Part shown: positions 1 through 64,000 of the stretch, one piece after another | How the letters are laid out: the number at the start of each line of letters is the position of its first letter | Position numbering within the stretch: position 1 is the first letter of the stretch | Assembly (NCBI GenBank): GCA_964637295.1 | Contig: CAZWWE010000001.1 | Coordinates: 121,808-185,807, forward strand | DNA from: an uncultured Pseudomonadales bacterium | GTDB taxonomy: Bacteria; Patescibacteriota; Microgenomatia; UBA1400; PJMF01 | Reading direction: 5' to 3' | DNA length: 64,000 nt | The notes under the pieces: model-generated | The model's database searches: none | Told to the model about the DNA's origin: nothing | The model's input: the letters and a program-made list of their open reading frames with translations, nothing else | Program-made: the position numbers and the translations under genes

Positions 1-1481
1 GAAAGAACAACAAATTTCTCGCCATCAGACATCAAACCCATCGCAATCCCTGCCACTGGTTTTTTGATTGGTACTCCCGCGGCCATCAGAGCCATGGTGG
101 AACCACAAACCGAAGCTTGAGAAGTAGAACCATTGGAACTCATGATGTTACTGACAACATGAATGGTGTAAGGGAATTCTTCTTGACTTGGTACCATTGG
201 TAGAAGTGCTCTCTCTGCGAGGGCACCGTGACCAATTTCACGTCTCTTGGGATAACCAATACGCCCAGCTTCACCAGAAGCATAAGGTGGCATATCGTAA
301 TGATGGAAATAATGACGAGTTTGTTCGCCGGCCATATCTTCCACCAATTGTCCAAGAGAAGGATCACCAAGAGTCACAACTGTGAGAGCTTGAGTGGCAC
401 CACGCTTGAACATCGCACTACCATGAACTCTAGGTAATAAATCGACTTCACACCAAATTGGTCTGATTTCAGTGGTATTACGACCATCTGGACGAATACC
501 ATCTTCGAGAATCATGCGACGAGCTTCATCCTTCATTAAGTCATGGAAAATGCCATTCAACATTCCCTCACTTAATTCACTGACTTCACCTTCGGCTAAT
601 TGAGCCTGATCTTCTTCTAAAATTTTAGCCACTAATTCTGATAAACCAGTTGGCTCCAAACGACCTTCTTTGTTAACCATCTCGTTGATTTCTTGTTTGT
701 AGGTGTTGGCCATGCGATCAACAATAGCTTGTTTAGCAGCGACTTTTTCTGGATCTTCGCTGTCTACCAAAACGAGCTTTTCTTTACCAACTTCAGCGGC
801 AATGCTTGTGATTTGCTCACAAATTTTAGTAGCTTCTGCTTGAGCTTTCAAAAGTGCTTCGATCATCACTTCTTCAGCAACTTCATTGGCACCAGCTTCC
901 ACCATTACAATAGAATTTTTTGAGGCAGACACGATTAGATCTAAATCGTTTTTCTCAATCTGACTGCGTAAAGGATTAATAATGAATTGCTTATTTTCAT
1001 CTAAACCAAGACGCATACCAGCCACTGGACCGTCAAAAGGAATATCGGAAATTTGCAGTGCCAATGAAGCACTTACAAGACCGATCATATCTGGTTCATT
1101 TTCACCATCATAAGACAAAACAGTGCTAATGACCTGCACTTCGTTAGTAATACCATCTGGGAAAAGTGGACGCATGGTGCGGTCAATGACACGAGCGCGA
1201 AGCACGCTGTCATCAGTAGGACGACCATCACGCTTTACCCAGCGAGAACCTTTGATAATACCACCAGCGAAAAGTTTTTCCACAAATTCAACTGATAAAG
1301 GGAAATAACCTAAATTGACTTTTCTACCCAAGGCAACAGTGGTATGAACCACAGTTTCACCACAAGTGGCCAAAACAGCAGCGCTGACTTGTTCACTAAA
1401 TTTGCCAATTTCTAAATGAATGACCTTGTCACCCACTAGAAGATCTTTCTTATAAGTATTTCCATACTTTGGATAAGACAT
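1..1481 (-). CDS. pnp: polyribonucleotide nucleotidyltransferase (PNPase), N-terminal ~493 aa; 3' end lies beyond window start
   Basis: My own minus-strand translation from the ATG at 1479-1481 reads MSYPKYGNTYKKDLLVGDKVIHLEIGKFSEQVSAAVLATCGETVV... with typical PNPase RNase-PH domain motifs. It follows rpsO as in the canonical rpsO-pnp operon. It is absent from the ORF track because the ORF runs off the window edge. Confidence 0.85.
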   Translation of the reverse strand, partial: MSYPKYGNTYKKDLLVGDKVIHLEIGKFSEQVSAAVLATCGETVVHTTVALGRKVNLGYFPLSVEFVEKLFAGGIIKGSRWVKRDGRPTDDSVLRARVIDRTMRPLFPDGITNEVQVISTVLSYDGENEPDMIGLVSASLALQISDIPFDGPVAGMRLGLDENKQFIINPLRSQIEKNDLDLIVSASKNSIVMVEAGANEVAEEVMIEALLKAQAEATKICEQITSIAAEVGKEKLVLVDSEDPEKVAAKQAIVDRMANTYKQEINEMVNKEGRLEPTGLSELVAKILEEDQAQLAEGEVSELSEGMLNGIFHDLMKDEARRMILEDGIRPDGRNTTEIRPIWCEVDLLPRVHGSAMFKRGATQALTVVTLGDPSLGQLVEDMAGEQTRHYFHHYDMPPYASGEAGRIGYPKRREIGHGALAERALLPMVPSQEEFPYTIHVVSNIMSSNGSTSQASVCGSTMALMAAGVPIKKPVAGIAMGLMSDGEKFVVL

Positions 1482-1643
1482 ATTTTTCTTTCTTGCTCTT
1501 TTTTAGAGCGATTTTGAAAACTAAAGAGGGAATGAGTATTCTGAAAAGAAGAGAAAAAATTCTCGCCTTTTTTGAATCCTCCAAAACCCTTTTGAGTTTT
1601 CTATTAAATAACTTCGTTCATTATAACACGATAAAGGTAAAAA

Positions 1644-1669
1644 CCCGGCTCAAGAGCCGGGTTTTAAGA
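1644..1669 (-). terminator. rpsO-pnp intergenic hairpin (attenuator/terminator-like, AAAACCCGGCTC-aa-GAGCCGGGTTTT)
   Basis: Perfect GC-rich inverted repeat flanked by an A-run and a T-run, 19 nt downstream of the rpsO stop and upstream of pnp. E. coli has an rpsO terminator/RNase III hairpin at the same relative position. Confidence 0.55.
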
Positions 1670-1687
1670 TTTTAAAAATATTAGAGC

Positions 1688-1957
1688 TTATTTACTCAAA
1701 CCCAATTTTTCAATCAATTTACGATATCTGTCTTCACTTCTGGAAAGCAAGAAATTTAATAGACGACGTCTCTTAGAAACTTGCTTGAGCAAACCTTTGC
1801 GAGAGTGGTTGTCTTTTTTGTGCAACTTTAAGTGTTCAGTTAACTGTTCTATAGAAGCAGTTAAAAGAGCCACCTGTACCTCTGGGGATCCAGTATCACC
1901 TTCAAAAAGAGCGAAGTCTTTGATGATTGAAGCTTTACGTGTGTTTGCTAATGCCAT
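1688..1957 (-). CDS. rpsO: 30S ribosomal protein S15
   Basis: 89-aa [36 protein letters not shown]... with typical S15 sequence and size. Confidence 0.95.
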
Positions 1958-2009
1958 AATTTCCTTTCACCTTTATCTATCTAGTGCTTCGAACCAAATA
2001 GAAAAGTAA

Positions 2010-2046
2010 GCATTAATTGATAACAGGGATATTATAAATCCTACCA
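2010..2046 (-). promoter_or_regulatory. candidate sigma70-type promoter for rpsO (TAGACT-N17-TATAAT on minus strand)
   Basis: Minus-strand read tagacTTTTTCTCTGGTAGGATTtataat lies ~70 nt upstream of the rpsO ATG. Sequence-only prediction. Confidence 0.3.
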
Positions 2047-2056
2047 GAGAAAAAGT

Positions 2057-3562
2057 CTAGTTTTCTTTTTTGTAAGCAACAATAAGATCGCCAATTTGAA
2101 AATCGAGTTTTTTATTTTTAAAAGTTAAGCCACCTTCATTCTTAGTACCAATGCGATCAATTTCGTCTTTACCATGTTTCATGGTTTTAAGAACCGGATT
2201 GGCAATAATTTCTTCACCCCTCTTAAGATGTAAGAGATCTGTTTTCTTCAATTCGCCAGTTTTAACTCTCACTCCAGCAATAGTTTCGCCTTTCATCTCA
2301 AAAATCTGTAAGATTTCGGCTTCACCAGTTACCACTTCATCAAAAGTCGCATCCATCAATTTGAGCATGCTTTGTTGAAGATCTTCGATCAGATGATAAA
2401 TAATGTTATATTCTTTGATTTTAACTCCCATGCTCTTGGCAATTTTTTTCTGGGTGTTATTCACTTTGACATTAAAAGCAATGAGTAAAACCTGACTATC
2501 ACGAGCCAATTCCATATCTTGTTCGGTAATTTGACCAACGCCGCAAGCAATCACTTCCACAGTTTCCTTGTCTAAACTTTGCAAAATTGCTTCCAACGTT
2601 CCTTTGACATCAGCTTTAATGACTAATTTAATTTTTTCTTTGTCACCAAGCATGAAATCTAAATCCATGTTCTCCCAATTAACTTCATCGCTTAAGCGGA
2701 AAGATTTTTCGAGATCGCCAGTTTTACTAAACTCTGCAGTTAAATCCTCATCGTAATTGGCATTAGCATCTCTGATGACGCTACCTACCTCTGGGACATC
2801 ACTTAAACCAATAATTTCAGCTGGTTCACCGGGTAAAACTTGATCCATGGCCTGACAGGCTTCATTTTGCAGCAAACGTACACGACCAGCGATATCATCA
2901 ACTACCAAATCTTGACGAGATTGTAGGGTACCAGAACGCACAATCACGCGAGCCACTGGACCTTTATTTTTTTCCATAGTTGATTCGATTACTACAGCTT
3001 CAAGAGGAGCAGTTGGATCAGCTTTGAGTTCTAATAAATCGGCCATAACAGTAATGGTTTCAAGTAACTTATCTACACCCAATCCAGTTTTGGCAGAAAT
3101 TTCCACAGCTTCGATATCACCACCATATTCTTGTAATAAAACATCGGCTTCAGCCAATTGACCCTTAACCACTTCTAAATGTAAATCTGGTAAATCAATT
3201 TTATTGATTGCCACGATGAAAGGCACCTTGCTTTCCTTAATAAAGCGAATCGATTCTAAGGTTTGAGGCTTGACCCCATCATTGGCTGCCACTACCAAAA
3301 TTACCAAATCTGTAACCTGAGCTCCACGTTGACGCATTTTATTAAAGGCTGCGTGACCTGGAGTATCAATAAAAGTGACTTTTTGACCTTGAAAATCAAT
3401 CTGGTAAGCTCCAATATGTTGAGTAATACCACCTGCTTCGCGAGCAGCTAAATTAGAATGACGAATAAAATCCAAGAGCGAGGTTTTGCCGTGATCGACA
3501 TGACCCATAATGGTAATAATTGGCGCTCTTTTTTGTAGCATAATTTGTTGATCGCGAATCAA
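2057..3562 (-). CDS. infB: translation initiation factor IF-2, short form (G domain starts at the N-terminus; no N-terminal extension)
   Basis: 501-aa ORF with GHVDHGKTSLLD P-loop, DTPGH and NKID motifs. It lies immediately downstream of nusA. The track start is a TTG abutting the nusA stop; the first ATG is at 3541. Confidence 0.9.
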   Translation of the reverse strand: MIRDQQIMLQKRAPIITIMGHVDHGKTSLLDFIRHSNLAAREAGGITQHIGAYQIDFQGQKVTFIDTPGHAAFNKMRQRGAQVTDLVILVVAANDGVKPQTLESIRFIKESKVPFIVAINKIDLPDLHLEVVKGQLAEADVLLQEYGGDIEAVEISAKTGLGVDKLLETITVMADLLELKADPTAPLEAVVIESTMEKNKGPVARVIVRSGTLQSRQDLVVDDIAGRVRLLQNEACQAMDQVLPGEPAEIIGLSDVPEVGSVIRDANANYDEDLTAEFSKTGDLEKSFRLSDEVNWENMDLDFMLGDKEKIKLVIKADVKGTLEAILQSLDKETVEVIACGVGQITEQDMELARDSQVLLIAFNVKVNNTQKKIAKSMGVKIKEYNIIYHLIEDLQQSMLKLMDATFDEVVTGEAEILQIFEMKGETIAGVRVKTGELKKTDLLHLKRGEEIIANPVLKTMKHGKDEIDRIGTKNEGGLTFKNKKLDFQIGDLIVAYKKEN

Positions 3563-4810
3563 TTATTCGCGTTTTGCCTCTTCAGCTAAATATTCATCTA
3601 CTTTGACTAATAAGATTTTTTGATCAGCTTCACTCACTTCATTCATATTGACCCATTTATCTCTAAATCTAACCAAGTCAGCTAAAGTAGTTAATTTATG
3701 TTGAATCAAAACTTCTCTGGTGTCAGCTGACAGACCAAAAGTGTCAATCTCGTAATCTTCTTTACCAGTCACAGCTGATTGTACTTCGCCAGAAGCGGAT
3801 TTAATAGTAATTTGATAACCAGTTAACTTAGCGGCTAAACGCACATTTTGACCACCACGACCAATTACCAAAGATAGTTGATCATCTGGAGCAGTGACAA
3901 TCACCATTCGATTTTTATCATTAATTTCTAACTTCAAGCCTTCGGCCGGAGCTAGGGCAGCTTGTAGTAAAAGTCTAGCGTCAGCAGAGTAAGGAATAAT
4001 ATCAACTTTTTCATTATTTAATTCTTCGATCACTTTCTGCACACGTACACCACGTTGACCCACACAAGAACCAACTGGATCAACTCCTTCTTGAGTTGAT
4101 TTAACAGTTAATTTAGTGCGTACACCAGCTTCACGAGCAATGGCGACAATTTCCACTGCGCCAGAAGCTACTTCTGGCACTTCACGCTCAAAAAGTTTGC
4201 TGACTAATTCGGCACTAGCACGAGTGACAATAATTTGTTCACCACGTACAGTTTCGCTGATTTCTTTGATCAAGACAGCCAAGCGTTGATTGAGACGATA
4301 GAATTCGCCACGCATTTGCTCTTCTGGGGGCATAAATGCTTGACCACGACCAATATCTAAAATAACACTGCGGCCTTGCATGCGCAAAACTTGACCAGTC
4401 ACCACTTCACCAATACGATCACGATAAGCAGCGATAATAGTATCTTTTTCACTTCTTCTAATGCGTTGTAAGATTACTTGTTTAGCAGTTTGAGCAGCAA
4501 TACGACCAAAACCAGCTGGAGTCACATCTTCAGATTTTTTCTCATCCCATTCTAAGGGCTCGAGAGTTTCTTCATCCATTTTGGTGACTGGGGCTTTGAG
4601 AATACGAGCTGAGCCGTTATTTTTATCGAGATCAACGTAGTAATAGAAGCTTTCATCAAGATCACCAATTTGTTTACGATAGGCAGAAACCAAAGCTTGG
4701 CGAATGGCTTCATAAATATCTTCTGGATCAATTTTGCGCTCTGTAGCAATTTGCGTAATTGCAGCGGCAAATTCGGTTCTGACTAAGTTAGCATTTTGTA
4801 CTGTAGACAT
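3563..4810 (-). CDS. nusA: transcription termination/antitermination factor NusA
   Basis: 415-aa ORF with NusA N-terminal, S1 and KH regions (…GRGGQNVRLAAKLTGYQI…), upstream of infB. Confidence 0.9.
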   Translation of the reverse strand: MSTVQNANLVRTEFAAAITQIATERKIDPEDIYEAIRQALVSAYRKQIGDLDESFYYYVDLDKNNGSARILKAPVTKMDEETLEPLEWDEKKSEDVTPAGFGRIAAQTAKQVILQRIRRSEKDTIIAAYRDRIGEVVTGQVLRMQGRSVILDIGRGQAFMPPEEQMRGEFYRLNQRLAVLIKEISETVRGEQIIVTRASAELVSKLFEREVPEVASGAVEIVAIAREAGVRTKLTVKSTQEGVDPVGSCVGQRGVRVQKVIEELNNEKVDIIPYSADARLLLQAALAPAEGLKLEINDKNRMVIVTAPDDQLSLVIGRGGQNVRLAAKLTGYQITIKSASGEVQSAVTGKEDYEIDTFGLSADTREVLIQHKLTTLADLVRFRDKWVNMNEVSEADQKILLVKVDEYLAEEAKRE

Positions 4811-4845
4811 AAATCCGTCACAAATTTATTTTTCTCTTCGGAAAT

Positions 4846-4913
4846 CACTTGAAGAAATACATTTCTTCAGGCGATTTAAATTCATCAAAAAAATAAATTT
4901 GCTCCTTTCTATA
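4846..4913 (-). promoter_or_regulatory. conserved leader module copy R1 upstream of nusA: TATAGAAAGGAGC box (4900-4913) plus 20-bp palindrome TGAAGAAAT-ac-ATTTCTTCA (4850-4869)
   Basis: Near-identical module is found upstream of groEL (29103-29172) and dnaK (8014-8080). The palindrome ends ~40 nt upstream of the nusA ATG. Confidence 0.45.
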
Positions 4914-5018
4914 TTTTTTTCTATTTTTTATTAGAATCTTAAGTATTTTGAAATAAGTCCGTTGAACGAGTGTGACATGACTTATTTTAAAGTACTGCAA
5001 GATGTCTGCTTATAAAAA

Positions 5019-5042
5019 AAGGACTTGTCTTTCAACAGTCCT
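5019..5042 (-). terminator. candidate rho-independent terminator after dnaJ (AGGACT-loop-AGTCCT followed by T7 on minus strand)
   Basis: 6-bp stem with 11-nt loop, followed on the minus strand by TTTTTTTAT, ~80 nt downstream of the dnaJ stop. Modest stem strength. Confidence 0.4.
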
Positions 5043-5118
5043 CCTCTTACAAAACAACTAACCGTATTATAACAAAAAAACCAGAAAAAACCAGCTAGAA
5101 CTCTAATAAAAAAACAAT

Positions 5119-5988
5119 TTAGAGACCAAGCTCTTTTAAATCCTCCAACAAAGATTTCTGTTCTCTACTTAATTTCTCTGGCACATCCACAATCAATCTC
5201 ACATATAAATCACCTTTACCGCGACTTTGCAAATGCTTAACTCCTTCATCTCGTAAACGAATCAAAGAATGAGAGGGCGTACCAGGTCTAACTTTGAGCT
5301 TAATTTTACCAGTGAGAGTCTCTATTTCAATTTGTCCACCTAGAGCAGCAGTGCTAAAACTAATTTTTTCATCAACAAAAACATCATAGCCATCACGCTT
5401 GAAACGCGGATGAGTGCCAACATCTATGGAAACATCAAAATCGGTAAAACGAATACGTGTTCCATTATTAGCACCAGCTGGCACCTTAATCTTTTGTCTT
5501 TTACCCTCAATTTCGACGTCTTTGGTGACACCATTAATCGCCTCCATGAATTCAATTTGGAGTGAATAATGTGGTCGACGTTTAGCTCGGCCACTAAAAC
5601 CGCCACCAAAAAATTGTTCAAAAATTTCAAAAGGATCGCCAAAATCAAATTCAGCGCCCTGACCACCACTAGCATAAGAAGACCAATTAAAACCACCAGC
5701 TTGCCCACTAAAACCACCAAAACCTCCAAAAGGCCCTTGCCCGCCGCCCATGCCAGAAGAAGGATCAAAGGCTGCATGGCCAAATTGATCATAAGTTTGC
5801 TTTTTCTTAGGATCGGATAAAACTTGATAAGCTTCGTTAATTTCTTTAAATCTGTCTTCAGCGCCGGTTTCTTTGTTACGATCGGGATGATATTTTAAGG
5901 CCATCTTGCGGTAAGCAGATTTGATTTCTGCGGCACTGGCAGTTTTGCTCACTCCTAAAACTTCGTAATAATCACGTTTAGCTGACAT
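5119..5988 (-). CDS. dnaJ: DnaJ-family co-chaperone (J domain + G/F region + C-terminal domains; no CxxCxGxG zinc-finger region)
   Basis: 289-aa ORF: J domain YYEVLGV…HPDRN, G/F-rich linker; last gene of the hrcA-grpE-dnaK-dnaJ cluster. No cysteine-rich repeats are present. Confidence 0.85.
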   Translation of the reverse strand: MSAKRDYYEVLGVSKTASAAEIKSAYRKMALKYHPDRNKETGAEDRFKEINEAYQVLSDPKKKQTYDQFGHAAFDPSSGMGGGQGPFGGFGGFSGQAGGFNWSSYASGGQGAEFDFGDPFEIFEQFFGGGFSGRAKRRPHYSLQIEFMEAINGVTKDVEIEGKRQKIKVPAGANNGTRIRFTDFDVSIDVGTHPRFKRDGYDVFVDEKISFSTAALGGQIEIETLTGKIKLKVRPGTPSHSLIRLRDEGVKHLQSRGKGDLYVRLIVDVPEKLSREQKSLLEDLKELGL

Positions 5989-6012
5989 AATTTAAATGAT
6001 TTAAGCAATATA

Positions 6013-6040
6013 AGAGGCGCTGGCTGTAGCCAGCGCCTCT
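6013..6040 (-). promoter_or_regulatory. dnaK-dnaJ intercistronic GC-rich hairpin (AGAGGCGCTGGCT-gt-AGCCAGCGCCTCT)
   Basis: Perfect 13-bp inverted repeat between the dnaK stop and dnaJ start; likely mRNA stabiliser/attenuator. The minus-strand downstream sequence is not strongly U-rich. Confidence 0.5.
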
Positions 6041-6054
6041 ACAAGTTTTTAATA

Positions 6055-7986
6055 TTATTCCTTAACTACTTCGCCTTCTTCCGCGTCTTTTTTCTGCGCA
6101 TTAGCAGCTGCTTCGTCAGTTTTTTTATTTTCACCAGCAGTGTCACTTTTTTTAGCCTCAGCTTGAGCTTGAGCAGCCTGGGCTTTTTGCATTGCTTCAC
6201 CAATTTTGGAAGCTGAAGCCATAGTAGCTTCAATCGCTTTATCTAGATCCTCTTTACTAACATCTTCTTTAGCAGCCATTTCTTTGAGTTTTTTGAGATC
6301 TTCTTCAATTTTCTCACGATCAGCACTTTCTAATTTATCACCATATTCCTTGAGTTGTTTTTCCATTTCAAAAACAATGCTACTGGCCTTGTTTTTGCTT
6401 TCAATCAACTCTTTTTTGGCTTTGTCAGCTTCAGCAAATTTTTCTGCCTCAGCTTTCATTTTTTCAACTTCTTCTTCAGAAAGATTGGTGCTATTGGCAA
6501 TGGTAATCTTTTGCTCTTTTGAAGAAGTTTTATCTTTAGCAGTGACGTTTAAAATACCATTGCTATCGATATCAAAGGTCACTTCAATTTGAGGTACGCC
6601 ACGCATGGCAGCCGGAATACCATCAAGAATGAAGCGTCCTAAACTCTTATTGTCGGCGGCCATTTCACGTTCACCTTGCAAAACATTGATTTCCACCTGA
6701 GTTTGATTGTCAGCTGCGGTCGAAAAAACTTGAGATTTGCTGGTAGGAATGGTGGTGTTTCTATCAATTAAAGGCGTACGAATCCCCCCCAAGGTTTCAA
6801 TACCCAAAGTAAGAGGCGTAACATCTAGCAATACCACGTCGTTAACATCACCAGAAATCACTCCAGCTTGCACAGCAGCCCCAATGGCCACCACTTCGTC
6901 TGGATTAACTCCCTTATGAGGTTCTTTGCCAAAAAACTCTTCAACCATCTTTTGCACTTTGGGCATTCTGGTCATACCACCTACCAAAACCACCTCGTTG
7001 ATATCTTTGGCTGATAACTTAGCGTCACTAAGAGCTTTTTTAACTGGCTCAATAGATTTTTTAATTAAATCATCGACCAATTCTTCTAGCTTGGCTCTAG
7101 TCAAAGTTAAGGTCAAATGCAAAGGTTGACCATCATCTCCTTGAGTAATAAAGGGCTGATTAATTTCGGTGCTGGCACTGGCAGATAATTCGATCTTAGC
7201 TTTTTCAGCCGCATCTTTAATACGCTGCATGGCTTGAGGATCTTTGGTTAAATCTTTACCTTGATCTTTTTTGAATTCACTGACAATCCATTCAATGATG
7301 GCACTGTCAAAATCATCACCGCCAAGGAAAGTGTCGCCATTAGTCGATTTCACTTCAAAAACTCCATCACCAATTTCCAAAATGGAAATATCAAAAGTAC
7401 CTCCGCCTAAATCATAAACAGCAATGGTTTGTGAACCTTTTTTGTCTAAACCATAAGCAAGAGCGGCGGCGGTAGGTTCATTGACAATTCTTTCTACTTT
7501 GAGACCAGCAATTTCACCAGCTTGTTTAGTAGCTTGACGTTGGGCATCATTAAAATAAGCTGGCACGGTAATCACGGCACGATCAACTTTTTCACCAAGA
7601 AAACTTTCGGCATCAGCTTTGGCTTTGGCCAAAATTTTGGCAGAAATTTCTTGTGGGGTATATTTTTTGCCATCAATATTAACCACAGCCATACCATCTT
7701 TACCCTCAACTACTTCGTAAGAAACATGTTTAATGGCTTGCTTCACTGCATCATCATTAAGCTTGCGACCCATAAATCTTTTGACAGAATTGACAGTTTT
7801 TTTAGCATTAAGAACCATTTGGCGTTTGGCGGGGTCACCCACGATCACGTCATTATTTTTGAAACCTACGATTGAAGGAAAAGTGTTGCGACCTTCGCTA
7901 GTAGGAATAATTACTGGACTGCCACCTTGCATGACTGCGATTGCAGAATTAGTAGTTCCAAGATCAATTCCAATGATTTTTGACAT
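6055..7986 (-). CDS. dnaK: molecular chaperone DnaK (Hsp70)
   Basis: 643-aa ORF with [18 protein letters not shown] and other Hsp70 signatures. Confidence 0.97.
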
Positions 7987-8013
7987 AGCCTCATAAATTA
8001 ATTTTAAGACAGA

Positions 8014-8096
8014 GATGACTTGAATAAATACATTTCTTCACGTCATCAAAATGTCTAAAAAATCAATTTTTTCCTTTCTTTTTCAATTATATTTGT
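8014..8096 (-). promoter_or_regulatory. conserved leader module copy R3 upstream of dnaK: 34-bp palindrome GATGACTTGAATAAATACATTTCTTCACGTCATC (8014-8047), AGGAA box and TATAAT (8085-8096 region)
   Basis: Homologous to the modules upstream of nusA and groEL. The palindrome ends 28 nt upstream of the dnaK ATG. Confidence 0.4.
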
Positions 8097-8115
8097 TTTT
8101 AATTATTAACTTATT

Positions 8116-8142
8116 TTAGCAGACGCAAGCTTTGACTGCTAG
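8116..8142 (-). promoter_or_regulatory. CIRCE-like inverted repeat (minus-strand read CTAGCAGTC-N9-GTCTGCTAA) between grpE and dnaK
   Basis: 9-N9-9 architecture with 7/9 matches per arm to CIRCE consensus TTAGCACTC-N9-GAGTGCTAA. It lies upstream of the candidate internal dnaK promoter. Confidence 0.4.
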
Positions 8143-8150
8143 TAGCAATT

Positions 8151-8648
8151 TTAGGCTAAAATCACTTGAGCATGCTGAATCACTTCGCCATTTAACTTAT
8201 AACCCTTGCGCACTACTTCAGCGACTTTTTCGCCCTCACCTTTTTTGTCTACTACTTCCATCGTATTTAAATCAAATTTTTGACCCAAGACATCCAATTC
8301 TTCTAAACCAAATTCTTTTAATTCTTTCCAAAATTGAGCTATGACCATATTTAAACCCTGATTGTTAATGTTATCTGCCGCCATCGAAAGATGTTCTAGC
8401 GGTTGCAACAGTGCCTGACAAAAATCTTTATTGGCCATTTTGATAAAAGCCATACGCTCTTCTTGGCTACGACGCTGTAAATTTTGATAATCAGCCAAAG
8501 CTCTTTTTTCTCTCTCCAAAGACGCATTTAATAGAAGTTGCAATTCTTGAATTTTTCTCTGCTCTTCGCTCACCACTTCTGCAGATGAGTTTTGAGCAGT
8601 AGCTTGTTGGTTGTTTTTATTTTTCATATTAATTTTGATCTTTTTCAT
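8151..8648 (-). CDS. grpE: nucleotide exchange factor GrpE
   Basis: GrpE-like coiled-coil and C-terminal domain (…LQRRSQEE…NKDFCQALLQPLEHL…). The track ORF begins at a TTG at 8663; I place the start at the first in-frame ATG at 8648. Confidence 0.85.
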   Translation of the reverse strand: MKKIKINMKNKNNQQATAQNSSAEVVSEEQRKIQELQLLLNASLEREKRALADYQNLQRRSQEERMAFIKMANKDFCQALLQPLEHLSMAADNINNQGLNMVIAQFWKELKEFGLEELDVLGQKFDLNTMEVVDKKGEGEKVAEVVRKGYKLNGEVIQHAQVILA

Positions 8649-8674
8649 AATTTTTAATTTCAATTAAAGAAAAT

Positions 8675-8844
8675 TTTTACTCTTGGTATTTTAATAAAGA
8701 CCGTAGAAAGCGCTGAACAAAAACAAAAAATAAGCAATCATGCTCATAAGCAGCGCTTTCTCCGAATGAGAAAAAGATTGTCAACTTCAAAAAGCAACAA
8801 TTTTCGTCGAATGTGTCTCTTATTAAAGTACCAAGAGTAAAAAA
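8675..8844. repeat. structured intergenic element family, copy A (~170 nt; 27-bp terminal inverted repeat enclosing conserved core with AAGATTGTYAAYTT…TTTTCGTCGAAYGTGTC)
   Basis: Terminal arms 8675-8701 and 8815-8844 pair (TTTTACTCTTGGTATTTTAATAAAGAC / GTCTCTTATTAAAGTACCAAGAGTAAAA). The core is homologous to copies at 23740-23900 and 42167-42335. It fills the hrcA-grpE intergenic gap. Confidence 0.6.
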
Positions 8845-8845
8845 C

Positions 8846-9562
8846 TTAATCCACCATGCTCTCGATCAAACCCTTAAAATATTTCATGATCGGTAAAACA
8901 TAAGAATAATCAAATCTCGTCGAACCTAACACGCCAAAACGACAATTATTGTTGGGTAATTCCACAAACATAATACTGATTTGGTCTAAATCTCTGTTGC
9001 CTAAATCTTGACCAAAAACTACTTTCACGGCATTTTCACTGTGATTGCTTTCAAAAATTTGATCCATCACTTGTTCTTCTTCGATCATGCGCAAAACTTG
9101 TCTGGTCAAATTGATATCATAAAATTCTGGCATCTGTAATAAATTGGAGTATCCAGAGTGATAAAGCTTACCATCTGGAGTCATAGCAATGCCCAAAGCA
9201 TGTGATTTTTCGGCTAAAACTCTCGATGTTTCATAAAGTAAATCTTCCATTTTGTCGCGATAACGCCAAATTTTTTCCTTAACTCCCACCTCATCAGCCA
9301 CCGAAAGTTCTTTTTCTTTGACTAATTCATTGATATATAAACGCATGGCTAAAGCAGTGGGCACACGACCTGCGCTAATGTGGGATTTAATCAAATAGCC
9401 TTGTTTTGTGAGATAAACCATTTCATTGCGAATGGTCGCTGGAGAAACACCAATATTATATTTCTTATCAATCGTTTCAGAACCAACTGGCATGCCAGTT
9501 TCAATAAATTCCTCGATAATAGCACGTAAAATTTGGATTTGGCGGGCAACTAAATCGATCAT
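8846..9562 (-). CDS. hrcA: heat-inducible transcription repressor HrcA (short form)
   Basis: 238-aa ORF with N-terminal winged-helix LTERQ-like motif (ARQIQILRAIIEEFIETGMPVGSETI), followed by grpE-dnaK-dnaJ. Confidence 0.8.
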   Translation of the reverse strand: MIDLVARQIQILRAIIEEFIETGMPVGSETIDKKYNIGVSPATIRNEMVYLTKQGYLIKSHISAGRVPTALAMRLYINELVKEKELSVADEVGVKEKIWRYRDKMEDLLYETSRVLAEKSHALGIAMTPDGKLYHSGYSNLLQMPEFYDINLTRQVLRMIEEEQVMDQIFESNHSENAVKVVFGQDLGNRDLDQISIMFVELPNNNCRFGVLGSTRFDYSYVLPIMKYFKGLIESMVD

Positions 9563-9565
9563 ATA

Positions 9566-9592
9566 TTAGCAATCATATCGATAGTTTGCTAA
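9566..9592 (-). promoter_or_regulatory. CIRCE-like HrcA operator (minus-strand read TTAGCAAAC-N9-GATTGCTAA) overlapping a TTGACA-N17-TATGAT promoter (9572-9600)
   Basis: Inverted repeat 4 nt upstream of the hrcA ATG. Promoter -35 at 9595-9600 and -10 at 9572-9577 with a 17-nt spacer imply a leaderless or very short-leader hrcA mRNA. The operator is embedded in the promoter. Confidence 0.5.
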
Positions 9593-9680
9593 TGTGTCAA
9601 GCAGAGACAAGAACGCTTTTTTAATAAAAAAGAGCTTGTCTCTAGATAAAAAAAGGATATAATTGATATACCATCATAAA

Positions 9681-10097
9681 ATGACAATAGGTCAAATAGA
9701 AGATAGGCTGGCCAAAACCATTACTAGTTTCTATCACCAGACCATTGGCTACGGTCCGAAAGAAACTCACGTGCGCATCTTGTCAGATATGATCATTGTT
9801 CGGCTTAAAGGACAATTACTTCCCCTAGAAAAAGAATTGCTTAAAGATAAAAAAGGCATTGATTTGGTTAAAAATATTCATGAGTTGATGCACGAAGCTT
9901 TTACAACTCAAATTGGACTTTTGGTCAAAAAAATTACTAAATGTCGAGTGATTAGTTCTCATAGTGATGTCAGCACTAAAACCGAAGAAATGATCGAAAT
10001 TTTTATTTTAGAACAAGATTACGAGAGTCAATTTAAAAATCACATCATTAAAAATCAGACGATTAAGCATAAAGGAAAAACACCCAATTTAGCCTAG
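9681..10097 (+). CDS. DUF2294 (MpsC-like) family protein
   Basis: MTIGQIEDRLAKTITSFYHQTIGYGPKETHVRILSDMIIVRLKG…ISSHSDVSTKTEEMIEIFIL closely matches the conserved DUF2294 pattern as I remember it (not searched here). The track ORF begins 6 codons earlier at 9663. Confidence 0.5.
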   Translation: MTIGQIEDRLAKTITSFYHQTIGYGPKETHVRILSDMIIVRLKGQLLPLEKELLKDKKGIDLVKNIHELMHEAFTTQIGLLVKKITKCRVISSHSDVSTKTEEMIEIFILEQDYESQFKNHIIKNQTIKHKGKTPNLA

Positions 10098-10184
10098 ATG
10101 CTAATAGTCTTTTACCAAGTTTGGTTGACGCTTTAAAACTTCGCGGTCGTAAATCGTAAACCTCTCCCAAAAAGGAGGTTTGCG

Positions 10185-10370
10185 ATGTCAAGTGAAAATT
10201 TACTAAACAAGTTAGCAATCGCTTATTTTGTGACCAATTCGCTTTGTTTATTAATTTTGTTAGAATTGCTCGTTTTTAAAAAATCTTTTTTAGTTTTGTT
10301 CTGCCTGATTTTTTATGGATGCTACAAATTAAACACACATTTATTTAACAAAAAATCCACCAACCTCTGA
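10185..10370 (+). CDS. small hydrophobic protein (61 aa), hypothetical
   Basis: Preceded by strong SD AAAGGAGGtttgcgATG; single predicted TM segment. Confidence 0.3.
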   Translation: MSSENLLNKLAIAYFVTNSLCLLILLELLVFKKSFLVLFCLIFYGCYKLNTHLFNKKSTNL

Positions 10371-10392
10371 CTTAAATTGCGATTTCTTTAAA

Positions 10393-13118
<2,726 letters not shown>

Positions 13119-13122
13119 AAAC

Positions 13123-14640
13123 TCAGGCTTCTTTCTTATAAAAACGAGGACGAGCTATTTTAAAATCTTGATTAAGTTTTTGCAAAGCTGCTTCTCCCGA
13201 AGCTTCAATCTTTGCTCCGGTCAAAAGAGTTTTCATTAAGGTAGCTTGTTTAGTTTTGGCAAAAGCCAAATACTCGCTTTCCCAAGCACCGAGATCGGCA
13301 ATTTCTACTTCATCAAGTAACCCATTGACGGCAGCATGAATAATTAAAACCTGATCGGCTACGGACATTTGTAAATCCCAAGCCTGCTTTAAAATTTCAC
13401 TGACTCTTTTGCCTCGATCTAATTGTTTTTTAGTGGCACTATCCAAATCTGAACTAAATTGGGCAAAAGCCTCTAGTTCTCTAAACTGGGCCAAATCAAG
13501 CTTCAAGCTGCCAGCCACTTGTTTCATTGCCTTCAGCTGAGCAGCTGAACCCACACGAGAAACTGAAAGACCAATGTTGATCGCCGGTCTCATGCCAGCA
13601 TTAAACAAATCAGTTTCCAAATAAATTTGGCCATCGGTAATAGAAATGACATTAGTAGGAATATAAGCTGACACATCATTGGCTTGAGTTTCGATGATGG
13701 GCAAAGCAGTGATTGAACCGCCACCATTCTCTTGATTTAATTTACAAGCACGCTCCAATAAACGAGAGTGTAAATAAAAGACATCACCAGGATAAGCTTC
13801 ACGGCCTGAAGGTCTTTTGAGTAACAAAGAGATTTCTCGATAAGCCTGAGCGTGTTTGCTCAGATCATCAAAAACAATTAAAACGTCTTTGCCTTTTTCG
13901 AGAAAATATTCGGCAATGGCTTGACCAGCATAAGGAGCTAAAAACTGTAAAGAAGCAGCTTCACTAGCTGAAGCGGCAACCACAGTGGTGTATTCCAAAG
14001 CTCCTTTGTCATCTAACACTTGAATAAATTGTGCTAGAGTCGATTTTTTTTGACCAATCGCCACGTAAACACAGATCACATCTTGACCTTTTTGATTTAA
14101 AATCGTGGCCAAAGCGATCGAAGACTTACCAGTATTACGATCGCCAATAATCAATTCTCTTTGACCTCTTCCAATTGGAATTAGGGCATCAATAGCTTTG
14201 ATTCCAGTCTGTAATGGTTGATTAACTGCTTCACGTACAATTACGCCAGGAGCAATTTTTTCCAGGAGCATCGATTTATCTTTTTGAATGGCAGCTTTGC
14301 CATCTTCTACTTGACCAAGTGGATTAACCACTCTACCGATAATCTCTTCTGAAACATCAATGGCTAAAATTTGTTTGCTACGATAAACAAGGTCACCAGT
14401 TTTAATTTGATCTGCACCTGCCAAAACGATAATGCCCACTTTATCTTTTTCCAAGTTAAGAGCTAGGCCAGTTGCTCCTGATTCAAAAGAAACTAACTCA
14501 CCAGCTTGCACATCATTCAATTCATCAGCAAAAACAATGCCATCGGCATAAGCAATCACTTTACCAACTGTCACTGCCTGAAGATTAAGATCTTGGCTTT
14601 TGAGAGTGTTTAAGTGATTAAAAACATCGACTTTTGACAT
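13123..14640 (-). CDS. atpA: F1 ATP synthase alpha subunit
   Basis: 505-aa ORF with GDRNTGKS P-loop. Confidence 0.95.
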
Positions 14641-14642
14641 AT

Positions 14643-14858
14643 TTAAATCTTACTAGCAAGCTGATTTAAACGAGTTTTCAAACTCGCATCATATAATTTA
14701 CCAGCTACACTGAGTTGTAATCCAGCAATCAACTCTGTTTTCAATTGATAATTAAAAAGTAGCTTGTCGCTTGAATATTGATCAGTTAAAGCTTGCTCTA
14801 GCTTCTTTTTTTGTTGATCAGTTAGCTCTACTGCGCTGGCAATATTAACTTGCAACAT
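14643..14858 (-). CDS. atpH: ATP synthase delta (OSCP) subunit, only the C-terminal domain (71 aa)
   Basis: Sequence (…[53 protein letters not shown]) matches the C-terminal part of delta. The ATG sits 2 nt after the atpF stop. An in-frame stop lies 5 codons upstream, so no simple N-terminal extension is possible. Confidence 0.6.
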
Positions 14859-14860
14859 AT

Positions 14861-15346
14861 TTATAAGCTTTCAATAATTTGGTTAATTTGTTGATCAATT
14901 AGTTTTTGATGTTTTTTGGCATCAATAGATTCTTGTAAAACTGTTTCGGCAATCTTGACTGCCGCTTGTTTTAATTCTTGATCCATCATTTTTAATTTTT
15001 CTTTTTTCAATTTGGCCAATTCAGCCGTAAATTTACTTTCTTTCAAAGCTAAATCAGCCTTATTTTGTTCAATTAAAGCTTTGACTGTTTTTTTTGCTTC
15101 AGCCTGAGTTTCGTGTTCGATTTTTTTAGCTGTTTGTTGTGCCTGATCCAAAGTCTCACGTTTAATTTTTTCCAAATTGGCTTTTTCTTGCAAAATTTCA
15201 TTGGAAGCCGCCGCCGCTTGCGCTACTTTCGCCTTGCGCTCATTCAATAATTTCAAAACAGGCTGATAAATGAAACGAGTCAAAACAAACAAAACCAGAC
15301 CAAAATTAATAATCTGAAAAATAATTTGTGCTAATTGTATATCCAT
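14861..15346 (-). CDS. atpF: Fo ATP synthase b subunit
   Basis: 161 aa, N-terminal TM helix plus long charged coiled coil; operon position. Confidence 0.75.
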   Translation of the reverse strand: MDIQLAQIIFQIINFGLVLFVLTRFIYQPVLKLLNERKAKVAQAAAASNEILQEKANLEKIKRETLDQAQQTAKKIEHETQAEAKKTVKALIEQNKADLALKESKFTAELAKLKKEKLKMMDQELKQAAVKIAETVLQESIDAKKHQKLIDQQINQIIESL

Positions 15347-15371
15347 AGATTGATTCCTTTGCTAAAAAGCC

Positions 15372-16642
<1,271 letters not shown>

Positions 16643-16705
16643 TAAGACAAGAGCCGACTTTTTTGCTATGCTTTTTATTAATTAGGCTTTCTCACAAAAC
16701 TAGTT

Positions 16706-18130
16706 ATGAATCAAAACTATCCACTCAATCCTCGACTCCGAAAACAAAGAAAAACTTTGCTTTCTTTTCTGGCTTTGATCTTTTTAATTACTGGCGTGAT
16801 GTTGGGTGCCTGGCAATTAAAAATTGTGCGTGAATTTTTTGGACAAGCCAGTGGTGTTCCTGCCAACTTAATCATTGATACACAGGCTATTTTAGGCCCT
16901 TTGCCTCGACCGTGGCGAAACCTGGCTCAAGGTGGTGAAGATCATAATTGGCGTTTAGATAAACTAAATGGGCCAGTTGCGGCTCTTAAGCCAGAATACA
17001 TTCGTCTCGATCATATTTATGATTTCTACGACATTGTTCAAGGGGGACCAGGCAATTTAACTTTCAATTGGACCAAATTTGACTTGATCATTGATGACAT
17101 TGTTAAAACTGGTGCCACACCCTATGTCGCTTTAAGCTATATGCCGCCAGCCATTTCTTCTGGAGATATTTTGGCCTATCCCACTAATTGGGCTGATTGG
17201 CAATTAGTGGTGCAAAAAACCATTGAACATGTAAGTGGTAGCAAGGGCATTCGTGATGTTTATTATGAAGTTTGGAATGAACCAGATTTGTTTGGTTCAT
17301 TTAAATATTATGGAGAGAAAAACTATCTCACTCTTTATGCCTACGCCAGCGCCGGAGCTAAAAATGCAAGAGGTGTTTTACCATTCAAGTTAGGAGGCCC
17401 AGCTATCACTGCTCTCTACAAAAATTGGTTTGATGCTTGGGCTAAAGCTTGCATTGGCAATAGCTGGCGTTGTGATTTCTTTTCTTGGCATCGCTACAGT
17501 AACGATCTAGATCAGTATGCTGAAGATATGGAATTAGTAAAAAATTGGGTAGCAGCTTACCCACAACTAGAACCCACTTTAGAATTTCATATTACGGAAT
17601 GGGGGCATGATAGCAAAAATCATGCTGGCTATGATTCACAATACGGAGCAGCCCACACCGTAGCTGGCGCAATTGCCATGAGCAATCGCGTGACTAGAGC
17701 TTTTGCCTTCGAAATTCAAGATGGCAAAGACCCTGAAGGCAAAAGCCAATGGGGTCGTTGGGGAATGTTTACGCATAATGATTTTGGGGCAAATAGTAAA
17801 CCGCGTTATCGAGCTCTCAAAATGCTTGACAGCATCGCTGACCAACGCCTACAAATCACTGGCTTGGGTTCTTGGGTTAAAGCCCTAGCTGCCAAAAATG
17901 ATAATGGTGAAACAGAAATTATTATTGCCAATTTTGATGCCAAAGGCGCACACAGTGAAACAGTCCCCCTCACTTTTTTAAATATTGAACCAGGCTCTTA
18001 CACCTTAGACAAAGAATTTTTGGGAGGTAGTAAACAAAATCAGCAACTCGCCACCGATGCCGCTATTTTAAAAACCGAAATTTTTATGCCTATTAATGAA
18101 GTCGCCAAAATAAAATTGATTAAGAATTAA
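16706..18130 (+). CDS. membrane-anchored glycoside hydrolase, clan GH-A (GH39-like)
   Basis: N-terminal TM helix; YYEVWNEPDL (acid/base Glu) and FHITEWGHD (nucleophile Glu) motifs. Confidence 0.55.
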   Translation: MNQNYPLNPRLRKQRKTLLSFLALIFLITGVMLGAWQLKIVREFFGQASGVPANLIIDTQAILGPLPRPWRNLAQGGEDHNWRLDKLNGPVAALKPEYIRLDHIYDFYDIVQGGPGNLTFNWTKFDLIIDDIVKTGATPYVALSYMPPAISSGDILAYPTNWADWQLVVQKTIEHVSGSKGIRDVYYEVWNEPDLFGSFKYYGEKNYLTLYAYASAGAKNARGVLPFKLGGPAITALYKNWFDAWAKACIGNSWRCDFFSWHRYSNDLDQYAEDMELVKNWVAAYPQLEPTLEFHITEWGHDSKNHAGYDSQYGAAHTVAGAIAMSNRVTRAFAFEIQDGKDPEGKSQWGRWGMFTHNDFGANSKPRYRALKMLDSIADQRLQITGLGSWVKALAAKNDNGETEIIIANFDAKGAHSETVPLTFLNIEPGSYTLDKEFLGGSKQNQQLATDAAILKTEIFMPINEVAKIKLIKN

Positions 18131-19271
18131 GCCCCAAGAGAAATTTAATTTTTTTGGCAAACATCAACGGCGCATAAACTTGAGTACATTGATGAATTTT
18201 TAATAAATCGACGCGAAAGTTTTGTTGAAAATTTTTAATCGCCGCTATAAGACTCTCAACGGTTAAATCTTGAAAAAACACACCTGTTTTTCCTGCTTCA
18301 ATAGTTTCTTTGGGTCCTCCAGAAAAATGAGCAATGACCGGCGTGCCAAAAGCCATCGCTTCAATCGGTACCATGCCAAAATCTTCGTCTTCGACAGGAT
18401 AAATTAAAGCCTGAGCATTTTTATAAAGTTCGATTAATTGCTGATCATTGACCGCTCCTAAAAATTCAATTGTTTCGCCAGCTATTTTTTTTAAATTTTC
18501 CAACATCGCTCCTGACCCCACCACTTTGAGAGGAATTTTTAAGTTAGTCGCTGCTTGGACAGCCAATTCTGGATGTTTGGCCAAAGCCAAGCGATTGACA
18601 TAAAGATAATAAGAAGTTGTTTTTTGTTTGGTGAAATCAGCCAATGTTTTTTTATTTAACTGATCAAAAAAAGTTTGAGCACTATCATAGATTTTAATTG
18701 GCGGATTAATGACGACACTTTTTCTTTTATAAAACTTCTGAATTCTAAGCGCTGTTTCTTGAGAGTTAGCAATAAAAAAATCTGGATTTTGTGCTGCTTG
18801 AAAATCCATTTGTCTGACGAAGTGATTGAGCAAATTACCAGCAAAACGAGTGAGTGAATTTGCCTGCCAATTACTTTTAGCACTGTAGCCATACAGCACT
18901 CTCGGCGGAGTATGACAATAACAATAATGCACGCCATTGGGCACTTTCACGGCCTTAGCGAAATAGGCGTTGGAAGAACTAATCACTACATCATATCCAC
19001 TTAAATCAAACTGTTCAAAAGCCCATTTAGCAAAAATGCGCATTGGAGAAAAAAGTTGTTTATAAAAAGGCAAACGAATTAATTTGCTTTGACGAATGTC
19101 CCAATCGGCAAAAATTTGCCAATTTTTTCCCATAGCTTTTGAGTCAACAAAAGCCGTGTAGATCGGGGCTGTCGGAAACATTGCGTGCAAAGCTTCTAAC
19201 ACGCGTTCAGCACCACCGTATTCTCTCAAATAATCGTGAACTAGAGCTATTTTTAAGTTTTTTTTTGCCAT
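18120..19271 (-). CDS. glycosyltransferase family 4 (GT-B)
   Basis: 383 aa with GT4-like N-terminus (LVHDYLREYGGAERV) and a C-terminal E-X7-E-like region. Confidence 0.7.
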   Translation of the reverse strand: MAKKNLKIALVHDYLREYGGAERVLEALHAMFPTAPIYTAFVDSKAMGKNWQIFADWDIRQSKLIRLPFYKQLFSPMRIFAKWAFEQFDLSGYDVVISSSNAYFAKAVKVPNGVHYCYCHTPPRVLYGYSAKSNWQANSLTRFAGNLLNHFVRQMDFQAAQNPDFFIANSQETALRIQKFYKRKSVVINPPIKIYDSAQTFFDQLNKKTLADFTKQKTTSYYLYVNRLALAKHPELAVQAATNLKIPLKVVGSGAMLENLKKIAGETIEFLGAVNDQQLIELYKNAQALIYPVEDEDFGMVPIEAMAFGTPVIAHFSGGPKETIEAGKTGVFFQDLTVESLIAAIKNFQQNFRVDLLKIHQCTQVYAPLMFAKKIKFLLGLNS

Positions 19272-19293
19272 ATTTTATCAATTTGTCACAAGT

Positions 19294-20223
19294 TCAAAAT
19301 AAAGCCTCTTGCACTGAGGTTTCAAAAGCATCTTTAGGTAAAAAATTGATTAAAGATTTAAAATTTAGAGTTTTAAAAATCTCAATTACCTGATTCTTAT
19401 CATAACTTGTTAAACGACAATTCTCTAAATCAAAATCAATTGGTGCTTGGCACTCAATAGTAGCTAGTTCTTTACTCAAAAAAGCTTCCTCTTTACCAGC
19501 TATCAACTTATTTAACAAAGCCCCTTTAATTAAATCGTTACCAGTTGGATTGCTTGCTAAAAATTCATAAATTTTTTCAATCGTGCCAAAGGCTTGAATA
19601 AGAGCAGCAGCGGTTTTTGGACCAACACCTCTCACACCCGGAATATTGTCAGAATTGTCACCCATTAACGCCTTAAGATCAATTACTTGTTTCGGACTTA
19701 TCCCAAGTTTTTTTTCTACCAAGGCCGCATCATATTCAATATCACCTTTTTGTTTACCACGAGCTGGCATCCAAATGTGTGTATCATTATCAACTAACTG
19801 AAAAGCATCTTGATCACCAGTGACAATAATCGTCAATAATTGGCGATCTAAATCTTCAACTTGATGATTAACAGTGCCAATCAGGTCATCAGCTTCAAAA
19901 CCCTCAATCTCAAACTTAGGAATACCAAGAGCGGTAACAACATCTTTGACTAATTGAATTTGTGGAATTAAATCATCGGGCATTTTGGCTCGCTGAGCTT
20001 TATAGCCATCAAATTTTTTATGGCGAAAAGTAGGCTTAGGATGATCAAAACAAACTGCAGCGTACTCAGGTTCAAAATAACTAATCGCCCCCAAGACCAT
20101 TTTACTAAAACCATAGACTGCATTGACCAAATTTCCTGCCGGATCAGTTAAATTGGGAATAGCATAATAAGCACGATAAATCAGAGCATGAGCATCAACT
20201 AAAAGAAATTTTTTACGGGACAT
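19294..20223 (-). CDS. stand-alone 5'-3' exonuclease (FEN/Pol I N-terminal domain)
   Basis: LLVDAHALIYRAYYAIPNL…, H3TH motif (…NIPGVRGVGPKTAAALI…); probable start MSRKK at ~20223 rather than the track start at 20295. Confidence 0.8.
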   Translation of the reverse strand: MSRKKFLLVDAHALIYRAYYAIPNLTDPAGNLVNAVYGFSKMVLGAISYFEPEYAAVCFDHPKPTFRHKKFDGYKAQRAKMPDDLIPQIQLVKDVVTALGIPKFEIEGFEADDLIGTVNHQVEDLDRQLLTIIVTGDQDAFQLVDNDTHIWMPARGKQKGDIEYDAALVEKKLGISPKQVIDLKALMGDNSDNIPGVRGVGPKTAAALIQAFGTIEKIYEFLASNPTGNDLIKGALLNKLIAGKEEAFLSKELATIECQAPIDFDLENCRLTSYDKNQVIEIFKTLNFKSLINFLPKDAFETSVQEALF

Positions 20224-20242
20224 AATTGATGATTTCCCGCCA

Positions 20243-22156
20243 TTATATCGCTTTGGCTTTGGGCATGTCCATGAGTTTGGCAAACTCATCTGCATCTAAA
20301 GTTTCTTTTTCCAATAAATTTTCAGCAATTTTATCGAGTTTGGCACGGTATTTGGTTAATAAGGCTGCAGCCTTACTTTCTGCTTGACGAACATAGCTCA
20401 TCATTTCTTCATCTACTTGCTCTAAAACCTTAGTGGAAGGCTTATCTGCTTCACCCCAAGCTCGACTATAATCTTCCCCTTCGTATTGAGGTCCAAAGTT
20501 CATGGGACCTAATTTGCTCATGCCAAAACGCACCACCATATTGCGAGCAATTCTAGTCACTCGATCAATATCATTACTAGCACCGGCAGTTTGCTCATTA
20601 AAAATCAGCATTTCGGCAGCCCTACCGCCTAGCATCACGGTCATGTCATCAAGCAATTCAGATTTCAAAATTTGCAATTTATCTTTTTCTGGAGGAGTAA
20701 AGGTGTAACCCAAGGCCTGGCCTCTGGAAACAATTGAGATGCGATGCACTGGATCAGCATAAGGCAAAATGTGAGCCAAAACTGCATGACCCGCTTCGTG
20801 ATAAGCCGTCATTTTTTTCTCTTTTTCATCTTGCAAACGTTTTTTGCTCGGTCCATATTTCACTTTCAAAGATGCCTCTTCAATATCCTCCAAAGTAATT
20901 TCTTCGCGACTTTCTCTAGCTATAGCAATAGCTGCTTCATTAAGCATATTTTCTAAATCTGCTCCAGAAAAACCCACTGTGCGCTTGGCCACTTTTTCCC
21001 AATCCAAATCTTTGCTGAAAGTTTTATTTTTAGCGTGAATATTTAAAATAAACTTACGTTCTTCTAGATCTGGCAAATTAACTTGCACGCGACGATCAAA
21101 GCGACCAGGACGAACTAGGGCTGGATCGAGCATATCTCCTCGATTGGTGGCGGCCATCACAATGACGTTGTCATTTTGCGTAAAACCATCCATCTCGACT
21201 AAAATTTGATTAAGAGTTTGTTCACGCTCATCATGAGAAGACATACTGTTGCGACTGCGCATACGACCAATCGCATCAATTTCATCAATGAAAATAATTG
21301 ATGGAGCAATCTTTTTAGCCGTATCAAATAAATCTCTCACACGAGAAGCTCCTACACCTACCAACATTTCCATGAATTCACTTCCAGCAATGGAAAGAAA
21401 TTGCACCCCAGCTTCACCAGCTACAGCTCTAGCTAATAAAGTTTTACCCGTTCCAGCTGGACCAACTAATAATACTCCTTTGGGAGTACGTGCTCCGACT
21501 TTGGTATATTTTTTGGGGTTTTTTAAAAAATCGACAATTTCTTCGAGTTCTTTTTTGGCTTCATTCATGCCACCAACATCTTTGAAAGAAATATTTTGTT
21601 TACCTTTGACAAAAACTTTAGCTTTGCTTTTACCCATACCAAACATGGCGTCAGTACCACCTCGAGCTTGTCTAAAAACAAACATTAAAAGCACAAACAT
21701 TAAAATAATTGGCAAGAAATTGATCACCAATTCCCAAAGCATTTGCATAAAAGTAGCATCATGAATTTCTGTATCTACTTTTGTTAAATCAATGTTGGCC
21801 GAATCGAGCACTTCCAAAACTTTTTGACCTTCTTCTTTTTTGGCCACTTTTTTAGCATTGTCTTTATAAGTTAAGCGCAGTTCTTGGCCATAGACCTCCA
21901 TTTTGGCCACTTTTTCATCTCTAATATCTGTCACCATTTGACTGATGGTGATCTGCTCACGACCGCGATTACCGCCAAAAGCACCTAAAAGTGAAGGGAC
22001 AAATAAAAATAAAATAATTAAATAAATCAGGGTTTTGTTGAAAAATTTATTTAAATTAATTCTTAGCTCCACGCGCTTATATGTTCCATTCTGCTTGGGA
22101 GTTTTTGGCTCAGCTTTCTTAGGATTTTTTTCATTTTGATCGTTCATAAAAGTCAA
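20243..22156 (-). CDS. ftsH: ATP-dependent zinc metalloprotease FtsH
   Basis: TM anchors, AAA Walker A (GPAGTGKT), SRH, HEAGHA zinc-binding motif. Track start is TTG; an internal ATG lies ~3 codons downstream. Confidence 0.92.
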
Positions 22157-22186
22157 ACTTTCTAGTAGCGATAGTTGATGCTTAGT

Positions 22187-22522
22187 TTAGCACAAGACGG
22201 CGCCTAGTTCTGCCTGATCATCTAAATTAATTAGCATTGGCTTATCAGCATTGTCTATCATCAGCATCATCCCCTGACTGACACTTGGGCCCATCTTGCG
22301 TTCTGCTAAATTAACTACAAAAGGAAATTTTTTATTCAAAAAATCAGCTGCATCATACCATTTTTGAACTCCAGAAAAAATCGTTTTTTCGCCAAGTGTT
22401 GCGCCAAAATTAACTCTAAATTCTAAAAGCTTCTCACTCCACTCTGGAATTTTTACAAAAGTCACCATACCGACTCGCAGCTCAACTTTTAAAAAATCAG
22501 TAAATTGAATGGTTTCTGACAT
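22187..22522 (-). CDS. tRNA-binding domain protein (CsaA/EMAP-like)
   Basis: 111 aa with the tRNA-binding-domain pattern (…LKVELRVGMV…, …GEKTIFSGVQKWY…). Confidence 0.55.
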   Translation of the reverse strand: MSETIQFTDFLKVELRVGMVTFVKIPEWSEKLLEFRVNFGATLGEKTIFSGVQKWYDAADFLNKKFPFVVNLAERKMGPSVSQGMMLMIDNADKPMLINLDDQAELGAVLC

Positions 22523-22530
22523 AGGAAGTG

Positions 22531-23646
22531 TTATTCTATCATTTTTTTCTCGAAACGAATTTTAGAATTTCTGCTATGGCGAGCAATGGCTAAATTAATT
22601 AAATGATCTATCAATCTTCCATAAGTCATGCCAGTCGCCTGCATCATCAATTTGGGATACATGCTAATCTTGGTAAAACCAGGAATGGTGTTGATTTCAT
22701 TAAAAAATATCTCTCCACTGTCACTTAAGAAAAAATCTACTCTGGCCATGCCTTCAGCTTGACAAATTCTAAAAATTTTTTTGGATAAAGCTTGAATGGC
22801 TTGTTGTTGAGCTGGCAAAAGTGGAGCGGGAATTAACAATTGAGCTCCAGCTTCATCAAGATATTTGGCATCATAAGAATAAAAACCGTGTTTAGCATTG
22901 GGAATAATTTCGCCTACTTCACCGACGATTAATTCTTCTCGATTGCCCAGAACTGCACATTCAAGCTCTCTACCAGAAATAGCCGTTTCGATCAAAATTT
23001 TATGATCCACTGCAAAAGCTGCTTTCAAAGCTCTGTAAAATTGTTCCTGATTATTAACTTTATTGATCCCAACTGAAGAACCAGCACTCGCTGGTTTGAC
23101 AAAAAATGGCAACCCTAAAACTTGCGCAACTTGTTTAAAATCAATTGCTTGCCTTGTTGTTTGCTCAAAAGATAAATACTTGGCGACCTTAATCGCTGAC
23201 ATGATTGCTAATTTTTTAGTTATTTCTTTATCCATGGCAATGGCTGAAGCAAGCACATCTGGACCAACATAGGGTAAATTCAACATTTCTAAAAAACCCT
23301 GCATTTTGCCGTCTTCAGCAAAAGAACCGTGCATAATCGGAAAAACTACGTCGATTTTTTGATTGCCAGTGGGCAAAATTGCTTGACCGACGCCATCAGC
23401 CACACTCCAAGCAACTTCAGTAAAGCCAGTCTTTTTGAGAGAAATAAGATCTGGATCATCATCATGAGCTAAAAAATGTTGATAGTCGCTGTAAAAACGG
23501 AAAGTACCGTCTTTGGCCACTGCAAAAAGCAAGAGCTCATACTTGGTCAAATCTAAAGCAGCAATAATATTTTTGGCTGACACCAAAGACACTTCGTGTT
23601 CCACAGATTTACCACCACAAATCAAAGCCAAATAAGTTTTTGCCAT
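22531..23646 (-). CDS. ddl: D-alanine--D-alanine ligase
   Basis: 371 aa with ATP-grasp Ddl N-terminus (ICGGKSVEHEVSLVSA) and C-terminal motifs. Confidence 0.85.
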   Translation of the reverse strand: MAKTYLALICGGKSVEHEVSLVSAKNIIAALDLTKYELLLFAVAKDGTFRFYSDYQHFLAHDDDPDLISLKKTGFTEVAWSVADGVGQAILPTGNQKIDVVFPIMHGSFAEDGKMQGFLEMLNLPYVGPDVLASAIAMDKEITKKLAIMSAIKVAKYLSFEQTTRQAIDFKQVAQVLGLPFFVKPASAGSSVGINKVNNQEQFYRALKAAFAVDHKILIETAISGRELECAVLGNREELIVGEVGEIIPNAKHGFYSYDAKYLDEAGAQLLIPAPLLPAQQQAIQALSKKIFRICQAEGMARVDFFLSDSGEIFFNEINTIPGFTKISMYPKLMMQATGMTYGRLIDHLINLAIARHSRNSKIRFEKKMIE

Positions 23647-23739
23647 ATAAGAGACCTTTTGTAAAAACTATCTTAGCATGAGATCATCATTGGTAAAAAT
23701 GTGAAAATTTATCAAAAAACAAGCTAGCTTTCATTTAGT

Positions 23740-23900
23740 ATTTTCAATTTACTTATAACAAGCCATCGAAGGAGTTGCTTAACCAAATAAAAAACATTGC
23801 TTTGCTGGTAGACAACGACTTCGTTGAGTGAAGAAAAGATTGTTAATTTAAATAACAAACACTTTTAGCTGAACGTGCTTGTTCTAAGTGAATTGAAAAT
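23740..23900. repeat. structured intergenic element family, copy B (terminal arms 23740-23767 / 23877-23900 with 2-3 mismatches; conserved core)
   Basis: Core GAGTGAAGAAAAGATTGTTAATTTAAATAACAAAC…GCTGAACGTG is homologous to copies A and C. The right arm overlaps the stop of the xerC-like gene; the left end is 93 nt upstream of ddl. Confidence 0.55.
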
Positions 23901-24766
23901 TACAGCTCTTCAATTTTAATATTTGGCTGCATCTCTGGAGCTTCAATTAAATGAAGATATTTTTCTGTAGTAGTAATGCGTTTGTGACCCACTAGCTGAG
24001 AAACATAAACCAGAGGCGTACCTGCTTTTAATTGCTCAACGATGAAAGTATGACGCAAATCGTTAACTTTAGCATCTTTGATACCAGCTAGACGAAAATA
24101 GCGATCAATGGCGGTGCGAATGTTGCGTACTAAAAAAGGTCGACAAGTCTTGGTCAAAAATAAGGTTTTTTCTTTAGCTCGAGGGCGAAGTCTTAAATAA
24201 TCCAAAATAGCTTTTTTGGCGGCAGCATTCAGTGGAATACGACGGGCTTCTCTAGAATTTTGTGCCTGAATGTAAATTAGCTCCCTCTCTAAATCAATAT
24301 CTGTCATTTGCAAATAAGCTAATTCGCTGATACGCATGCCAGTTTGTAACAAAATTTCCACAATGGCGTGCATACGAGCATCAGCACGACAAGAATCGCG
24401 CAAAGCACGATATTCTAAACGAGATAAAATTCTCGGGGGAGTTTGATCAAATTTTGGCTGACTAATCTCCTCAGTTAAATTGTGTTCGATTAAACCTTCA
24501 CTCAAGCAAAAACGAAAAAAAGCTTTAATAGAGTTGATTTTGCGAGAAATTGATTTACTGCTATATCTTTGTTTTTTTAATAATTCTTTAAAATCTTCAA
24601 TATCAGTCGCCAACACTTCCGCTAACAAAGTTTTTGATCTTTTACTTAAAAAATCTGCCAACTGCTCAATATCTTTATTATAAGCAATCACAGTTGCGTG
24701 AGCTTTGCCATTATTTTGTAAGTGAGCAACGAACTTGACTTGCGCATCGACTAAGTTTGTGTGCAT
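23900..24766 (-). CDS. tyrosine site-specific recombinase (XerC/XerD family)
   Basis: 288 aa; C-terminal catalytic region with R…HxxR…Y (…LRHTFIVEQL…LVGHKRITTTEKYLHL). Confidence 0.75.
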   Translation of the reverse strand: MHTNLVDAQVKFVAHLQNNGKAHATVIAYNKDIEQLADFLSKRSKTLLAEVLATDIEDFKELLKKQRYSSKSISRKINSIKAFFRFCLSEGLIEHNLTEEISQPKFDQTPPRILSRLEYRALRDSCRADARMHAIVEILLQTGMRISELAYLQMTDIDLERELIYIQAQNSREARRIPLNAAAKKAILDYLRLRPRAKEKTLFLTKTCRPFLVRNIRTAIDRYFRLAGIKDAKVNDLRHTFIVEQLKAGTPLVYVSQLVGHKRITTTEKYLHLIEAPEMQPNIKIEEL

Positions 24767-24866
24767 AATTAATCTGCTATAATTTCATGGGACAGCTAAA
24801 TAAGGTCTTATAATATCACGAAGTAGGTTTATTAACAAGTTTAATCTCTTTTATAAAAAGATCAAA

Positions 24867-25244
24867 ATGCATCGCCAATCATTGCTCGCACTGCTTAGTC
24901 ATCCACTGATTGTGACCATCATCACCATACTCAGCATAATGAGTATTTTTTCACTACGCAACAACACTCGATCTGCTTTAATATCACAAAAAAGCCTGCA
25001 ACAAGTAGAGGAAAATCTTAAATTAGTAGAAGAAAATTATTTAGCCAAGCAAAGCCAAGCGGCACTGCAGCAAACTCCATTGGCCATCGAAAAAATCATG
25101 CGCAATGAGTTATTAAAAAAAAGAGCAGAAGAAATTGTTTTGCAAATTCCAGAACCAAATCATTCGCGAGCAGAACGCAACTTGCCACCTCCAGCTGTCA
25201 ATGGTGGCCCACTTCATGAATGGTGGCAACTTTTAAATTTTTAA
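24867..25244 (+). CDS. septum-formation initiator (FtsB/DivIC)-like protein, putative
   Basis: N-terminal TM helix, coiled coil, then LAIEKIMRNELLKKRAEEIVLQIPEP resembling the FtsB C-terminal motif. Weak assignment. Confidence 0.35.
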   Translation: MHRQSLLALLSHPLIVTIITILSIMSIFSLRNNTRSALISQKSLQQVEENLKLVEENYLAKQSQAALQQTPLAIEKIMRNELLKKRAEEIVLQIPEPNHSRAERNLPPPAVNGGPLHEWWQLLNF

Positions 25245-25257
25245 AAAAGGAAAAATT

Positions 25258-26109
25258 ATGTCAGAAAAATTAATAAACACGGAACCGAACAAAAACAGAA
25301 AAGAAAAAGAAAAAGAAAAAATCGAAAACATTCTTACAAATTGGCAATCTTTAACAACATGGAACAAAGGCGCACAAACAAATCCAAATTTTAGAGCAGA
25401 ATTTTTAAAATTATTAAAATTGGCTTGGCAAAATAAAATCATTGACTTACAAAATGATCAAGAAGAACAAGCAGAAGATTCTGAAACTAACACGGCACTA
25501 TTAATTCAATTAGCTCAAAGAAGCATGGCGCTTTGGTTTTTAATTGACGAAATTCCTGATCAAGACAGTGAACAATTAACAGCTTTGATGGCTTTGTTGC
25601 AAGACGACAAAATACCAGCAATTTGTAAAGCACCAGACCAACAACCAGCGATCATTCAAACTATTTTACAACAGCTATTATTAGCCGAAGAATCTCTCGA
25701 TGTGGCACTGTTAAATCCCGATCGATATCTGGAAAGAAAAACGAGGGAAAATCCAATATTAACAAAATTTGATCCTATCGATTGGTTAAAATCAATAGAT
25801 TTTGAAATTAAAGCAACATATAATCAGCCACTTGAATTTTTGATTAAGACTTTGTTATTTCAAATCAAACAAGAATTTTTAATTGTTAAGCAAAGAATGA
25901 GCCAAAATAATTTTTTCAGCACAAATGACTCAGTATCTTCAGAAAATCAAAATGAAGCTTACCAGGGTTTCTTCACCTTATATAAAATCTTAAAAGAAAT
26001 CATTTTGCTCAAATTGAAAAGATATAAAGGCGATGATAGCCAATTAAAAGACAAAATAGAGACAATCTTGAATGACGTGAGACCAAACACACTGTTCTAC
26101 GGCTCTTAA
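25258..26109 (+). CDS. hypothetical protein with N-terminal KEKEKEK repeat
   Basis: 283-aa ORF preceded by AGGAAAAATT-ATG; no recognisable domain. Confidence 0.4.
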   Translation: MSEKLINTEPNKNRKEKEKEKIENILTNWQSLTTWNKGAQTNPNFRAEFLKLLKLAWQNKIIDLQNDQEEQAEDSETNTALLIQLAQRSMALWFLIDEIPDQDSEQLTALMALLQDDKIPAICKAPDQQPAIIQTILQQLLLAEESLDVALLNPDRYLERKTRENPILTKFDPIDWLKSIDFEIKATYNQPLEFLIKTLLFQIKQEFLIVKQRMSQNNFFSTNDSVSSENQNEAYQGFFTLYKILKEIILLKLKRYKGDDSQLKDKIETILNDVRPNTLFYGS

Positions 26110-26121
26110 ACAAGCATTGTT

Positions 26122-26592
26122 TTAAGCTGATTTTTTTTGCTCTAATAAAGATTCTGGACTTTTTTTATTGATGTGAGGAATGCGAGGAATAAAAGCTACT
26201 AACAAGGCTACAATCAAGCCAATAGCGTGAAAATTGAAGCCAAAAGCCATGCCAATGGCTCCAGAAACCCAGATACTGGCTGCAGTCGTTAAATTTTTGA
26301 CATTTGCCCCATCTTTGACAATTAGACCTGCTCCAAGAAAACCAATGCCTGAAACAATTTGTGCCGCAATTCTCGATTTTGAAGCTGGATCTACTAAGCT
26401 CGACATAAAAGTAAACAACATCGCTCCAATAATCACCATCGTGTGCGTGCTAATGCCTGCGTCTTTACCGCGAGATTCCCTTTCCGCACCAATCAGAAAA
26501 CCCGCCAAAAAACTCAAGCCTAAATCGAGCAATAAATTGATTTCATTAATTCCAAAAAATTGAGCAAAAAACGGAGATGACATAAAGATCAA
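26122..26592 (-). CDS. MgtC/SapB family membrane protein
   Basis: LAGFLIGAERESRGKDAGISTHTMV… matches the MgtC-family signature. Confidence 0.6.
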   Translation of the reverse strand: MIFMSSPFFAQFFGINEINLLLDLGLSFLAGFLIGAERESRGKDAGISTHTMVIIGAMLFTFMSSLVDPASKSRIAAQIVSGIGFLGAGLIVKDGANVKNLTTAASIWVSGAIGMAFGFNFHAIGLIVALLVAFIPRIPHINKKSPESLLEQKKSA

Positions 26593-26608
26593 AAATACTT
26601 TAAAAATG

Positions 26609-26677
26609 TTGCGGAACTAGGAGTCGAACCTAGCCTGTGGGATTATGAGCCCCACGTGCACCGTACACTATCCCGCG
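26609..26677 (-). tRNA. initiator tRNA-fMet (anticodon CAT) with reduced D-arm
   Basis: Minus-strand read CGCGGGATAGTGTACGGTGCACGTGGGGCTCATAATCCCACAGGCTAGGTTCGACTCCTAGTTCCGCAA. It shows the C1·A72 mismatch, three G-C pairs at the base of the anticodon stem (GGG/CCC), a CAT anticodon in loop CTCATAA, and T-loop TTCGACT. Confidence 0.7.
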
Positions 26678-26792
26678 TTTGCTTAACAAGCAATTCTCTT
26701 AGATAGGCTTGTTGTTAGAGTGAAATTATAACAAAATAAATTAGCATTATCAAGCAAGCTCGTGATAAAATACAGAATTGTCCATAAAATCA

Positions 26793-26866
26793 GGCGGGAT
26801 AGCTCAGTTGGTTAGAGCATCGGATTCATAAACCGAAGGTCCTGAGTTCGACTCTCAGTCCCGCTA
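26793..26866 (+). tRNA. tRNA with CAT anticodon (elongator tRNA-Met or tRNA-Ile2/lysidine)
   Basis: GGCGGGATAGCTCAGTTGGTTAGAGCATCGGATTCATAAACCGAAGGTCCTGAGTTCGACTCTCAGTCCCGCTA: canonical cloverleaf, D-arm identical to bacterial elongator Met type, anticodon loop TTCATAA. Confidence 0.75.
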
Positions 26867-26920
26867 CAAAACAGACACCGCTAAAAAAACATTATTACAA
26901 TATCGTTTAAAAAAGCTTAT

Positions 26921-27367
26921 TTACTCTTTAAAATCTGCGACATCTGCACTTTGATAAAATCTTCGCAAAATTTTCTCCAAAACAGAGCCCAATCTAATTA
27001 ATAGAGCTCCTTCTTGTGGATTTTTACCATCCGAAGTTGGAACTAGAATGCTTTGCTCAAAAAGATGAGGTTGAAAGTTTTCACCTCTTTGAGCAATAAA
27101 AATTTTAAAAACTAGATTGTCCGTCAACTCATTTCTACCCAAGCAAGAAACAACTAGCGTGCCATTTTCATTCAACGAGCACTCTATCTTAGCCCGAATT
27201 TCGTCTCTTTTATCAACACAGCTAAGCAAAGGTTGACCCAAAGCTTGAAAAGTATCTTTAAGAATTTGAAAGACAATTTCCATTTCTTCAATCCAAGAAG
27301 GGGGCGTAAATATTTCTAAGCTCGCATCTTTGGGTTGTTCGTTCATATATGGATATTTATTAATCAT
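26921..27367 (-). CDS. hypothetical protein
   Basis: ORF downstream of the groEL terminator. The track start at 27391 would overlap the terminator hairpin, so I place the start at MINK (27367) or MNEQ (27346). Confidence 0.35.
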   Translation of the reverse strand: MINKYPYMNEQPKDASLEIFTPPSWIEEMEIVFQILKDTFQALGQPLLSCVDKRDEIRAKIECSLNENGTLVVSCLGRNELTDNLVFKIFIAQRGENFQPHLFEQSILVPTSDGKNPQEGALLIRLGSVLEKILRRFYQSADVADFKE

Positions 27368-27378
27368 TTTTAAATAAA

Positions 27379-27409
27379 AAAATAGCCCCAATTTGCATTG
27401 AGGCTATTT
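27379..27409 (-). terminator. rho-independent terminator of groES-groEL (AAATAGCCTCAAT-gca-AATTGGGGCTATTT + T7)
   Basis: Long stem followed by TTTTTTTAT on the minus strand, ~30 nt after the groEL stop. Confidence 0.65.
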
Positions 27410-27438
27410 GTGAAAGTCTAGATCAGAGCTGATTAAGC

Positions 27439-29079
<1,641 letters not shown>

Positions 29080-29102
29080 TCACGATTTATTTTTTTCATC
29101 AG

Positions 29103-29172
29103 CGATCTCTTGAAGAGATATATCTCTTCAGGTGATCGAAGTTCTTCAAAAAATTAATCGCTCCTTTCTATA
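29103..29172 (-). promoter_or_regulatory. conserved leader module copy R2 between groES and groEL: 36-bp palindrome CGATCTCTTGAAGAGATA|TATCTCTTCAGGTGATCG (29103-29138) and TATAGAAAGGAGCG box (29159-29172)
   Basis: Homologous to the modules upstream of nusA (4846-4913) and dnaK (8014-8096). The palindrome ends 33 nt upstream of the groEL ATG. Confidence 0.45.
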
Positions 29173-29188
29173 CATTTATTTGTATTTA

Positions 29189-29539
29189 TTACTTACTAAT
29201 AATGGCCAAAATGTCTTCAAATTTCAAAAATTGATATTCCACGTCGTCAATTTTAAATTCATTGCCGCCCCATTTTTTGTAAATCACTTGATCACCAACT
29301 TTGGCGGGAGCTTTGCAAGATTGTTGACCGGATTTTTGATCTTCACATTCACAATCACATTCACAAGAACAAGAGCAGGCACAATCTTCGCCCACAGCTA
29401 AAACCACTCCATATTGCGGTTTTTCACTTTCATTTTCAGGCAAAATAATTCCAGAGGCCGTTTTTTCTTCTACCTTGGCTGGCTCAACTAAAACATAGCC
29501 TGCACTTGGCTGAATTTTCTTGATATTGAGAGCTTGCAT
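29189..29539 (-). CDS. groS: co-chaperonin GroES with cysteine-rich insertion in the roof hairpin
   Basis: 116 aa (typical length ~95). Conserved …GVVLAVG… and …KVGDQVIY… segments flank the inserted CACSCSCECDCECEDQKSGQQSC. RBS AAAGGAAAAAT precedes the ATG. Confidence 0.85.
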   Translation of the reverse strand: MQALNIKKIQPSAGYVLVEPAKVEEKTASGIILPENESEKPQYGVVLAVGEDCACSCSCECDCECEDQKSGQQSCKAPAKVGDQVIYKKWGGNEFKIDDVEYQFLKFEDILAIISK

Positions 29540-29611
29540 ATTTTTCCTTTCTTTATTTTGGAAATTAAATTAATTAATTAACTGCGCAAAATTTATCACA
29601 AAAATTTTTAC

Positions 29612-29638
29612 TTAGCAATAAGCAGTATTGATTGCTAA
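29612..29638 (-). promoter_or_regulatory. CIRCE-like HrcA operator upstream of groES (minus-strand read TTAGCAATC-N9-TATTGCTAA)
   Basis: 9-N9-9 inverted repeat ~75 nt upstream of the groES ATG; same arm consensus as the site upstream of hrcA. Confidence 0.5.
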
Positions 29639-29648
29639 AAACAGCAAT

Positions 29649-31274
29649 TTAGCGCACTGCCAGAGTGTACACACCCACATTTCTCACTGCGGAATTCAAT
29701 AATAAACGGTAAATACTAAGATTTTGCTCTGCATTCTCAGCAATGAGTGTTGGCTGAAGTTGCAGTTTATTGGTCGAGTTAAAATATTCTAAACACCAAT
29801 GCTCTTTGCCTTGATTCCAAGAAACCCGCGGATTATCACAAATCAAATAAATATTTTTACTGCTTTCTTTAATAGAAACAAGATTATATTTATATCTGGC
29901 TGTTTCCACCAAAGGTAACTCCAAATTTTCTTCCAAATAAAGCCAATAAGCCGGAGCAGACCAATCGAGCTGATCGTCGATCACAAAAATAAAAAAATCA
30001 CTTTGATCGGCTAAATTTAGTTTGACATCTGCACTGATCATTTTGGTTGACCAGCGATATTTACTAATCAACTCTCGGTTGGAAACAGATTGCAAAACAA
30101 CTTGCTGCTTGATGGATAAAAGAAAAAAACTCAAAAGTAAACTAGTCAAAAGCAATAAAGACCATTTTTTCTTTAAACTCGATAAAACGCTGAGCCAAAA
30201 AAGAGGAGCAGCTAAGTAGAAAACTAAAAAATAATTTTCTGGTAAACTCAAATCATCATGCGTCACTAAAAAAACTATTGGTAATAATAAAAAAACTGAT
30301 AAAAGACTTAATGAATAAAATGTTTTTTTCTTGAAAAGAAATAATATAAAAATTAAAAAAATGGATAAAGCAAGCAATATCTCGGCAAAATTAAATTCGC
30401 CACTTCTCGTCAAACCATTAAAAAAAGTATTGAGATTTAAACTGAGACTGTTTAAGTATAAAGCTGAATTAGCGATGAAAATTTTATTAAGAAAAGTAAA
30501 AAAATAAGCTAAACCCTGATCACTTCCCTTAAGCATTAGTTGATTGGCAAGCAAAAACAAGATTGCGCCTAAAATTATCAAGTTAGGATAATTTAATTGA
30601 CTCAGTAAAAATCTTTGCAGCTTTGATTGGTTTTTTGTTTTAACATAAAATTTGTATTGTAAATAAGCGCTCATAGTCATCACCCAAGGCAAGAGAATCA
30701 AAGCAGCGTAATGCAAATTTAAGGCCGTAAAATAAAAAATAAGCGCTAAATTTAACTGATTAATTGCTTGTTTTTTATAAGCAGCTAAAAAATAATAAAA
30801 AGACATCATTAAAAATGGCGCCAATAAGTAGGGTTGGAAAACGCTTCTGCCGTATAAATTAAAAGTTGGCATTAAACAAAATAGTAGTACCGTGCCATAG
30901 CGTCTGATTTTGTCAGCAAACAGCAATTTGGCAAATAAATCAGCAAAAACTACCATGACTGAAGTTGAAAAAATGGCAAACAGTAATTGATAATAAAAAA
31001 CTTGACCAAATGAAAGCAAATAAAAAACCGCAAGAAAATAATAATAAAAAACACTGTTGGCTAAATAATTGTGACTTCCCGCCGCCCAAGGGGCAATCCA
31101 CTTAAGATCCTGGTATTCGACGATGTGTTTGGCTACCAAAAAATCCCGAGTATTGTCAGCAATCCAATCATAAGTTTGTTCAAAACGATAAAAACGCAGT
31201 CCGATCGCAAAAACAATGAATAGCAGAAAAACATAATCAAGCCAAGTAAGCTTGTTTATTTGGCAAAACTTCAC
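29649..31274 (-). CDS. polytopic membrane protein, possible GT-C-fold glycosyltransferase (ArnT/PMT-like)
   Basis: 541 aa, >10 predicted TM helices, and an N-terminal loop with conserved acidic residues. Weak family assignment. Confidence 0.35.
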   Translation of the reverse strand: MKFCQINKLTWLDYVFLLFIVFAIGLRFYRFEQTYDWIADNTRDFLVAKHIVEYQDLKWIAPWAAGSHNYLANSVFYYYFLAVFYLLSFGQVFYYQLLFAIFSTSVMVVFADLFAKLLFADKIRRYGTVLLFCLMPTFNLYGRSVFQPYLLAPFLMMSFYYFLAAYKKQAINQLNLALIFYFTALNLHYAALILLPWVMTMSAYLQYKFYVKTKNQSKLQRFLLSQLNYPNLIILGAILFLLANQLMLKGSDQGLAYFFTFLNKIFIANSALYLNSLSLNLNTFFNGLTRSGEFNFAEILLALSIFLIFILFLFKKKTFYSLSLLSVFLLLPIVFLVTHDDLSLPENYFLVFYLAAPLFWLSVLSSLKKKWSLLLLTSLLLSFFLLSIKQQVVLQSVSNRELISKYRWSTKMISADVKLNLADQSDFFIFVIDDQLDWSAPAYWLYLEENLELPLVETARYKYNLVSIKESSKNIYLICDNPRVSWNQGKEHWCLEYFNSTNKLQLQPTLIAENAEQNLSIYRLLLNSAVRNVGVYTLAVR

Positions 31275-31289
31275 TCTACAAGTTTACCC

Positions 31290-31658
31290 TCAGCTTCTTA
31301 GGCCTTCAACTCCATAAAAAAGTGCATTAATCAAAGAGATCGATTTGCGCATATCCATGGCTAATTGCATCGACAATTGAGCTGTTTCTTGATCGACCTG
31401 CATGCCTTCCAAAGTTAAATTGGAATCGTCAACAAAAGTTTTCATTAAATTATCAAGAAAAACTTTGTTTTCAGTTACAAAAAGTTCTCGCTCGCTTTTC
31501 TTTTTAAGCATTACTTTTTCCAAATGAAAAACAATTTGTTGCATTTCTCTCGAACGTAAATAAAGATCAAATTTGAGATCAGCGCTATCTTCAATTGAAA
31601 CTAAAGTGGATAAATCAAGATTATTTAAAAGTTGGTAACTGTTATTACTTTTTGGCAT
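31290..31658 (-). CDS. hypothetical protein
   Basis: 122-aa ORF immediately upstream of the membrane protein gene; no recognisable motif. Confidence 0.3.
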   Translation of the reverse strand: MPKSNNSYQLLNNLDLSTLVSIEDSADLKFDLYLRSREMQQIVFHLEKVMLKKKSERELFVTENKVFLDNLMKTFVDDSNLTLEGMQVDQETAQLSMQLAMDMRKSISLINALFYGVEGLRS

Positions 31659-31689
31659 TATAATATGAGCCTATATCTTACAAAAAAAT

Positions 31690-32748
31690 ATGAAAATATT
31701 AAAGCTCAATTCTAATCGAGAGCAAATAATCACTGCCGCAGTCACTTGTCTAAAAAACGGTGGCTTAGTAATTTATCCGACAGAAACCGTTTATGGCATA
31801 GGGGCCATAGCCAACAATTCCATCGCGATTAGTAAGCTTTTGCAATATAAGGGTCGTCGTGAAGGCAAACCTCTGTCTATTGCTGTCACTGACCAAAAAA
31901 TGGCAGAAAAATATGTCGAGATCAATGAACAGGCTTTGAAATTTTATCAAAACTTTTTACCTGGTCCTTTTACTGTCATTTCAAAAAGTAAAAATCGAAC
32001 TGATCCTAGAGTTAACTCTGAATTTGGGACTTTGGGCATTCGTATTCCAGACTATCCACTCATTATTGAGATAATTAAAAATCTTGGCCAGGCCATCACT
32101 AGCACTTCCGCTAATGCTTCTGGTAAAAAACGACCCTACACCATTCAAGATATTTTTGCTGGCTTATCAGAAAAACAAAAATCTTTAATTGACTTAGTCA
32201 TTGATGCTGGCGAATTGCCCAAAAATGAGCCCTCGATCGTAGTCGATACTACACTCTCCACGCCAATTGCTTTGCGCGGATCATTGCAAGACGAAACAGG
32301 CGAAGTTCTATGGAGTGCTAGTGAGCAAGAAACCATTGAATTATCGGGCAGACTTTTACTCAATCACTTAAATGATTTGCAAAAAAACGGCCTAGTAATT
32401 GCGCTTAACGGACCGCTGGGAGTGGGCAAAACTATTTTTGCCAAAGGCGTGGCTAAATTCTTAGGGATCAAAGAAAACATTAATTCTCCCACCTATTCAT
32501 ATGTCAATGAATATTCATACAAACGTTTAAGCACAAAAGGCACTTTTTATCACATTGATGCCTGGAAAGTTGACGATCAAGCAGCAGTGAATTTTCTGGA
32601 AATTGAAAAAATGATTAAAAAAAATAACATTGTGCTCATCGAGTGGTTTCAGCAAATCAGTCAGTGGTTAAAATTAAATCAAAAAACTAAGTTACTAACT
32701 TTGAATTTTAGTGAAGAAAATCAGCAAAGAAAAATCATTATCAAATAA
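31690..32748 (+). CDS. fused TsaC(YrdC/Sua5)-TsaE(YjeE) t6A biosynthesis protein
   Basis: N-terminus: YrdC signature NGGLVIYPTETVYGIGAIA. C-terminus: TsaE P-loop NGPLGVGKTIFAKGVAKFLGI…SPTYSYVNEY…HIDAWK. A -10 TATAAT lies just upstream. Confidence 0.7.
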   Translation: MKILKLNSNREQIITAAVTCLKNGGLVIYPTETVYGIGAIANNSIAISKLLQYKGRREGKPLSIAVTDQKMAEKYVEINEQALKFYQNFLPGPFTVISKSKNRTDPRVNSEFGTLGIRIPDYPLIIEIIKNLGQAITSTSANASGKKRPYTIQDIFAGLSEKQKSLIDLVIDAGELPKNEPSIVVDTTLSTPIALRGSLQDETGEVLWSASEQETIELSGRLLLNHLNDLQKNGLVIALNGPLGVGKTIFAKGVAKFLGIKENINSPTYSYVNEYSYKRLSTKGTFYHIDAWKVDDQAAVNFLEIEKMIKKNNIVLIEWFQQISQWLKLNQKTKLLTLNFSEENQQRKIIIK

Positions 32749-32749
32749 A

Positions 32750-33880
32750 ATGCCAAAAATTTTAGCGATTGACACCAGTTGTGATGACAGCAGCGCTGCT
32801 ATTGTAGATGGCTCAACGGTGCAGAGTAATATTGTAGCCTCACAAAACCAAATTCATAAGCAATATGGCGGGGTTTTCCCAACCGTTGCTAAAAGTGAAC
32901 ACCAAAAAAATCTCGATCCCACCATTCATTTGGCCATGAAACAAGCACAGGTTGCCTGGTCAGAAATCGTGGCGATTGCCGTCACCATTGGTCCTGGCTT
33001 GGCTCCAGCACTTGAAGTGGGAATCGAAAAAGCCAAAGAATTGGCCCAAAAATATCACAAAAAAATCATTGCGGTTAATCACATTGAAGCTCATGCTCTC
33101 TCGCCTTTGGCGATCAATCATGGTCAAAAAAATAGCGGTGCGGCAAGAATAAATCTACCTAGTCTAGCGCTGGTCATTTCTGGCGGGCACAGCGAATTTA
33201 TTCTCGTAAATAAGATCGGCCATTACCAGATTATTGGCCAAACCATTGATGATGCAGCTGGCGAATGTTTGGATAAAGTTGGTCGCTTGTTGAATTTAGG
33301 CTATCCAGCTGGGCCACTCTTGGAGAAATTTGCTAAAAAAGGTCATCCTGATAAGTTTACTTTTCCCAAAGCCATGACTGCTCAGGCTAATTTTGACTTA
33401 AGTTTTTCAGGACTCAAAACTGCTGCGCGCACTTTAATTGATGATTTGGCAAAGCAAAAGCAATTAGACAAACAAAGCATTTATGATTTGGCCCTCGCCA
33501 TACAAACAGCGGTTTTTGCTCAAATTGCCTATAAGTTAGAAAGAATTTTGTTCAGTCCCAATTTGAAACAAAAACTTTATCCCCATCGCGATTTTATGAA
33601 ACATCTCAAAAAAGGCCAAATCATACCTAGTGAAATTAACGAAATTTGGCTTGGTGGCGGCGTCGCCGCCAATATAAGCTTGAGAAAAATAATCAGAAAA
33701 ACTCTTCGGGAATATCAACAATTGAGTAGCAAAAAAATCGAATTAAAAGTTCCTTATAGCAAAAAACTTTGTGGGGACAATGCGGCCATGATTGGCTTAG
33801 TTGCAAACTTTAAATACCAAAAAGGCGAATTTGCAAATAGTGCTATTTTGGACCGAAAACCAAATTTAAACATTTCTTAA
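32750..33880 (+). CDS. tsaD: tRNA N6-adenosine threonylcarbamoyltransferase TsaD (Kae1/YgjD family)
   Basis: ILAIDTSCDDSSAAIV…, metal-binding HxxH region (…NHIEAHAL…). The ATG is 1 nt after the fusion-gene stop. The track ORF begins upstream at 32711. Confidence 0.8.
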   Translation: MPKILAIDTSCDDSSAAIVDGSTVQSNIVASQNQIHKQYGGVFPTVAKSEHQKNLDPTIHLAMKQAQVAWSEIVAIAVTIGPGLAPALEVGIEKAKELAQKYHKKIIAVNHIEAHALSPLAINHGQKNSGAARINLPSLALVISGGHSEFILVNKIGHYQIIGQTIDDAAGECLDKVGRLLNLGYPAGPLLEKFAKKGHPDKFTFPKAMTAQANFDLSFSGLKTAARTLIDDLAKQKQLDKQSIYDLALAIQTAVFAQIAYKLERILFSPNLKQKLYPHRDFMKHLKKGQIIPSEINEIWLGGGVAANISLRKIIRKTLREYQQLSSKKIELKVPYSKKLCGDNAAMIGLVANFKYQKGEFANSAILDRKPNLNIS

Positions 33881-33916
33881 AAATAACTAGTTAAAGCTTG
33901 TGCTAAGATATATCTA

Positions 33917-35728
33917 GTGAAAGAGGCTCAATTCGTATCAATTTTAGCTCATCCTAGAGTAGATTTTTGTGCTGAGGTTGTAGCCAATCACAATCGCCAG
34001 CTAGTGATTGCCTATTCACTTAAAGGTCAAAATGCCAATAGTTTTTGCAAAGATTTGGCCCAAGAATTTTCAGGCTGGCACATCAGTAGTCCAGAAAATT
34101 TGCATCAAAAAATTCTTGATCTTTTAGTTTTTACTCATCAAGCAAAACTAGAATTAGCTTTTTCTCTCGCTTGTTTGCCAGCCATTGATCAACCGCAATT
34201 GCAAATCATTTTAGCGAGTTTTAATGGCCAAATTATTTTACAAAGAAAACAACAAGCCAAAATTATCCTGGAGAGTGTGGGTGAAATTAAAATGATTGTC
34301 GGCAACTGGCAAGCAAATGACCAAATTATTTTAAGCAATCAAGCGGCTAAAACCTTCAATGAAAACATTTTCAAATTATTGGAGGCGCAGGTCAGCCAAG
34401 AAAAATTGATTGCCTCACTGAGTTTATTGCAAAATCAAAAGCAAGACTTAGAAAGTAGCTTGGCCCTTGTGACTTATCAAGAAAAAATTTTTGCGGCCAC
34501 TCAGGTCATTCAGCATAGTCAAAAACAAAAAATTCAAAACTTATTCAAAAAAATTCAAACAATTGCTTTAAAAATCCCTAATTTTTTCAAAAAAATTAAA
34601 GATTTAATAAAAAAAATTTATACATGGCTCAAAAAACAAAATAGAAAAAAAGTAATCATCGCTCTTTTAGCGATTTTAGCTTGCATCATCATTTCTACAA
34701 CTATAGGTCTATGGCTCAAGCAGGATAAGCAAAAAAAATTGACGGCCATTCAAACCCAAATTGAATTAATCAAACAGGAAACTAGTCAAATTGATCAATT
34801 AGTATTACAACAACCGTTACTTGCCAGAGAAAAAGCACAAACTAGTTTAATAGCTTTGCAAAACTTGAAAAAAGAAAATAATCAGCCAAGTAGCGCGAAG
34901 CTCATCGATGCAGCCATCGCCCAATTAGAAAATCAAATTGCTCAAATTGCTGGAGAAAACTCTTTAGATCGTTTGTCGATTGCTTATGATTTAGGTAACT
35001 TTCTAGGGACTAAAATTGCACTAGCAAATGAAAATATTTATGTTTTGGAAAGCAATAATCAAGAAATTTTAAAAATTAATGCAGATCGCAGTCAAGAAAA
35101 AATTGCTTTAGCAAATACAAGCAAGCTCCAAGATTTTACGATTAGCGACAATAAATTATTTATTTTAAGCAATGGTTTACAAATGCTCGACTTACTTGCA
35201 AAAGAGCGTGGGTTTAGCACCATTAAACAGACGGGTGAATCAGATCGAGAAGCCAACCAACTAGAGAGTTTTGGCCCATACTTATATTTGATCAATAAAA
35301 ATAAACGCAACATCTATCGTTACTATTATCACAATGATCAATTAAGTGAACCGATCGGTTGGTTGATTGACAAACAAGGACTTAGTTTTGAACAAATCAA
35401 TGACTTAGCGGTCGATGGCGACCTGTGGCTAACAACTAAAAGCGGTCAAATCATGAAATTTAGTAAGGGTTCTCAAGTAGATTTTCAAATTAAAGGTTTA
35501 GGCAGCTTGCCTAATAGTCCACTTACTCTGAGTACTAATGAACAGATTGATCGCTTGGCGGTCTTAGAAAAACAAAACAAACGCTTACTAATTTTAACTA
35601 AAGACGGTCAATTAATTAATGAAATCAAAAGCAATGAATTATCTGGTGTCAGTAGTATTACTTTTAATTCAAATGGACAAAAAATTTATGCCCTCAGTGG
35701 CTCAATTATTTACGAAATAACCTTATAA
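33917..35728 (+). CDS. hypothetical membrane protein (central TM helix, C-terminal possibly beta-rich domain)
   Basis: 603-aa ORF; TM segment VIIALLAILACIIISTTIGLWL; no assignable domain. Confidence 0.4.
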   Translation: MKEAQFVSILAHPRVDFCAEVVANHNRQLVIAYSLKGQNANSFCKDLAQEFSGWHISSPENLHQKILDLLVFTHQAKLELAFSLACLPAIDQPQLQIILASFNGQIILQRKQQAKIILESVGEIKMIVGNWQANDQIILSNQAAKTFNENIFKLLEAQVSQEKLIASLSLLQNQKQDLESSLALVTYQEKIFAATQVIQHSQKQKIQNLFKKIQTIALKIPNFFKKIKDLIKKIYTWLKKQNRKKVIIALLAILACIIISTTIGLWLKQDKQKKLTAIQTQIELIKQETSQIDQLVLQQPLLAREKAQTSLIALQNLKKENNQPSSAKLIDAAIAQLENQIAQIAGENSLDRLSIAYDLGNFLGTKIALANENIYVLESNNQEILKINADRSQEKIALANTSKLQDFTISDNKLFILSNGLQMLDLLAKERGFSTIKQTGESDREANQLESFGPYLYLINKNKRNIYRYYYHNDQLSEPIGWLIDKQGLSFEQINDLAVDGDLWLTTKSGQIMKFSKGSQVDFQIKGLGSLPNSPLTLSTNEQIDRLAVLEKQNKRLLILTKDGQLINEIKSNELSGVSSITFNSNGQKIYALSGSIIYEITL

Positions 35729-35801
35729 AATCTGATTAAACACCAATAGTTGCCCAAAGCCCTCATGAGCAAATCTTTGAAAAAATGCTAAAATAAGCCA
35801 A

Positions 35802-36254
35802 ATGTCGCTGATTTTCAACAAAAAAGCTCAGTATGAGTATGTGATTGGCAAAAAATTTGTAGCCGGCCTGATTTTGAGTGGAGCAGAAGTCAAAAGCTTG
35901 CGTTTAAAACAAGGCAGCCTAAATGGCAGCTACATCAAAGAAATTGCCGGAGAACTTTATCTGATCAATGCTCAAATTAACGCTTATGCTTTTGCTCAAC
36001 AAGAAAATTACGATCCCAAAAGATTGCGCAAATTATTGCTCAAAAAAAGTGAACTGCAAAATTTGATTGAAGCCAGTCACCAAAAAGGCTTGGCCATTGT
36101 GCCACTGAGTATTTTTTTAGCTCATAATCGACTAAAGCTGGAATTAGCGCTCGCCAAGGGCAAAAAAGAATTCGAAAAAAGAGAAAGCTTGAAAAAAAGA
36201 GATTTACAAAGAGAGTTAGCTTCAAAAGATAAAAAAATTAGAATTAATATTTAA
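35802..36254 (+). CDS. smpB: SsrA-binding protein SmpB
   Basis: 150 aa with a conserved SmpB N-terminal pattern (…NKKAQYEYVIGKKFVAGLILSGAEVKSLR…). Confidence 0.85.
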   Translation: MSLIFNKKAQYEYVIGKKFVAGLILSGAEVKSLRLKQGSLNGSYIKEIAGELYLINAQINAYAFAQQENYDPKRLRKLLLKKSELQNLIEASHQKGLAIVPLSIFLAHNRLKLELALAKGKKEFEKRESLKKRDLQRELASKDKKIRINI

Positions 36255-36308
36255 TTAAATTATAAAATCCCACTTGTTCTATCATAGAAATTAAGCTTTA
36301 ATGAAACT

Positions 36309-36536
36309 ATGCCTAAAAAAGTATTTTGGCCAGTTACTTTAGTAGTTATGGGACTCATTTTCATGGCTTCCAATATGGGCTACTTACCTCAAGCTTTTTG
36401 GAATTTGTGGCCACTCATTTTGGTCATCGTTGGCTTGGGTGGACTGATCACTGCCGATCGTGAAGAATGGCTAGTAGAAAATAAAAAAACCCTTACTAAA
36501 AAAACTGCCCCAAAAAAGAAAAAGTCAAAAAAATAA
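36309..36536 (+). CDS. small membrane protein with lysine-rich tail
   Basis: 75 aa, two TM helices, C-terminal KKTAPKKKKSKK. Confidence 0.35.
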   Translation: MPKKVFWPVTLVVMGLIFMASNMGYLPQAFWNLWPLILVIVGLGGLITADREEWLVENKKTLTKKTAPKKKKSKK

Positions 36537-36539
36537 AGA

Positions 36540-37253
36540 ATGATTGCTATGCGCCAAGCATTTCAAATCGCCATTGATGGTCCTGTGGCTGCGGGCAAAG
36601 GTACTGTTTCCAGACTTCTAGCTCAGAAACTAGGTTTTCTTTACGTAGATACTGGAGCCATGTATCGAGCTACCGCTCTGCTCGCTCTAAGAGAAAAAGT
36701 AGATCTTGCCGATGAAGAAAAAGTAGTCAATTTACTAAAAAATAGTAAATTAGAAATGCGTAATCCTCTGGCGCCTAAAGAGCTAGATGGTCGCCTCACT
36801 ACAGTCATTCTTAATGACGAAGACGTTTCTTGGGCTATTCGCACCCAAAAATGTGGCGATGGTTCTTCAAAAGTTGCTTTATTGCCGAAATTAAGACAAG
36901 TCTTGGTGCGCAAACAACAAGAAATTGCTGATCAACAAAACGTAGTCATGGAAGGTCGAGACATCACGTTTAGGGTGTTACCCACCGCTAATTTAAAAAT
37001 TTTTCTCACCGCCGATGTGCAGTCAAGAGCTTTGCGTCGTCATGCTCAATACCTCAATAAAGGTGTGAGCATTTCCCTGGCAGAAGTACAGCAAGAAATC
37101 AAAGAAAGAGATGAAAGAGATATGAAAAGAAACACTGATCCGCTGCAAATTGTCAAAGAAGCTTGGGTTCTAGACACCAGCAATTTAGAAATTCCAGAAG
37201 TAGTAGATTTAATTATCCAAAAAGTCAAAACTCTACAGCAAAAGCAGTCATAA
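36540..37253 (+). CDS. cmk: cytidylate kinase
   Basis: IAIDGPVAAGKGTVSRLLAQKLGFLYVDTGAMYRA matches the Cmk N-terminus. Confidence 0.85.
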   Translation: MIAMRQAFQIAIDGPVAAGKGTVSRLLAQKLGFLYVDTGAMYRATALLALREKVDLADEEKVVNLLKNSKLEMRNPLAPKELDGRLTTVILNDEDVSWAIRTQKCGDGSSKVALLPKLRQVLVRKQQEIADQQNVVMEGRDITFRVLPTANLKIFLTADVQSRALRRHAQYLNKGVSISLAEVQQEIKERDERDMKRNTDPLQIVKEAWVLDTSNLEIPEVVDLIIQKVKTLQQKQS

Positions 37254-37272
37254 ACAAAGCACTCATAATAAA

Positions 37273-37482
37273 ATGAAGAAAAATTATCAAACAGATCCAC
37301 GTTTGCTACAAGATCTTAATCAAAAAACCGCGCAAATTGAAGCCGCTTATTTAGCCAAACAGAGTAAAAAGCGTCAAAGAAAAGTTGAAAAAGAAGAGCT
37401 GAGTCAAAGATGGGTGGCTCCGCTATTATTGCTCATGACTCTCGTCACTGGTTTTTTAGTTTCACTCATTTTTAATCACTAA
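37273..37482 (+). CDS. small hypothetical protein with C-terminal TM helix
   Basis: 69-aa ORF; overlaps the 3' end of the convergent PBP gene by ~20 nt. Confidence 0.25.
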   Translation: MKKNYQTDPRLLQDLNQKTAQIEAAYLAKQSKKRQRKVEKEELSQRWVAPLLLLMTLVTGFLVSLIFNH

Positions 37483-39888
37483 ATTATCAAAAGAATTATC
37501 ACCACAAGCTTGTTTGGGTTCAGTGCCCTTGATAAAAATTTCCTCAGTCACTCGAGGACATTTAGCGCAAGGCAAAGTGCCAGTGGTGGCGCAAATTTTG
37601 ATTTTAATCATGTTTTCAGGTATCAAAAAACGATGAGGTTTTTGATCATCTAAAAGCAAAAGCATAATTTTATTCCAAATTGGTGAAGCCCCAGTTATTC
37701 CAGAGGCAACGTAGCTCATGGGACTATTGTCATTATTGCCCACCCAAGTAGCGACTAAACGATCGGTAGTATAACCAATCGTCCAATTATCTTTCATGCT
37801 ATTGGTGGTCCCCGTTTTAACAGCCACTTGTTGATTAGGAATATTGAGCACAGAAAAAGCCCCAAAAGCAGGCGTGCGTGCTCGATTATCAAGTAAAATA
37901 TCAGTGATCAAATAAGCCGCCTTAGGGCTCAATTCAAGATTTTCATAACAATTACTTGTTTCCAAAGCACATTGATTGCGATAAAGCAGTTCTCCCTTGT
38001 AATTACTGATTTCTAAAAATGGATTAAGGGTAACTGGATAACCAAGATTGGCAAAGGTACTATAAACAGTTGCCAACTCCGTCATTAGTACTTCGCCTGC
38101 ACCCAAAGTTAAAGATAAGCCAAAACGCTTTCTATCTTGCCAAGTCTTGATGCCCAAAGCCTCAGCCTTATCAATTAAATTATTGACGCCCAATTCCGCT
38201 GCTAATTTAACAGCTGGAATATTATAAGAAGAAGCTAAAGCCTCTCTTAGGGTCACGCGCCCATGAAAACGACCGTCATAATTTTTGGGCGCATAAGGTT
38301 TACTGCCAGGAATTTGATAAACCACGGGCGCATCCTCAATGATTGAGGCCGCATTTTTACCTTTTTCAAAAGCTAAGGCATAAGTCAGCGGCTTAATTGA
38401 TGAGCCTGGTTGACGCGGACGAATAGTCACATTAACTTGCCCATCATGCACAAAATCATAGTAATTAGCTCCACCAATCATCGCTAAAATTTCACCAGTT
38501 TTAGGATTGGTCACCAAAGCAGCGCCATTGCTAATTTTAAAATTTTTTAATTTTGCCACCTCCGCTGTTACAATTTCTTGTGCTTGATTTTGTAAATCAA
38601 GATCCAGGGATGTTTTCACTTCTAAACCACCCTTGGCCACCACTTCTTCACCGTATTTTAAAGCTAATAATTTTCTGATATACATCACAAAATGTGGTGC
38701 TTGAATATCAATTTTATCTTGATTAAAAACTAAAATTTCTTGCTTTGCCTGATCAGCTTGTAATTGGCTAATGTAACCGTCTTCAACCATGCGACGCAAA
38801 ACTTCAGCTTGTCTTTCATAGGCTAATTCCGGATTAGCCCCAAAAGGCGTGTAAGTTGAGGGAGCTTGAGGTAAACCCGCTAACAATGCCGCTTCTGCCA
38901 AACTCAAATTCCGAGCCGACTTATTAAAATAACGCCAAGAAGCTTCTTCAATTCCATAAGTTGAACCACCATAAGGCACGGTGTTAAGATACATTTCTAA
39001 AATTTGCTCTTTGCTATAAATACGCTCAGCAATTAAAGATAATAAAAGTTCACGAATTTTACGGCGATAGGTTTTTTCATTACTTAATAAACGATTTTTA
39101 ATTAATTGCTGAGTAATTGTCGAGCCTCCCTGCATCGTTTCACCTGCAAAATTTTTTAAGACTGCTCTAAAAATACCTTTGAAAGAAAATCCCCAGTGCT
39201 TATAAAAATTTTGATCTTCAATAGCGACGGTGGCATCTTTTAGATATTGCGAAACTAAAGGCAAAGCAATCAAAGTCCGGTTTTCATCTTCATAAATCCG
39301 ATAAAGTAAATTACCATTTCGATCCAAAATTCTTGTAGTTAAATTTTGTTCTTTATTAGATAAATCTGTAGGAGAAGGCAAATCTTTGATCGCCAAATCA
39401 TAAAACAAATAAGAGCTGCCTAAAAAAAGTAAAGTTAAAAAAACTGAAGTTAAATAAGAATAAAAAATGGGCTTTTTTTTTGGCCGACCAACTTTACGAT
39501 TTAAATGAAAAAATCTTAAAAGGCGAATTTTAAAAAAAATTAATTGATCATTAAATTTTTTGCTTTTTTTTTGCAAACGTTCTCTAAGCAAAACAAAAAA
39601 ACGCTGCCACTTAATATAAAAAGGCAATTTTTTTCGACCACGACCTTTTTTAATTTTTAGAAATTTTAAAATTAAAATATATTGATAGATCAATTTTTTT
39701 ATTGATTTATCTATTTTTTTAGACAGTTTCAAAAAATAATTTTTTAACCACCTTTTAAGTTTGATCGTAATTGGCAATTTGGGGCGACCACGCTTAATCA
39801 ATTTAGTTGAAGAAACAGCTTCAAAAACAATTTTTTCCTGCTTTAATCTATTTTTTTTAGCTTTTTGCGAATTATTTTTTTGAGCCAC
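37462..39888 (-). CDS. class A penicillin-binding protein (PBP1A type, transglycosylase + transpeptidase) with ~150-aa basic N-terminal tail
   Basis: GT51 motifs (EDQNFYKHWG, GGSTITQQL); transpeptidase domain. The N-terminal cytoplasmic region contains three GRPK/GRGRK repeats. Confidence 0.85.
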   Translation of the reverse strand: MAQKNNSQKAKKNRLKQEKIVFEAVSSTKLIKRGRPKLPITIKLKRWLKNYFLKLSKKIDKSIKKLIYQYILILKFLKIKKGRGRKKLPFYIKWQRFFVLLRERLQKKSKKFNDQLIFFKIRLLRFFHLNRKVGRPKKKPIFYSYLTSVFLTLLFLGSSYLFYDLAIKDLPSPTDLSNKEQNLTTRILDRNGNLLYRIYEDENRTLIALPLVSQYLKDATVAIEDQNFYKHWGFSFKGIFRAVLKNFAGETMQGGSTITQQLIKNRLLSNEKTYRRKIRELLLSLIAERIYSKEQILEMYLNTVPYGGSTYGIEEASWRYFNKSARNLSLAEAALLAGLPQAPSTYTPFGANPELAYERQAEVLRRMVEDGYISQLQADQAKQEILVFNQDKIDIQAPHFVMYIRKLLALKYGEEVVAKGGLEVKTSLDLDLQNQAQEIVTAEVAKLKNFKISNGAALVTNPKTGEILAMIGGANYYDFVHDGQVNVTIRPRQPGSSIKPLTYALAFEKGKNAASIIEDAPVVYQIPGSKPYAPKNYDGRFHGRVTLREALASSYNIPAVKLAAELGVNNLIDKAEALGIKTWQDRKRFGLSLTLGAGEVLMTELATVYSTFANLGYPVTLNPFLEISNYKGELLYRNQCALETSNCYENLELSPKAAYLITDILLDNRARTPAFGAFSVLNIPNQQVAVKTGTTNSMKDNWTIGYTTDRLVATWVGNNDNSPMSYVASGITGASPIWNKIMLLLLDDQKPHRFLIPENMIKIKICATTGTLPCAKCPRVTEEIFIKGTEPKQACGDNSFDNLVIKNE

Positions 39889-39932
39889 AATGGGGCTATT
39901 TTAGCATGTAAAAATGAACAAAAAGCATCAAA

Positions 39933-42140
39933 TTAAATCGGACAAGCACCGCTGTCACATTTGAGATGTTCTAAACTAATATCTTCTAATAATTCATTGT
40001 CTTCATCACTAATTTCATTAATCACTTGCATAAATTGGCCAATGGTCACTGCCTCTTCTGGCTGATATTCATAAGCTGTGACGTCAATCTTGGGCATCAC
40101 ACTACAAGTTTTAATTAATGGTTGATATTTACGAATCATATTAGAAAATTTACGATAGGAAACTTTTTCCGGATCATATTTCAAAGTGTATGAAACCTGA
40201 TTACCCTTATCTTCTGGCAAAGGTTGACCAGCTTCATCAACTCCCACAATCCAATATTTTTCGATCAACATCAGCCACTTATATTGTTCTTCCGGCGTTG
40301 CTTCGCTGGCCGTAATCAGTTTGTCATTCATCCCTAAACTACAAATTTCTGGCTGAGTAGGAAAACCAATGACCGTTGTACCCTGATAACTTTTCAGTTC
40401 TTTACTTGGATAGCCTAATTTCTGATATTTTTTGACCAAGGGATCGTCACTACTAAACTGCACCCAACGAATGTATTCGCGCATCGCAGGTAAATGTGCT
40501 CCTTCAGACAGACTAAAAAGTTTAGAAGTCGTCCCAGCCGGCTTGATAGTAGTGTTAGTGTGCGGCACATTAACTCCAAGTTTTTTGGCATAACTCATAG
40601 ATTCATCTTGAACAGCTCTTTTAAATCTAGCAATAGTCATCCAAAAATCTTTAGTTTTTTCTTCATCGATTAAATCACGAAAGCCATAACCAAAAGCATT
40701 CCAAGCATATTCATGAATACCAGTCATGCCTACTCCAATGCGATTGGTTCTTTTGACTTCACGCGAATACAAGCTGTCCATGTAAGTATTAACTCTCATC
40801 AAAGCACGAGTTGCCACGCGAAAAGCTTCTTCCGCAGCTTCAACATCTGGAGCATGATAAGGCACCACATCAGCAATTACACAGTATCCACCAAGCATAT
40901 TAAGAGTAATTTCACCACAAGGATTGGGAATTTGAGTGTAATATTTCGCTCCAGCATGTCTCGCCACTTCGGCTAACATTTTGACGGTTTTTTTCATCGG
41001 TGCAAATTTTTTACTTTTGGCATAGCGCCCATCTAAATAACCATCAAAACCCTCATCGTTTTGCACTAACTTGTGCTGATTAACCAAACCAGGTTCACCA
41101 GTTTTGTCAAAATAAGAAGCTCGCATAATCGCATCTAAAACCTTAATTGAATGCTGACTACGTTGCTTCCAAAATTTTTCATCCACCGCCACGCTGTTAT
41201 TAGCAGACCATAAAAAACCACCTTTTTTGATCGAAATAAACTCAAAAATATCTGGATCAGTCCAAGTTTTAACGGCAATACGGGCGGCGCGGCGCGCGCC
41301 GCCCACCAAAACACATTCTGATAAATAATGATCAACGTACAAAGCTTGCTTCCAAGGTTTCATTCCCGAACCTTTGATTGTGGCTACTTTTTGAATCGCT
41401 TTGATTAAAGGTCTTGGCCCTGAAGCCGGGCGACCCTGCATACCACCAATAGGCGAGCCTTTAGCTCTCACTTTACTAAAATCTAAAATCAGCGTATCGT
41501 TTTTGAATTTGCGCTCGTAAGCCATTTCTTCGATTTTTTCGACTGCTTGCGCCCAACCTTCTCTCGTATCCGGAATTTCAAACCAGTGGGCATTTTCATA
41601 CTTATGACGAGCTTCACGAGTGCTTTCATCATCACCCCACACAAAATCAGCGTGAGCGTCACTTAAAACACAACGCACGATCGGCATGTAATCCCAATCC
41701 ACCACCATTAAAGCATCGTCATAAGCTCGCCCCACTCCTGAGCCATTTAACAATAAATAAAATAACAAGAATGAAGAAGAAGCCGTACTGCAATTGGTAA
41801 ACACTTCCATGTTGCGTTCCGGCTGACTTTCGTCACCATGCTGTAAATGACGGCCACTCATCAAAAGCGAAGCATTGGCGATGTGTTTGCGCAATAATTC
41901 ATATTCACCCTGACGATCTTTTTTGAATTTTTCTGGTAATAAAGCAGCATTGCCCAAAGCCACGCGATGCGCCACATCTGCCCAAGTTTCTAATTCACCG
42001 TTTTGTTTAGTACGCAAAATAGTGCGCTTAGCTACAGCTTCACCCAAACCTTTGGAAAGTTTACGATCTATGAATTTCATTTTTTTCTTTGGTAGCTGAT
42101 TGTTAGCAATTTTTTGCGCCATCATATGCAAATCTTTCAT
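39933..42140 (-). CDS. nrdJ: class II (adenosylcobalamin-dependent) ribonucleotide reductase, monomeric type
   Basis: 735 aa, NPCGEI active-site motif, C-terminal Cys pair (…CDSGACPI); adjacent nrdR. Confidence 0.8.
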   Translation of the reverse strand: MKDLHMMAQKIANNQLPKKKMKFIDRKLSKGLGEAVAKRTILRTKQNGELETWADVAHRVALGNAALLPEKFKKDRQGEYELLRKHIANASLLMSGRHLQHGDESQPERNMEVFTNCSTASSSFLLFYLLLNGSGVGRAYDDALMVVDWDYMPIVRCVLSDAHADFVWGDDESTREARHKYENAHWFEIPDTREGWAQAVEKIEEMAYERKFKNDTLILDFSKVRAKGSPIGGMQGRPASGPRPLIKAIQKVATIKGSGMKPWKQALYVDHYLSECVLVGGARRAARIAVKTWTDPDIFEFISIKKGGFLWSANNSVAVDEKFWKQRSQHSIKVLDAIMRASYFDKTGEPGLVNQHKLVQNDEGFDGYLDGRYAKSKKFAPMKKTVKMLAEVARHAGAKYYTQIPNPCGEITLNMLGGYCVIADVVPYHAPDVEAAEEAFRVATRALMRVNTYMDSLYSREVKRTNRIGVGMTGIHEYAWNAFGYGFRDLIDEEKTKDFWMTIARFKRAVQDESMSYAKKLGVNVPHTNTTIKPAGTTSKLFSLSEGAHLPAMREYIRWVQFSSDDPLVKKYQKLGYPSKELKSYQGTTVIGFPTQPEICSLGMNDKLITASEATPEEQYKWLMLIEKYWIVGVDEAGQPLPEDKGNQVSYTLKYDPEKVSYRKFSNMIRKYQPLIKTCSVMPKIDVTAYEYQPEEAVTIGQFMQVINEISDEDNELLEDISLEHLKCDSGACPI

Positions 42141-42166
42141 TTTTAATTACTTTATTGATACCAAAA

Positions 42167-42335
42167 ATTAATTTAGTCCTTTAACATAAGACCATTTGTA
42201 GGAGCTGAATCCAAACATCAATAAAAAATCATGTTTATAGACAGCGACTGCAATGAGTGTAGAAGAAGATTGTTAACTTAAATAAGCTAATAATTTTCGT
42301 CTAACGTGTCTTATGTTAAAGGACTAAATTAATTC
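42167..42335. repeat. structured intergenic element family, copy C (perfect 27-bp terminal inverted repeat AATTAATTTAGTCCTTTAACATAAGAC … GTCTTATGTTAAAGGACTAAATTAATT; conserved core)
   Basis: Arms 42167-42193 and 42309-42335. Core GAGTGTAGAAGAAGATTGTTAACTTAAATAAGCTAATAATTTTCGTCTAACGTGTC. It lies between nrdR (overlapping its stop) and nrdJ. Confidence 0.6.
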
Positions 42336-42781
42336 TCTTTTAATTTTTTAATTTCATTTTCAAAGTCGGCTAATTCTCCAAAATCGCGATAAACACTAGC
42401 AAAAAGCAAATAAGAAAGTGGATCTAATTTTTTCAAGCGATTGAGTACTAAATTGCCAATCTCCCAACTCTTAACTTCAAAAACTTCTCTTTGACGCAAT
42501 TTGGCTTCTACATCCTCAATCAATAATTCTATTTGCAACATGCTCACTGGTCTTTTCCAAGTAGCTTTGATCAAGCCTCTTTTAATTTTTTCACGATCAA
42601 AATTTTCCTTAACCCCATCTTTTTTAATAACTTTTAAATCTACTCCTTCTACTTTTTCATAAGTCGTAAAGCGTTTTTTGCAAACTTCGCAAACTCTTCT
42701 GCGTCTGACGCTATCCCCATTATCTGTTTCTCTAGAATCAATGACTGCTGTTTCACTACTTTTACAAAAAGGACACTGCAT
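42329..42781 (-). CDS. nrdR: transcriptional repressor NrdR
   Basis: MQCPFCKSSETAVIDSRETDNG…RRRRVCEVCKKRFTTYE: zinc ribbon plus ATP-cone. Confidence 0.9.
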   Translation of the reverse strand: MQCPFCKSSETAVIDSRETDNGDSVRRRRVCEVCKKRFTTYEKVEGVDLKVIKKDGVKENFDREKIKRGLIKATWKRPVSMLQIELLIEDVEAKLRQREVFEVKSWEIGNLVLNRLKKLDPLSYLLFASVYRDFGELADFENEIKKLKEN

Positions 42782-42822
42782 AGCTTATAATCTCAACTGG
42801 TAGTGTTTTTTATTTATCAAAA

Positions 42823-42838
42823 ACACAAAATATTGTGG
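42823..42838 (-). promoter_or_regulatory. NrdR box (ACACAAAATATTGTGG) upstream of nrdR-nrdJ
   Basis: 16-bp palindrome ~42 nt upstream of the nrdR ATG, matching NrdR-box consensus acaCwAtATaTwGtgt. Confidence 0.5.
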
Positions 42839-42903
42839 TTTGCTCAGTTGGGACTAAAAGGATCTCACGCCAGCTGGTAGCTTGTCAACTATGACAAACA
42901 AGA

Positions 42904-43482
42904 TCAGTTTTGCAAAGATTGATTCATCATGCTAAGTAGTTTTTTTTGGAGCACCTCATTTTGAGCAAAAAGTTCATCTAAAAAAGATTTGGCTTCATTG
43001 CTAAATTGATCTTGATTTTGCTCATAAAAATCAAGGTGCTTGTCACTCGCATTAACGATCGCTTTGACACTCAATTGATACCTTTGTTTTTTGTTCAAAC
43101 TAGCATTTTCCAAGAGAACAATGTTTTCTTCTAAAGCTTGATTAAGATATTTAATGGCCTTACTTAAAGTAGTAAAAGCCAAGTCTTGATCATTTTTTTG
43201 TAATAATTTTTTACTATAAAACAGGCGACGATTGGCATTAGAAACTAGAAGCTCCAATCTTTTATCGCTATCGGCTGATTCTAAACGCAAGCGGTCAATC
43301 ATCATTAAAAAAGGATATAAAGAGTGATCAGGCAAAATTTCTTTGGCAATGTAAAACTTACCAGCCACTAATTTTTCATGATTGACCAAGCGATGTTTAT
43401 TGGCTGATTGTAAAGAAAGTAAAATGATTGCATTCGCAAAAAAGATAGCAAAAACAATAAATAAATAATTAATCTTTTTCAT
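42904..43482 (-). CDS. hypothetical exported/anchored protein
   Basis: 192 aa with N-terminal signal/anchor helix; helical, no known motif. Confidence 0.35.
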   Translation of the reverse strand: MKKINYLFIVFAIFFANAIILLSLQSANKHRLVNHEKLVAGKFYIAKEILPDHSLYPFLMMIDRLRLESADSDKRLELLVSNANRRLFYSKKLLQKNDQDLAFTTLSKAIKYLNQALEENIVLLENASLNKKQRYQLSVKAIVNASDKHLDFYEQNQDQFSNEAKSFLDELFAQNEVLQKKLLSMMNQSLQN

Positions 43483-43488
43483 AAAACA

Positions 43489-44166
43489 CTAAAAATGAAT
43501 TAATAAGGCCATGCCCCAAATTGCTTGCACCATCAATAATAAATATGCATTACGCTGGCGATAAAACAGTAGGGCTTGGCCAAGCGCAAAAGTAAACAAT
43601 AATAAAATTTGTAAAAATACACTCTGCATGTCAAAACGCAATAAAATATTGGGTAAATGAAAAAGTAAAAAAATTAAAGCAACGGTAAAAATTTGCTTCT
43701 GCAGAGACCAAGCAGAAAATTTTTCTTCAATAGCCTGCATCACAAAACTGAAAAAAAACAGTGTTTCCCAGAAACCAGTGAGCAGGGCTAAAAATAATTC
43801 CAGCCAAAACCAATCAGCCAAATAATAAGGCACAAATTCAACCTGGCCATTTCTGCTTAGAGAACCCAACAAGGCTGCTACAAAACCAAATAAACCGCCA
43901 ATTGCTAAACCCATTAATAAGCCTGATTTCATTTTTTTAAACGCAAAAGTGGCTAAAATACGCGTGTCGTGACTAATCGCAATATAACCTAAACTAGGCA
44001 AGGCAAAAAAAATTAATTTGCCAATACTTTCATCAAACCAAACAGGAAAATGAAAAATACTGCGATAAAAAATCCACAACAAAAAAGTCAATAATAAAAT
44101 TGGCAAAAAAGTTTCAGTTTTTTTAACTCCAGAAAGAGTTTTTGCTCTAGTTTTTTTTGATGGCAT
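43489..44166 (-). CDS. polytopic membrane protein, possibly CPBP/Abi-type intramembrane protease
   Basis: ~6 TM helices; FLLFHLPN resembles the CPBP FxxxH motif. Weak assignment. Confidence 0.3.
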   Translation of the reverse strand: MPSKKTRAKTLSGVKKTETFLPILLLTFLLWIFYRSIFHFPVWFDESIGKLIFFALPSLGYIAISHDTRILATFAFKKMKSGLLMGLAIGGLFGFVAALLGSLSRNGQVEFVPYYLADWFWLELFLALLTGFWETLFFFSFVMQAIEEKFSAWSLQKQIFTVALIFLLFHLPNILLRFDMQSVFLQILLLFTFALGQALLFYRQRNAYLLLMVQAIWGMALLIHF

Positions 44167-44764
44167 TTAGGACAAGCTCTAAGGTTTTTTCTTTATTATT
44201 GGAAAAAGTATCAATTACTAAATCGTAGAGCTCTGGTCGCCAAAAATCAATTGCTGCTGTTGCTGGCAATTTTCCAGTCTCTACTACCCATTTTTGCCAT
44301 TCCTGATGATACATGCGTTGCCATTTTTCTAAATTACTTTGATAGCGACCTTGAATACTTCTTTTCGCCTCCGCCACATCGACGCCATCGCGATTGACGA
44401 TACGATCAACACGCACTGCATCGTCACTGCAAATCATCAAGACTTTTAAAGTGCCTGGCACGTTTTGCGCCATAAAACCAGAGAGCCATGATTCGATGAT
44501 CCATTTACTTTGAGTGCTGACTTTTTCACGAATACCATAATCGACCTGACGATCAAAGTCATCATTATAAACCGCGGCGCTGTGATGCGTAGTTTGGGCT
44601 GGATTAAACAAACCCTTTTCAATCGCATATGCTCGCATAAATTCACCGCCAGAAAAAGCCACCCATTGATCTTGACTTAGCTCTTCTTTGAGTAAGCCGA
44701 GCAAAGTGGTTGAACCACAACCTGGTAAACCAGAAATAGTGATGTTTCGATATTTTTGTTGCAT
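44147..44764 (-). CDS. P-loop nucleoside monophosphate kinase-like protein (cytidylate-kinase-like family)
   Basis: ITISGLPGCGSTTLLGLL Walker A motif; 205 aa. Confidence 0.45.
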   Translation of the reverse strand: MQQKYRNITISGLPGCGSTTLLGLLKEELSQDQWVAFSGGEFMRAYAIEKGLFNPAQTTHHSAAVYNDDFDRQVDYGIREKVSTQSKWIIESWLSGFMAQNVPGTLKVLMICSDDAVRVDRIVNRDGVDVAEAKRSIQGRYQSNLEKWQRMYHQEWQKWVVETGKLPATAAIDFWRPELYDLVIDTFSNNKEKTLELVLNAIKKN

Positions 44765-44776
44765 AGTCTGTCCGAA

Positions 44777-45274
44777 CTACTTTCTATTTTTTATTTGTTT
44801 TGTTAATAAGTGAGTGGCAACCAATTGCATTGACTGAGCCATCATGTCGATTTTTTGCCTCGCTTCTGCTAGGCTCAAAGCTTGTTGTTCACTGGCAAAA
44901 TAATGAAAAACGCGATTGCGACATTGTAGCCAAGTTTCCCATAATTGTCTGGCAATTTCTCGACCAAAAACTGCTTCTACATTGTCATACAGCCAATCTT
45001 CATCTCTTTGTTGTGCTCGCACATCGGGATTAAAAGCGCGCCCAATGCGAAAACGTCGCCCTTGATAGGTTTCTTGATTAATTAAATTTAAATCAAAAAA
45101 AACTTTCTTTAAAAAACCTTCGTAGGCCTTGGACATCGGAAAAACCATGAAAGAAAAATCTTTTAAATCAAGTAAAAAATCTTTTTTTTGTAATAAAAAA
45201 AAGCTAACCTCAACCAATTCTTTTTGGTGTAAATCTAGATATTGATACCAAGCTGTCTGCTTCAGATCATCCAT
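44777..45274 (-). CDS. hypothetical protein
   Basis: 165-aa ORF, no motif recognised. Confidence 0.3.
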   Translation of the reverse strand: MDDLKQTAWYQYLDLHQKELVEVSFFLLQKKDFLLDLKDFSFMVFPMSKAYEGFLKKVFFDLNLINQETYQGRRFRIGRAFNPDVRAQQRDEDWLYDNVEAVFGREIARQLWETWLQCRNRVFHYFASEQQALSLAEARQKIDMMAQSMQLVATHLLTKQIKNRK

Positions 45275-45335
45275 GAAGTAATTATAATAGAATTGGCAAT
45301 AAATAAAAATAGCAAGCTAAGGGTATAATAAAGAC

Positions 45336-47717
45336 ATGAATCCATTTTTATTGGCAGAAAGAAAAAAAGCCAAAAAACATCGTCGCCAAATCGCTGACAA
45401 AGGCTTTGCTGTCATTGAACAAATTAAAAATCATCGTTTGTATCAATTAATTCTATTGAGCATTGTTTTAATTTTTTTTGGTGTGCTAATTTATTTATAC
45501 AAACAACTACCTTCTCCCAACAATTTGACCGCTAATGAAAATTTTCCCGTCAGTACACAGATTTTTGATCGTCATGGCACCTTGCTTTATGAAATTTATG
45601 GCCAAGAAAATCGTATTCCCATCAAGATTGGCGATTTACCAGATCACGTTTTACAGGCTACAGTGGCCATTGAAGATAAAAAATTCTATTCACATCATGG
45701 CCTAGATTTAAGTGGTTTAATTCGTGCCAGTTTAAAAAATTTCCGCGGTGGTAATTTGCAAGGCGGCTCAACCATTACTCAACAATTGGTCAAAAATGCC
45801 TTATTAAGCAAAGAAAAAACTTTGCAGAGAAAAATCAAGGAAGCCGTGCTGGCCCTCATGACCGAAATTATTTACAGTAAGCAAGAAATTTTAGAAATGT
45901 ACTTAAATTATATTTCTTATGGCGGCACAGCCGTTGGCATTGAAGCTGCGGCTAATAAATATTTTAATAAATCTGCCAAAGATTTAAGTTTAGCTGAAGC
46001 CAGTCTTTTAGCGGGTTTACCTCAAGCTCCAACTATTTATTCACCTTTTGGTTCTAATCCCGAAAAAGGAAAAAATCGCCAAAAAGAAGTTTTGCGTCGC
46101 ATGGTTGAAGATGGTTACATTAGTCAAGCAGAAGCCGATCAAGCCAGTAACGAAATTCTAGCCCTGGCACTTTCTAAAACTGACATCAAGGCTCCACATT
46201 TCGTTTTTTACATCAAAGATTTGCTTTATGCTAAATATGGTGAAAAAACTGTTGAAACAGGAGGTTTGCGGGTCACCACTACGCTTGATTTAAGCTTGCA
46301 AGAAACCGCTCAAGCATCTTTATCAGGCGAGCTGAAAAAACTCAGTCATTTAAAAGTGGGTAACGGCGCAGCCTTAGTAAGCAAACCAAATACTGGCGAA
46401 ATTTTAGCGATGATTGGCTCTAAAGACTACTTTGATAATGAAGCCGACGGTCAAGTTAACGTCACTTTGTCTCTCAGACAACCGGGCTCTTCCATTAAAC
46501 CAATTATGTACGCCACTGCCTTTGCGAAAAAAACTCTCAATCCCGGCACGATGCTTTTAGATATCCCCACCTGTTTTCGCGTTGCTGGACAAAAAGATTA
46601 CTGTCCCAAAAATTACACTGGCGCATTCATGGGCCCAGTCACTATTCGTCAGGCTTTGGGCAACTCACTGAATATCCCTGCTGTCAAAGCTTTAGCCACG
46701 ATTGGCATTGAGACTTTCATTAAACAAGCTCAACTGATGGGCATCAATACTTGGACTGATCCGGCTAATTATGGCCTATCTTTAACTCTGGGAGGGGGCG
46801 AAGTTAAAATGATTGAGCTAGCAGAAGCTTTTGGTGTCTTAGCTAATCAGGGCGTACGTTTGCCTCTGACTGGAATTTTAGAAATCAGCAATTATAAGGG
46901 CGAAGTTTTGGAAAAATATGATCCTGAACAAGCTCGAGCTGACGTCGCCTTCTTAACTGAAAATGAGTTAGTGTTGGAACAAAATCAAGCCAAAAGAGTG
47001 ATGGAACGTGCACCAGCCTACTTGACCAATCATATTATGCAAGATAATAATGCTCGAGTTAACGCTTTTGGCTCAAATTCAAAGTTAGTCATCAAAAATA
47101 AAATTGTTTCTGCCAAAACTGGCACCACCAATGATCTCAAAGATAACTGGACAGTCGGCTACACTCCAGATTATCTGACTATTGTCTGGGTAGGTAATAA
47201 TAATAGTCAATCTATGAGTTATTTAGCTTCTGGTATTACTGGTGCGGCTCCAATTTGGCATGATATTATGACTTGGATTTTACAAGATCAAGAAGTGAGC
47301 TGGATAGAAAAACCAAACGATGTCAAAATTGCCAATCTTTGTTTAACGGGCATGCCAGCAAAAGCTGGTCTTGGAACTTTATTAATTAATGACCCCAATC
47401 ATCAAGATAAAAATTTAAGTCTAACTAATACTGATACTGATCCGATTGCCAGTTGTGAAAGCAAGGGCCAAGAATTATATTGGGAAAACTCCAAACCAAG
47501 CTATGCAGGGACTTTTCGCAAAGCATATTGGATTCGCAGTAGCACTGGCTTGCCGCCCAAAGAAGGTGAGGAAGCAACTGATTTGCAACTTGAAGAACAT
47601 AGCTTTTTTTATGATCCTTTAACCAAACTTTATTGTGCTGATTGTAACCGCCCCACTGACGAAACTGGCAAAATTATTTATGAAGCACAAATCGTTGATG
47701 TCAAAAATATTTTTTAG
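45336..47717 (+). CDS. class A penicillin-binding protein (second PBP1A-type paralogue)
   Basis: EDKKFYSHHG, GGSTITQQL, transpeptidase SxxK/SxN/KTG region. Confidence 0.85.
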   Translation: MNPFLLAERKKAKKHRRQIADKGFAVIEQIKNHRLYQLILLSIVLIFFGVLIYLYKQLPSPNNLTANENFPVSTQIFDRHGTLLYEIYGQENRIPIKIGDLPDHVLQATVAIEDKKFYSHHGLDLSGLIRASLKNFRGGNLQGGSTITQQLVKNALLSKEKTLQRKIKEAVLALMTEIIYSKQEILEMYLNYISYGGTAVGIEAAANKYFNKSAKDLSLAEASLLAGLPQAPTIYSPFGSNPEKGKNRQKEVLRRMVEDGYISQAEADQASNEILALALSKTDIKAPHFVFYIKDLLYAKYGEKTVETGGLRVTTTLDLSLQETAQASLSGELKKLSHLKVGNGAALVSKPNTGEILAMIGSKDYFDNEADGQVNVTLSLRQPGSSIKPIMYATAFAKKTLNPGTMLLDIPTCFRVAGQKDYCPKNYTGAFMGPVTIRQALGNSLNIPAVKALATIGIETFIKQAQLMGINTWTDPANYGLSLTLGGGEVKMIELAEAFGVLANQGVRLPLTGILEISNYKGEVLEKYDPEQARADVAFLTENELVLEQNQAKRVMERAPAYLTNHIMQDNNARVNAFGSNSKLVIKNKIVSAKTGTTNDLKDNWTVGYTPDYLTIVWVGNNNSQSMSYLASGITGAAPIWHDIMTWILQDQEVSWIEKPNDVKIANLCLTGMPAKAGLGTLLINDPNHQDKNLSLTNTDTDPIASCESKGQELYWENSKPSYAGTFRKAYWIRSSTGLPPKEGEEATDLQLEEHSFFYDPLTKLYCADCNRPTDETGKIIYEAQIVDVKNIF

Positions 47718-48921
47718 TCTTTTTTTATTTTTATTGCTAATTTTTATTATTTTATTTTCCATTAATATTTTTTACGAAATGCCTTTGTCCTCAGCGATTA
47801 ATAATGATAGCCGCTTGCGTTATCTTAAAGAATTAATTATTCCTAAAAAAGATAAAAAAGTAGTTTACGGTTTTTTACCCTATTGGAATCTTCGGGAAAC
47901 AAAGATCGAAAAAGAATTGACTCATCTAGCTTATTTCGGCTTAAATATTCAAGCCAATGGTGAAATTATGATTAAAAATGCCGATGGCAGTCTTGATCCT
48001 GGCTATCGAAACATGAATGAAGACATATTTTTAGAGTTAGCTACACAAATGCAAGCACAAAATGGCCAAGTGGAGCTGGTGCTCAAACAATTTGATGCTG
48101 ATGAAATCAGAGCTTTTTTAACTAATGAAAAAGCTCATCTTAAATTCTTGCAAAGCTTAGATTCCTTGCTCTTGGCTTATCCCATTGGCGGTATTAATAT
48201 TGACATCGAATATGCGGGCGAAAATAGTCAAGACTTACGCGAACATTTCCTCACCTTTTTACGCAAATTAGATTGGTATTTAGATAGTAAATATCCAAAC
48301 ATTTCACTCAGCATTGATGTTTATGCCAGTGCCGCGAGCAATCAGCAAAGCATTTGGGATCTGGAAAAACTTAGCCAATACCTTGATTACGTGATTGTCA
48401 TGGCTTACGATTTTCACCAAAGAAGCAGCGAACAGGCTGGGCCAGTCGCACCGTTGTTTAGTGAAAGCAACTCCTGGAACAAAGATATTAATCAACATCT
48501 AAAACAATTTTTTACTTTAATTCCGAGAGAAAAGATTTTATTGGGCATTCCTTTTTATGGTTATGGCTGGCGCACTGATTCTAATCAACCCAAAGCCAAT
48601 ACTTATCAAGATACAGGTTTTACTGTCAGTTATAAAAAAGCCAAAGAACTACTCAATTTAGCCGCTGGACAGCAACAAGAAGACAGCAGTTGGCCTGGAG
48701 CAAGTAAGATTCAATCAGGTTTTGATGAAAACGCCCTTTCTCCATATTTAAGTTACCAACAAGATGGAGAGCAATACCTAATTTATTACGAAGATCCGAT
48801 TTCAATCGCTTATAAGCTCGAATATGCTCGTCAACTAAATCTGGCGGGAATTGCCATTTGGGCACTGGGCTACGAAGATGCTGACGGCACCCTCTGGCAA
48901 GCGATCAAAAACGGCATCTAA
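47698..48921 (+). CDS. GH18 family glycoside hydrolase (chitinase-like), membrane-anchored
   Basis: YGFLPYWN, GINIDIEY catalytic D-x-E motif, LLGIPFYGYGW. Likely ATG MSKIFF overlaps the PBP stop. The track ORF begins earlier at 47635. Confidence 0.6.
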   Translation: MSKIFFSLFLFLLLIFIILFSINIFYEMPLSSAINNDSRLRYLKELIIPKKDKKVVYGFLPYWNLRETKIEKELTHLAYFGLNIQANGEIMIKNADGSLDPGYRNMNEDIFLELATQMQAQNGQVELVLKQFDADEIRAFLTNEKAHLKFLQSLDSLLLAYPIGGINIDIEYAGENSQDLREHFLTFLRKLDWYLDSKYPNISLSIDVYASAASNQQSIWDLEKLSQYLDYVIVMAYDFHQRSSEQAGPVAPLFSESNSWNKDINQHLKQFFTLIPREKILLGIPFYGYGWRTDSNQPKANTYQDTGFTVSYKKAKELLNLAAGQQQEDSSWPGASKIQSGFDENALSPYLSYQQDGEQYLIYYEDPISIAYKLEYARQLNLAGIAIWALGYEDADGTLWQAIKNGI

Positions 48922-48953
48922 GAAAAATAACAAGGCGGTTTTCTACCAAATTT

Positions 48954-49667
48954 CTACCAAATTTCGTAAGTCACAGAAACTACTTTGGCTACTTCAATTT
49001 TTTCTGGGGCAGTAGCGGCAAAATCAGCGGCTAAAACATCGCCATTCTGTTCTTGAGAAGAAAGAGTGCCGGCCACTTCGCTTAGATCATCGGTAATCGT
49101 CACAATTCTACCCAAACGTTTACCAGCAGCGCGAGCAATTTTTTTGGCTTGCTCACGGGCGTCCTTCATCGCTGCTTGACGCGCTTCCTGAGTAATCTCG
49201 GTCTGTTGATCGGGTAAAAAGCTAATGTTATTGATGGTGACGGCCCCATTAGTATAAAGAGCCTTGATCAGATCAGAGGTTTTAGCGGGCTCAAAGCTAG
49301 TTAGCTTAAACACATTGACCACTTGATAAAGCTTGTCGCCGCCAACAATGGTGGGTGTAATTTGATAAAAAGCTCTTTGAATTTCTGGGTTCGTCAACAT
49401 ACTTTTGCTCTGATCGATTAGAGTTTTGGTGCTGGTTTCACCTTGATTGACTGCTACCACCGGATCTACACTTGAGTCAACTCGGCTGACCGTCATTTCG
49501 ACTTTGGCTGGCGCAACCTGCAATTTGCCTGTGCCAACTACGGTGATGACTGCCGGTTTGAGGATCACACTGCGCAGCAAAATAAAAAAACCGATGCCCA
49601 ACAATAAAACCCATAAAAGTGATTTTTTATTTGATAAGGTGGGTGGAAAAGTGACAGGAATTTGCAT
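48954..49667 (-). CDS. SIMPL/DUF541-like periplasmic protein, putative
   Basis: 237 aa with N-terminal anchor; overall pattern reminiscent of SIMPL-domain proteins. Weak. Confidence 0.4.
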   Translation of the reverse strand: MQIPVTFPPTLSNKKSLLWVLLLGIGFFILLRSVILKPAVITVVGTGKLQVAPAKVEMTVSRVDSSVDPVVAVNQGETSTKTLIDQSKSMLTNPEIQRAFYQITPTIVGGDKLYQVVNVFKLTSFEPAKTSDLIKALYTNGAVTINNISFLPDQQTEITQEARQAAMKDAREQAKKIARAAGKRLGRIVTITDDLSEVAGTLSSQEQNGDVLAADFAATAPEKIEVAKVVSVTYEIW

Positions 49668-49732
49668 CTTAACTAAAAGTTTAGCATAAATCTTGGCCCA
49701 AAAATAGCAGAAAATTTGCTATACTAAAAATC

Positions 49733-50263
49733 ATGTGGAAAAAGAAAAGCTGGCCAAAATTTAATTTATTTCAAAAAATTTTTGCTAATCAAAAAATCGC
49801 CTTGTTGATCAGTTCTTTGGACAAATTCTTTATTAAATTACCTCACTTGCCTAAAAAACTCAGGCTACTGATCAGCCGTTTTGTGCCTTTCTTAGCCTTG
49901 ATTTTCGGTTTAATTGGCCTAGTAGCGAGCATATTGGCTGGTTCTTTTGTCGTTCTGGGCTTGCTCGCCGGCGAATGGGGCTTTTTAGCTGAAAATGCCT
50001 TCAACTTTGGGATAACTTTGCTAAGCGCCCTCCTGCTACTAAAATCTTTCAAACCGCTGCGGGCGGGCAACGCTGTGGGTTGGATTTATCTTTTTTGGTC
50101 AGAAATTTTGGAAGTCATCAACTTGATCGTGCGCACCATCAATCAAGAAAGTGGTTTGATTTGGAATTTAGTCATAATCATCTTGAGTTTTTACTGCTTA
50201 TTTGAAATTGGACAATTCTACGTGTATAAGAAAGAGAAGGAAAAAGGATTAAATACAATTTGA
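49733..50263 (+). CDS. hypothetical membrane protein (3-4 TM)
   Basis: 176-aa ORF convergent with and overlapping the 3' end of the giant gene. Confidence 0.35.
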   Translation: MWKKKSWPKFNLFQKIFANQKIALLISSLDKFFIKLPHLPKKLRLLISRFVPFLALIFGLIGLVASILAGSFVVLGLLAGEWGFLAENAFNFGITLLSALLLLKSFKPLRAGNAVGWIYLFWSEILEVINLIVRTINQESGLIWNLVIIILSFYCLFEIGQFYVYKKEKEKGLNTI

Positions 50264-53200
50264 TTCTTAAGTTTTTCATATAAAGAATTTAGAAGTATTT
50301 CTTCATCATTTAAGTTATCACTATTTGTTTCAAATGATTCTAGACCAAAAACATCTAGTCCAATACTTTCTAAAAAGCTCTTACCATCATAGATTGTTTT
50401 TTCTGTGCCGTTTATATAGTCACTTAGATGATCATTTCCTATTCTTAACAACATTCTGTTTATAGCAGCCATGTTTTTTACAAATAATCTCATATTCAAA
50501 GGAAATTCTAGCTTAAGTCTATCTGTTTCTTGCATCATGGCATTAAAAAATGAAATTTGTGAATTACTATCTGTATCGCGTTTGATTAGCTTTTCTTTAA
50601 GAGCAACTCTTAAATACGAAGCGTAGGCTTTCCAATAATTAAATAGTCCACTTTTTCTAACTTGATTACTGTTTAATAGATATCTTGTCAAATTAACAAA
50701 TTTATGAAAATCAGTTTCTTGATTAGACAAGAGAATTTTTATTAAATCAACTTCTTCTTGAGAAAGAACTAAATAATAACTTCTGTCGATAACTGAAACA
50801 TTGGATAAGGCTTCATCGGCCATAATATTTCCAATATGCAAATCAGAGTGCAAAATATAAGCTGTTTTACCATCTGCCAAGGTAACAGGGTAATTGAGAT
50901 GTTTGACATAATCGGTAACGATATCAGAAATCAATTCTTCAATACGCTTCGCTCTCTCATTATCCTGATTATTCACATGATGGTTTTCGCTAATTAATTC
51001 ATTTTCAAAATTTGCAATTAGATTTTTTAAAGTATCGCCCTCAACATAATCTTCAATTTTAATCCAACGGTTATAAATTTCGTGCTTGTTTGAAGTATTG
51101 AAAGTAAAACCAAACCTCGATTGATGTGGATATAATTGATTAAACAGGATGTCATTCGAGATAAAATTTTTATCTTGTATGTCTTCAGTATTCCATTGCT
51201 CTAGAGTATTAATTAATCTTTGAACAACTTCGTAATTTTTCTTATTACTTTTATCTAACTTCTGCAAATCATTGACAACTGACTCCACTAAAGTTCTCGT
51301 TTCTGCTACATCTATAATCACATTGGGATTACTGATTTTAAGAACTTTCATAGTTATCTCATCGTTCGTTGGATTGAGAATTTCCACTAGATAAGTTGTA
51401 TTAATTGATCCACCTCCAATTTTTTTAATGATTCTGATATTGGGTAATAATTCTTTGAGCTGCTTTGCTTGCGCCAAATTATAATCAATTTCTTCTTGAG
51501 AAGCTGCATTAGCTGGATTTTGTAAGGAATCAATGGCTGTTTCTGCACTTTGAAATAAATTCGCCATATATAAATTTGAGGCATTATCATAAACACTTAA
51601 AAATTCTTGCTGCAACTCTTTTGGTAAATCAAAATATTGACCAAATACTTGCAAAAACCGCACTCCCAAGCTGCCCAAGCTTTTAGCCAATTCAACAATG
51701 AATTGACCGGTCTGAATCTTACCGTTATTGCTTAAGTTTTGAATTGGCTCTCTTTTAATACCAAACTTTTTTAAACTTCTAAGAGCAATATTCTCAAATT
51801 GAGCGTTGAGATCAAAGACAAACTGATAATTACTGTTTTTGTTTATAACAATATTTTTATCTTGATTGAATAAATTTGTTAGCATTTTTCTAACTTTTTC
51901 TCGATAGTCCTCTGCAACGTCTGATGGCAAATTTTCACTGATTATTGTTTCAACTGCATAATTATTACTGACCGCTCTAGGATTTCCCTGCAAAAAACTA
52001 TCAGCTAGGGCTCTAGAAATACCCAATTCAATGCGCGTTGAACCTTCAACCTGGGATAAAGTTGAGCTAATAATATTTTTTAAAAGAGGTTTTAAATTTA
52101 ATTCTTCAGAATCTTCAAGCTGATCAGTTAAAAATGTAGCTATTTTGAGATGATTATCCTCATTCAATAGTAATTTTTCAGATAGCAATTTGGCAATAAA
52201 AGCTGTTTTTTCTAATTTTGATAAATTATAGAAACTCGCCACAAATTCCTCAAAAGTTGGAAAAGACGTTAATCCTGGACCAGACAAGTTGCCATTTTCA
52301 TCAACAAAAACGCTTGTTTTTTTGTGAATTAAGTAACTCGCTATTATAGAAAAAGCTTGCAAACTGCCGGAGTCTCTATCATAAGTTAATAGCGATGAAT
52401 AATATTTTGCTAAATAGTATTTAACTTTTTCGTGATCTCCTTTTATTGAGGCTTCAAAAAATCCGAGTAAATCTGTCTCATTCATATTAGTAATATAGTT
52501 TGAAACTAGAGTATCAACAGCAACTGTTCTGTCTAAACTCTTTTGCTCCGACCCCAAACTTTGATTTAAACTCTGATCTTCAGAAATAATTTTATATTCC
52601 TCAAAAGTTTTGACATGACTTTCTAAGAAAAAATGTATGTATTGATTATGTCCATTTTCTAAAGATTGTTTGAGAAAATCATACGCCTCATTAAAAGGTA
52701 ACTCTTGAAAGAGCTTAATCGCAATTTCTTCAAGAATTTGATTTTTAGTTTGCAATGAAGGGAAATTTTTTTCAAGAAAATTATACAAATCAACTCCTTG
52801 TAAATTTTTGGATTTTTCTTCAACAAACTTTAATTCATAGCTGATCAAGGGTTTTAATAAATTTGCTTCAACTTCATTGGTTCCAAAATAATATTCTTCA
52901 CCAGCTGTTCGATCTATGGCCGAAGCATAACGTCCGTTAGCTAATTCAAAAAACCATCTTAATTGAGTCGATACAGAAAAATTTATTGTTTCAGGAGCAA
53001 AATGAATACCTGGTCGAAAACCACTAATGTCTTGATTGATATCAGAAATATTTAAAGTGTTTAAATAGTTTTGCAATTCTTGGATGATCGTAAAATTACT
53101 AAACAAAGAAAAATTTTTATTAGACAATGGAGTATTTTTGCAAGCTTCTCTGATTTCATCAAAATATTCAGCTAAAATCTGCCATTCTTTGTCGTAAATT

Positions 53201-56200
53201 AGACTTTTTAGATAATCTAGGTACTGATCCTGAAGTTGCCTGTTTAGATCCAAAAAGGCTTGATCTATATTCGTTTGATCATCGAAATCCGACAACAAAA
53301 ACGAGTTCTTAAAAAAAGTAAGAATAAAATGTTGAGCCAAGATAAAACTATTGGATTCAATGTCTGCTTCACCTGAAAAAATTTGTTTAAAATTATTTTC
53401 ATTTAAAGCGAACTTAACTAATAAATTATTTAAAAAAACTCGATCTTCTAATTCTAGAAAGCTATGATTTAAGAAATCACTTAGTGTATCAACATCAAAT
53501 CTTGTGACTGGTTTATTTTTTGTAAAAATTGTTAATATTTTTTGATTAAATTCTTGAATTTTTATCTCTTGCTCTGGTTGATTAAGCTTAGAAACTCCTT
53601 TATAAGCAGAGAGGTCAATGTAGGTGTCAGTATCGTCATTTCTTTTTTCATTAAGATCGAGTTTCTTTTTAATATAATTAAAATATTCTTCTCTTTTTTT
53701 TAATTCACTATATTTAAAATTATTATTCGAATATTCTAAAATTTGATCTTTAGACCAATTTGGGTTTTGTAGCATTAAATTTATCAATCTGTCCAAATAT
53801 GGTTCTGGATCTAAATCATTTAATCGAATTTCGCTTATCAAGCGATCTTGAAGATCAAGAGATAATGAGTACAAGTGATAGCTTATTGAATGTGCATAAG
53901 CTTGCTTGCCCAGATTTAGACCGCCTGCGAACTGAATAATTAATGGAAATTCTTTTTCTACATCATCGAACAAATCGGATATAGTTTTCCTCAGATTTTT
54001 ATTTTTTAAAAACTCTCTGCGACTTGATAATTGAAAATCAAGAATTGATTGTGGCTTCAAGACTAAATCCGGCTTATTCTTTTCAAGAAGACTTGACCAA
54101 GGATCTTTATTTAACAGTTCCTCATAATATTGGCTATTTAAGTCGGCGTCACTTGGTTTTAGTTTGTTAACTAGATTTCTAGTTTTAAAAAATAATGGCG
54201 AGATAGAAAAATATAATTTGTCATAATCAAAGAGAAAATTAAAATGGAATGCTTCAAAAAAAAGATCTACATGATTATATAAATCGCCAAATCTATCTGT
54301 AGAACTATAGGAAGAAATCCAAAGCAATTTTATCCCTTTGAGTTGATCAGTGTTTACATGAAGATCTCTAAGTAAGTAATCGAATTTTTTGAACTCTTGA
54401 TCAATTATTTCAAGAGTTTGCTGAAATAGAATTGTATTGTAAAGCTTTTGCCAAAAACCAATACTCTTTTTCGATGAATTGTTTATATAATCTTTAGTAT
54501 TACTGACTCTTTTTCTAAAATCAGGAACAAAATTTTCGTAGTATTGTTTTTTAATGCTTGGATTGGCAGCAGAATACAGCCCTTCCCAAACTGCATTTTT
54601 TTTCGAATTGCTTAATTCATAGATAAAACCAAAATTAGTAGCTTTCTTCCACGAAAAAGGCATTGCGGTCGGTCTAATATTTTCTGCAATACCTAATTCT
54701 TGAAAATTAAAGGCTACTTCTAAATTTATGTTTCTATTAAATAAAGAGCCATGATCTAAATCAGAAATTATTTTGAATTTACTCATATTAAAGAGCTGAA
54801 CACCTCTATTACCCCAAAAAGATTTTTTGGCGGTTCTATTATCCGAATAACTACCAATAATTTCTGCGGCTCCCTGAAATGCTTTTGGTTGATACCCTAA
54901 TCTGCCCAACCTGAGCAAAGATGTTCTATCAGCTTTGTATTCTTGTGCTCTACCACTAGTTAATTCAGATAGCATGTCGTTCCAATTCAAAAAATTATCC
55001 TCAAAGTGAGAAAATTCATGAACTAAAATGGCAAACAATTGATCTTTAGTTTCTAATGCATTAATTAAGCCCTGATTAACAACTAAAGAACCATCAGGCA
55101 AAGCAAAAGCATTTAATCCTTGATTAAGAGATACATAAACCTTTGCCTTTGGCAAAGGTTCTTTACCAGCTTCTGCTCTTTCTTGATTAATTAAGTCTGC
55201 TAATTGGTCGACAAAGGTTTGGATATCTCTTACCATTTCATCATCTGTGCTTAAAAATCGAGTGTTGTAATGCTCAGCATTTAAAATATTCCTAATTTCC
55301 TCTAAAACTTCTTCTTTACTTCTCTGCCAATTTCCTTGTATGTGATCAGTGCTATTCAAAGCTATTTCTTGAGAAAGGGGAATTAAATTCATTTTTTTAT
55401 CTAAATCTAACACTGATGTAATGTATGAATTTAATTTTGAGTTTCTTTCTTCTTGATTAAAGTTTTGAGTAAAACCACGCTTTAGCAAAACACTAGCATC
55501 TGTTTTTAATATTCTAGCTTGATCAAAAAAAGTAAAAAATGAAAATCGTCTGCTAATTACATTCTTTATTCCCTGTAATACTCCGCCAATAAGTTTATTG
55601 CGGTTTAGTTTGCCAGCCTTTTCTTCAAATTCAGCCATTTGCTTGAGACCAACAATTGCTGCTGCTTGATTACCTTCTAGAAGATCATTAACATCAGAGA
55701 TTTCTTGCGGAGTCAAATTGAGAGTTTCTGTTTGACGACCAATGCTTAAAAAGCCGGGTTTAGTTACTATGGTCATTTGTTTACTTGCTAGAATTTGCTT
55801 CGCAATGAGAGTGGCTTGATAGACAGAAGTGATGGCACGAGTTGTATCTGCTTTAGTTTGTCTAATCTCTGCTTCTTTAGTATCGACCCAAGCATTGAGG
55901 TAAAGCTGAACACACTGGTTTTGCATACCGTGTGAATTGACCACTTGAAGCCTGGTATCACTGAGTTGTTTAAGGGCTGCTTGTTTCTTATCTGCTGCTT
56001 GCTGAGTAAGAGTTTGCGCTTGCTTCAGATCCCCAGCAGTTTCAGCCTCACCAACTTGCACAAGCAGAGCTTCTGCTTCTTGCATCAGGGCATTCGCCTT
56101 TTCTACTCCAGCTTGGGTATCTAAGCGCACTTGATTGCAATCGGAGCAGAGGGAGGAAAAATCGAGTAAATTTGATTCAGGGCTATCTGTTTGCAAAGAT

Positions 56201-59200
56201 TGATATTCAACATTGATGGAATTAAGGGCTGATCTAAATCTGTTCTCAGTTTCAGTAAAAGAAGGATTGTCAGTTAAATTTACTTCAATAAGGTGATTGA
56301 GCAAATAATCTTTATACCTAATTTCTAACAATATCTTTTTCTTTAATTCTTGAAATTTCAATAAATCAACAGTTTGGATTCCTGCTTCGTTTAAAATTAT
56401 TGGCAAAGATAAATCTTGTCCAGTGAAATAACTAAAATTACCCATTTCATTTTCAAATAATTGACTCAATAAATCGTTAAGCTCTTGTTGATATTCATTT
56501 ATTTCCTTATCAAAAGAAAATTTAGCGGCAGTCTTTTTAAAAGCAATAGAAAAAATTATTTTGCGTAAATCCTGCGAAGATGTAATTTCTGGAGGCAAAT
56601 CATTTTTATAAATTCTAAACAACATTTCTAATTCATGTTTCAAATTTTCAATATCTGAGTCTCTAATTTCAGAAACTGCTGAGTTTTTGACATAATCAAT
56701 AAAGATTTTATTTTGAGAAGACAGATGACTAATGATTTTCTTTAAAACTATTGCGACATCCTGCCATTTTTTTGGCTGACCAGGTATTGATTTTGCTACT
56801 TCTATATAAATACTTAATTCATCAATAGCACTGAACGCTTGTAGCAAATTAATGCTACTGGGTAAATCCTTTTCCATTTGTAATTGAGGAATTACTTTAT
56901 CAAAATCATTCAAATTGATAACTAATTTTTCATCTTTATCAACCTCTAATGCAAGTAGGGTGTTAAAAAAAGGAGCTCTCTGCTGCAATCTTCTTTGTAA
57001 TTCAGCGAATACATCTTTAAATAAAAGAGTGGCAAAATCTGATGGAGTATCGTGAATAATTCTTAGAAATTCAGTTGAACCATATTTTGCTTCAATTTTT
57101 TCTCCTAAAACCATGCCTAAGGCATAGGGTCTTAAATATGAGAGATTAATTGAGGCAGCTCTATTTACATAGTTACTAAAAATTGAAAAATCTATAGCAC
57201 CAATCAATTGATTGCTTTGGCCTTGTTTTTTCAGGCCGTTAGAAAATGTTTGGAGAAACCTCGCGCTTGCTCTTTCTCCTCCCATTTCTCCAATAAAAGT
57301 TGATAAATTTCTTTCTGTTTCGTAAGTAAAATGGTCATTTTCCTTCAATATTTGAGTTAAACTAGATATTGAATCAGAATCAAATCTGGAACTGTCAAAA
57401 ATATAATCCAAAACTTCATTAGTGTTTTGTTCTGTTCGTCTAGGCTTGGCAAGCCTATCAACTGCATGATCAACTTCATGAGTAATTGTCGTAATGCAAT
57501 CAAACAAAGACCTGCGATTTAGCTTGTTATTAATAAAAATGGGATGTAAGGTATCATTATCTTTTATTGGCTGAGCATATGCATTGGCAGACTCTTCAAA
57601 AACACTACTAATAATTGGAACGGTTACTTCTTTGCCATTTTTTTTGATTAAGATAGTCGCAATTGGCAAATCTCGACTTAAAGATAAAAATCTTGACAGC
57701 TGTTGTTCATCGGTTAAAATGGTGGCAATATCAGCTATTTGTTGATCACTTAGTCTTTCAACAGAAATTCTAATGATTTCTACCGATTCTTGATAAATTT
57801 CTTTAAAATATTCTTCTAAACTGGCAGCCGCTCCGGCTTGATTGAAAAAGATTTTTGCTTGCGGATCTAATAGTTTATTTATTAAAACCTGTTGCAATTC
57901 AATAGAAACATCCTGTTTTTTAATAGAATCCATTAAATTGGAAATTGCATATTGTATATCTGGATATAAAGATTTAGCACGAAAGATAAATTCTCGCTCG
58001 ATGAAATAAGGTAGGGAAGAAATTTTTTTCGCATTAATTTCATACGAACCATCTGTTAAAATCGTTGCTAAACCTGCTTTAACTAATGAATCAAGATAAT
58101 TTTTTGCAAAATCTAAATTAGAAGAAGTGTCATTAGTTATTAAATCTAAAAGTTGTTTCGGAGATCTGATTTTTTCCTCCGTCTGATCAAATAATTGATC
58201 CGCTTCTCCAACACCTAAATCAGAAACAAGTTGATCTTCTTGGCTTAATTCCTCAAAATTAAGCCAAATATTAATCATTGTTTCTTTTACACTACTAACG
58301 GTTGCTTGCCCCAATTTGATTCCAAATAAATTGCTTTTTAATTCTTTTTCTTCTGTAGAAAAATACATTTGAGCCAATTCTGAAGTACCAATAACTGGAT
58401 TTTTCCCATCTTCTCTGCTGGTGGCTGTTAACAACAGCAATAATCTAATTACTTCAGATTTATAATTAACTGTAATATGTTCACTTAAAAGTTCTTGAAG
58501 TAGCTCTTGTTCGCTCAATCCTTCGTGCTTAACAGTTAGTGCTAGTAATTGAGCAGTTCCTTCATTGAGATAATGATGAAAAACAACGCGATTCGTATTT
58601 TCATATTCGAATCCGCCAAGAGCTAGGGTTTTAATTAATTCTGATGTAACAATGAAATTAACATCTAATTGAGCTGCCTTTTTTTTGTTAATTAAAATTT
58701 CGGTATGTTCAAGAAAATCCAATCTGACATAGCCAAAACTATTAAATTGCTCATTAAGAGCACTGGAAAAAGATTCAATACTATTTTCGTCTTCGATACC
58801 TTTTTCTACTAACCAAGTTAATATTTTATGCGATAGTTGTTGTGAATTTGCCAAGACCGCCTTAGATTTACTTGCTCGCATAATTCCTTCATCTGAAGCA
58901 GAAAACTTATCAAGTAAAACAGATCTGATTTCATCAATCTCAATTATTTCTAGATTTTCGTCCTCATCGGAGTTAACATTCTGACTCAAATTTTCTTCAA
59001 GAATAGGATCAATTTTTTGAGCGTTGACACTTTGAGAGTTTTCAATATGCCTAGCAATTTGCTCTAATTCCTCTAGAGTTAAGGTTTCTAAAGGATCAGC
59101 AATTAACAAGGCTTGACCAGAATTTGTTTGCCATTCACCAATCACATTAATCAACTCAGTTTTGCGTTGTTTTTCAGCAACAAGTCTAGCCGATTCGTGC

Positions 59201-62200
59201 AAAATTTTTTGCAACTCAGCCAGCAAATTTTCCACTTGCTCCGCAGAATTAAGTAGCGAAGCTAAGGGTAAAGAAAGAGAGCTGGCCAAAGTTGCGCCAA
59301 GCCCTTCGATTTCAGTTTGATTAATGAATTGTTTAGTTTTAAAGACATTTATTACTAGTCTAATAAATTCTTGGCCAACATCTTTGCCCGAAGTTAACAA
59401 GTCAGATAAGTTCTGCAACGAGTCACTATCAAAACTAAAGCCAGCGGCTTGTAAAGATTTAATTAATTCCAACAAAGTTCTTCGCTTATTTAAGAGATCG
59501 TCAGTTTGAGCAAGTAGAGTGGTTTGATTTGTTAATGCTTGTTCTAAAATTGCCAGCTGAGCTTCTATGCGCTTTTGCTCCTGATCAGCGACCAATTGTT
59601 GAGCAATCCTTTTTTTAACACGATCGATAAAGGTTTCAGTTGTTTTTAAATTTAAATCCAAATCTTTCAATTGAAGAGTAGAATCAATTTGTTCTTGTTC
59701 CAATGTTTCACTTTGCTGCCTTAACCGGGTAAGTTTTTGAGCGGCTTCAGCCGAGAGTTGAGTTTTGCTCTCTTGGTTTGGAGACAAAGGCAAAATACTC
59801 AAGGCTGGGAGATCAGCTACTGGCTGATTTTCTTGCAGTTTTACTACTAATTGAGCAGCTGGAGTTTTGTGAGTAAAAAATCTTCCTCGATTTTGCCCAC
59901 TGTTTTTTACTTTTGCGTAAAATTCTGATAAACCGCCATCAATGTTACTTACTCTTGAATCTTTAGGCTGCTCATTTTCAGAATGACCATGGACAATCTG
60001 AGTAGCAGATAAAACCCTAAGCAGGTTATCCACGGTTGGCGTGTTCAGTCTTCCTCTATCGCTCAAATCCTCCATTAATCTTCTAAAATTACCAAAACCA
60101 TCTTTGCCACTTACAATTAGTTTAACCTTATCATTGATCGCGCTCACACTTTTTCCAAGTTTTAAGTATTTATCTGTATCACTGTGCATATAAAGCACTC
60201 CGTCAACAATTGTCACTACATCTAAGCTCATTAGCCATTCGGCAAGTTGGGGATAATTGAGTAAAAACAATAATTCATCATTGGTAATTCCAGGACTCAT
60301 GCCAGTAGAACTTGCCAGATCAACTAAATTAGCTAGACTTGCATTAGGTCTACTTTTTTGAAAATTAAAAAATCTATGATAGGCAAAAAGAGCATTAATG
60401 TCATGATTGCCCAGTAAAACTTTAATTCGAGGAGTTCCATCGGCAAAATTACCAGCTTCTCGAACTAAGTTCATAATTTTTAAGGCAGTTTCAACACTAT
60501 TTACACCTTTTGGACCACGACCTATCAGATCACCCGTTAAAATTAACTGATCATTCTCTCCACCAATCCACTTGCCTTTTTTGTCAAGTAAAGCCGTAGG
60601 CAGTTTGTGTCCGTTTTCATCTTTTGTTTGACCGCTAAGTAATCTTAGCAAGGCATTCCAATCACCATGAACATCACCAATTGCTGTCACGTTCCGTACT
60701 TGAGCTTCATTATTTTGAGTGGAGATTTGCAGCTGTGCAGCAGATAAATGTCGACCGGCAAACCACTGCCAATTGGTTAGAGATGAGAAAATTTGTTGAG
60801 TGTAAGCTTGGACATTTTGGGGATCATTGGAGAAAGCTGGGTCTCTTGCTAAAGCACTACTAACATTAGCAGGTTTTATAAGCTGATTAACAGCATATTT
60901 TATCCATTCAACCATTTCACTTCTAAGCTGAGCTTCATTCAAGTGATTTATTTGTTGTTCTTGAATAAGTCGTTTCAACCCTTTCTTTATTTGAAAGTCA
61001 ATTATGGCGACATTAGCTTCAAGTATTTTTTCTGCTACTTGAGCCTGCTTTTCTTGGGAACTTTGTAGCTGATTTTGCTCAATTAAGTTTTTTATTTGCT
61101 GATCGATTGAAGCTAATTCTGCTGCTATTCTTGACAGATCTGCTGACTTTTGAGCAATCCTCGTATCAAGTTGCTTTTTCCATTCTTCATTTCTTTCTAA
61201 AATTTCATTAAGAGTAGCGATTTCAACTTTTTGTTGTTTCAGGTTATCAAGCTCAATGGTTAAATCGCTGATGGCTGCCTTAATTGAACTAATTTGATCA
61301 GTGATTTGTCGACGACCAGTTAAGAGCGCCTCGAGTGAATAGGCTATTGGGTCTATTGTCAAATCTATTGAATCACTAGCCAGAATCTCTTCTATTGCTG
61401 GTTCAACTGCTGGTTGTTCTATTGCTGGCTCTATTGCTGGCTCTATTGCTGGCTCTATTGCTGGCTCTATTGCTGGCTCTACTGACTGCTCTACAATTGG
61501 CTCATTGATTACTTTTATTTCTTCAATGAATTCTTCTAAAGAATAAATTAGATTTACTGATCCATCAGCATCAGTTTTAGCCTGAGCAATCACTATCAAT
61601 TTAATCTGATTATTAGGATCACTTAAGGCAATTATGTCCCCTTCTCTAAGAGGATACTTTTGTTGAGAAGGAATTCTTTGGTCATTAACATAAGTCCCGT
61701 TAGTACTGCCCACATCTATAATAAATGGACGTCCATTTTCAATGATAAACTGAGCATGGTTTCTAGAAACTTGTGAATTATTAATAATAATGTCATTTAA
61801 ATCATTTCTACCCAAATTAATTATTACTTCTGAAACTGGCTCTGAAAATCCATATTGTTTAATCAACTCTACTTGACGTTTAAAAATTTGTTGACTTGTT
61901 TCAGATCCGAAAAATGAATTAAGTAAATATTCAATAGCCTTACGATTACTGATTGGTTCTCTAGATCCAACTTGAGCTAATTGTGAATGATAGAAATCAA
62001 CAACTTCATACAAGTTTGCGCTGAGCTGATAAATATCTTTAAATGTTGGTAAAAACTTATCGCCTGTAACATCAATCATGGCTTGCACCAATAATAAGCC
62101 AGAAAAATATGACCATTCATAAACACCCAGATTACTTTTGTTGGGTAAGATTGCATCTAAAAGAGTATCGGTCAACGGACTTTGAACTGATTTTGCACTT

Positions 62201-64000: not shown

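Follow-up and report, generated by a model that had tools for sequence, protein, structure and literature searches.

Low-copy palindromic hairpins that separate Shine-Dalgarno sequence and start codon in essential genes of a Patescibacteria lineage: a candidate large form of split ribosome-binding site

The window, that is the whole 64-kb stretch of DNA that was analysed, carries two gene sets on its minus strand, hrcA-grpE-dnaK-dnaJ-nusA-infB and groES-groEL, groEL being located within the groES-groEL operon. Pfam confirmed the identities of NusA, GroEL, DnaK, GroES, GrpE, HrcA, DnaJ and IF2. The organism belongs to the Patescibacteria/Microgenomates, and its best named relatives by GroEL and NusA are "Pacebacteria" and "Woesebacteria" MAGs. 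Genes led by a Shine-Dalgarno (SD) sequence are a minority here, since an SD-like tetramer precedes only 7 of the 45 ORFs in the window. Many window ORFs have a TAnnnT hexamer 6-8 nt 5′ of the ATG, which suggests that leaderless mRNAs are common in this genome. Upstream of nusA, a conserved TATAAT promoter and a terminator lie farther out than the leader element described below. A second hairpin in the nusA leader was flagged by a sliding-window hairpin scan, run at a lax threshold and with noisy output.

An earlier note on this DNA had described a module common to the 5′ leaders of nusA, groEL and dnaK, and this description was borne out in its essentials. The 13-mer TATAGAAAGGAGC occurs exactly, on the minus strand, at 4913-4901 in the nusA leader and at 29172-29160 in the groES-groEL spacer, with no further exact copy in the 64-kb window. 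The dnaK leader has the substitute that the note had reported, a TATAAT hexamer (8091-8086) and the AGGAA-type GAAAGGAA (8078-8071). Long near-perfect palindromes are present at all three leaders, with 17-nt arms at 4842-4877 (nusA) and 18-nt arms at 29103-29138 (groEL), the dnaK version being 8047-8014. Their core, TGAAGARAT, has 11 occurrences in the window where 3.8 would be expected, a count that none of 100 shuffles reached, and within the 64 kb it takes a palindromic arrangement only at the nusA, groEL and dnaK leaders. Covariance models recovered exactly three copies in the 64 kb (E about 1e-15 to 1e-19), and the three leaders share a homologous module. The groEL copy recurs in independently assembled sequences of this organism (L001-L006), in one case with a loop variant, and is therefore no assembly artefact. 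The features of the three leaders are the following.

4902-4909, minus strand: nusA SD GAAAGGAG, core of the 13-mer at 4913-4901; the same TATAGAAAGGA lies 5′ of nusA in the relative L124.
4820-4902, minus strand: nusA-leader hairpin element, 83 nt; predicted at -26.5 kcal/mol with 31 pairs; 79-82 bits, E ∼1e-16.
4811-4819, minus strand: nusA spacer GACGGATTT, 9 nt, from the hairpin base to the ATG (4810-4808).
29161-29168, minus strand: groEL SD GAAAGGAG, core of the 13-mer at 29172-29160.
29082-29161, minus strand: groES-groEL hairpin element, 80 nt, canonical type; predicted at -24.6 kcal/mol with 28 pairs; 94-96 bits, E ∼1e-19 to 1e-20.
29071-29081, minus strand: groEL spacer GACGCACAATT, 11 nt, from the hairpin base to the ATG (29070-29068).
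8072-8078, minus strand: dnaK SD GAAAGGA, 7 nt 3′ of the TATAAT hexamer (8091-8086).
7995-8069, minus strand: dnaK-leader hairpin element, 75 nt, diverged type; predicted at -21.8 kcal/mol; 75-77 bits.
7987-7994, minus strand: dnaK spacer ATGAGGCT, 8 nt, from the hairpin base to the ATG (7986-7984).

In the folded leaders, the T-run pairs with the AAAAATAAAT motif, and the two are the arms of an outer stem. Because of this pairing, the T-run, the TTGA, the palindrome and the A-rich motif make up a single hairpin of 75-83 nt. The T-run, the TTGA and AAAAATAAAT-GTGACG, previously listed as separate motifs, thus form the arms of helices, with the YGAC able to pair with the SD. The hairpin begins with an A/U-rich outer stem of ∼14 bp, its base usually clamped by G-C pairs, and continues inward with a purine-rich middle, an inner stem of 7 bp in which a C.A mismatch is conserved, and an apical stem of 8 bp closed by a tetraloop. 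The nusA element displays the whole series: the outer A/U stem of T-run and AAAAATAAAT, the internal purine-rich section, the inner stem and the 8-bp apical stem with its tetraloop. In the dnaK element, a Watson-Crick AGACA/UGUCU stem takes the place of the G.A section. RNA folding, which the note had proposed as a check, returned this one hairpin throughout, with predicted folds of -19.5 to -31.9 kcal/mol and 25-32 pairs; the nusA hairpin has a fold z of -4.4 within its leader context.

An alignment of 11 copies (alongside a 10-copy version) provided evidence that this fold is maintained. In it, 79.5% of cells are paired and 16 of the 36 pairs have changed on both sides, which none of 500 shuffles matched; every slid register scored far lower. 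The alignment shows that it is the predicted pairing, and not the sequence, that is conserved in the element. Template-switch repair of quasi-palindromes could mimic such compensatory change. Predicted stability is equal for the sense and antisense strands, without consistent difference, so thermodynamics does not prove RNA rather than DNA to be the selected form. The sole strand-specific signal is an excess of purine-purine over pyrimidine-pyrimidine combinations (58 vs 7) at non-canonical positions of the sense strand, and the common descent of the canonical copies weakens it.

The internal loop of the canonical copies reads in register as G.A, A.G, A-U, G.A, A.G, A-U (5′-GAAGAA vs 5′-UGAUGA). 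In the relative L117, the A-U pair between two tandem G.A pairs has become G-C. A kink-turn was considered for this loop, on account of its GAA bulge, tandem G.A pairs and UGAUGA/CUGA sequences resembling box C/D, and was rejected, as the double change in L117 fits the in-register helix and not the kink-turn register. No Rfam family matched the leaders at gathering or relaxed thresholds, the best scores being 8-24 bits against gathering scores of 39-100, and a scan of the whole window with Rfam returned two tRNAs only.

The same sites were compared in relatives, some of which carry no element. The groES-groEL spacer, 118 nt in the window, measures 22-34 nt in L119, L111, L112 and L113 (GroEL 96%, 93%, 86% and 83% identical to that of the window, respectively), and contains there AAAGGAA, AAGGAGG or AAAGGAG followed, after 4-7 nt, by the groEL ATG. 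L121 (NusA 91% identical) has an empty dnaK site, with AAGGAAGGA 6 nt 5′ of the ATG, and an empty nusA site, with GAAAGA 5 nt 5′ of the ATG. The nusA sites of L122, L127 and L128 are likewise empty, and hairpin-less relatives show GAAAGA or AGGAA 4-5 nt 5′ of the nusA ATG. The GAAAGGAG "box" had been judged too far from the start codon to act as a ribosome-binding site (RBS), and this comparison overturns that judgement: since in empty sites only 4-7 nt part the same SD from the ATG, the distal AGGAG is an ordinary RBS pushed away by an insertion of ∼80 nt. By comparison of empty and filled sites, the box is to all appearances each gene's own, ancestral SD, and the hairpin an insertion behind it.

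Other relatives have filled sites. The groEL site is occupied in the window and in L120, the nusA site in the window and in L124, and the dnaK site in the window, L114 and L124. In L120 (GroEL 94% identical, groEL gene 84% identical in nucleotides) the groES-groEL spacer holds a hairpin of the same layout whose inner stems are wholly different, CGAGTAAA-CGTC-TTTACTCG, and which the models still match (E 2e-9 for R1 and 1.4e-14 for R2). L124 (NusA 88% identical) has variants 5′ of dnaK (E 1.6e-5) and of nusA (E 0.008), the latter after the same SD-containing sequence as in the window. The L114 element is the orthologue of the window dnaK copy and is 86% identical to it. Grouped by gene, the empty sites are those of L111, L112, L113 and L119 (groEL), of L121, L122, L127 and L128 (nusA) and of L121 (dnaK); filled sites are interspersed with empty ones across relatives of comparable protein identity. 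Two further contigs have grpE-dnaK spacers of 133 and 154 nt, lengths which by themselves suggest filled dnaK sites.

These replacements and absences bear directly on the suggestion in the earlier note that a second regulator, controlling the chaperone and nusA operons, might bind the palindrome as its operator, and that TATAGA may be a -10 hexamer. Such an operator, or alternatively an RNA thermometer, would account for the position of the element before groEL and dnaK, for the quality of the palindrome and for some likeness to CTTGA...TCAAG half-sites. Yet the palindrome sequence is not kept at the orthologous L120 and L124 sites, where the core is replaced while pairing is preserved, and the site is missing from close relatives that retain HrcA and CIRCE-like sites. 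Copies occur at rplK and in a 3′ UTR as well, and the paired region of the element extends over ∼80 nt. TATAGA lacks the final T of a -10 hexamer, and a promoter scan yielded no sigma-70-like site that uses it. As for a thermometer, the hairpin is far too stable (-19.5 to -31.9 kcal/mol) and lies wholly 5′ of the start codon, and the AUG is modelled as largely unpaired in 6 of 10 leaders. We consider both variants of this explanation highly improbable. The note had left a choice between an operator and an RNA hairpin in the leader; of the two, the hairpin is the better option.

Comparison with known heat-shock elements led to the same view. The HrcA operator CIRCE is TTAGCACTC-N9-GAGTGCTAA and the HspR operator HAIR is CTTGAGT-N7-ACTCAAG; ROSE and fourU elements are thermometers in which a marginally stable hairpin adjoining the start codon sequesters the SD and/or AUG. 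The present element resembles all of these in being an inverted repeat or hairpin 5′ of groEL and dnaK. Unlike them, it is not confined to heat-shock genes, since nusA and rplK also carry it, and the start codon lies outside the hairpin. Its core, TGAAGARAT-N2/4-ATYTCTTCA, does not follow the CIRCE consensus, and a separate CIRCE-like repeat lies upstream of the dnaK element (∼8143-8113), in agreement with the note, which had held the module distinct from the CIRCE-like sites. With HAIR it has in common CTTGA...TCAAG alone, at a different spacing, and this is replaced in L120 and L124. Nor is the hairpin, which ends 6-11 nt 5′ of the AUG, modelled as pairing with the start codon in most leaders, and its predicted stability is too high for melting at physiological temperatures. 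A false lead is thereby removed: nothing here speaks for a second heat-shock regulator.

To define a regulon, the note had suggested a genome-wide search for the palindrome and the 13-mer. Such searches did reveal copies beyond the three genes, at rplK and 3′ of dnaB, and the 13-mer only twice in the window. When genome and metagenome collections were scanned for exact patterns, a single further lineage proved to carry the canonical core. There it lies between nusG and rplK, directly after GAAAGGAGC and 7 nt 5′ of the ATG (L095/L115, L117, L118), and once in a 3′ intergenic position, between a small ORF and a convergent dnaB, without SD or ATG (L094/L116). The rplK and dnaB-3′ copies come from MAG CAZFIY01 and from contig Ga0228535_1000003. 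The genome-collection scan with the core palindrome returned 104 stretches, among which only L094 and L095 are real, the rest being chance matches in coding DNA. No copy was found on the viral contigs scanned, and full models applied to ∼190 kb of relatives' DNA recovered none beyond the groEL, dnaK, nusA, rplK and dnaB-3′ set. A weak model match in L111 (16453-16525) proved to be an unrelated hairpin. With two canonical copies on an 841-kb contig, three copies in the window and none further in the ∼190 kb of relatives, copy number is low.

The copies do not resemble one another as vertical descent at each locus would predict. Over the inner 60 nt, the groEL copy of the window shares 90-93% identity with the copies at rplK and 3′ of dnaB in another genome and only 56% with the L120 copy at its own site; with the dnaK and nusA copies of its own genome it shares 68-76%. 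Because copies at different loci are so close while the same-site L120 copy is so distant, the element must turn over or move. The pattern means that transposition, lateral replacement or gene conversion, rather than simple vertical descent per locus, probably produced the present distribution. What the comparison shows is a small, low-copy element, apparently mobile or replaced, and MITE-like in behaviour. At all five occupied loci it has the sense orientation of the transcribed gene.

Neisseria Correia elements, enterobacterial ERIC, Rickettsia RPE and mycobacterial MIRU are small palindromic repeats to which this element may be compared. Like them, the element is a short (∼80-150 nt for the class) hairpin-forming sequence in transcribed intergenic DNA, co-transcribed with its neighbours; its presence varies between relatives, and its copies are more alike than their loci. 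Related copies occur at unrelated loci within and between genomes, and orthologous sites are polymorphic for presence and absence. It differs in its very low copy number, in outer stems that vary yet stay self-complementary, in an unusually precise position inside the SD-AUG spacer, and in having no clear terminal inverted repeats with target duplication: the outer arms vary, and the junctions inspected have no consistent direct repeat, the empty/filled pairs being too distant for an exact boundary. No transposase or RAYT is encoded among the Pfam-annotated genes of the window, which include a conserved Xer-type integrase. Since neither target duplication, fixed terminal repeats nor a transposase was found, membership in the MITE or REP class is not established. 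Small palindromic repeats of bacteria, MITE and REP types among them, are the subject of two reviews (PMC3184786, PMC2229807).

An insertion of this kind might be selfish and functionally neutral, a MITE- or REP-like palindrome that merely persists while the genes are translated without the displaced SD. Its patchy presence among close relatives would follow, as would near-identical cores at unrelated loci of different genomes and the 3′ intergenic copy that has neither SD nor ATG; and only 7 of the 45 window ORFs have an SD. Copy number is nevertheless very low, at three in 64 kb and two canonical copies on 841 kb. Moreover, four of the five occupied loci are gaps of a few nt between SD and ATG, a placement requiring strong target specificity or selection; the SD and a short 3′ spacer are conserved in the filled sites, and neither terminal inverted repeats with target duplication nor a transposase was seen. 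We therefore think neutrality rather unlikely, while taking it seriously. Were the hairpin neutral, these loci would constitute a clean natural experiment on how far an RBS tolerates disruption.

The geometry of the filled sites is uniform. In 10 gene-proximal copies, found at four genes (groEL, dnaK, nusA, rplK) in at least six genomes, the SD lies 85-91 nt from the AUG, the hairpin starts 0-2 nt past the SD, its first paired base being the last base of the SD or at most 2 nt away, and it ends 6-11 nt before the AUG. The linear distance is thus out of the functional range, a stable hairpin is maintained, and the folded spacing returns to that range if helix width is left uncounted. In filled sites the SD itself is unchanged even as the A/T-rich stretch immediately 5′ of it drifts, as in the rplK copies (L095, L117, L118), and this invariance argues that the SD is still in use.

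From this geometry we infer a split, or discontinuous, RBS, in which an mRNA hairpin would loop out and restore the spacing between SD and AUG, as in genes 38 and 25 of phage T4. The hairpin would fold into a rigid rod looped out of the ribosome-binding site, and a 30S subunit anchored on the SD would meet the AUG at an effective spacing of ∼6-13 nt. Because the looped-out hairpin would leave such a spacing, highly expressed genes led by an SD may tolerate the element, and possibly exploit it, in this mostly SD-less genome. A split RBS agrees with the conservation of the SD, with the G-C clamp that closes a stem otherwise made of A/U pairs, and with the narrow gap on the 3′ side.

Two known systems offer precedents. 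In T4 genes 38 and 25, a hairpin cuts the SD-AUG spacing from 22 to 5 nt and from 27 to 11 nt, respectively, and mutations that destabilise it lower initiation (PMC3014915). The two cases are alike in that SD and AUG are linearly too distant with a hairpin intervening, and in that the arrangement arose within a subclade of related genomes. The present element is, at 75-83 nt against ∼15-20 nt, about four times longer, and it differs further in lying before cellular essential genes (groEL, dnaK, nusA, rplK), in forming a multi-copy related family and in turning over between loci. In the split RBS of E. coli thrS, a long hairpin stays folded when the ribosome accommodates it (PMC3936740). There too a long hairpin lies between two parts of the RBS of a cellular mRNA, looping being a prediction in the present case. 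In thrS, however, SD and AUG are adjacent and the hairpin sets them apart from an upstream single-stranded binding region, whereas here it comes between SD and AUG; in addition, the hairpin of thrS doubles as the operator for the synthetase, while the present element has no known protein ligand.

Several considerations keep us from giving the split RBS better than an even chance of being correct. Any insertion into a 4-7 nt SD-ATG spacer would yield the same geometry, and the hairpin is some four times longer than its T4 counterparts. When helix width is included, the modelled effective spacing is ∼10-15 nt equivalents, the upper edge of the E. coli working range. Initiation in this genome is mostly SD-less, so the displaced SD might be unneeded at these AUGs. 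Finally, the (G/A/C)YGACG sequence 3′ of the hairpin can extend the helix onto the SD, through G-Y, A.G, G.A and G-C pairs with GGAG; in nusA the YGAC consists of U4820, the final base of the hairpin, and the first three spacer bases. Pairing of the first and last G of the SD with this YGAC could, in the model, mask the SD rather than present it. The hairpin might in addition tune expression, through mRNA stability, through processing or through partial masking of this kind. The AUG is largely unpaired in the same 6 of 10 modelled leaders mentioned above, and in the nusA and rplK leaders its unpaired probability is 0.04-0.30, as the stem extension there pairs the AUG.

The hairpin could instead be a processing or stability element, a duplex of ∼30 bp that serves as a site for RNase III or a similar enzyme and uncouples groEL from groES, dnaK from grpE or rplK from nusG, or that stabilises the mRNA from its 5′ or 3′ side; the upstream SD would then perhaps be STAB-SD-like. 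A near-continuous duplex of at least ∼20 bp, as an RNase III site demands, is present (25-32 pairs), and the copies occupy spacers inside operons and, in one case, a 3′ UTR where two genes converge. The STAB-SD of B. thuringiensis cryIIIA, an mRNA stabiliser, is GAAAGGAGG. GAAAGGAG agrees with that sequence, and an SD-like GAAAGGAG(G) ∼90-100 nt 5′ of the start codon recalls the cryIIIA arrangement. Here, however, the SD is, to judge from the empty sites, the ordinary RBS of the gene displaced by an insertion, and probably no dedicated 5′-terminal stabiliser. Cleavage of the stem would also part the SD from its ORF and leave the conservation of the SD unexplained, and no feature of the window points to a nuclease. 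We judge a role in processing or stability unlikely.

A further explanation would keep the SD in use on a different reading frame. The SD might drive a short upstream ORF from a TTG 11-13 nt downstream and through the hairpin, so that translation of a leader peptide would unfold the hairpin and couple initiation at the main gene. The canonical copies do contain such a frame, TTG...TGA, encoding the 16 residues MKNFDHLK[KR][CY]ISSRDR, and that of the nusA copy has 20 codons. The frame has only 3 codons in the dnaK copies, L120 offers no ATG, GTG or TTG at a usable distance, and the L124 variants have no conserved ORF. The SD and the TTG are widely spaced, the frame stops 15-32 nt short of the main AUG without an SD close by, and substitutions preserve the pairing and not the peptide. 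A leader peptide is therefore very doubtful.

Taken as a whole, the arrangement is best described as a candidate for an unusually large, multi-gene new form of hairpin-split RBS, built on a low-copy palindromic family, whose members move or are replaced, in a Patescibacteria lineage. If the split RBS is real, 30S subunits can bridge an 80-nt rod between SD and AUG on essential mRNAs, and what was a curiosity of two T4 genes extends to cellular genomes. It would also show how the compact genomes of Patescibacteria take up palindromic insertions, or turn them to use, at the point where a gene is most sensitive. We advance more tentatively, as possible rather than probable, a stronger proposal: that the hairpin is no tolerated parasite, and that the ∼80-nt looped-out insert and the SD, including the conserved tandem G.A closure of GGAG on YGAC, form a lineage-specific, transferable device for translation initiation, which would set or regulate how translation begins on those SD-led genes that are expressed most strongly in a largely SD-less Patescibacteria lineage with leaderless mRNAs. 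No earlier hairpin-split SD-AUG site would be on record for cellular genes, and none anywhere would come near such a device in size.

The displacement of the SD also has consequences for annotation. Scoring of RBSs by linear distance will label these genes "SD-less", start codons may be mis-set, and spurious small ORFs may be called in the leaders. Two minor features of the sequences may be recorded. GAUCACCU, found in the canonical copy, was examined as a likeness to the 16S 3′ end and set aside as coincidence, being absent from the other copies. In the dnaK spacer of the window genome, the usual GACG has become GAGG, creating a second, proximal SD-like tetramer.

The spacer between dnaJ and nusA carries two further structures on the minus strand:

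5071-5014 (minus strand): unit in which TATAAT is followed by AGAGGAGG, the hairpin GGACTGTTGAAAGACAAGTCC and a run of seven T
5008-4933 (minus strand): second long hairpin, directly 5′ of the nusA SD, with a folding energy of -18.6 kcal/mol and a z-score of -4.65

The first unit was matched nearly base for base in L121 and L124, as well as in L127 and L128, two relatives whose nusA site does not hold the element studied, and its layout was kept in L122. It probably constitutes the nusA-infB promoter followed by a leader terminator or attenuator, through which NusA could possibly regulate its own synthesis. A 17-codon ORF starting with TTG overlaps the unit. The second hairpin was found only in this genome, being missing from L121, and its sequence is unrelated to that of the element studied. 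Long hairpins seem to be inserted frequently into the nusA leader.

Two inverted repeats lie on either side of dnaK:

about 8143-8113 (minus strand): CIRCE-like inverted repeat, ACTAGCAGTC-N10-GTCTGCTAAAAT, directly 3′ of the grpE stop
6013-6040: perfect 13-bp inverted repeat, G+C-rich, AGAGGCGCTGGCT/AGCCAGCGCCTCT, in the spacer from the dnaK stop codon to the dnaJ start codon

The CIRCE-like repeat, which is situated 5′ of the dnaK TATAAT and SD and is kept in L121 and L124, is the separate HrcA-type site mentioned in the earlier note. The dnaK-dnaJ repeat, with no clear T-run 3′ of it, may act as an attenuator or a stabiliser within the operon.

Across the whole window, an SD-like tetramer was present at the start of only 7 of 45 ORFs, and many of the 45 had a TAnnnT hexamer 6-8 nt 5′ of the ATG, often with TGn ahead of it. 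The scarcity of the former together with the frequency of the latter suggests that leaderless mRNAs are widespread in this Patescibacteria genome.

Two coding regions deserve mention:

29539-29189 (minus strand): GroES, 116 aa, with the cysteine-rich insert EDCACSCSCECDCECEDQKSGQQSCK
50218-63981 (minus strand): giant ORF, 4587 aa or longer, with its start tabulated at 63981

GroES varies in length between close relatives (100-141 aa), and the cysteine-rich segment is therefore hypervariable. Since the window extends only 19 nt upstream of 63981, the true start of the giant ORF may lie outside it.

Among the relatives, L120 (GroEL 94% identical) carries 3′ of groEL a block (12080-21632) missing from the window and from other relatives. 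Its genes include a serine recombinase (Resolvase), HTH, Macro and Bro-N, and it has the appearance of an integrated mobile element or of what remains of a prophage. The MAG containing the rplK and dnaB-3′ copies (L094/L095, L115/L116) is labelled "uncultured Pseudomonadales bacterium"; this label is probably wrong, because its G+C is 37% and its gene content is Patescibacteria-like.

Follow-up and report, generated by a model that had tools for sequence, protein, structure and literature searches.

A structured palindromic insertion with a conserved three-way-junction core in the hrcA-grpE spacer of a Patescibacteria genome

Introduction

Few known genomes are as streamlined as those of Patescibacteria (CPR), in which interspersed repeats and regulatory RNAs have hardly been described. 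In the 64-kb stretch of DNA analysed here (the window), the heat-shock operon hrcA-grpE-dnaK-dnaJ lies on the minus strand, and the spacer between its first two genes is filled by a long inverted repeat. The original prediction had taken this repeat for copy A of a structured element, placed where differential processing or stability of the hrcA and grpE-dnaK messages would be useful. Does the element belong to the heat-shock operon, or is it a more general insertion that happens to sit there, and what might it do to the mRNA that contains it?

Results

The element between hrcA and grpE

The features of the heat-shock operon, in the direction of transcription, are as follows.

9600..9572, minus strand: operon promoter upstream of hrcA (TTGACA-17-TATGAT, strong, sigma-70-like)
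9566-9592, minus strand: CIRCE-like inverted repeat overlapping the hrcA promoter (motif search)
9562..8846, minus strand: hrcA, upstream cistron (PF01628 label)
8674..8844, minus strand: copy A, complete element (P1 and three-way-junction core) in the hrcA-grpE spacer (fold z, covariance model R1)
8815..8843, minus strand: P1 5' arm of copy A (inverted-repeat search, folding)
8770..8808, minus strand: P3 of copy A, 5' inner hairpin (alignments, pair table)
8702..8764, minus strand: P2 of copy A, 3' inner hairpin (alignments, pair table, folding)
8674..8701, minus strand: P1 3' arm of copy A (the arm quoted in the original prediction; folding)
8648..8151, minus strand: grpE, downstream cistron, with alternative starts at 8663 and 8627 (PF01025 label)
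7986..6055, minus strand: dnaK (HSP70 label)
5988..5119, minus strand: dnaJ (DnaJ label)

The gene names are backed by precomputed Pfam labels on identical proteins. An inverted-repeat search of the window returned the arms of copy A as 24 nt with 96% complementarity and 122 nt between them, and the arm TTTTACTCTTGGTATTTTAATAAAGAC at 8675-8701 occurred once in the window, with a chance expectation of none. RNA folding of the operon-sense strand gave a closing stem, P1, of 27 pairs that encloses the hairpins P3 and P2. The folding energy of a 186-nt stretch containing copy A was -58.6 kcal/mol compared with -31.8 +/- 3.5 for 200 dinucleotide shuffles (z = -7.6; 0/200 as good). The predicted pairing of 8675-8701 with a distant arm was therefore borne out, the partner being 8815-8843. 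The predicted boundaries, 1 nt from the hrcA stop codon and ~27 nt from the grpE ATG at 8648, also agreed with our measurements, which were a single base (8845) and 26 nt, respectively. Downstream of P1, copy A is followed by a U-rich tract, UUUUCUUU.

Copies elsewhere in the window and in relatives

The designation copy A implied that there were others, and they were indeed found. A filter-free search of the 64 kb with covariance model R1, built from 13 sequences, returned exactly three intact copies and one relic, all on the gene strand. Copy A itself matched the model with 149.9 bits (E = 3e-31).

42781..42329, minus strand: nrdR, upstream of copy B
42164..42336, minus strand: copy B, at the junction of nrdR and a class II ribonucleotide reductase-like gene (nrdJ) (R1 173.7 bits)
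42140..39933, minus strand: class II ribonucleotide reductase-like gene, downstream of copy B
24766..23900, minus strand: xerC/D-like recombinase gene, upstream of copy C
23738..23903, minus strand: copy C, divergent, at the junction of the xerC/D-like recombinase gene and ddl (R1 104.9 bits, E = 7e-21)
23646..22531, minus strand: ddl, downstream of copy C
4933..5007, minus strand: relic copy D, internally deleted, at the dnaJ/nusA junction (R1 23.4 bits, E = 0.003; fold z = -4.5)

Copy B, whose upstream gene nrdR encodes a repressor, forms an inverted repeat at 42166-42334 with a perfect P1 core of 27 bp that overlaps the nrdR stop codon; its inner sequence is common with copy A and its outer stem is entirely different. 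P1 of copy C overlaps the xerC stop codon and the ancestral TAATTTTCA flank. Relic D kept P1-like arms and the CACTCG…TTCAACGG junction segments, while P3 and most of P2 were deleted.

In public contigs, copies were present at six further gene junctions, all of them in close Patescibacteria relatives. Looking up the exact HrcA protein gave many records of the same species and one diverged contig (L002), which also carries the element between hrcA and grpE, 65-70% identical to copy A. Pattern scans found true copies in L031-L036 among species-representative genomes and in L037, L041, L043, L045 and L047 among metagenomes. Besides hrcA-grpE, the occupied sites were nrdR/nrdJ, xerC/ddl, thiolase/DUF35-like, dnaX/ybaB, RNase J-like/PBP, a site upstream of hisS, a divergent promoter region and one antisense site. 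The genes downstream of the copies (grpE, nrdJ, ddl, the DUF35-like gene, ybaB, the PBP gene, hisS and a membrane protein gene) are unrelated, and across copies the next start codon lies 24-92 nt past the element, while overlap with the upstream gene is limited to its last 1-4 codons. The cores fall into subfamilies: B-type cores are 85-98% identical at five different loci in several genomes, A-type cores comprise copy A and L032, and divergent singletons also exist. The complete 853-kb genome CP011212.1 held one match to the strict pattern, and copy number appears to be low. The family is restricted to a genus-level clade of Patescibacteria. The window organism itself falls in Patescibacteria according to its HrcA homologues, whose source names were Patescibacteria group, Candidatus Pacebacteria and Woesebacteria.

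Searches beyond this clade gave no relatives of the element. In viral contigs, three pattern scans returned chance matches that had neither flanking stems nor model matches, and BLAST of phage and plasmid collections gave no match. With Rfam 15, the whole window contained two tRNAs as the only families at gathering thresholds, and the E-value mode on copies A and B gave far-sub-threshold miRNA and snoRNA noise only. Full-text literature searches on repeats, MITEs or structured RNA of Patescibacteria, CPR and Dependentiae turned up no description of such an element. No conserved ORF was found, as copy A has one stop-free frame and none is open across copies. At the examined loci around the copies there was no transposase, reverse transcriptase or nuclease gene, and no pair of family ends 0.5-5 kb apart; thus, no larger autonomous relative was seen there.

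Structure and covariation

The element is ~170 nt long, and its core is asymmetric and non-palindromic, with the two hairpins P3 and P2 closed by P1. Across copies, P1 is near-perfect and 19-28 bp long, mostly 23-28. Its inner ~15 bp are homologous among copies (…yCTTTAAyAtaAGAC / GTCTtaTrTTAAAGr…), whereas the outer 6-12 bp are site-specific and different at every site. P3 is near-invariant and contains the most conserved sequence of the family (…AGTTRACAATCTT…), including 1x1 mismatches of non-canonical type (A·C, A·C, C·U), spaced 3 bp apart, that are conserved in 14/14 copies. P2 showed compensatory changes, in which GCUG/CAGC is replaced by GUUG/CAAC in copy C and by ACUG/CAGU in L002; its lower stem occurs in four different sequences, all of them paired, and its distal part is variable.

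In the 14-sequence model alignment, 94.8% of cells were standard pairs and 32/51 pairs had changed on both sides. The covariation score was 0.483 compared with 0.162 for shuffled alignments (0/500) and 0.056-0.091 when the partners were slid, RNAalifold agreed, and P1 was the source of most of the signal. The structure of copy A is real and statistically solid.

Strand and orientation

An initial impression that pairing favoured the antisense strand disappeared with 14 sequences, since the wobbles were balanced and the energy difference was negligible. The core folded with -30.9 kcal/mol in sense and -32.3 kcal/mol in antisense orientation, sense being the more stable in 5/14, and P1 mismatches of the A·C and G·U kinds stood at 6:6. 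P3 has conserved G·U pairs on the sense strand and equally conserved A·C pairs, which read as G·U on the antisense strand. The pairs show no strand preference, and a DNA-level palindrome therefore fits them as well as an RNA does.

Gene context provided the only directional evidence. At 8/9 distinct chromosomal sites the element is sense to the flanking or downstream genes, including the L031/L041 site, which lies in a divergent promoter region rather than between cistrons and is sense to its downstream gene; the L035 copy is antisense to both neighbours. GC skew was positive in the element's own orientation at most sites, the antisense L035 copy included, and did not discriminate between an orientation following replication and one following transcription, as there is one exception either way.

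Empty sites and copied flanks

The hrcA-grpE spacer was 2-56 nt long and contained no element in eight related lineages whose HrcA proteins are 70-92% identical: 48 nt in L059/L060 and 29 nt in P0008 (both HrcA 92%), 3 nt in L061 (89%), 19 nt in L048 (88%), 2 nt in L051 and 9 nt in L063 (both 85%), 14 nt in L054 (81%) and 56 nt in L057 (70%). A covariance-model search of ~280 kb from these empty-site lineages gave no family copy. However, L059, with its empty hrcA-grpE site, and L041, in which the family occupies another site, proved to be one ~751-kb genome. A second junction behaved in the same way: the thiolase/DUF35-like junction, in the mevalonate operon, carries the element in L034 and L036 and is empty in three lineages of relatives 84-87% identical, where a 2-nt spacer, a 30-nt spacer and a 4-nt overlap were observed. 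Because the hrcA-grpE site is empty in relatives, including one genome that has the family elsewhere, copy A is an acquired insertion. These comparisons show that it entered the spacer in the ancestor shared by the species of the window and its closest kin.

Comparison with empty sites indicated that the outer 5' arm of P1 was pre-existing host flank at three sites. Across the family, this flank frequently takes in the stop codon or final codons of the gene upstream. At the hrcA site, the T-run at the outermost end of the 5' arm corresponds to the ancestral flank TAA-TTTTTT found at empty sites. At the thiolase site, the outer arm consists of the last thiolase codons (Gly-Ile/Gly-Lys), GGAATCAAAACTTAG in L034 and GGAAAATCTTAG in L036, and at the xerC site it is the TAATTTTCA that follows xerC. 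At all three, the P1 3' arm is an exact inverted copy of each lineage's own version of the flank, and between L034 and L036 the two arms carry mirror-image indels. No consistent direct target-site duplication was found in 13 copies; the flanks are related as inverted repeats instead. The 3' arm mirrors the lineage's own flank, so P1 is extended by inverted duplication of the upstream flank, with the arms evolving in concert. Quasipalindromes are known to be perfected by template switching (PMC7202029), and the concerted change of the P1 arms is what would be expected from such switching, from very strong selection for a ~25-bp duplex, or from both. It probably reflects intra-palindrome template switching at the DNA level.

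Conservation between species

Identities at four-fold sites, in coding DNA and over the element were compared for four pairs of genomes.

Window and L032: four-fold sites 47-58%, coding DNA 76-87%, copy A 95% (163/171)
Window and L037: four-fold sites 37-51%, coding DNA 68-83%, copy B 92%
L034 and L036: four-fold sites 40-46%, coding DNA 73-75%, element 75%
Window and L002: four-fold sites 50-82%, coding DNA 78-95%, copy A 65%

In both L032 and L037, identity was maximal over the element and dropped immediately downstream. This conservation did not arise from homogenisation, because the paralogs A, B and C within the window genome are only 61-68% identical. As the two orthologous pairs remained 92-95% identical while silent sites were saturated, selection retains at least some of the copies, and these are not simply decaying junk. 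The conservation was uneven: at shared sites, copy A and its L002 counterpart were 65% identical and the L034 and L036 copies 75%. In L002, hrcA nt ~270-717 are 100% identical to the window, forming a recombination tract that ends exactly at the 5' edge of the element. Some copies have been replaced, have diverged or have decayed, as relic D shows, and not every copy is maintained.

Discussion

What the element is likely to be

We consider it slightly more probable than not that copy A belongs to a family of MITE-like structured insertions which are co-transcribed with their host genes and probably act as RNase III-type processing modules. The explanation that its position most readily brings to mind is a different one, namely a dedicated cis-regulator of the heat-shock response (an RNA thermometer, attenuator or terminator) that sets the ratio of hrcA to grpE-dnaK. 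Copy A does lie between an autoregulated repressor gene and the chaperone genes, copy B also lies downstream of a repressor gene, nrdR, and a U-rich tract follows P1 of copy A. However, most copies lack a U-tract after P1, the terminator scan was negative at copy A, and a perfect 25-bp stem cannot serve as a switch helix or melt at physiological temperature. Because unrelated junctions are occupied by the same element and the hrcA-grpE spacer is empty in the closest relatives, the element is not heat-shock-specific; the empty sites largely refute this explanation, and we regard it as highly improbable. The original claim that the element is usefully placed for differential processing of hrcA and grpE-dnaK thus held in one part, as a covariation-backed structure does lie inside one transcription unit, but not in the other, since the same element stands at unrelated junctions and is absent here from eight related lineages. 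A lack of structural conservation in relatives had been named as evidence against that claim, and here the outcome was divided: the structure is kept where the element is present (L032, L002), but the element is missing from hrcA-grpE in most relatives.

Two further explanations place the point of the element elsewhere than in the host mRNA. It could be a purely selfish, DNA-level palindromic mobile element whose hairpin is recognised as single-stranded or cruciform DNA by a trans-acting enzyme (e.g., a HUH/Y1-type or other recombinase), the core being the recognition module and transcription and any effects on hrcA and grpE incidental. The patchy presence at identical sites, the subfamilies of different 'age' (B-type cores at five loci, divergent singletons, a deleted relic) and the incongruence of element and genome trees, in which L032 is genome-wide more distant than L002 although its element is 95% rather than 65% identical, are all consistent with this. 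So are P1 mismatches that show no strand bias, strands that fold equally well, a positive GC skew in the element's orientation even in L035, which would allow orientation to follow replication and not transcription, and arms that change in mirror image, indels included, as in palindrome template switching (PMC7202029). In contrast, a dead insertion would not be expected to be more conserved than flanking coding DNA at saturated four-fold sites, as copy A is in L032 and copy B in L037, and the window paralogs have not been homogenised. The apparent copy number is also low (one strict-pattern match in CP011212.1), and no locus has conserved terminal inverted repeats at the true ends, a target-site duplication or a candidate mobilising gene. 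We judge this explanation to be unlikely, though it deserves serious weight. Bacterial self-cleaving ribozymes occur as multiple copies with an intergenic distribution, and the distribution of the present family resembles theirs. The copies could be genes for a new functional RNA, either a trans-acting small RNA excised via the long processing stem or a new class of self-cleaving ribozyme, for which the core and not cleavage of the host mRNA would be the point. The near-invariant P3 with its mismatches in all 14 copies, the compensatory changes in P2, the very high conservation between species, and a P1 with a conserved inner and a free outer part, which gives it the look of a processing stem around a mature RNA, argue for such a function. 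Against it, there was no match to an Rfam ribozyme or sRNA, no hammerhead, twister or similar core motif was seen by eye, the copies have no promoter or terminator of their own, the strand is not assignable from pairing, copies can decay, and the family is confined to a genus-level clade. This explanation seems to us quite doubtful, and more so than that of a selfish DNA element.

Possible action on the mRNA

Under the preferred reading of a co-transcribed insertion, copy A would be contained in the hrcA-grpE-dnaK-dnaJ mRNA that starts at the CIRCE-controlled hrcA promoter. No promoter or terminator was predicted between hrcA and grpE, in or next to copy A; the TTGACA/TTAACA in P3 lacks a suitably spaced -10 partner, and the promoter scan was negative for copy A. 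In the mRNA, P1 would form a ~25-bp duplex, the length of a bacterial RNase III substrate, and its 23-28 bp lie above the uninterrupted duplex length of at least ~20 bp that applies to this enzyme. With its 27 bp, such a duplex could plausibly be a site of mRNA processing, and P1 may thus be a substrate for RNase III or for another dsRNA-binding factor. The small part of the genome contained in the examined sequence has no RNase III (rnc) gene. Cleavage would cut the polycistronic mRNA between cistrons, or P1 would at least act as a strong structural barrier; the fates of the upstream and downstream messages could be uncoupled in this way, and a ~120-140-nt three-way-junction RNA might be released. 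By analogy with known elements, such processing is reasonable as a consequence of the element, not as the reason for its position at hrcA-grpE.

A bolder proposal, which we regard as improbable but worth stating, is that these copies represent a new mobile, host-retained class of structured RNA in Patescibacteria. It would insert at cistron boundaries and make its own processing stem by inverted copying of the upstream flank, the near-invariant three-way-junction core being either a new self-cleaving or self-processing ribozyme or a platform that binds a conserved factor, so that operon mRNAs would be punctuated by an RNA element instead of by promoters and terminators.

Comparison with known elements

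Among known systems, the Correia element of Neisseria is the nearest working analogue, a co-transcribed palindromic repeat that can be bound and cut by RNase III, with changes in the expression of neighbouring genes (PMC2649163). Correia elements (CREE/NEMIS) are likewise intergenic palindromic repeats, of ~100-160 bp, with long hairpins and with sites that are filled or empty between close relatives (PMC2649163; PMC2229807). However, CREE are bounded by conserved terminal inverted repeats of 26 bp, duplicate a TA target, contain an IHF site and number in the hundreds, whereas the present element has non-conserved termini (host flank and its inverted copy), no target duplication, an asymmetric three-way-junction core, a low apparent copy number and strongly constrained orthologs. 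Membership in the Correia family was rejected on the lack of sequence similarity and of a TA duplication and on the different taxon.

REP/REPIN/BIME and ERIC-type palindromes are thought to be mRNA stabilisers or punctuation. Like the present element, they are extragenic, hairpin-forming, located inside operons, long-lived and vertically inherited (PMC2229807). REPINs consist of two ~35-nt REPs in inverted orientation, their stem being conserved and their loop free, and are mobilised by a RAYT gene, whereas in the present element the conserved part is the non-palindromic loop (the core) and not the stem. For this reason, and as the window contains no RAYT-like ORF, assignment to REP/REPIN was rejected. 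Rickettsia palindromic elements (RPE) and other MITEs of reduced genomes resemble it in being short palindromes inserted into a streamlined genome, where they can extend into the ends of coding regions (PMC10969869). RPEs, however, insert in frame inside genes and are translated, while the present element has no conserved reading frame and overlaps the last 1-4 codons only. Its distribution is MITE-like, with empty sites, subfamilies and a relic; the empty orthologous sites (hrcA-grpE in eight lineages, thiolase/DUF35-like in three) are a trait shared with MITEs. Its termini are not, as only the inner ~15 bp of the stem are homologous and the outer 6-12 bp come from the host flank, nor is there a consistent target-site duplication in the 13 copies.

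In rRNA precursors, processing stems and intervening sequences bring the 5' and 3' ends together in a long terminal duplex that is removed by RNase III. The present element likewise has a long terminal duplex enclosing a structured RNA, but such stems belong to rRNA operons, whereas it lies between protein-coding cistrons, is mobile or patchy, and its cleavage is only predicted. Retron msr-msd regions have a similar length, variable terminal inverted repeats (a1/a2), a conserved 5' hairpin region and a more variable 3' hairpin. In contrast to these, the present element occurs in several copies per genome, and a retron ncRNA was rejected because none of the nine sites has a reverse transcriptase gene next to it and the candidate branch-point G is A in copy A and L032.

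Other candidates were rejected on anatomy or context. For an intrinsic terminator, the scan was negative at copies A and B, the stem ends are A/U-rich and the U-tract is absent after most copies; for a riboswitch or RNA thermometer, the downstream genes are unrelated, the 23-28 bp of P1 are near-perfect and the start codon lies 24-92 nt beyond the element. Integron attC sites show the opposite pattern to the conserved centre and variable stem ends seen here, and the neighbours here are housekeeping operons with conserved synteny. The CIRCE operator (TTAGCACTC-N9-GAGTGCTAA) was excluded because the CIRCE-like sites of the window, at 9566-9592 and 29612-29638, lie outside the element, none being inside it, and the boxA-like motif CUUUAACA sits inside a duplex. 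A hammerhead core was dismissed on the same kind of grounds, and none of the Rfam families (including 6S, Y RNA-like, HEARO, twister, hammerhead, pistol, hatchet and riboswitches) reached its gathering threshold.

Significance

The element is a variant, so far undescribed, on the theme of palindromic insertions between genes. A streamlined genome tolerates it as a repeat, at some sites it is more conserved than protein-coding genes, and the operons that contain it are essential ones, serving chaperones, ribonucleotide reductase, cell-wall synthesis, the mevalonate pathway and the replication clamp loader. Two traits are unusual among bacterial palindromic repeats: conservation falls on an asymmetric three-way junction and not on the arms, and the stem is lengthened by upstream host sequence copied in inverted orientation, with arms that evolve in mirror image. 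If the RNA is processed, the element would offer a simple and portable way of uncoupling cistrons where regulators are few; if its action is on DNA, it would point to an undescribed mobilisation mechanism that leaves no target-site duplication. For annotation, the hairpin between hrcA and grpE should not be read as a heat-shock regulatory element. The alignment with relatives also bears on the annotation of grpE, suggesting that its ancestral start may be the ATG at 8627 (MKNKNN...), 46 nt from copy A, and not that at 8648.

Identity tract in hrcA and element cores at shared sites

Over the 3' two-thirds of hrcA, the window (approximately 8846-9290) was 100% identical to L002 (5930-6376), a diverged contig that carries the element at the same hrcA-grpE site, and the remainder of the two genomes was only about 80-86% identical. 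This tract of complete identity stopped precisely where the element begins on its 5' side, and the element itself was just 65% identical. The sequence comparison suggests that the hrcA tract was acquired by a recent recombination between the two lineages, with the element as its boundary. In copy A, the family member in the hrcA-grpE spacer, and its counterpart L002:6376-6553, the site and the closing stem P1 were alike, whereas the core subfamilies differed. The same was observed at the thiolase/DUF35-like junction, where L034:2583-2756 and L036:3075-3243 occupied one chromosomal site with similar P1 and different core subfamilies; the L034 core matched copies from other loci at 94% identity, against only 76% for the L036 copy at the corresponding position. 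Such same-site copies with differing cores suggest, at the level of sequence, either gene conversion that swapped the core or repeated insertion at one site.

Related records and their labels

L031 (CP011212.1), L032 (CAZFIY01) and L033/L034 (CAZIBP01), all contigs with copies of the element, are titled 'candidate division TM6' or 'uncultured Pseudomonadales'. Their HrcA and thiolase proteins showed 85-100% identity to proteins labelled Patescibacteria or Pacebacteria, and judged by these proteins the titles of the L031-L034 contigs are probably taxonomic mislabels.

The heat-shock operon and putative regulatory sequences

A dead second member of the family was found in the heat-shock operon, at the opposite end from copy A:
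4933-5007, minus strand, relic of the copy A family with an internal deletion, between dnaJ and nusA

The start of grpE was ambiguous, with three candidates in frame (window 8627-8663):
8663, TTG
8648, ATG
8627, ATG
Element-free relatives align from the Met at 8627 (MKNKN…), and the upstream ATG is also kept in relatives with the element.

Two CIRCE-like inverted repeats, reading TTAGCAATC-N9-…TTGCTAA with three mismatches to the consensus, were located:
9566-9592, overlapping the hrcA promoter
29612-29638, upstream of groES

Another repeated motif in the window, unrelated to the element family, was a conserved hairpin (…YCACYUGAAGARAUNUAUYUCUUCARGUGAUY…):
4841-4928, minus strand, leader hairpin motif
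29102-29187, minus strand, leader hairpin motif
8012-8062, minus strand, hairpin motif
It lay 26-32 nt 5' of the nusA, groEL and dnaK start codons. The entire leader of about 90 nt was common to nusA and groEL, with TATAGAAAGGAGC… upstream of the hairpin and AAAAAUAAAUYNGUGACGSA downstream. The motif could be a common module, comprising promoter and 5' UTR, of heat-shock genes or of genes with high expression.

Other features of the window

The long 71% inverted repeats I1/I2 are explained by two class A penicillin-binding-protein-like paralogues in inverted orientation:
37462-39888, minus strand, class A penicillin-binding-protein-like gene
45336-47717, plus strand, class A penicillin-binding-protein-like gene

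The sole Rfam or ARAGORN matches in the window were two divergent tRNA-Met(CAT) genes (26608-26867), separated by about 115 nt. A giant ORF of 4587 aa (50218-63981, minus strand) contained a run of 12-nt tandem repeats at 61384-61503.

Follow-up and report, generated by a model that had tools for sequence, protein, structure and literature searches.

The analysed DNA, referred to below as the window, is a stretch of 64 kb from an ultra-small bacterium of the CPR/Patescibacteria, in which the gene designated tsaCE is followed on the same strand by tsaD and preceded by orf122 on the opposite strand (Table 1). The 352-aa product of tsaCE consists of a complete YrdC-type TsaC, a join of about eight residues and a complete TsaE P-loop ATPase. 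A previous sequence-only reading of this DNA had described a single ORF joining both enzymes, and the domain searches bore this description out. In Pfam, PF01300 (Sua5_yciO_yrdC) matched residues 21-196 (E 1.5e-45; 155.3 bits versus a cut-off of 25.1) and PF02367 (TsaE) residues 212-348 (E 2e-27; 96.1 bits versus 26.6), and the curated NCBIfam cut-offs were exceeded by both TIGR00057 (171.2 bits; cut-off 123.2) and TIGR00150 (88.5 bits; cut-off 60.1), the latter being the TsaE model that the C-terminal half passes. Neither a frameshift nor a stop codon between the two halves was found in 31690-32748.

Table 1. Features of the tsaCE-tsaD region, numbered from the first base of the window
Feature	Position	Strand	Remarks
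orf122	31290-31658	-	
tsaCE (TsaC-TsaE fusion)	31690..32748	+	ATG start; 352 aa plus stop; single ORF
TsaC domain	31690..32277	+	residues 1-196; YrdC-type, single-domain L-threonylcarbamoyl-AMP synthase
KxR motif, K54-G-R56	31849-31857	+	in TsaC domain
SxN motif, S140-A-N142	32107-32115	+	in TsaC domain
Linker GSLQDETG	32278..32301	+	residues 197-204; length and sequence vary among homologues
TsaE P-loop ATPase domain	32302..32745	+	residues 205-352
Walker A GPLGVGKT	32410-32433	+	residues 241-248; in TsaE domain
SPTY	32485-32496	+	residues 266-269; in TsaE domain
HIDAWK	32551-32568	+	residues 288-293; in TsaE domain
EW	32641-32646	+	E318-W319; in TsaE domain
Junction TAA-a-ATG	32746..32752	+	TAA 32746-32748; base a 32749; ATG 32750
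tsaD	32750..33880	+	tRNA N6-adenosine threonylcarbamoyltransferase; 376 aa

The two domains of tsaCE and the adjoining tsaD

Alignment of 70 homologues showed that K54, R57 and N142 of the TsaC domain are invariant and that R56 and S140 are conserved in at least 90% of the sequences. The KxR and SxN motifs, present here as K54-G-R56 and S140-A-N142, provide the active-site tetrad of the TsaC family. In Foldseek comparisons, the fold of this half resembled that of E. coli YrdC (1HRU; TM 0.81, rmsd 2.7 Å). Judging by its sequence, the N-terminal domain would convert threonine, bicarbonate and ATP into L-threonylcarbamoyl-AMP (TC-AMP).

TsaE proteins are recognised by the Walker A motif GxxGxGKT, by an SPT(F/Y) peptide inserted into the TsaD site and by the Glu of EW, which binds Mg (PMC6009658). 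In the C-terminal domain, all the motifs by which TsaE touches TsaD or ATP in the solved TsaBDE complex are kept, namely SPTY, Walker A and EW (PMC6009658), and G241, G244, G246, K247, T248, S266, P267, Y269, H288, D290, W292, E318 and W319 are invariant among the 70 homologues. According to Foldseek, its fold is similar to those of H. influenzae YjeE (1HTW; TM 0.77) and of T. maritima TsaE within TsaBDE (6S84; TM 0.69). The tsaCE model has a mean pLDDT of 90.1 and two confident domains, with values below 50 only at residues 196-201; it does not fix how the domains are oriented to each other (pTM 0.76, linker disordered), and the linker corresponds to a gapped, unconserved stretch of the homologue alignment. 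The tsaCE product unites in a single chain two complete bacterial t6A enzymes, each with a fold of its own, whose functions are predicted: TC-AMP synthesis for the first, and for the second the role of the ATPase that repeatedly binds and leaves the TsaD transferase. In public databases it is named plain TsaC or "threonylcarbamoyl-AMP synthase", a label that hides the TsaE half, so naive gene-presence surveys would score TsaE as missing.

As in TsaC2/Sua5 proteins, there are two domains, with YrdC first and an extra domain beyond a linker. The TsaE domain sits at the same C-terminal place as SUA5, and the best whole-chain Foldseek matches were two-domain Sua5/TsaC2 structures. Both observations would fit a TsaE domain acting as a stand-in for SUA5 that would gate or regulate TC-AMP synthesis in cis instead of cycling on TsaD. 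However, these matches superpose the YrdC half only (rmsd 13-15 Å), no conserved linker motif resembling that of Sua5 was present in the homologue alignment, and no second, free tsaE was seen within the 64-kb window. Furthermore, the C-terminal half has no PF03481 match and is a TsaE by sequence and by its YjeE/TsaE fold, with SPTY, Walker A and EW conserved (PMC6009658), which makes a SUA5-like role very improbable.

The start of tsaD 1 nt past the tsaCE stop, as previously noted, was read directly on the DNA, and public gene calls also give a product of 376 aa with this spacing, which is typical of translational coupling. The mechanical ORF listing gave an alternative in-frame GTG at 32711, but the ATG at 32750 is favoured because of those gene calls and of the MxxILAIDTS N-termini of the homologues. 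Promoter and terminator scans yielded promoter-like sites no better than those in shuffled sequence. The tsaD product matched PF00814 (E 1.6e-71) and TIGR03723 (318.7 bits; cut-off 296.1) and is of the bacterial type, its best PDB matches being bacterial TsaDs (about 1e-55), with Qri7 at 4e-31. The metal-binding H111-x3-H115 is present, and about 27 extra residues were found at 274-301 relative to solved TsaDs. The locus does not encode a YrdC-Kae1 single chain, as tsaD is a separate ORF beyond a stop codon and the fusion partner of TsaC is TsaE.

Distribution of the fusion

Metagenome assemblies carry a general risk of artefacts, and two adjacent genes might have been merged by a lost stop or a frameshift, or tsaCE might be a pseudogene, although nothing specific supported this. 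The identical 352-aa protein was found on 16 contigs from separate assemblies of at least four samples. A survey of related genomes, as the sequence-only reading had suggested, identified both domains in all of the 120 best database relatives (54-100% identity) and the fusion in 14 GTDB species-representative genomes, mostly of Patescibacteria, down to 35% identity. These three observations refute the artefact or pseudogene reading, to which we give practically no probability; in addition, both halves exceed the curated cut-offs and their motifs are intact. On the same comparative grounds, the TsaC-TsaE fusion is considered real and under selection.

Among 11 informative loci, tsaD follows tsaCE on the same strand at a distance of at most 1 kb in 10 and directly abuts it in seven. 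Another gene lies between tsaCE and tsaD in three relatives, and in one tsaD is not nearby. These genome comparisons show that a large branch of Patescibacteria (CPR) has kept the fusion together with tsaD.

The literature searched contained nothing relevant on a named TsaC-TsaE fusion or on t6A in Patescibacteria, and the fusion is also absent from the published fusion surveys examined (PMC4615747, PMC3571937). One "TsaE-TsaC" string found in the literature was an engineered expression cassette and not a natural fusion. The TsaC-TsaE fusion is a variant of the known t6A system which is widespread in CPR/Patescibacteria and undescribed in the literature searched.

Searches for a TsaB partner

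The sequence-only reading had recognised no TsaB in the window, and profile searches of all window ORFs agreed with it. TsaB was not detected by Pfam in any ORF of at least 150 aa nor by NCBIfam at E<=1 in ten uncharacterised ORFs, small ones included. Among the stop-to-stop ORFs of at least 50-70 aa, all of which were searched with E. coli TsaB (phmmer), an HMM of 46 TsaB sequences and a mini-TsaB HMM, only tsaD was matched. These probes, together with a TsaD N-domain HMM, were applied to the window and more than 170 loci; at the fusion loci they matched only TsaDs, and, as a control, TsaB was recovered beside stand-alone tsaE in dozens of loci. The 10 kb on either side of the fusion contained no TsaB in any of the 14 species genomes. 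Where a CPR TsaB was sought among other neighbours of stand-alone tsaE, tsaD, a coiled-coil membrane protein, YjeF or DapA was found instead, and mini-TsaB and the TsaE domain gave no matches in viral contigs.

Nevertheless, a possible lack of TsaB, at which that reading hinted, was not supported, since the window covers 64 kb of a genome of about 1 Mb and a TsaB could be overlooked when that of CPR relatives has merely 100-130 aa. This mini-TsaB of other CPR bacteria, usually encoded in a tsaE-tsaC-tsaB operon, spans positions 1-90 of the 212-position TsaB model. The partner of the fusion is probably a mini-TsaB of 100-125 aa encoded elsewhere in the genome. It is unlikely, on the other hand, that the fusion genomes have no TsaB of any size and that TsaD forms a homodimer like mitochondrial Qri7, which would still use the TsaE domain delivered by TsaC. 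If this were the case, these bacteria would make t6A with two polypeptides, and TsaE would bind elsewhere than at the TsaB-TsaD interface. The only binding partner of canonical TsaE is the TsaB-TsaD heterodimer (PMC6009658), and surveys have reported the loss of TsaE alone or with TsaB but not its retention without TsaB (PMC4615747).

The idea that orf122, a gene conserved beside tsaCE in seven loci, encodes a TsaB or Pcc1-like partner in disguise was rejected. Its product looks all-helical in alignment, has no family match and gave an hhalign probability of 0.2% against mini-TsaB; besides this evidence, it was dropped because orf122 stands at the head of a groES-groEL gene array.

Known systems and the hand-over of TC-AMP

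Only a small number of tRNA modifications are shared by all organisms, and t6A is one of them. The TsaC1-type synthase, the TsaE ATPase and the bacterial-type TsaD encoded here correspond in sequence, motifs and fold to the enzymes of the canonical bacterial set of E. coli, B. subtilis, T. maritima and A. aeolicus (free TsaC/YrdC plus TsaB-TsaD-TsaE), and the two-step chemistry is presumably alike. Unlike that set, TsaC and TsaE form one polypeptide and TsaB was not found nearby. A stable contact of TsaC with TsaBDE has not been reported in canonical systems (PMC3571937, PMC7913687).

In TobZ, HypF and pandoravirus TsaN, too, a YrdC-type domain that forms an adenylate shares one chain with the machinery consuming it. 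In these proteins the YrdC-like domain is combined with a Kae1/TsaD-like domain, whereas in tsaCE the partner is a regulatory ATPase and not the transferase, so that any hand-over requires a second protein, TsaD. An internal channel carries the intermediate in TobZ and HypF (PMC10484737, PMC9654439), but no channel connects the two sites of the viral TsaD-TsaC fusion TsaN (PMC10484737) and, as a consequence, a fusion by itself does not guarantee one. Physical complexes have been inferred from Rosetta-stone fusions that involve t6A components or neighbouring genes, such as archaeal Kae1-Bud32 (PRPK) and bacterial YeaZ-RimI-YgjD and Alr-YjeE (PMC4615747, PMC3571937), although none of them links an accessory subunit with the enzyme that makes TC-AMP.

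Such a link does exist elsewhere in the same broad group of bacteria. Other CPR bacteria have overlapping tsaE-tsaC-mini-tsaB genes, a cluster also present in L178, and two CPR proteins (P0287 and P0307) are TsaC-mini-TsaB fusions with both NCBIfam models above cut-off. With the TsaE fusion, this makes three ties of TsaC to the transferase complex in CPR. The gene arrangements differ, as in those loci the order is E-C-B or a C-B fusion and tsaD is not adjacent, whereas in the window a C-E fusion is followed by D, and B was not found within 64 kb. The core t6A pathway has been remodelled in CPR bacteria, where TsaB has about half its usual size and subunits are fused, and the two fusions and the operons provide comparative evidence for TsaC working beside the complex.

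Whether TC-AMP is handed over from TsaC to TsaD or reaches it by diffusion is stated as open in the field, where the presentation of TC-AMP by TsaC to TsaBD has been called "a major question" (PMC7913687). The fusion bears on it, and tsaCE is a ready-made natural protein for probing hand-over. [quoted passage not shown] We consider it fairly probable that, by docking where the TsaD active site opens, the TsaE domain keeps TsaC close for the hand-over of TC-AMP. TsaE is located at the entrance of that site, into which its SPT(F/Y)T peptide dips; its presence keeps tRNA out, and the active site of T. maritima TsaD is then partly unfolded, for which reason hand-over cannot simply coincide with docking (PMC6009658). 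In the proposed cycle, the ATP-bound TsaE domain would dock at the pocket entrance like free TsaE in T. maritima. As only 8-17 residues separate the domains, TsaC would stay within a few nanometres of the pocket, with TC-AMP bound and protected on it. Hydrolysis of ATP would then reset TsaD and release the TsaE domain, after which TC-AMP could be loaded from the still-nearby TsaC, tRNA would bind and A37 would be modified. The tether and the cycling of TsaE would therefore couple the reset to the reloading of a labile intermediate. Moreover, the fusion would set a 1:1 ratio of TsaC and TsaE activities, with tsaD co-translated. Channelling of TC-AMP by the fusion is a reasonable proposal, indirectly supported by the three CPR ties described above.

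Besides the exclusion of tRNA by bound TsaE, several observations count against hand-over: canonical systems run in vitro on free, added TC-AMP (PMC7913687), the viral TsaN fusion lacks a channel (PMC10484737), the domains have no fixed orientation in the model, and in the relatives mentioned above a gene intervenes (three) or tsaD is not nearby (one). The fusion might instead only save a promoter and a start site in a streamlined genome and provide equal amounts of both enzymes, TC-AMP diffusing freely and the tether having no kinetic role. This would be in line with the use of free TC-AMP by canonical TsaBDE in vitro (PMC7913687), with the unconserved linker predicted to be disordered and with the small, gene-dense genomes of CPR bacteria. 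For cultured members of the group, tsaC, tsaE and tsaD genes that are separate and in part scattered over the genome suffice: in the supplementary table for Southlakia, TsaC/TsaD are separate from TsaE and a 130-aa TsaB, and in Minisyncoccus TsaE, TsaD and TsaC are dispersed, with no second PF00814 among the table entries listed. Such an economy-driven fusion is possible but rather doubtful, because TsaC is joined to subunits of the complex in two ways (TsaE and mini-TsaB) and operon-linked to both, which points to a physical relation and not to one of regulation alone, and because the fusion has been retained across divergence to about 35% identity.

The TsaC-TsaE fusion protein

A single 352-aa ORF joining TsaC to TsaE had been claimed from the sequence alone, and its position was confirmed in our analysis. 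The domain search suggested there identified Sua5_yciO_yrdC at tsaCE residues 21–196 (Pfam, E 1.5e-45) and TsaE at residues 212–348 (E 2e-27), and the protein exceeded the cut-offs of the NCBIfam equivalogs for L-threonylcarbamoyladenylate synthase (171.2 bits; cut-off 123.2) and TsaE (88.5 bits; cut-off 60.1). In an alignment of 70 sequences, the TsaC active-site motifs KxR and SxN, as well as the Walker A, SPTY, HIDAWK and E-W motifs of the TsaE half, were all invariant or nearly so; the linker, of about 8 residues in the window protein and up to about 17 in homologues, was gapped and unconserved. The AlphaFold2 model obtained from this alignment had a mean pLDDT of 90.1 and a pTM of 0.76 and, because pLDDT fell below 50 only at residues 196–201, the product is predicted to comprise two folded domains separated by a short flexible linker. 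Foldseek matched the first half with Escherichia coli YrdC (TM 0.81, 2.7 Å) and the second with Haemophilus influenzae YjeE (TM 0.77, 2.5 Å) and with TsaE within the Thermotoga maritima TsaBDE complex; no chain spanning both halves was found in the PDB. Since no SUA5 domain is present, tsaCE can be described as a short TsaC with TsaE at the position that SUA5 occupies in TsaC2, and an intramolecular, SUA5-like action of this TsaE domain was considered very improbable.

The identical 352-aa protein was called on 16 contigs, four of which were inspected (three from different sequencing runs, the fourth from an NCBI assembly) and had identical neighbours and a 1-nt gap to tsaD. Both Pfam domains were present in all of the best 120 database relatives (54–100% identity); those named by their source bear only the name 'L-threonylcarbamoyladenylate synthase', and the named ones are assigned to Patescibacteria, Pacebacteria, Paceibacterota or Woesebacteria. 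Likewise, a scan with one genome per GTDB species revealed, among the matches listed, at least 14 loci matching across both halves (35–55% identity), among them a Beckwithbacteria MAG and a Patescibacteria genome in a single contig of 1.15 Mb, and 66 further loci matching a single half. The survey of relatives proposed by the sequence-only reading thus recovered the same fusion. Some fusion loci carry non-CPR taxon labels as deposited (e.g., Pseudomonadales, Vitreimonas), and five so labelled (L005, L008–L010, L012) retain part of the window gene order, for instance with orf122, groES or groEL beside the fusion. An identical product on 16 contigs from multiple sequencing runs and an architecture kept in relatives leave an artefact practically no likelihood, and indicate that tsaCE encodes a real, conserved and, judging from its sequence, bifunctional protein.

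Surveys of t6A genes list HemK-TsaC (Mycoplasma), Kae1-Bud32, HypF and TobZ (PMC4615747, PMC9654439), and the SyntTax study names the fusions YeaZ-RimI-YgjD, Alr-YjeE and hydrolase-YeaZ and remarks that YrdC had not been reported to contact the YgjD complex directly (PMC3571937). The fusion search of the TsaN paper covered TsaC joined to TsaD only (PMC10484737). Public databases already contain the TsaC-TsaE architecture along with its precomputed Pfam domains. In the full-text literature searched, whose scope excludes most subscription journals, it appears undiscussed: no natural fusion was found as TsaC-TsaE, TsaE-TsaC, YrdC-YjeE or TsaCE, nor anything relevant on t6A or TsaB in Patescibacteria. 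Pathway fusions are common, and nothing in this one departs from the known t6A chemistry.

Coupling to tsaD and a proposed hand-over of TC-AMP

The junction reads ...ATC AAA TAA a ATG CCA AAA ATT TTA GCG ATT GAC ACC AGT..., and the same gap occurs in public gene calls, which bears out the earlier claim that tsaD begins 1 nt past the fusion stop. The mechanical ORF list started tsaD at an upstream GTG (32711); the ATG is favoured both by public gene calls and by how homologues begin. The 376-aa product (TIGR03723, 318.7 bits; cut-off 296.1) belongs to the ordinary bacterial type of TsaD; it contains H111-x3-H115 and, near 274–301, about 27 additional residues. The stop-start spacing suggests that the fusion protein and TsaD are made together. 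Of the 11 species loci that reach far enough (among the at least 14 listed), 10 have a same-strand tsaD after the fusion; it abuts the fusion in seven and is separated from it by one other gene in L005, L006 and L016. A HIT-family gene, like that inserted in L016, also adjoins tsaE in Southlakia. In the Beckwithbacteria locus L013, no tsaD was found within 6.9 kb of the fusion. One lineage has a stand-alone tsaE directly followed by tsaD with no adjacent tsaB. This E-D order matches the latter part of the fusion locus and could represent the state either before or after fusion. With TsaC joined to TsaE and tsaD coupled behind them, the window locus is a novel version of the established bacterial t6A system.

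Features of the window and of fetched loci from other genomes or contigs (L numbers)
Feature	Position	Strand	Remarks
tsaCE	31690..32748	+	ORF list; ATG start, 352 codons
TsaC active-site KxR	K54-G-R56		tsaCE residues; 70-sequence alignment
TsaC active-site SxN	S140-A-N142		same
Walker A GPLGVGKT	residues 241-248		same; TsaE half
SPTY	residues 266-269		same; TsaE half
HIDAWK	residues 288-293		same; TsaE half
E-W	residues 318-319		same; TsaE half
tsaCE stop	32746-32748	+	read in sequence
tsaD start	32750	+	read in sequence; one spacer base after tsaCE stop
Gene between tsaCE and tsaD	L005:11073-11984	-	
Gene between tsaCE and tsaD	L006:11078-11605	+	
Gene between tsaCE and tsaD	L016:11133-11501	-	HIT-family protein
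tsaE then tsaD	L046:9977-11515		stand-alone tsaE
tsaE then tsaD	L086:4016-5537		stand-alone tsaE
tsaE then tsaD	L102:1737-3226		stand-alone tsaE
mini-TsaB	L115:10977-11303		
mini-TsaB	L108:1282-1644		
mini-TsaB	L173:6001-6330		
mini-TsaB	L174:6001-6354		
mini-TsaB	L176:10001-10366		
mini-TsaB	L178:10001-10336		
orf122	31290-31658	-	122 aa, apparently helical; divergent upstream of tsaCE
603-aa protein	33917-35728	+	flanks t6A genes; no family match
541-aa protein	29649-31274	-	flanks t6A genes; no family match; membrane-protein-like
GroES	29189-29539	-	Cys-rich loop insert DCACSCSCECDCECEDQKSGQQSC
Giant ORF	50218-63981	-	4587 aa; three domain matches
tRNA(CAU)	26608-26677	-	divergent pair
tRNA(CAU)	26793-26867	+	divergent pair, ~115 nt apart

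In the canonical pathway TsaC produces L-threonylcarbamoyl-AMP (TC-AMP), a labile intermediate, and TsaD paired with TsaB moves the threonylcarbamoyl group to A37. In its ATP-bound state TsaE occupies the mouth of the TsaD pocket, where it touches TsaB and TsaD, inserts its SPT(F/Y)T peptide into the TsaD active site and keeps tRNA out (PMC6009658); ATP hydrolysis by TsaE reactivates TsaD after turnover in T. maritima (summarised in PMC11648230). [quoted passage not shown] Since the TsaE domain of tsaCE is attached to this TsaC C-terminus by a short linker, a TsaC loaded with TC-AMP would be brought next to the opening of the TsaD pocket whenever TsaE docks; once ATP has been hydrolysed and TsaE released, TsaC would stay at high local concentration and reload TsaD ahead of tRNA. 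However, docking and loading could not coincide if TsaE in the docked state obstructs the TsaD site and partly unfolds it, free TC-AMP is enough in vitro, TsaN shows that a fusion does not have to form a channel (PMC10484737), and the lack of linker conservation also speaks against hand-over. The main rival, that the fusion fixes co-expression and stoichiometry only, was regarded as less likely. A docking-based hand-over of TC-AMP is the more probable reading, and the fusion allows a direct test of an acknowledged open question.

TsaB and a half-size TsaB family

Pfam, NCBIfam and three local profile searches, with ORFs down to 50 aa, detected no TsaB in the 64-kb window, as the sequence-only reading had noted, and in the 14 species loci listed the 10 kb on either side of the fusion contained none, the comparison in relatives that it had proposed. 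These searches were sensitive: among metagenome loci from a scan seeded with the TsaE domain, E. coli TsaB alone as query recovered TsaB genes (~210–300 aa) after stand-alone tsaE in dozens of ordinary bacterial loci.

Two low-GC loci of the TsaE-seeded scan contained tsaE, tsaC and a 108-aa TsaB-like gene consecutively. Such mini-TsaB proteins scored 73–96 bits (TsaB equivalog cut-off 69.3) and span only model positions 1–90 of 212, the N-terminal part with the GPGSFTG helix. A word-indexed search gave 5553 relatives, the best 120 of them all of 107–128 aa and one from Candidatus Curtissbacteria; an exhaustive profile search at E ≤ 1e-10 yielded 1555 cluster representatives, with about nine-tenths of the best 150 not exceeding 130 aa. 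This large family of CPR-type genomes (100–125 aa) usually lies in an overlapping tsaE-tsaC-tsaB cluster 3' of ftsE-ftsX-PcsB-LTD genes; mini-TsaB adjoins tsaE, and mostly tsaC too, in four contexts, and tsaD was absent within ~6 kb of the operon in the two operon loci checked. In two proteins of the profile search, P0287 (297 aa) and P0307 (289 aa), TsaC is fused to mini-TsaB and each model scores above its cut-off, by sequence a second, distinct covalent tie of the TC-AMP synthase to a transferase-complex subunit. P0345, grouped with them, is a fragment. No paper on the mini-TsaB family was found.

Southlakia epibionticum, a cultured Saccharibacterium, has neighbouring TsaC and TsaD genes and a 196-aa TsaE that adjoins a 130-aa TsaB missed by Pfam and named by PGAP; all four genes (SEML1_0047, 0048, 0713, 0714) are 'NE' (non-essential) in the transposon-sequencing table (PMC10633639 supplement). 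In E. coli the t6A genes are essential. The mini-TsaB family and this 130-aa TsaB indicate that CPR bacteria possess a TsaB that is reduced and easily overlooked. The window organism probably encodes a mini-TsaB elsewhere in its genome, one reason being that the asymmetric TsaB-TsaD pair is the sole form to which canonical TsaE binds, homodimers not being bound (PMC6009658); a 'missing TsaB' in fusion-bearing genomes would be the less probable reading. Taken together, the fusion and the half-size TsaB show that CPR bacteria have remodelled a universal pathway in a way for which no report was found.

Neighbouring genes and other window features

The window is a CPR housekeeping region (IF-2, NusA, DnaK/J, GrpE, HrcA, ATP synthase, FtsH, Ddl, GroEL/ES, SmpB, Cmk, PBPs, RNR). 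The small gene orf122 matched no family and was kept divergently beside tsaCE in seven related loci; as the first gene of a minus-strand array (orf122, the 541-aa putative membrane protein, groES, groEL), it was treated as a neighbour and not as part of the t6A unit. Its candidacy as a TsaB relative was rejected (hhalign probability 0.2%). The 603-aa protein has a homologue at the equivalent position in L007 only (phmmer 6.8e-66). A Cys-rich GroES insert comparable to that of the window, which may be a metal-binding site, was present only in this closest species relative and absent from seven others. The giant ORF contains FHA (721–785), metallophosphoesterase (1097–1332) and M48-peptidase-like (2933–2995) stretches, and no family matched outside them. 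Finally, one tRNA(CAU) is initiator-like (C1/A72 mismatch, GGG/CCC anticodon stem) and the second resembles an elongator-Met or Ile2 tRNA and has A37, which makes it a likely t6A substrate.

Follow-up and report, generated by a model that had tools for sequence, protein, structure and literature searches.

Few bacterial enzymes have been studied as thoroughly as the class A penicillin-binding proteins (PBPs), whose cytoplasmic ends are generally regarded as short anchors; the cytoplasmic N-terminus of E. coli PBP1B has about 60 aa. AT-hook DNA binders of bacteria include Myxococcus CarD (RGRP repeats) and WhiB7, and extended AT-hooks and RG-rich motifs have been reported as RNA binders. DNA is tethered to the membrane in Bacillus subtilis by Noc, a peripheral protein of the ParB family that uses sequence-specific sites. 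PonA1 of M. tuberculosis and M. smegmatis has a long cytoplasmic tail, the phosphorylation or deletion of which changes the elongation rate; this tail was described as unconserved and acts via Ser/Thr phosphorylation (PMC4483258). In AT-hooks and AT-hook-like motifs, RGR enters the minor groove and an RGR-to-AGA mutation abolishes binding, and Lsr2 (SGRGR) and Bv3F/H-NS (RGR/QGR) are AT-hook-like binders from bacteria (PMC8476142). No relevant paper on AT-hooks in connection with PBPs, Patescibacteria, or the combination of peptidoglycan and transmembrane was found in the literature searched.

The window (the whole stretch of DNA that was analysed, 64 kb, ~37% GC) comes from a member of the Patescibacteria with ultra-small cells and encodes two class A PBPs. 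One carries a long N-terminal tail with three AT-hook-type motifs, here called hooks (Table 1), and the paralogue, located 5 kb away and 50% identical, has an ordinary tail of ~37 aa without hooks. The identification of the hook-tailed protein as a class A PBP, made earlier from the open reading frame, was borne out by both Pfam domains, by the family score (NCBIfam PBP_1a_fam/TIGR02074, 509.4 bits, barely over the cut-off of 508.75), and by matches to PBP1A (4oon, phmmer, 1.9e-81) and to the fold of E. coli PBP1b (5hlb, Foldseek, E 2.5e-35, TM 0.60–0.65). The GT51 catalytic motifs (E-D..F..H.G, GGSTITQQ, and RK..E) and the transpeptidase motifs (SxxK, SxN, and KTG) were all present. Among 65 orthologues with 56–83% identity, which were used for all conservation counts below unless stated otherwise, the residues E224-D225, GGSTITQQ (G254–Q261), R276-K277..E280, S496-S-I-K499, S554-Y-N556, and K691-T-G693 were invariant. 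An identical protein (100%) was present in the protein collection (P0001); the recorded names of this PBP and its relatives were generic PBP names only, with no mention of the tail.

Table 1. Features of the hook-tailed PBP gene and its upstream region (positions in the window).
Feature	Position	Strand	Basis or remark
Class A penicillin-binding protein gene, stop codon included	37462..39888	-	808 aa
GT51 transglycosylase domain, aa 192–367	38788..39315	-	Pfam PF00912 (Transgly), E 2.8e-62
Transpeptidase domain, aa 455–742	37663..38526	-	Pfam PF00905, E 5.9e-23
Single transmembrane (TM) anchor, aa 141–165	39394..39468	-	Hydropathy; AF2 helix 141–167
Cytoplasmic tail, aa 1–140	39469..39888	-	Composition, hydropathy, conservation, dN/dS
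Hook 1, KRGRPK, aa 32–37	39778..39795	-	Canonical R-G-R-P core; predicted loop
Predicted helix, aa 40–76, cationic, amphipathic	39661..39771	-	AF2
Hook 2, KKGRGRKK, aa 80–87	39628..39651	-	R-G-R core; proline absent in own clade
Predicted helix, aa 90–126, basic, one hydrophobic face	39511..39621	-	AF2
Hook 3, RKVGRPKKK, aa 131–139	39472..39498	-	G-R-P core; Val replaces first Arg; abuts TM helix
Extended -10-like element, TGCTAAAAT	39898..39906	-	Ends 9 nt upstream of GTG

The TM anchor was the sole segment of the protein with TM-level hydropathy, and no additional TM helix in the tail exceeded the hydropathy threshold. The N-terminus would be oriented inwards, because the tail has a net charge of +42 and the catalytic domains must be extracytoplasmic. 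In its overall layout, the protein resembles PonA1-type class A PBPs: it is a bitopic synthase with GT51 and transpeptidase domains and an unusually long N-terminal cytoplasmic extension of a kind that is dispensable for catalysis and thought to be regulatory. The premise of the earlier note that class A PBPs normally have a short cytoplasmic N-terminus thus needs qualification, as long tails have a precedent in mycobacterial PonA1 (PMC4483258). Unlike the PonA1 tail, that of the window is conserved, polycationic, and internally duplicated, and carries the three AT-hook-type motifs.

The tail was composed of 33.6% K+R and 3.6% D+E (aa 1–140), with hydrophobic residues making up ~39%. It had been described earlier as a K/R-rich cytoplasmic tail of 150 aa; composition and topology agree with this, but the length before the TM helix is ~140 aa. 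The three peptides quoted at that time were verified exactly (KRGRPKLPITIKLKRW, aa 32–47; KKGRGRKKLPFYIKWQRF, aa 80–97; RKVGRPKKKPIFYSY, aa 131–145). The repeat they were taken to form, three times GRPK, is a true threefold R-G-R-P/G-R-P repeat, with the exception that hook 2 reads G-R-G-R-K-K and has no proline. By hhalign, unit 1 (aa 29–79) matched unit 2 (aa 79–130) with a probability of 97% and an E-value of 2e-10. No DNA repeat of ~150 nt was detected with Tandem Repeats Finder, the duplication being seen at the profile level alone. The tail is not a plain low-complexity string; it contains two duplicated units of a hook and a long predicted helix. After each hook, a conserved segment L-P-phi-x-phi-[KR]-phi was found, and in unit 3 its place is occupied by the TM helix. 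Hooks 1 and 2 continue into L-P-phi-x-phi, which is hydrophobic rather than basic.

In the AF2 models, all three hook cores were placed in loops between helices; their pLDDT was 63–84 when the tail was modelled by itself and stayed below 50 when the full-length protein was modelled. For the helix of aa 40–76, pLDDT was ~80 and ~98 in the full-length and tail-only models, respectively. Its hydrophobic moment (0.71) was reached by 1.1% of shuffles, and the amphipathicity of the helix of aa 90–126 was not above that of shuffles.

The reading frame opens with a GTG, and an in-frame TAA, contained in the extended -10-like element, closes it 5 codons upstream. Tail-coding DNA has a GC content of 25%, at which 141 codons would stay open by chance with a probability of ~8e-7; the remaining five frames over the same DNA contain 7–16 stops. 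Frame, start position, and upstream stop were retained in 12 orthologous loci, in which the start codon was ATG (10 loci) or GTG (two loci, L002 and L024). For the tail, dN/dS was 0.23–0.59, compared with 0.05–0.14 for the catalytic part, and synonymous codons for the invariant tail residues varied between orthologues. The earlier claim that the tail is translated agrees with these results. Its proposed counter-evidence did not appear: the orthologues do not begin at the TM helix, the tail is conserved as a protein sequence, and no start codon lies near position 39440, where an alternative start had been considered. The tail contains neither ATG nor GTG, and downstream of codon 105 no TTG precedes the TM helix; as codon 105 is the last in-frame TTG before the anchor, any anchored product retains at least hook 3.

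Between the extended -10-like element and the GTG, no Shine-Dalgarno sequence was found. The window and each of the 12 orthologous loci had the pattern TG[CT]TA[AG]AAT (GGGTAAAAT in L012) at a distance of 9–10 nt upstream of the start codon, which suggests that the PBP mRNA is leaderless or has a leader of 2–3 nt. The element was detected solely through alignment of the orthologous upstream regions; a generic -35/-10 (sigma-70) scan gave no promoter in the 44-nt gap between nrdJ and the PBP gene. Rfam returned no match over positions 37000–40300 at E<=1, and therefore no explanation by an RNA element is available. Taken jointly, it is nearly certain that the gene product is an intact bifunctional peptidoglycan synthase of class A, that its tail arose when a ~50-aa unit, consisting of a hook loop and a 37-aa predicted cationic helix, was duplicated in tandem, and that this tail is translated and conserved in the lineage.

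Long tails were the rule in the orthologous group (median 146 aa). In the 65 orthologues, the sole invariant tail columns were R33, G34, R35, and P36 of hook 1, G84 and R85 of hook 2, and G134, R135, and P136 of hook 3. Hook 2 had R83 in 61 of the 65 and P at position 86 in 21, and position 133 in hook 3 was V in 47 and R in 10. Flanking basic columns exchanged K and R (K48/R7, K51/R11, and K35/R17), and the core Arg was never replaced by Lys. This alignment shows selection for the identity of the Arg-Gly-Arg(-Pro) core and not for charge alone. The spacing of ~50 aa from hook to hook persisted down to ~20% tail identity, and in one subclade (P0041–P0059 type) an insertion of 40–50 aa separates hook 3 from the TM helix. 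Long basic tails without hooks were found in 34 of 117 close homologues, including the positional orthologues L013–L018; a general polycationic character may therefore be ancestral and sufficient. Truly hydrophobic N-terminal extensions occurred in related Microgenomates PBPs. The conserved gene neighbours were nrdR, nrdJ, cmk, and smpB. GC content was 36.7% in hook-bearing loci and 42.2% in the others, a trend confounded by phylogeny.

When the tail was shuffled with its composition preserved, the mean number of motifs was 0.005, compared with the three observed, and none of 200,000 shuffles reached three. In all six frames of the window, the hook motif occurred at these three sites only, and it was absent from the other Patescibacteria ORFs searched (~312,000 aa, 79 related loci and the window).

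The hooks have the core of an AT-hook, in full (RGRP) in hook 1 only, as (V)GRP in hook 3, and as RGR in hook 2. Basic residues flank the core on both sides, mostly as K/R among the orthologues, and the setting of the motifs is non-helical in the predicted structure. A Pfam scan of the tail of the window and of its three isolated hooks gave no AT_hook match at E<=10 and no other family, and the gathering score of AT_hook (PF02178) is 17.4 bits. The likeness to AT-hooks in the R-G-R-P core, pointed out in the earlier note, therefore holds for the type of core, whereas the degenerate hooks of the window fall below the Pfam model, which is reached only by more Arg-rich orthologues. For the orthologous tails, AT_hook was the top Pfam family (seven of 37 at E<=0.1, best 9.9e-6), and the tail of one orthologue (P0078) scored 22.6 bits. 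An HMGA1 control (approximate sequence) reached only 16.2 bits, so the AT_hook model is weak. When the tail profile was run against 1.84 billion protein representatives, 17 proteins were returned, five of which were N-terminal fragments bearing the same tail; among the other 12, every full-length match inspected was a repetitive protein of the KRGRPKK type (eukaryote-type multi-AT-hook), and five of eight such proteins scanned passed Pfam AT_hook.

The tail shares with HMGA1 and other AT-hook proteins three R-G-R-P-type hooks with K/R flanks, invariant core Arg, Gly, and Pro, and the predicted location of the hooks in non-helical segments. Despite its three hooks, it is not an architectural protein of the HMGA type: HMGA is a soluble, disordered protein that ends in an acidic C-terminal tail, whereas the PBP tail is poor in D+E, is fused to a membrane enzyme, and has its hooks spaced by basic, hydrophobic predicted helices of fixed length. 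The Lsr2, Bv3F, and CarD group is similar in that a prokaryotic protein has an RGR(P) loop that binds, or in the PBP tail would bind, the AT-rich minor groove; the host genome is AT-rich, and hook 2 (KGRGRKK) resembles the SGRGR loop of Lsr2. However, Lsr2, H-NS, CarD, and WhiB7 are all soluble proteins of the nucleoid or of transcription, with no membrane enzyme among them, and the loop of Lsr2 and H-NS forms part of a folded domain.

In the earlier note, the nucleoid, RNA, and acidic membrane components were suggested as structures to which the tail could tether the synthase. The best guess for the function of the tail, and a tentative one, is multivalent binding of AT-rich DNA. The tail would be a trivalent polyanion-binding module. 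In AT-rich DNA, the narrow minor groove would receive Arg-Gly-Arg from the three hooks, as in HMGA, Lsr2, and Bv3F, and the basic helices would touch the DNA backbone, rest on the anionic inner leaflet, or both. Such binding is favoured by the invariant core columns with K/R swaps confined to the flanks, by the persistence of the hook spacing, by the retrieval of AT-hook proteins with the tail profile and the P0078 score above the Pfam threshold, by AF2 models in which low-confidence loops, flanked by confident helices, contain the hooks, and by the confinement of the motif to the tail of this PBP and its absence from the paralogue. Several observations speak against it. The hooks of the window have no Pfam AT_hook match of their own, the Pro is missing from hook 2 and the initial Arg from hook 3, and the residues after hooks 1 and 2 are hydrophobic and not basic. 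The spacers of HMGA-type proteins are disordered, whereas this tail is rich in hydrophobic residues and has long predicted helical spacers, and a third point is the existence of hookless long basic tails in close homologues.

In a very small cell, binding of this kind would tether the long-tailed paralogue to the nucleoid periphery and couple its position or mobility to the chromosome, and the short-tailed paralogue would stay free. That the tail is a true trivalent AT-hook module and the synthase an integral-membrane nucleoid tether in Patescibacteria is a doubtful proposition at present. By analogy, the proposed outcome, and only this, would resemble Noc, in which DNA-binding and amphipathic or membrane parts link chromosome and membrane; the candidate described here differs in that it is a synthase integral to the membrane and its AT-hook-type motifs are generic. 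If true, the tether would couple the chromosome and the cell-wall synthesis machinery physically and directly, e.g., as a minimal aid to nucleoid occlusion, positioning, or segregation in ultra-small cells.

The strongly amphipathic helix of aa 40–76 suits binding to a membrane surface at least as well as binding to DNA. Cationic amphipathic helices could lie on the anionic inner leaflet with no nucleic-acid role, the G-R-P turns serving as helix-breaking hinges with snorkelling arginines, and the tail would then determine the topology of the synthase, its lateral mobility, or the lipid domains it prefers. High charge combined with many hydrophobic residues, the large hydrophobic moment of this helix, the conserved segment after the hooks with the TM helix as its equivalent in unit 3, and the hydrophobic extensions of related Microgenomates PBPs all fit such an anchor. 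Nevertheless, it is an unlikely explanation: lipid binding driven by charge would tolerate Lys, yet the core Arg is invariant beside K/R swaps, the second helix is no more amphipathic than shuffles, the hooks of the Arg-rich orthologues pass Pfam and are classic AT-hooks, and in the subclade with the insertion hook 3 is 40–50 aa away from the TM anchor.

A PonA1-like docking or regulatory tail was considered as well, in which a cytoplasmic partner, such as a kinase or a scaffold of the divisome or elongasome, would bind a repeated short linear motif and adjust the activity or placement of the synthase. Short motifs that never vary and keep a fixed spacing are a usual feature of repeated docking sites, the tail is present on only one of the two paralogues, and phosphorylation or deletion of the PonA1 tail alters the elongation rate (PMC4483258). 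No partner is indicated, however; the conserved neighbours are not division genes, the tail profile gave nothing significant among PDB sequences, and the extreme charge suggests a polyanionic ligand over a folded protein surface, so that docking is improbable.

Still less probable is binding to RNA or ribosomes, in which the basic helices and RG/RGR loops would bind rRNA or mRNA and keep, e.g., ribosomes engaged in translation or certain transcripts at the membrane. Composition and helicity are akin to those of ribosomal-protein extensions, and the PDB search returned ribosomal L35/uL29 along with designed helical bundles (all E>2); the matches to eukaryotic L35/uL29 were faint (E ~2–4) and non-significant, nothing specific points to RNA, and the Pro-containing core (RGRP) is of the DNA minor-groove type. 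An annotation artefact, with the true start near the TM helix and no translation of the frame upstream of it, would agree with a GTG start lacking a Shine-Dalgarno sequence, but it is effectively refuted by the frame, start, and motifs kept in 12 loci and 65+ proteins and by synonymous variation with dN/dS <1, and it also conflicts with the scarcity of internal start codons and the low probability of the open frame.

Whichever ligand applies, a whole Patescibacteria clade has fixed, at the cytoplasmic end of one PBP paralogue, a large duplicated module with AT-hook-type motifs, and the conserved, putatively leaderless-type promoter fixes the true start of the hook-tailed PBP genes. If the ligand is a lipid or a protein, the tail would be a conserved regulatory appendage that is relevant to the annotation and expression of CPR PBPs. 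If the hooks bind DNA, as tentatively preferred here, they would be a rare prokaryotic case of multivalent AT-hooks on a membrane protein and would provide a direct link, at the level of the enzyme, from the chromosome to wall synthesis. The tail provides a testable starting point for asking how envelope growth and the nucleoid are coordinated in ultra-small cells whose genomes are reduced.

The penicillin-binding protein (PBP) encoded at the minus-strand locus listed below carries, ahead of its transmembrane (TM) helix, a conserved, translated, duplicated, polycationic and helix-rich cytoplasmic extension of 140 residues (the tail), in which three AT-hook-like loop motifs (hooks 1–3) are under residue-specific selection. 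The three basic peptides quoted in the earlier note were matched exactly in the translation. Its class A assignment also held: both enzymatic domains were recognized by Pfam, and NCBIfam PBP_1a_fam was passed, if barely (509.4 bits, cut-off 508.75). The nearest solved relatives were PBP1A and PBP1B (by sequence 4oon, 1.9e-81; by fold comparison E. coli PBP1b, E 2.5e-35). Every catalytic motif was invariant among 65 aligned full-length orthologues (56–83% identity to the window protein). Six extracytoplasmic cysteines (C640, C647, C766, C774, C777, and C795) were likewise present in 65/65, four of them within the last ~45 residues, and their invariance suggests a C-terminal module that is held by disulfides or binds metal.

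Features of the tailed PBP and its surroundings (window positions unless marked aa)
Feature	Position	Strand	Remarks
Tailed PBP ORF	37462..39888	-	808 aa, start GTG at 39888
Tail	39469-39888 (aa 1-140)	-	ahead of TM helix
TM anchor	aa 141-165		sole segment with TM-grade hydrophobicity
GT51 transglycosylase	aa 192-367		Pfam, E 2.8e-62
Transpeptidase	aa 455-742		Pfam, E 5.9e-23
Invariant Cys codons	37504-37593 and 37948-37971	-	
Extended -10-like TGnTAAAAT	39898-39906	-	upstream-DNA alignment of orthologous loci
nrdR and B12-dependent class II ribonucleotide reductase	39933-42781	-	directly upstream of tailed PBP, co-oriented
69-aa ORF	37273-37482	+	C-terminal hydrophobic segment; convergent with tailed PBP, 3' overlap 21 nt
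Second class A PBP	45336..47717	+	793 aa
GH18 glycosyl hydrolase gene	47635-48921		follows second PBP, overlapping its 3' end
Giant ORF	50218-63981	-	4587 aa; FHA, calcineurin-like phosphoesterase and M48 peptidase domains dispersed through sequence with no other assignment

An in-frame TAA lies five codons upstream of the GTG. The frame was open from the identical position in 12 orthologous loci (Candidatus Pacebacteria-type Patescibacteria), where it started with ATG (10/12) or, as in the window, GTG (2/12; loci L002 and L024) and was preceded by a stop within a few codons. The alternative start near 39440 considered in the earlier note does not exist, because the tail contains no ATG or GTG and its only TTG codons are 30, 38, 53, 66, 88, 100, and 105, the next one (161) being within the TM helix. 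A mis-called start is essentially excluded. An extended −10 consensus, TG[CT]TA[AG]AAT, was found within the 44-nt nrdJ–PBP gap of the window and at the equivalent position in loci L001–L008, L010, L012, L024, and L047, ending 9–10 nt 5' of the start codon in every locus; no Shine-Dalgarno sequence was detected between the element and the start in the window or the 12 orthologous loci. This arrangement suggests a leaderless or near-leaderless mRNA that would begin at the start codon and be transcribed from the gene's own promoter.

Translation of the tail, previously argued from the open frame, is supported by the frame and start kept in the 12 loci, by dN/dS values below 1 and by the low probability (~8e-7) of a 141-codon open frame at the tail composition (25% GC); the five other frames contained 7–16 stops each. 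The dN/dS values (Nei-Gojobori) were 0.23–0.59 for the tail and 0.05–0.14 for the catalytic part, both rough because dS is near saturation. Synonymous codons varied at the invariant Arg, Gly, and Pro of the tail (e.g., CGT/CGC/CGA/CGG/AGA and CCC/CCA/CCT/CCG), and selection therefore acts on the protein. In most close pairs, the tail had a lower proportion of synonymous differences (pS) than the catalytic part (e.g., 0.45–0.48 vs 0.61–0.70), perhaps because few codons are available to a Lys-rich segment of 25% GC or because of an extra nucleotide-level constraint; no Rfam match was obtained over the tailed PBP region.

The tail also proved conserved at the protein level, its hook cores being the only invariant tail columns in the 65 orthologues (R33-G34-R35-P36, G84-R85, and G134-R135-P136), with R83 and K138 conserved in >90%. 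Lys and Arg interchange freely at flanking columns (e.g., K48/R7, K51/R11, and K35/R17), and a core Arg was replaced by Lys in 0/65. Hook 1 (KRGRPK) is canonical, hook 2 (KKGRGRKK) keeps RGR and has lost Pro, and hook 3 (RKVGRPKKK) keeps GRP with Val replacing the first Arg. The hooks are spaced ~50 aa apart, nearly indel-free even between tails only ~20% identical. Profiles of unit 1 (aa 29–79) and unit 2 (aa 79–130) aligned end-to-end (hhalign probability 97%, E 2e-10), which shows that the tail arose by an old tandem duplication; as a DNA repeat it is not detectable. Each unit comprises a basic G-R-P loop, L-P-phi-x-phi-[KR]-phi-x-R, a long helix, and a phi-L-[KH/G]-phi end. AlphaFold2 predicted helices at 40–76 and 90–126 (pLDDT ~80 when the full-length protein was modelled and ~98 for the tail alone), with the hooks in the loops between them. 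Helix 40–76 is strongly amphipathic (hydrophobic moment 0.71, matched by 1% of shuffles); the amphipathicity of helix 90–126 was not significant against shuffles.

The tail has 33.6% K+R, 3.6% D+E, and a net charge of +42, compared with 11% K+R and 10.6% D+E in the remainder of the protein. Shuffled tails contained on average 0.005 hook motifs vs the 3 observed, and the motif was found neither elsewhere in the six-frame ORFs of the window nor in other Patescibacteria ORFs (~312,000 aa from 79 related loci and the window).

Neither the window tail nor its isolated hooks matched Pfam AT_hook. Orthologous tails with Arg-richer hooks, aligned column-for-column with the window tail, did so (P0078, a homologous protein, 22.6 bits; gathering score 17.4), and AT_hook was the commonest Pfam family among tails (E ≤ 0.1 in 7/37). 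The 13-residue model is weak, since a human HMGA1 control sequence scored only 16.2 bits. When the tail profile was run exhaustively with HMMER against 1.84 billion representative proteins, only 17 matches reached E ≤ 1e-3. Five were N-terminal fragments with a tailed-PBP tail; the remaining 12 include every full-length match inspected, all repetitive KRGRPKK-type proteins aligned via the hook columns, and 5/8 of those scanned passed Pfam AT_hook. No other bacterial family with the hook-helix module was found among these representatives at the sensitivity used. HMGA1 has three AT-hooks with the consensus RGRP, which bind the AATT minor groove (PMC8476142). The invariant Arg and K/R-tolerant flanks of the tail are as predicted by this mechanism, with which the conservation pattern is compatible without being proof of it. 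With its predicted helices and ~39% hydrophobic residues, the PBP tail is not disordered in the manner of HMGA; hook 2 resembles the SGRGR loop of Lsr2.

The protein-collection search with the tailed PBP gave thousands of relatives, and the best 120 considered (58–100% identity) are long-tailed too, because almost all are 770–1000 aa. Among 117 full-length close homologues (tail median 146 aa, range 54–324), at least three hooks occurred in 70, one or two in 13, and none in 34. The synteny nrdR-nrdJ-PBP, convergent with orf69-cmk-LiaF-like-smpB, was kept throughout the hook-bearing clade: the nrdR–reductase–PBP order in all hook-bearing loci with the upstream flank covered (reductase 82–95% identical), and the 69-aa ORF, which has no Pfam family, in most orthologous loci (56–72% identity in close ones, ~44–47% in those of the P0041–P0059 type). 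In loci L013–L018, which keep the downstream half, the PBP tails are long and K/R-rich and lack hooks; the lineage with long basic tails is therefore the older one, and the hooks were elaborated within it. From its TM helix onward, the second PBP shares 50% identity with the tailed one; its cytoplasmic end is ordinary (~37 aa, no hooks), and further paralogues in related genomes have short tails. The tail was thus added to one paralogue specifically and does not reflect a general compositional tendency of the genome.

A 79%-identical tailed PBP with Pacebacteria-locus synteny occurs in L002/L070 (CP011212.1, complete genome 'candidate division TM6 bacterium GW2011_GWF2_28_16'), whose title may differ from its true affiliation. 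PBP homologues of Gottesman-, Roizman-, and Levybacteria-type loci (L028, L033, L035, L037, L038, L042, L044, L046, and L048) have N-terminal extensions of a different kind (100–190 aa), with proline-punctuated basic repeats, e.g., (I/L)PK(I/V)-x-x-P, and genuinely hydrophobic stretches, which may represent additional TM helices.

Long-tailed class A PBPs and bacterial AT-hook-like motifs are already known. No description of a PBP/AT-hook-type fusion or of the duplicated hook-helix unit was found in the full-text literature searched, nor anything relevant on AT-hook motifs in Patescibacteria or in peptidoglycan-related transmembrane proteins. The source names of the tailed PBP and its relatives are generic PBP names only, and nothing similar to the tail was found among solved structures or PDB sequences.

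The tail would act as a multivalent polyanion binder, and its RGR(P) cores make AT-rich DNA, tentatively, the likeliest ligand (window GC ~37%). Purely lipid-directed binding, in which cationic amphipathic helices associate with anionic lipid and GRP serves as a hinge, carries the most weight among the alternatives, though it is rather unlikely. Docking of a cytoplasmic partner by the repeated hook, as in PonA1, where elongation is under the control of a long tail (PMC4483258), is an analogy and more doubtful still. Binding of RNA or the ribosome is the least probable. If AT-rich DNA is the ligand, the tail helices would contact the DNA backbone and/or the inner leaflet, and these contacts would tether the PBP to the nucleoid periphery.

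Follow-up and report, generated by a model that had tools for sequence, protein, structure and literature searches.

Proteobacteria, firmicutes, cyanobacteria and rickettsiae are all well-known hosts of small palindromic repeats. The Rickettsia palindromic elements (RPE) are palindromes of 100-150 bp that spread in a reduced genome, beside or inside essential genes, and often lie in-frame within coding sequences, whereas all copies of the element described here lie in spacers, overlapping a stop codon at most. The Correia elements, Neisseria MITEs of 104-157 bp, resemble it in their terminal inverted repeats of ~26 bp and in co-transcription, and their hairpin is reportedly cut by RNase III with altered mRNA stability (work of De Gregorio et al. 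in 2002-2003), but their terminal repeats are alike between copies, they carry a TA duplication and they number in the hundreds.

The bcr1 repeat of the Bacillus cereus group (~155 bp) is co-transcribed with its neighbours and has a cruciform-like fold with compensatory base-pair changes (PMC3184786, PMC6542083). Our element is like it in size, in being non-coding, in a distribution that varies between strains, in a branched fold maintained by compensation and in having no known transposase. It comes, however, from another phylum and is unrelated in sequence, and bcr1 is set apart by its description, which gives TTTAT direct repeats, not found flanking our copies, and 11-130 copies per genome, against at least one or two matches to the exact core pattern on each of two ~0.75 Mb contigs here; a copy-specific outer stem is no described feature of bcr1. 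ERIC/IRU elements of enterobacteria (~127 bp) are likewise transcribed intergenic repeats in either orientation, with a long imperfect hairpin and with filled and empty orthologous spacers, and in Yersinia ERIC alters the stability of upstream mRNA (PMC3184786, citing De Gregorio 2005, Wilson & Sharp 2006); they are simple hairpins with TA flanks, whereas ours is a three-way junction on a 24-27 bp stem, of unrelated sequence. REPINs too are hairpin-forming replicating units with compensatory changes that decay into singlets and remnants, and a 'clover' alternative fold and a single-stranded intermediate have been proposed for them (PMC3116915), yet they comprise two G+C-rich REP units with invariant 16-mer ends and have a RAYT gene, whereas the present element is A+T-rich with variable ends, and no RAYT gene was seen in the window sequence scanned (the window being the whole 64-kb stretch of DNA analysed). 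Compensatory changes, co-transcription and mRNA-stability effects all have precedents among bcr1, ERIC, Correia and REPIN (PMC3184786, PMC3116915).

In being small and non-coding, present at 11 independent sites and polymorphic in insertion among relatives, the element agrees with a MITE, but the copies of the window and its relatives lack the common terminal inverted repeats that a MITE would share with an autonomous IS, and no IS was found in the window. Since it departs from both a strict MITE and a REPIN, we file it in the general class of bacterial palindromic intergenic repeats, in which it is a new family outside any named one.

Window copies and their three-way junction fold

Three full copies and one internally deleted remnant are located in the window by a covariance model built from 12 copies, the full copies scoring 143-163 bits, and an nhmmer profile made from the three copies matches exactly these three places (E ~1e-40 each). 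They are given below, '+' being the reference orientation of the element family, which at copy C is antisense to nrdR and nrdJ.

42166-42334, + strand: copy C, full element, between the nrdR stop codon and the nrdJ start; covariance-model score 162.8 bits, nhmmer E 2e-40, fold -63.9 kcal/mol (z -9.8)
42166-42192, + strand: copy C, 5' arm of the closing stem P1, AATTAATTTAGTCCTTTAACATAAGAC; 27/27 complementary to 42308-42334
42193-42255, + strand: copy C, hairpin P2, GGAGCTG../..CAGCGAC, with tandem G.A/A.G and a variable loop (RNAalifold, pair counts)
42257-42305, + strand: copy C, hairpin P3 and junction helices (RNAalifold, pair counts)
42308-42334, + strand: copy C, 3' arm of P1 (inverted-repeat search, helix coordinates)
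8676-8841, + strand: copy A, between the hrcA stop codon and grpE; 157.9 bits, P1 arms 8676-8701 and 8815-8841
23738-23903, + strand: copy B, between the stop codon of an xerC-like gene and ddl; 143.3 bits, P1 arms 23740-23763 and 23877-23900
4942-4996, + strand: remnant 5' of nusA; 29 bits, E 2e-5; orthologous to the full copy L129:1788-1953

Copies A, B and C align across ~170 nt with a mean column identity of 73%, and rank above every other local inverted repeat in the 64 kb, with arms of 27 nt and 100% complementarity in C (42166-42192 / 42308-42334), 24 nt and 96% in A (8674-8697 / 8820-8843) and 24 nt and 92% in B (23740-23763 / 23877-23900). Their fold z-scores against shuffled sequence (C -9.8, A -7.4, B -4.7) are comparable on both strands. 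The flanking genes encode HrcA and GrpE (A), a Xer-type tyrosine recombinase and Ddl (B), and NrdR and a class II RNR (C); at copy A the right arm abuts the stop codon of hrcA, and at B and C it overlaps the xerC and nrdR stop codons, the nrdR one (42329-42331, minus strand) falling inside the 3' arm of P1. The nusA remnant has lost ~100 nt of core; it retains the two 18-nt P1 arms, each with ~10 nt of adjoining core. A further inverted repeat at 39533-39700 (27-nt arms, 114-nt spacing) was considered as a divergent copy and rejected, being low-complexity A+T inside a PBP-family ORF without similarity to the core. Beside copy B, the Xer-type gene (window 22531-24766) is followed by ddl, and in three relatives (L139:1466-3469, L140:1549-3522, L141:1-2821) by a class Ib aminoacyl-tRNA synthetase gene (Pfam tRNA-synt_1b), so that a local gene replacement or rearrangement has occurred there.

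The secondary structure was derived with RNAalifold on a MAFFT alignment. Each copy folds as a T-shaped three-way junction, in which the closing stem P1 (24-27 bp, 27 pairs in the consensus) carries the hairpins P2 and P3, and a single strand of either polarity takes this fold. In the consensus, P2 consists of 11 pairs, includes a tandem G.A/A.G and encloses a variable loop of ~35 nt; by pair counts on the alignment, 6 of the 11 pairs show compensatory changes. P3, to which two short junction helices lead, holds the invariant AAGATTGT and the most conserved sequence of the family, AAGATTGTTAAC..AATAATTTTCG, and the strands at the junction are minimal (0, 1 and 2 nt). Across the 12 copies standard pairs occupy 95.9% of cells, compared with 78.2% in 500 shuffles and 37-45% when partners are slid by 1-3 columns, and double-sided changes are seen at 35 of 54 pairs, compared with 19.5±2.3 in shuffles (0/500 reach 35) and at most 10 with partners slid. 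The inner helices covary as well; indeed, the 2-bp junction helix occurs in four pair combinations (GU/AC, AU/AU, GC/GC, AC/GU). Adding the diverged member L136, whose P3 stem is different yet paired, raises the compensatory pairs to 39/54 and gives P3 its first double changes, in an alignment that leans towards the structure because it was fitted to the model.

P1 contains 287 Watson-Crick cells, 9 G.T, 5 A.C and 6 other, so that with G.T hardly commoner than A.C no single RNA strand is indicated; wobble pairs are not clearly favoured, and these counts are compatible with a palindrome in DNA or with a stem under very strict selection. On the reference strand, P3 has one G.U that never varies in the 12 close copies and another pair that is either G-C or G-U; the tandem G.A/A.G of P2 is replaced by Watson-Crick pairs in the copies between hrcA and grpE (A, L028). 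The P3 G.U and the P2 tandem G.A exist only on the reference strand, and at 7 of 11 sites this strand runs antisense to the genes. For copy C the sense-mRNA strand folds at -61.9 compared with -63.9 kcal/mol for the reference strand, P1 still forming and the inner hairpins being slightly weaker.

The initial annotation, which recognised the three full copies, the 24-27 bp terminal inverted repeat closing each, arms that differ yet stay paired, the conserved core, the flanking genes with their stop-codon contacts and the lack of a conserved ORF, is borne out on all of these points, the core being the stable part among paralogs. It missed the fourth, internally deleted copy. A small ORF in the element is rejected, as the core ATG runs into different frames in A, B and C owing to an indel. 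The annotation had also proposed a covariance-model search for further copies and a comparison with Rfam; further copies, in the window and related genomes, are described below, and the comparison gave no family match at either gathering or permissive thresholds. In the former scan the window returned two tRNAs only, and in the latter the best hit of the element was a generic long hairpin at 26 bits against a threshold of 171 bits.

Distribution, conservation and decay

Outside the window we found 10 further occurrences in related metagenomic genomes, and the family now comprises 13 full copies at 11 independent sites, plus remnants. The sites are mutually unrelated, short spacers of housekeeping genes that differ from lineage to lineage:

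hrcA to grpE: copy A, L028, L142
xerC to ddl: copy B
nrdR to nrdJ: copy C
dnaX to ybaB: L130
rnj to ftsK: L127
alaS to '?': L096
nusA leader: L129
glyA to folD: L121
adjoining an rluB-like gene: L126
nrdJ to PBP: L136 (diverged member)
between the divergent mreB and a PEGA-domain gene: L128, L123

When public genomes were scanned with the 20-mer core, the matches listed comprised 3 real copies in 116 stretches and at least ~110 chance matches; a longer gapped pattern gave eight metagenomic loci, all real copies (8/8). The covariance model found no match in 715 kb of unrelated DNA sharing the core 20-mer. Two pattern scans of viral contigs found no copy, and a viral origin is rejected on that result. 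One might suspect no more than a chance likeness of AT-rich spacers, given that the window genome has 36.6% G+C and the core 20-mer so many chance matches, or else an assembly artefact. Full-length matches at E 1e-35 to 1e-47 and the negative controls refute the former; the window NrdR is present in metagenome assemblies of six samples, with the element in every contig that spans the spacer, and as it thus recurs in independent assemblies it is no assembly artefact. We give either notion virtually no credence.

The element's hosts belong to a single narrow clade of uncultured bacteria, with genomes of ~0.75-0.85 Mb, contigs of 0.75-0.87 Mb and 81-95% identity to the window in both HrcA and NrdR. 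Its public labels conflict ('uncultured Pseudomonadales' MAG, 'candidate division TM6', 'Candidatus Pacebacteria', 'Patescibacteria group'; records L028 (= L144, CAZFIY010000038.1), L096 (CP011212.1), L121 (DITI01000062.1) and P0124), and at least the Pseudomonadales label looks like that of a mis-binned contig. A search of the literature on Dependentiae or Patescibacteria for such palindromic repeats found nothing relevant.

Of the spacers between nrdR and nrdJ, that of the window is filled and those of its relatives are empty or decayed (NrdR identity to the window in brackets):

window: spacer 188 nt, full copy C
L131 (95%): spacer 84 nt, remnant
L137 (87%): spacer 37 nt, empty
L136 (86%): spacer 7 nt, empty at this site
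L133 (85%): spacer 9 nt, empty
L135 (84%): spacer 49 nt, empty
L134 (82%): spacer 11 nt, empty

The insertion of copy C is confined to the window's lineage. Between hrcA and grpE the window and L028/L142 (HrcA 95%) carry the element and L138-L141 have empty spacers (48, 19, 9 and 56 nt); the L123/L138 genome has the mreB copy and lacks both the hrcA and nusA copies. The nusA site presents a series, from the full element in L129 through the 55-nt remnant in the window to a 30-nt perfect palindrome in L142, ATCTTAAGTACTTT-AA-AAAGTACTTAAGAT, and nothing in L138; the L131 remnant between nrdR and nrdJ has lost the proximal inner arm and the core. After insertion, copies either stay almost unchanged or lose their centre, leaving a perfect hairpin. 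Compared with the empty sites, possible target-site repeats are TTAA (or TTAATTT) at C and a T-run at A, in low-complexity A+T that leaves them ambiguous; imperfect flanking direct repeats of 7-9 nt occur at L121 and L126, and there are none at L127 and L128. No transposase or IS was found among the genes of the 64-kb window, whose sole recombinase is a housekeeping-type Xer, and no Y1 transposase among its scanned small ORFs.

Relative to the flanking genes seven sites are antisense, three sense (L121, L126, L136) and one lies between divergent genes. A link between orientation and replication strand is rejected: GC skew mirrors gene direction in every locus, and so carries no independent signal.

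Orthologous copies are strongly conserved. Copy A and its ortholog in L028/L142 differ at 8 of 171 positions (1/57 in P1, 5/35 in the P2 loop), set against a background divergence between the window and L028 of 42-46% at four-fold sites, 13-16% in coding DNA and 19-38% in other spacers; even against a rate of 0.13 the binomial p is <1e-3. These comparisons indicate that a structure is under selection in the element. At the nusA site the window and L129 differ by one change in 36 arm nt, with four-fold sites 60% different. Outer-stem changes between orthologs come in pairs, as with TTTAGT/ACTAAA in the window and CTCA../ACTGAG in L131 between nrdR and nrdJ, or A-T and C-G, a transversion pair, in L128 and L123; at the nusA site an extra flank pairing is ATCTT/AAGAT in one ortholog and ATTTT/AAAAT in the other. 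The younger pair L128/L123 differs at 7/170 positions compared with 6.9% locus-wide, a comparison of little statistical power.

Among paralogs, by contrast, the core is stable and P1 variable: C and the L128 copy differ at 2/52 positions in P3 and the junction, 9/35 in the P2 loop and 29/54 in P1. Within the arms, only the inner ~13 bp are semi-conserved, and no relation is seen from copy to copy in the outer 6-15 bp; C, L130 and L127 have the inner arm CCTTTAACATAAGAC in common, with outer arms that are unrelated but paired. As P1 is nevertheless the most stable part among orthologs, the outer stem must have been set at the birth of each copy and then frozen. Its source is not a pre-existing target palindrome, for there are none in the empty nrdR-nrdJ and hrcA-grpE sites of nine relatives, nor an inverted copy of the flank, for the outer arms are unlike either side of the empty sites and absent elsewhere in ~330 kb of related loci. 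It might arise by fold-back synthesis on a hairpin intermediate or by arm-to-arm template switching.

Nature of the element and its possible effect on mRNA

We hold with moderate confidence that the element is a dispersed, non-coding palindromic repeat of ~160-170 bp, of the general MITE/REPIN/bcr1/ERIC-like kind, whose stem probably serves as an mRNA processing or stability site. Its spread may rely on an enzyme, encoded at another place in the genome, that recognises a folded single-stranded intermediate; this would explain why core and pairings are conserved at unrelated sites, both being preserved in those lineages where copies are still produced. As the three window copies lie inside operons, the transcripts would carry a ~25 bp double-stranded stem from the upstream stop codon onward. 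The geometry of P1 suits an RNase III substrate, being nearly perfect over 24-27 bp where ~20 bp or more are required, and by analogy with the repeats described above the likeliest effect of the stem would be RNase III-type endonucleolytic processing and/or a block to 3' exonucleases, so that the upstream and downstream cistrons would no longer share one stability. Were such an effect under selection, the conservation of orthologous copies would be explained, and the survival of the arms beyond the core at the nusA site fits a host-side value that lies in the hairpin and not in the core. Set against this explanation are the lack of a transposase or partner gene in the sequence searched, the lack of a consistent target-site duplication, and an outermost stem that is the least conserved part among copies, whereas it is the most conserved in a classical MITE. 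The conservation of orthologs, far above that expected of junk, also fits a dedicated host function, and the strand-specific G.U and tandem G.A, antisense at 7/11 sites, sit badly with a role purely in sense mRNA.

The initial annotation had instead read core conservation with covarying stems as the signature of a structured RNA and not of a MITE. A structure under selection does stand; the exclusion of mobile DNA does not, as the family behaves like mobile DNA and compensatory hairpin changes are known for REPINs and bcr1, so that covariation cannot separate a structured RNA from a mobile palindrome. Its placement of the copies within operons on one strand likewise holds for the three in the window but not for the family (7 antisense : 3 sense : 1 divergent), and the 'REP/ERIC-like element' that it listed as an alternative is the better label, in view of the filled and empty sites, mixed orientation, central deletions and absence of a clear wobble preference. 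Of the roles it offered, an attenuator finds no terminator-like site at any of the three window copies.

We therefore weighed a functional structured RNA, either a cis module in operon transcripts or a small RNA of the reference strand whose copies arose by duplication, and consider it unlikely. In its favour all helices covary, down to the four-way variation of the 2-bp junction helix, the invariant G.U and tandem G.A/A.G exist on one strand only, purifying selection is strong (8/171 in orthologs against ~43% at four-fold sites), and P3 and the junction are near-identical across species even as the P2 loop drifts. However, the same junction is filled or empty among close relatives, and with orientation unfixed at 7:3:1 no one strand is co-transcribed at all sites, the better-pairing strand being antisense at most. 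The core has been deleted at two sites where the hairpin persists, P1 has 9 G.T against 5 A.C cells, one ortholog change (A-T to C-G) is a transversion pair without a wobble route, and there is no match in Rfam and no conserved promoter or terminator. Scans for promoter-like and terminator-like sequences at the three window copies gave matches at chance level, none conserved between copies; an internal or outward promoter, represented only by chance hexamers, and an intrinsic terminator (G+C-rich stem with a U-run) are both rejected there.

Several of the same observations bear on a hairpin that acts at the level of DNA, the T-shaped single strand being the substrate of a recombinase or HUH enzyme (as in REPIN/RAYT, attC or parvoviral hairpins), its effect on mRNA incidental and its arms kept perfect by quasipalindrome correction through template switching or by fold-back synthesis at each move. 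An almost purely Watson-Crick P1, paired double changes between orthologs at three loci including the transversion pair, deletions that proceed from the centre outwards and retain perfect palindromes, outer stems that are copy-specific yet missing from empty sites, and junction strands as minimal as those of DNA three-way hairpins all argue for it. Yet no partner enzyme was found in the sequence searched, orientation is unlinked to strand composition beyond gene direction, the core sites of attC are unconserved and a cassette array is absent. Arm-to-arm correction alone, moreover, leaves the divergence of orthologs unslowed, so that frozen stems would still require selection. We regard this account as improbable. 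We are similarly doubtful that the element is more than a decaying MITE, whether a domesticated, strand-specific three-way junction of RNA or DNA with a host function, kept by these minimal genomes under strong selection, or a mobile hairpin that rebuilds a perfect outer stem at each insertion; if true, such rebuilding, perhaps through fold-back synthesis on a single-stranded intermediate, would have no described counterpart in the spread of bacterial repeats.

Several named systems were also considered and rejected. An integron attC site, defined by R''/R' core sites (RYYYAAC / GTTRRRY) at the stem base, is discounted since a GTTAAAG-like sequence occurs only in the C subfamily, inside the stem and not at its base, beside neighbours that are single-copy housekeeping genes; no reverse-transcriptase gene was identified beside any copy, as a retron msr/msd would have; and the defining features of hammerhead or other ribozymes are absent, as is an Rfam match. 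The C arm contains TTATGTTAAAG, which we take to be identical to the E. coli XerD half-site at 10 of 11 positions, and copy B abuts the Xer-like gene, but with the motif in one subfamily only and the arms variable we dismiss a Xer/dif site as coincidence.

Spacers in these compact genomes are often 7-50 nt, and the persistence of a 170-bp insertion at the stop codon within the hrcA-grpE, nrdR-nrdJ and dnaX-ybaB operons requires that it be tolerated or useful. Most striking are the conservation of orthologs, one copy having remained nearly unchanged while synonymous sites neared saturation, and the copy-specific outer stems. The succession from empty site to full element, central deletion and bare palindrome offers a natural series for a selfish hairpin becoming a retained part of an operon, and the family cautions that stem covariation by itself is no proof of a riboregulator.

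Neighbouring repeats and genes

The window holds a second repeat family of ~75-105 nt, directly 5' of nusA, dnaK and groEL (4824-4928, 7995-8075 and 29085-29187, in minus-strand sense), also present at L138:14300-14410 and L142:8040-8135. Its layout is a AAAGGAGC box, a long hairpin (e.g. GATCACCTGAAGAGATATATCTCTTCAAGAGATC) and the start codon, and the nusA-copy stems of two related genomes differ yet pair. It matches neither the CIRCE consensus nor an Rfam family, and may represent a variant heat-shock operator, an RNA thermometer or some other small repeat. The nusA leader (window 5008-5045, minus strand), with a TATAAT box ~40 nt upstream, closes with a typical intrinsic terminator, made up of GGAGGACTGTTGAAAGACAAGTCC and a run of seven T; short and conserved across the clade (L129, L138, L139, L140 and L142), it may be an attenuator for NusA autoregulation. 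The palindromic element was inserted just downstream of this leader.

One fifth of the window is taken up by an ORF of 4587 codons (50218-63981, minus strand) with 12-nt tandem repeats at 61384-61503, and similar giant genes of 4743 (L135) and 7004 residues (L133) occur in relatives. Two divergent tRNA-Met genes (26608-26677, minus; 26793-26867, plus) have 115 nt between them. Finally, a 293-nt inverted repeat of 71% identity (38730-39022 and 45869-46161, 6.8 kb apart) has its arms inside the large ORFs 37462-39888 (minus) and 45336-47717 (plus); as the syntenic genes in related loci encode a transglycosylase/transpeptidase (PBP), the two ORFs are probably paralogs in opposite orientation.
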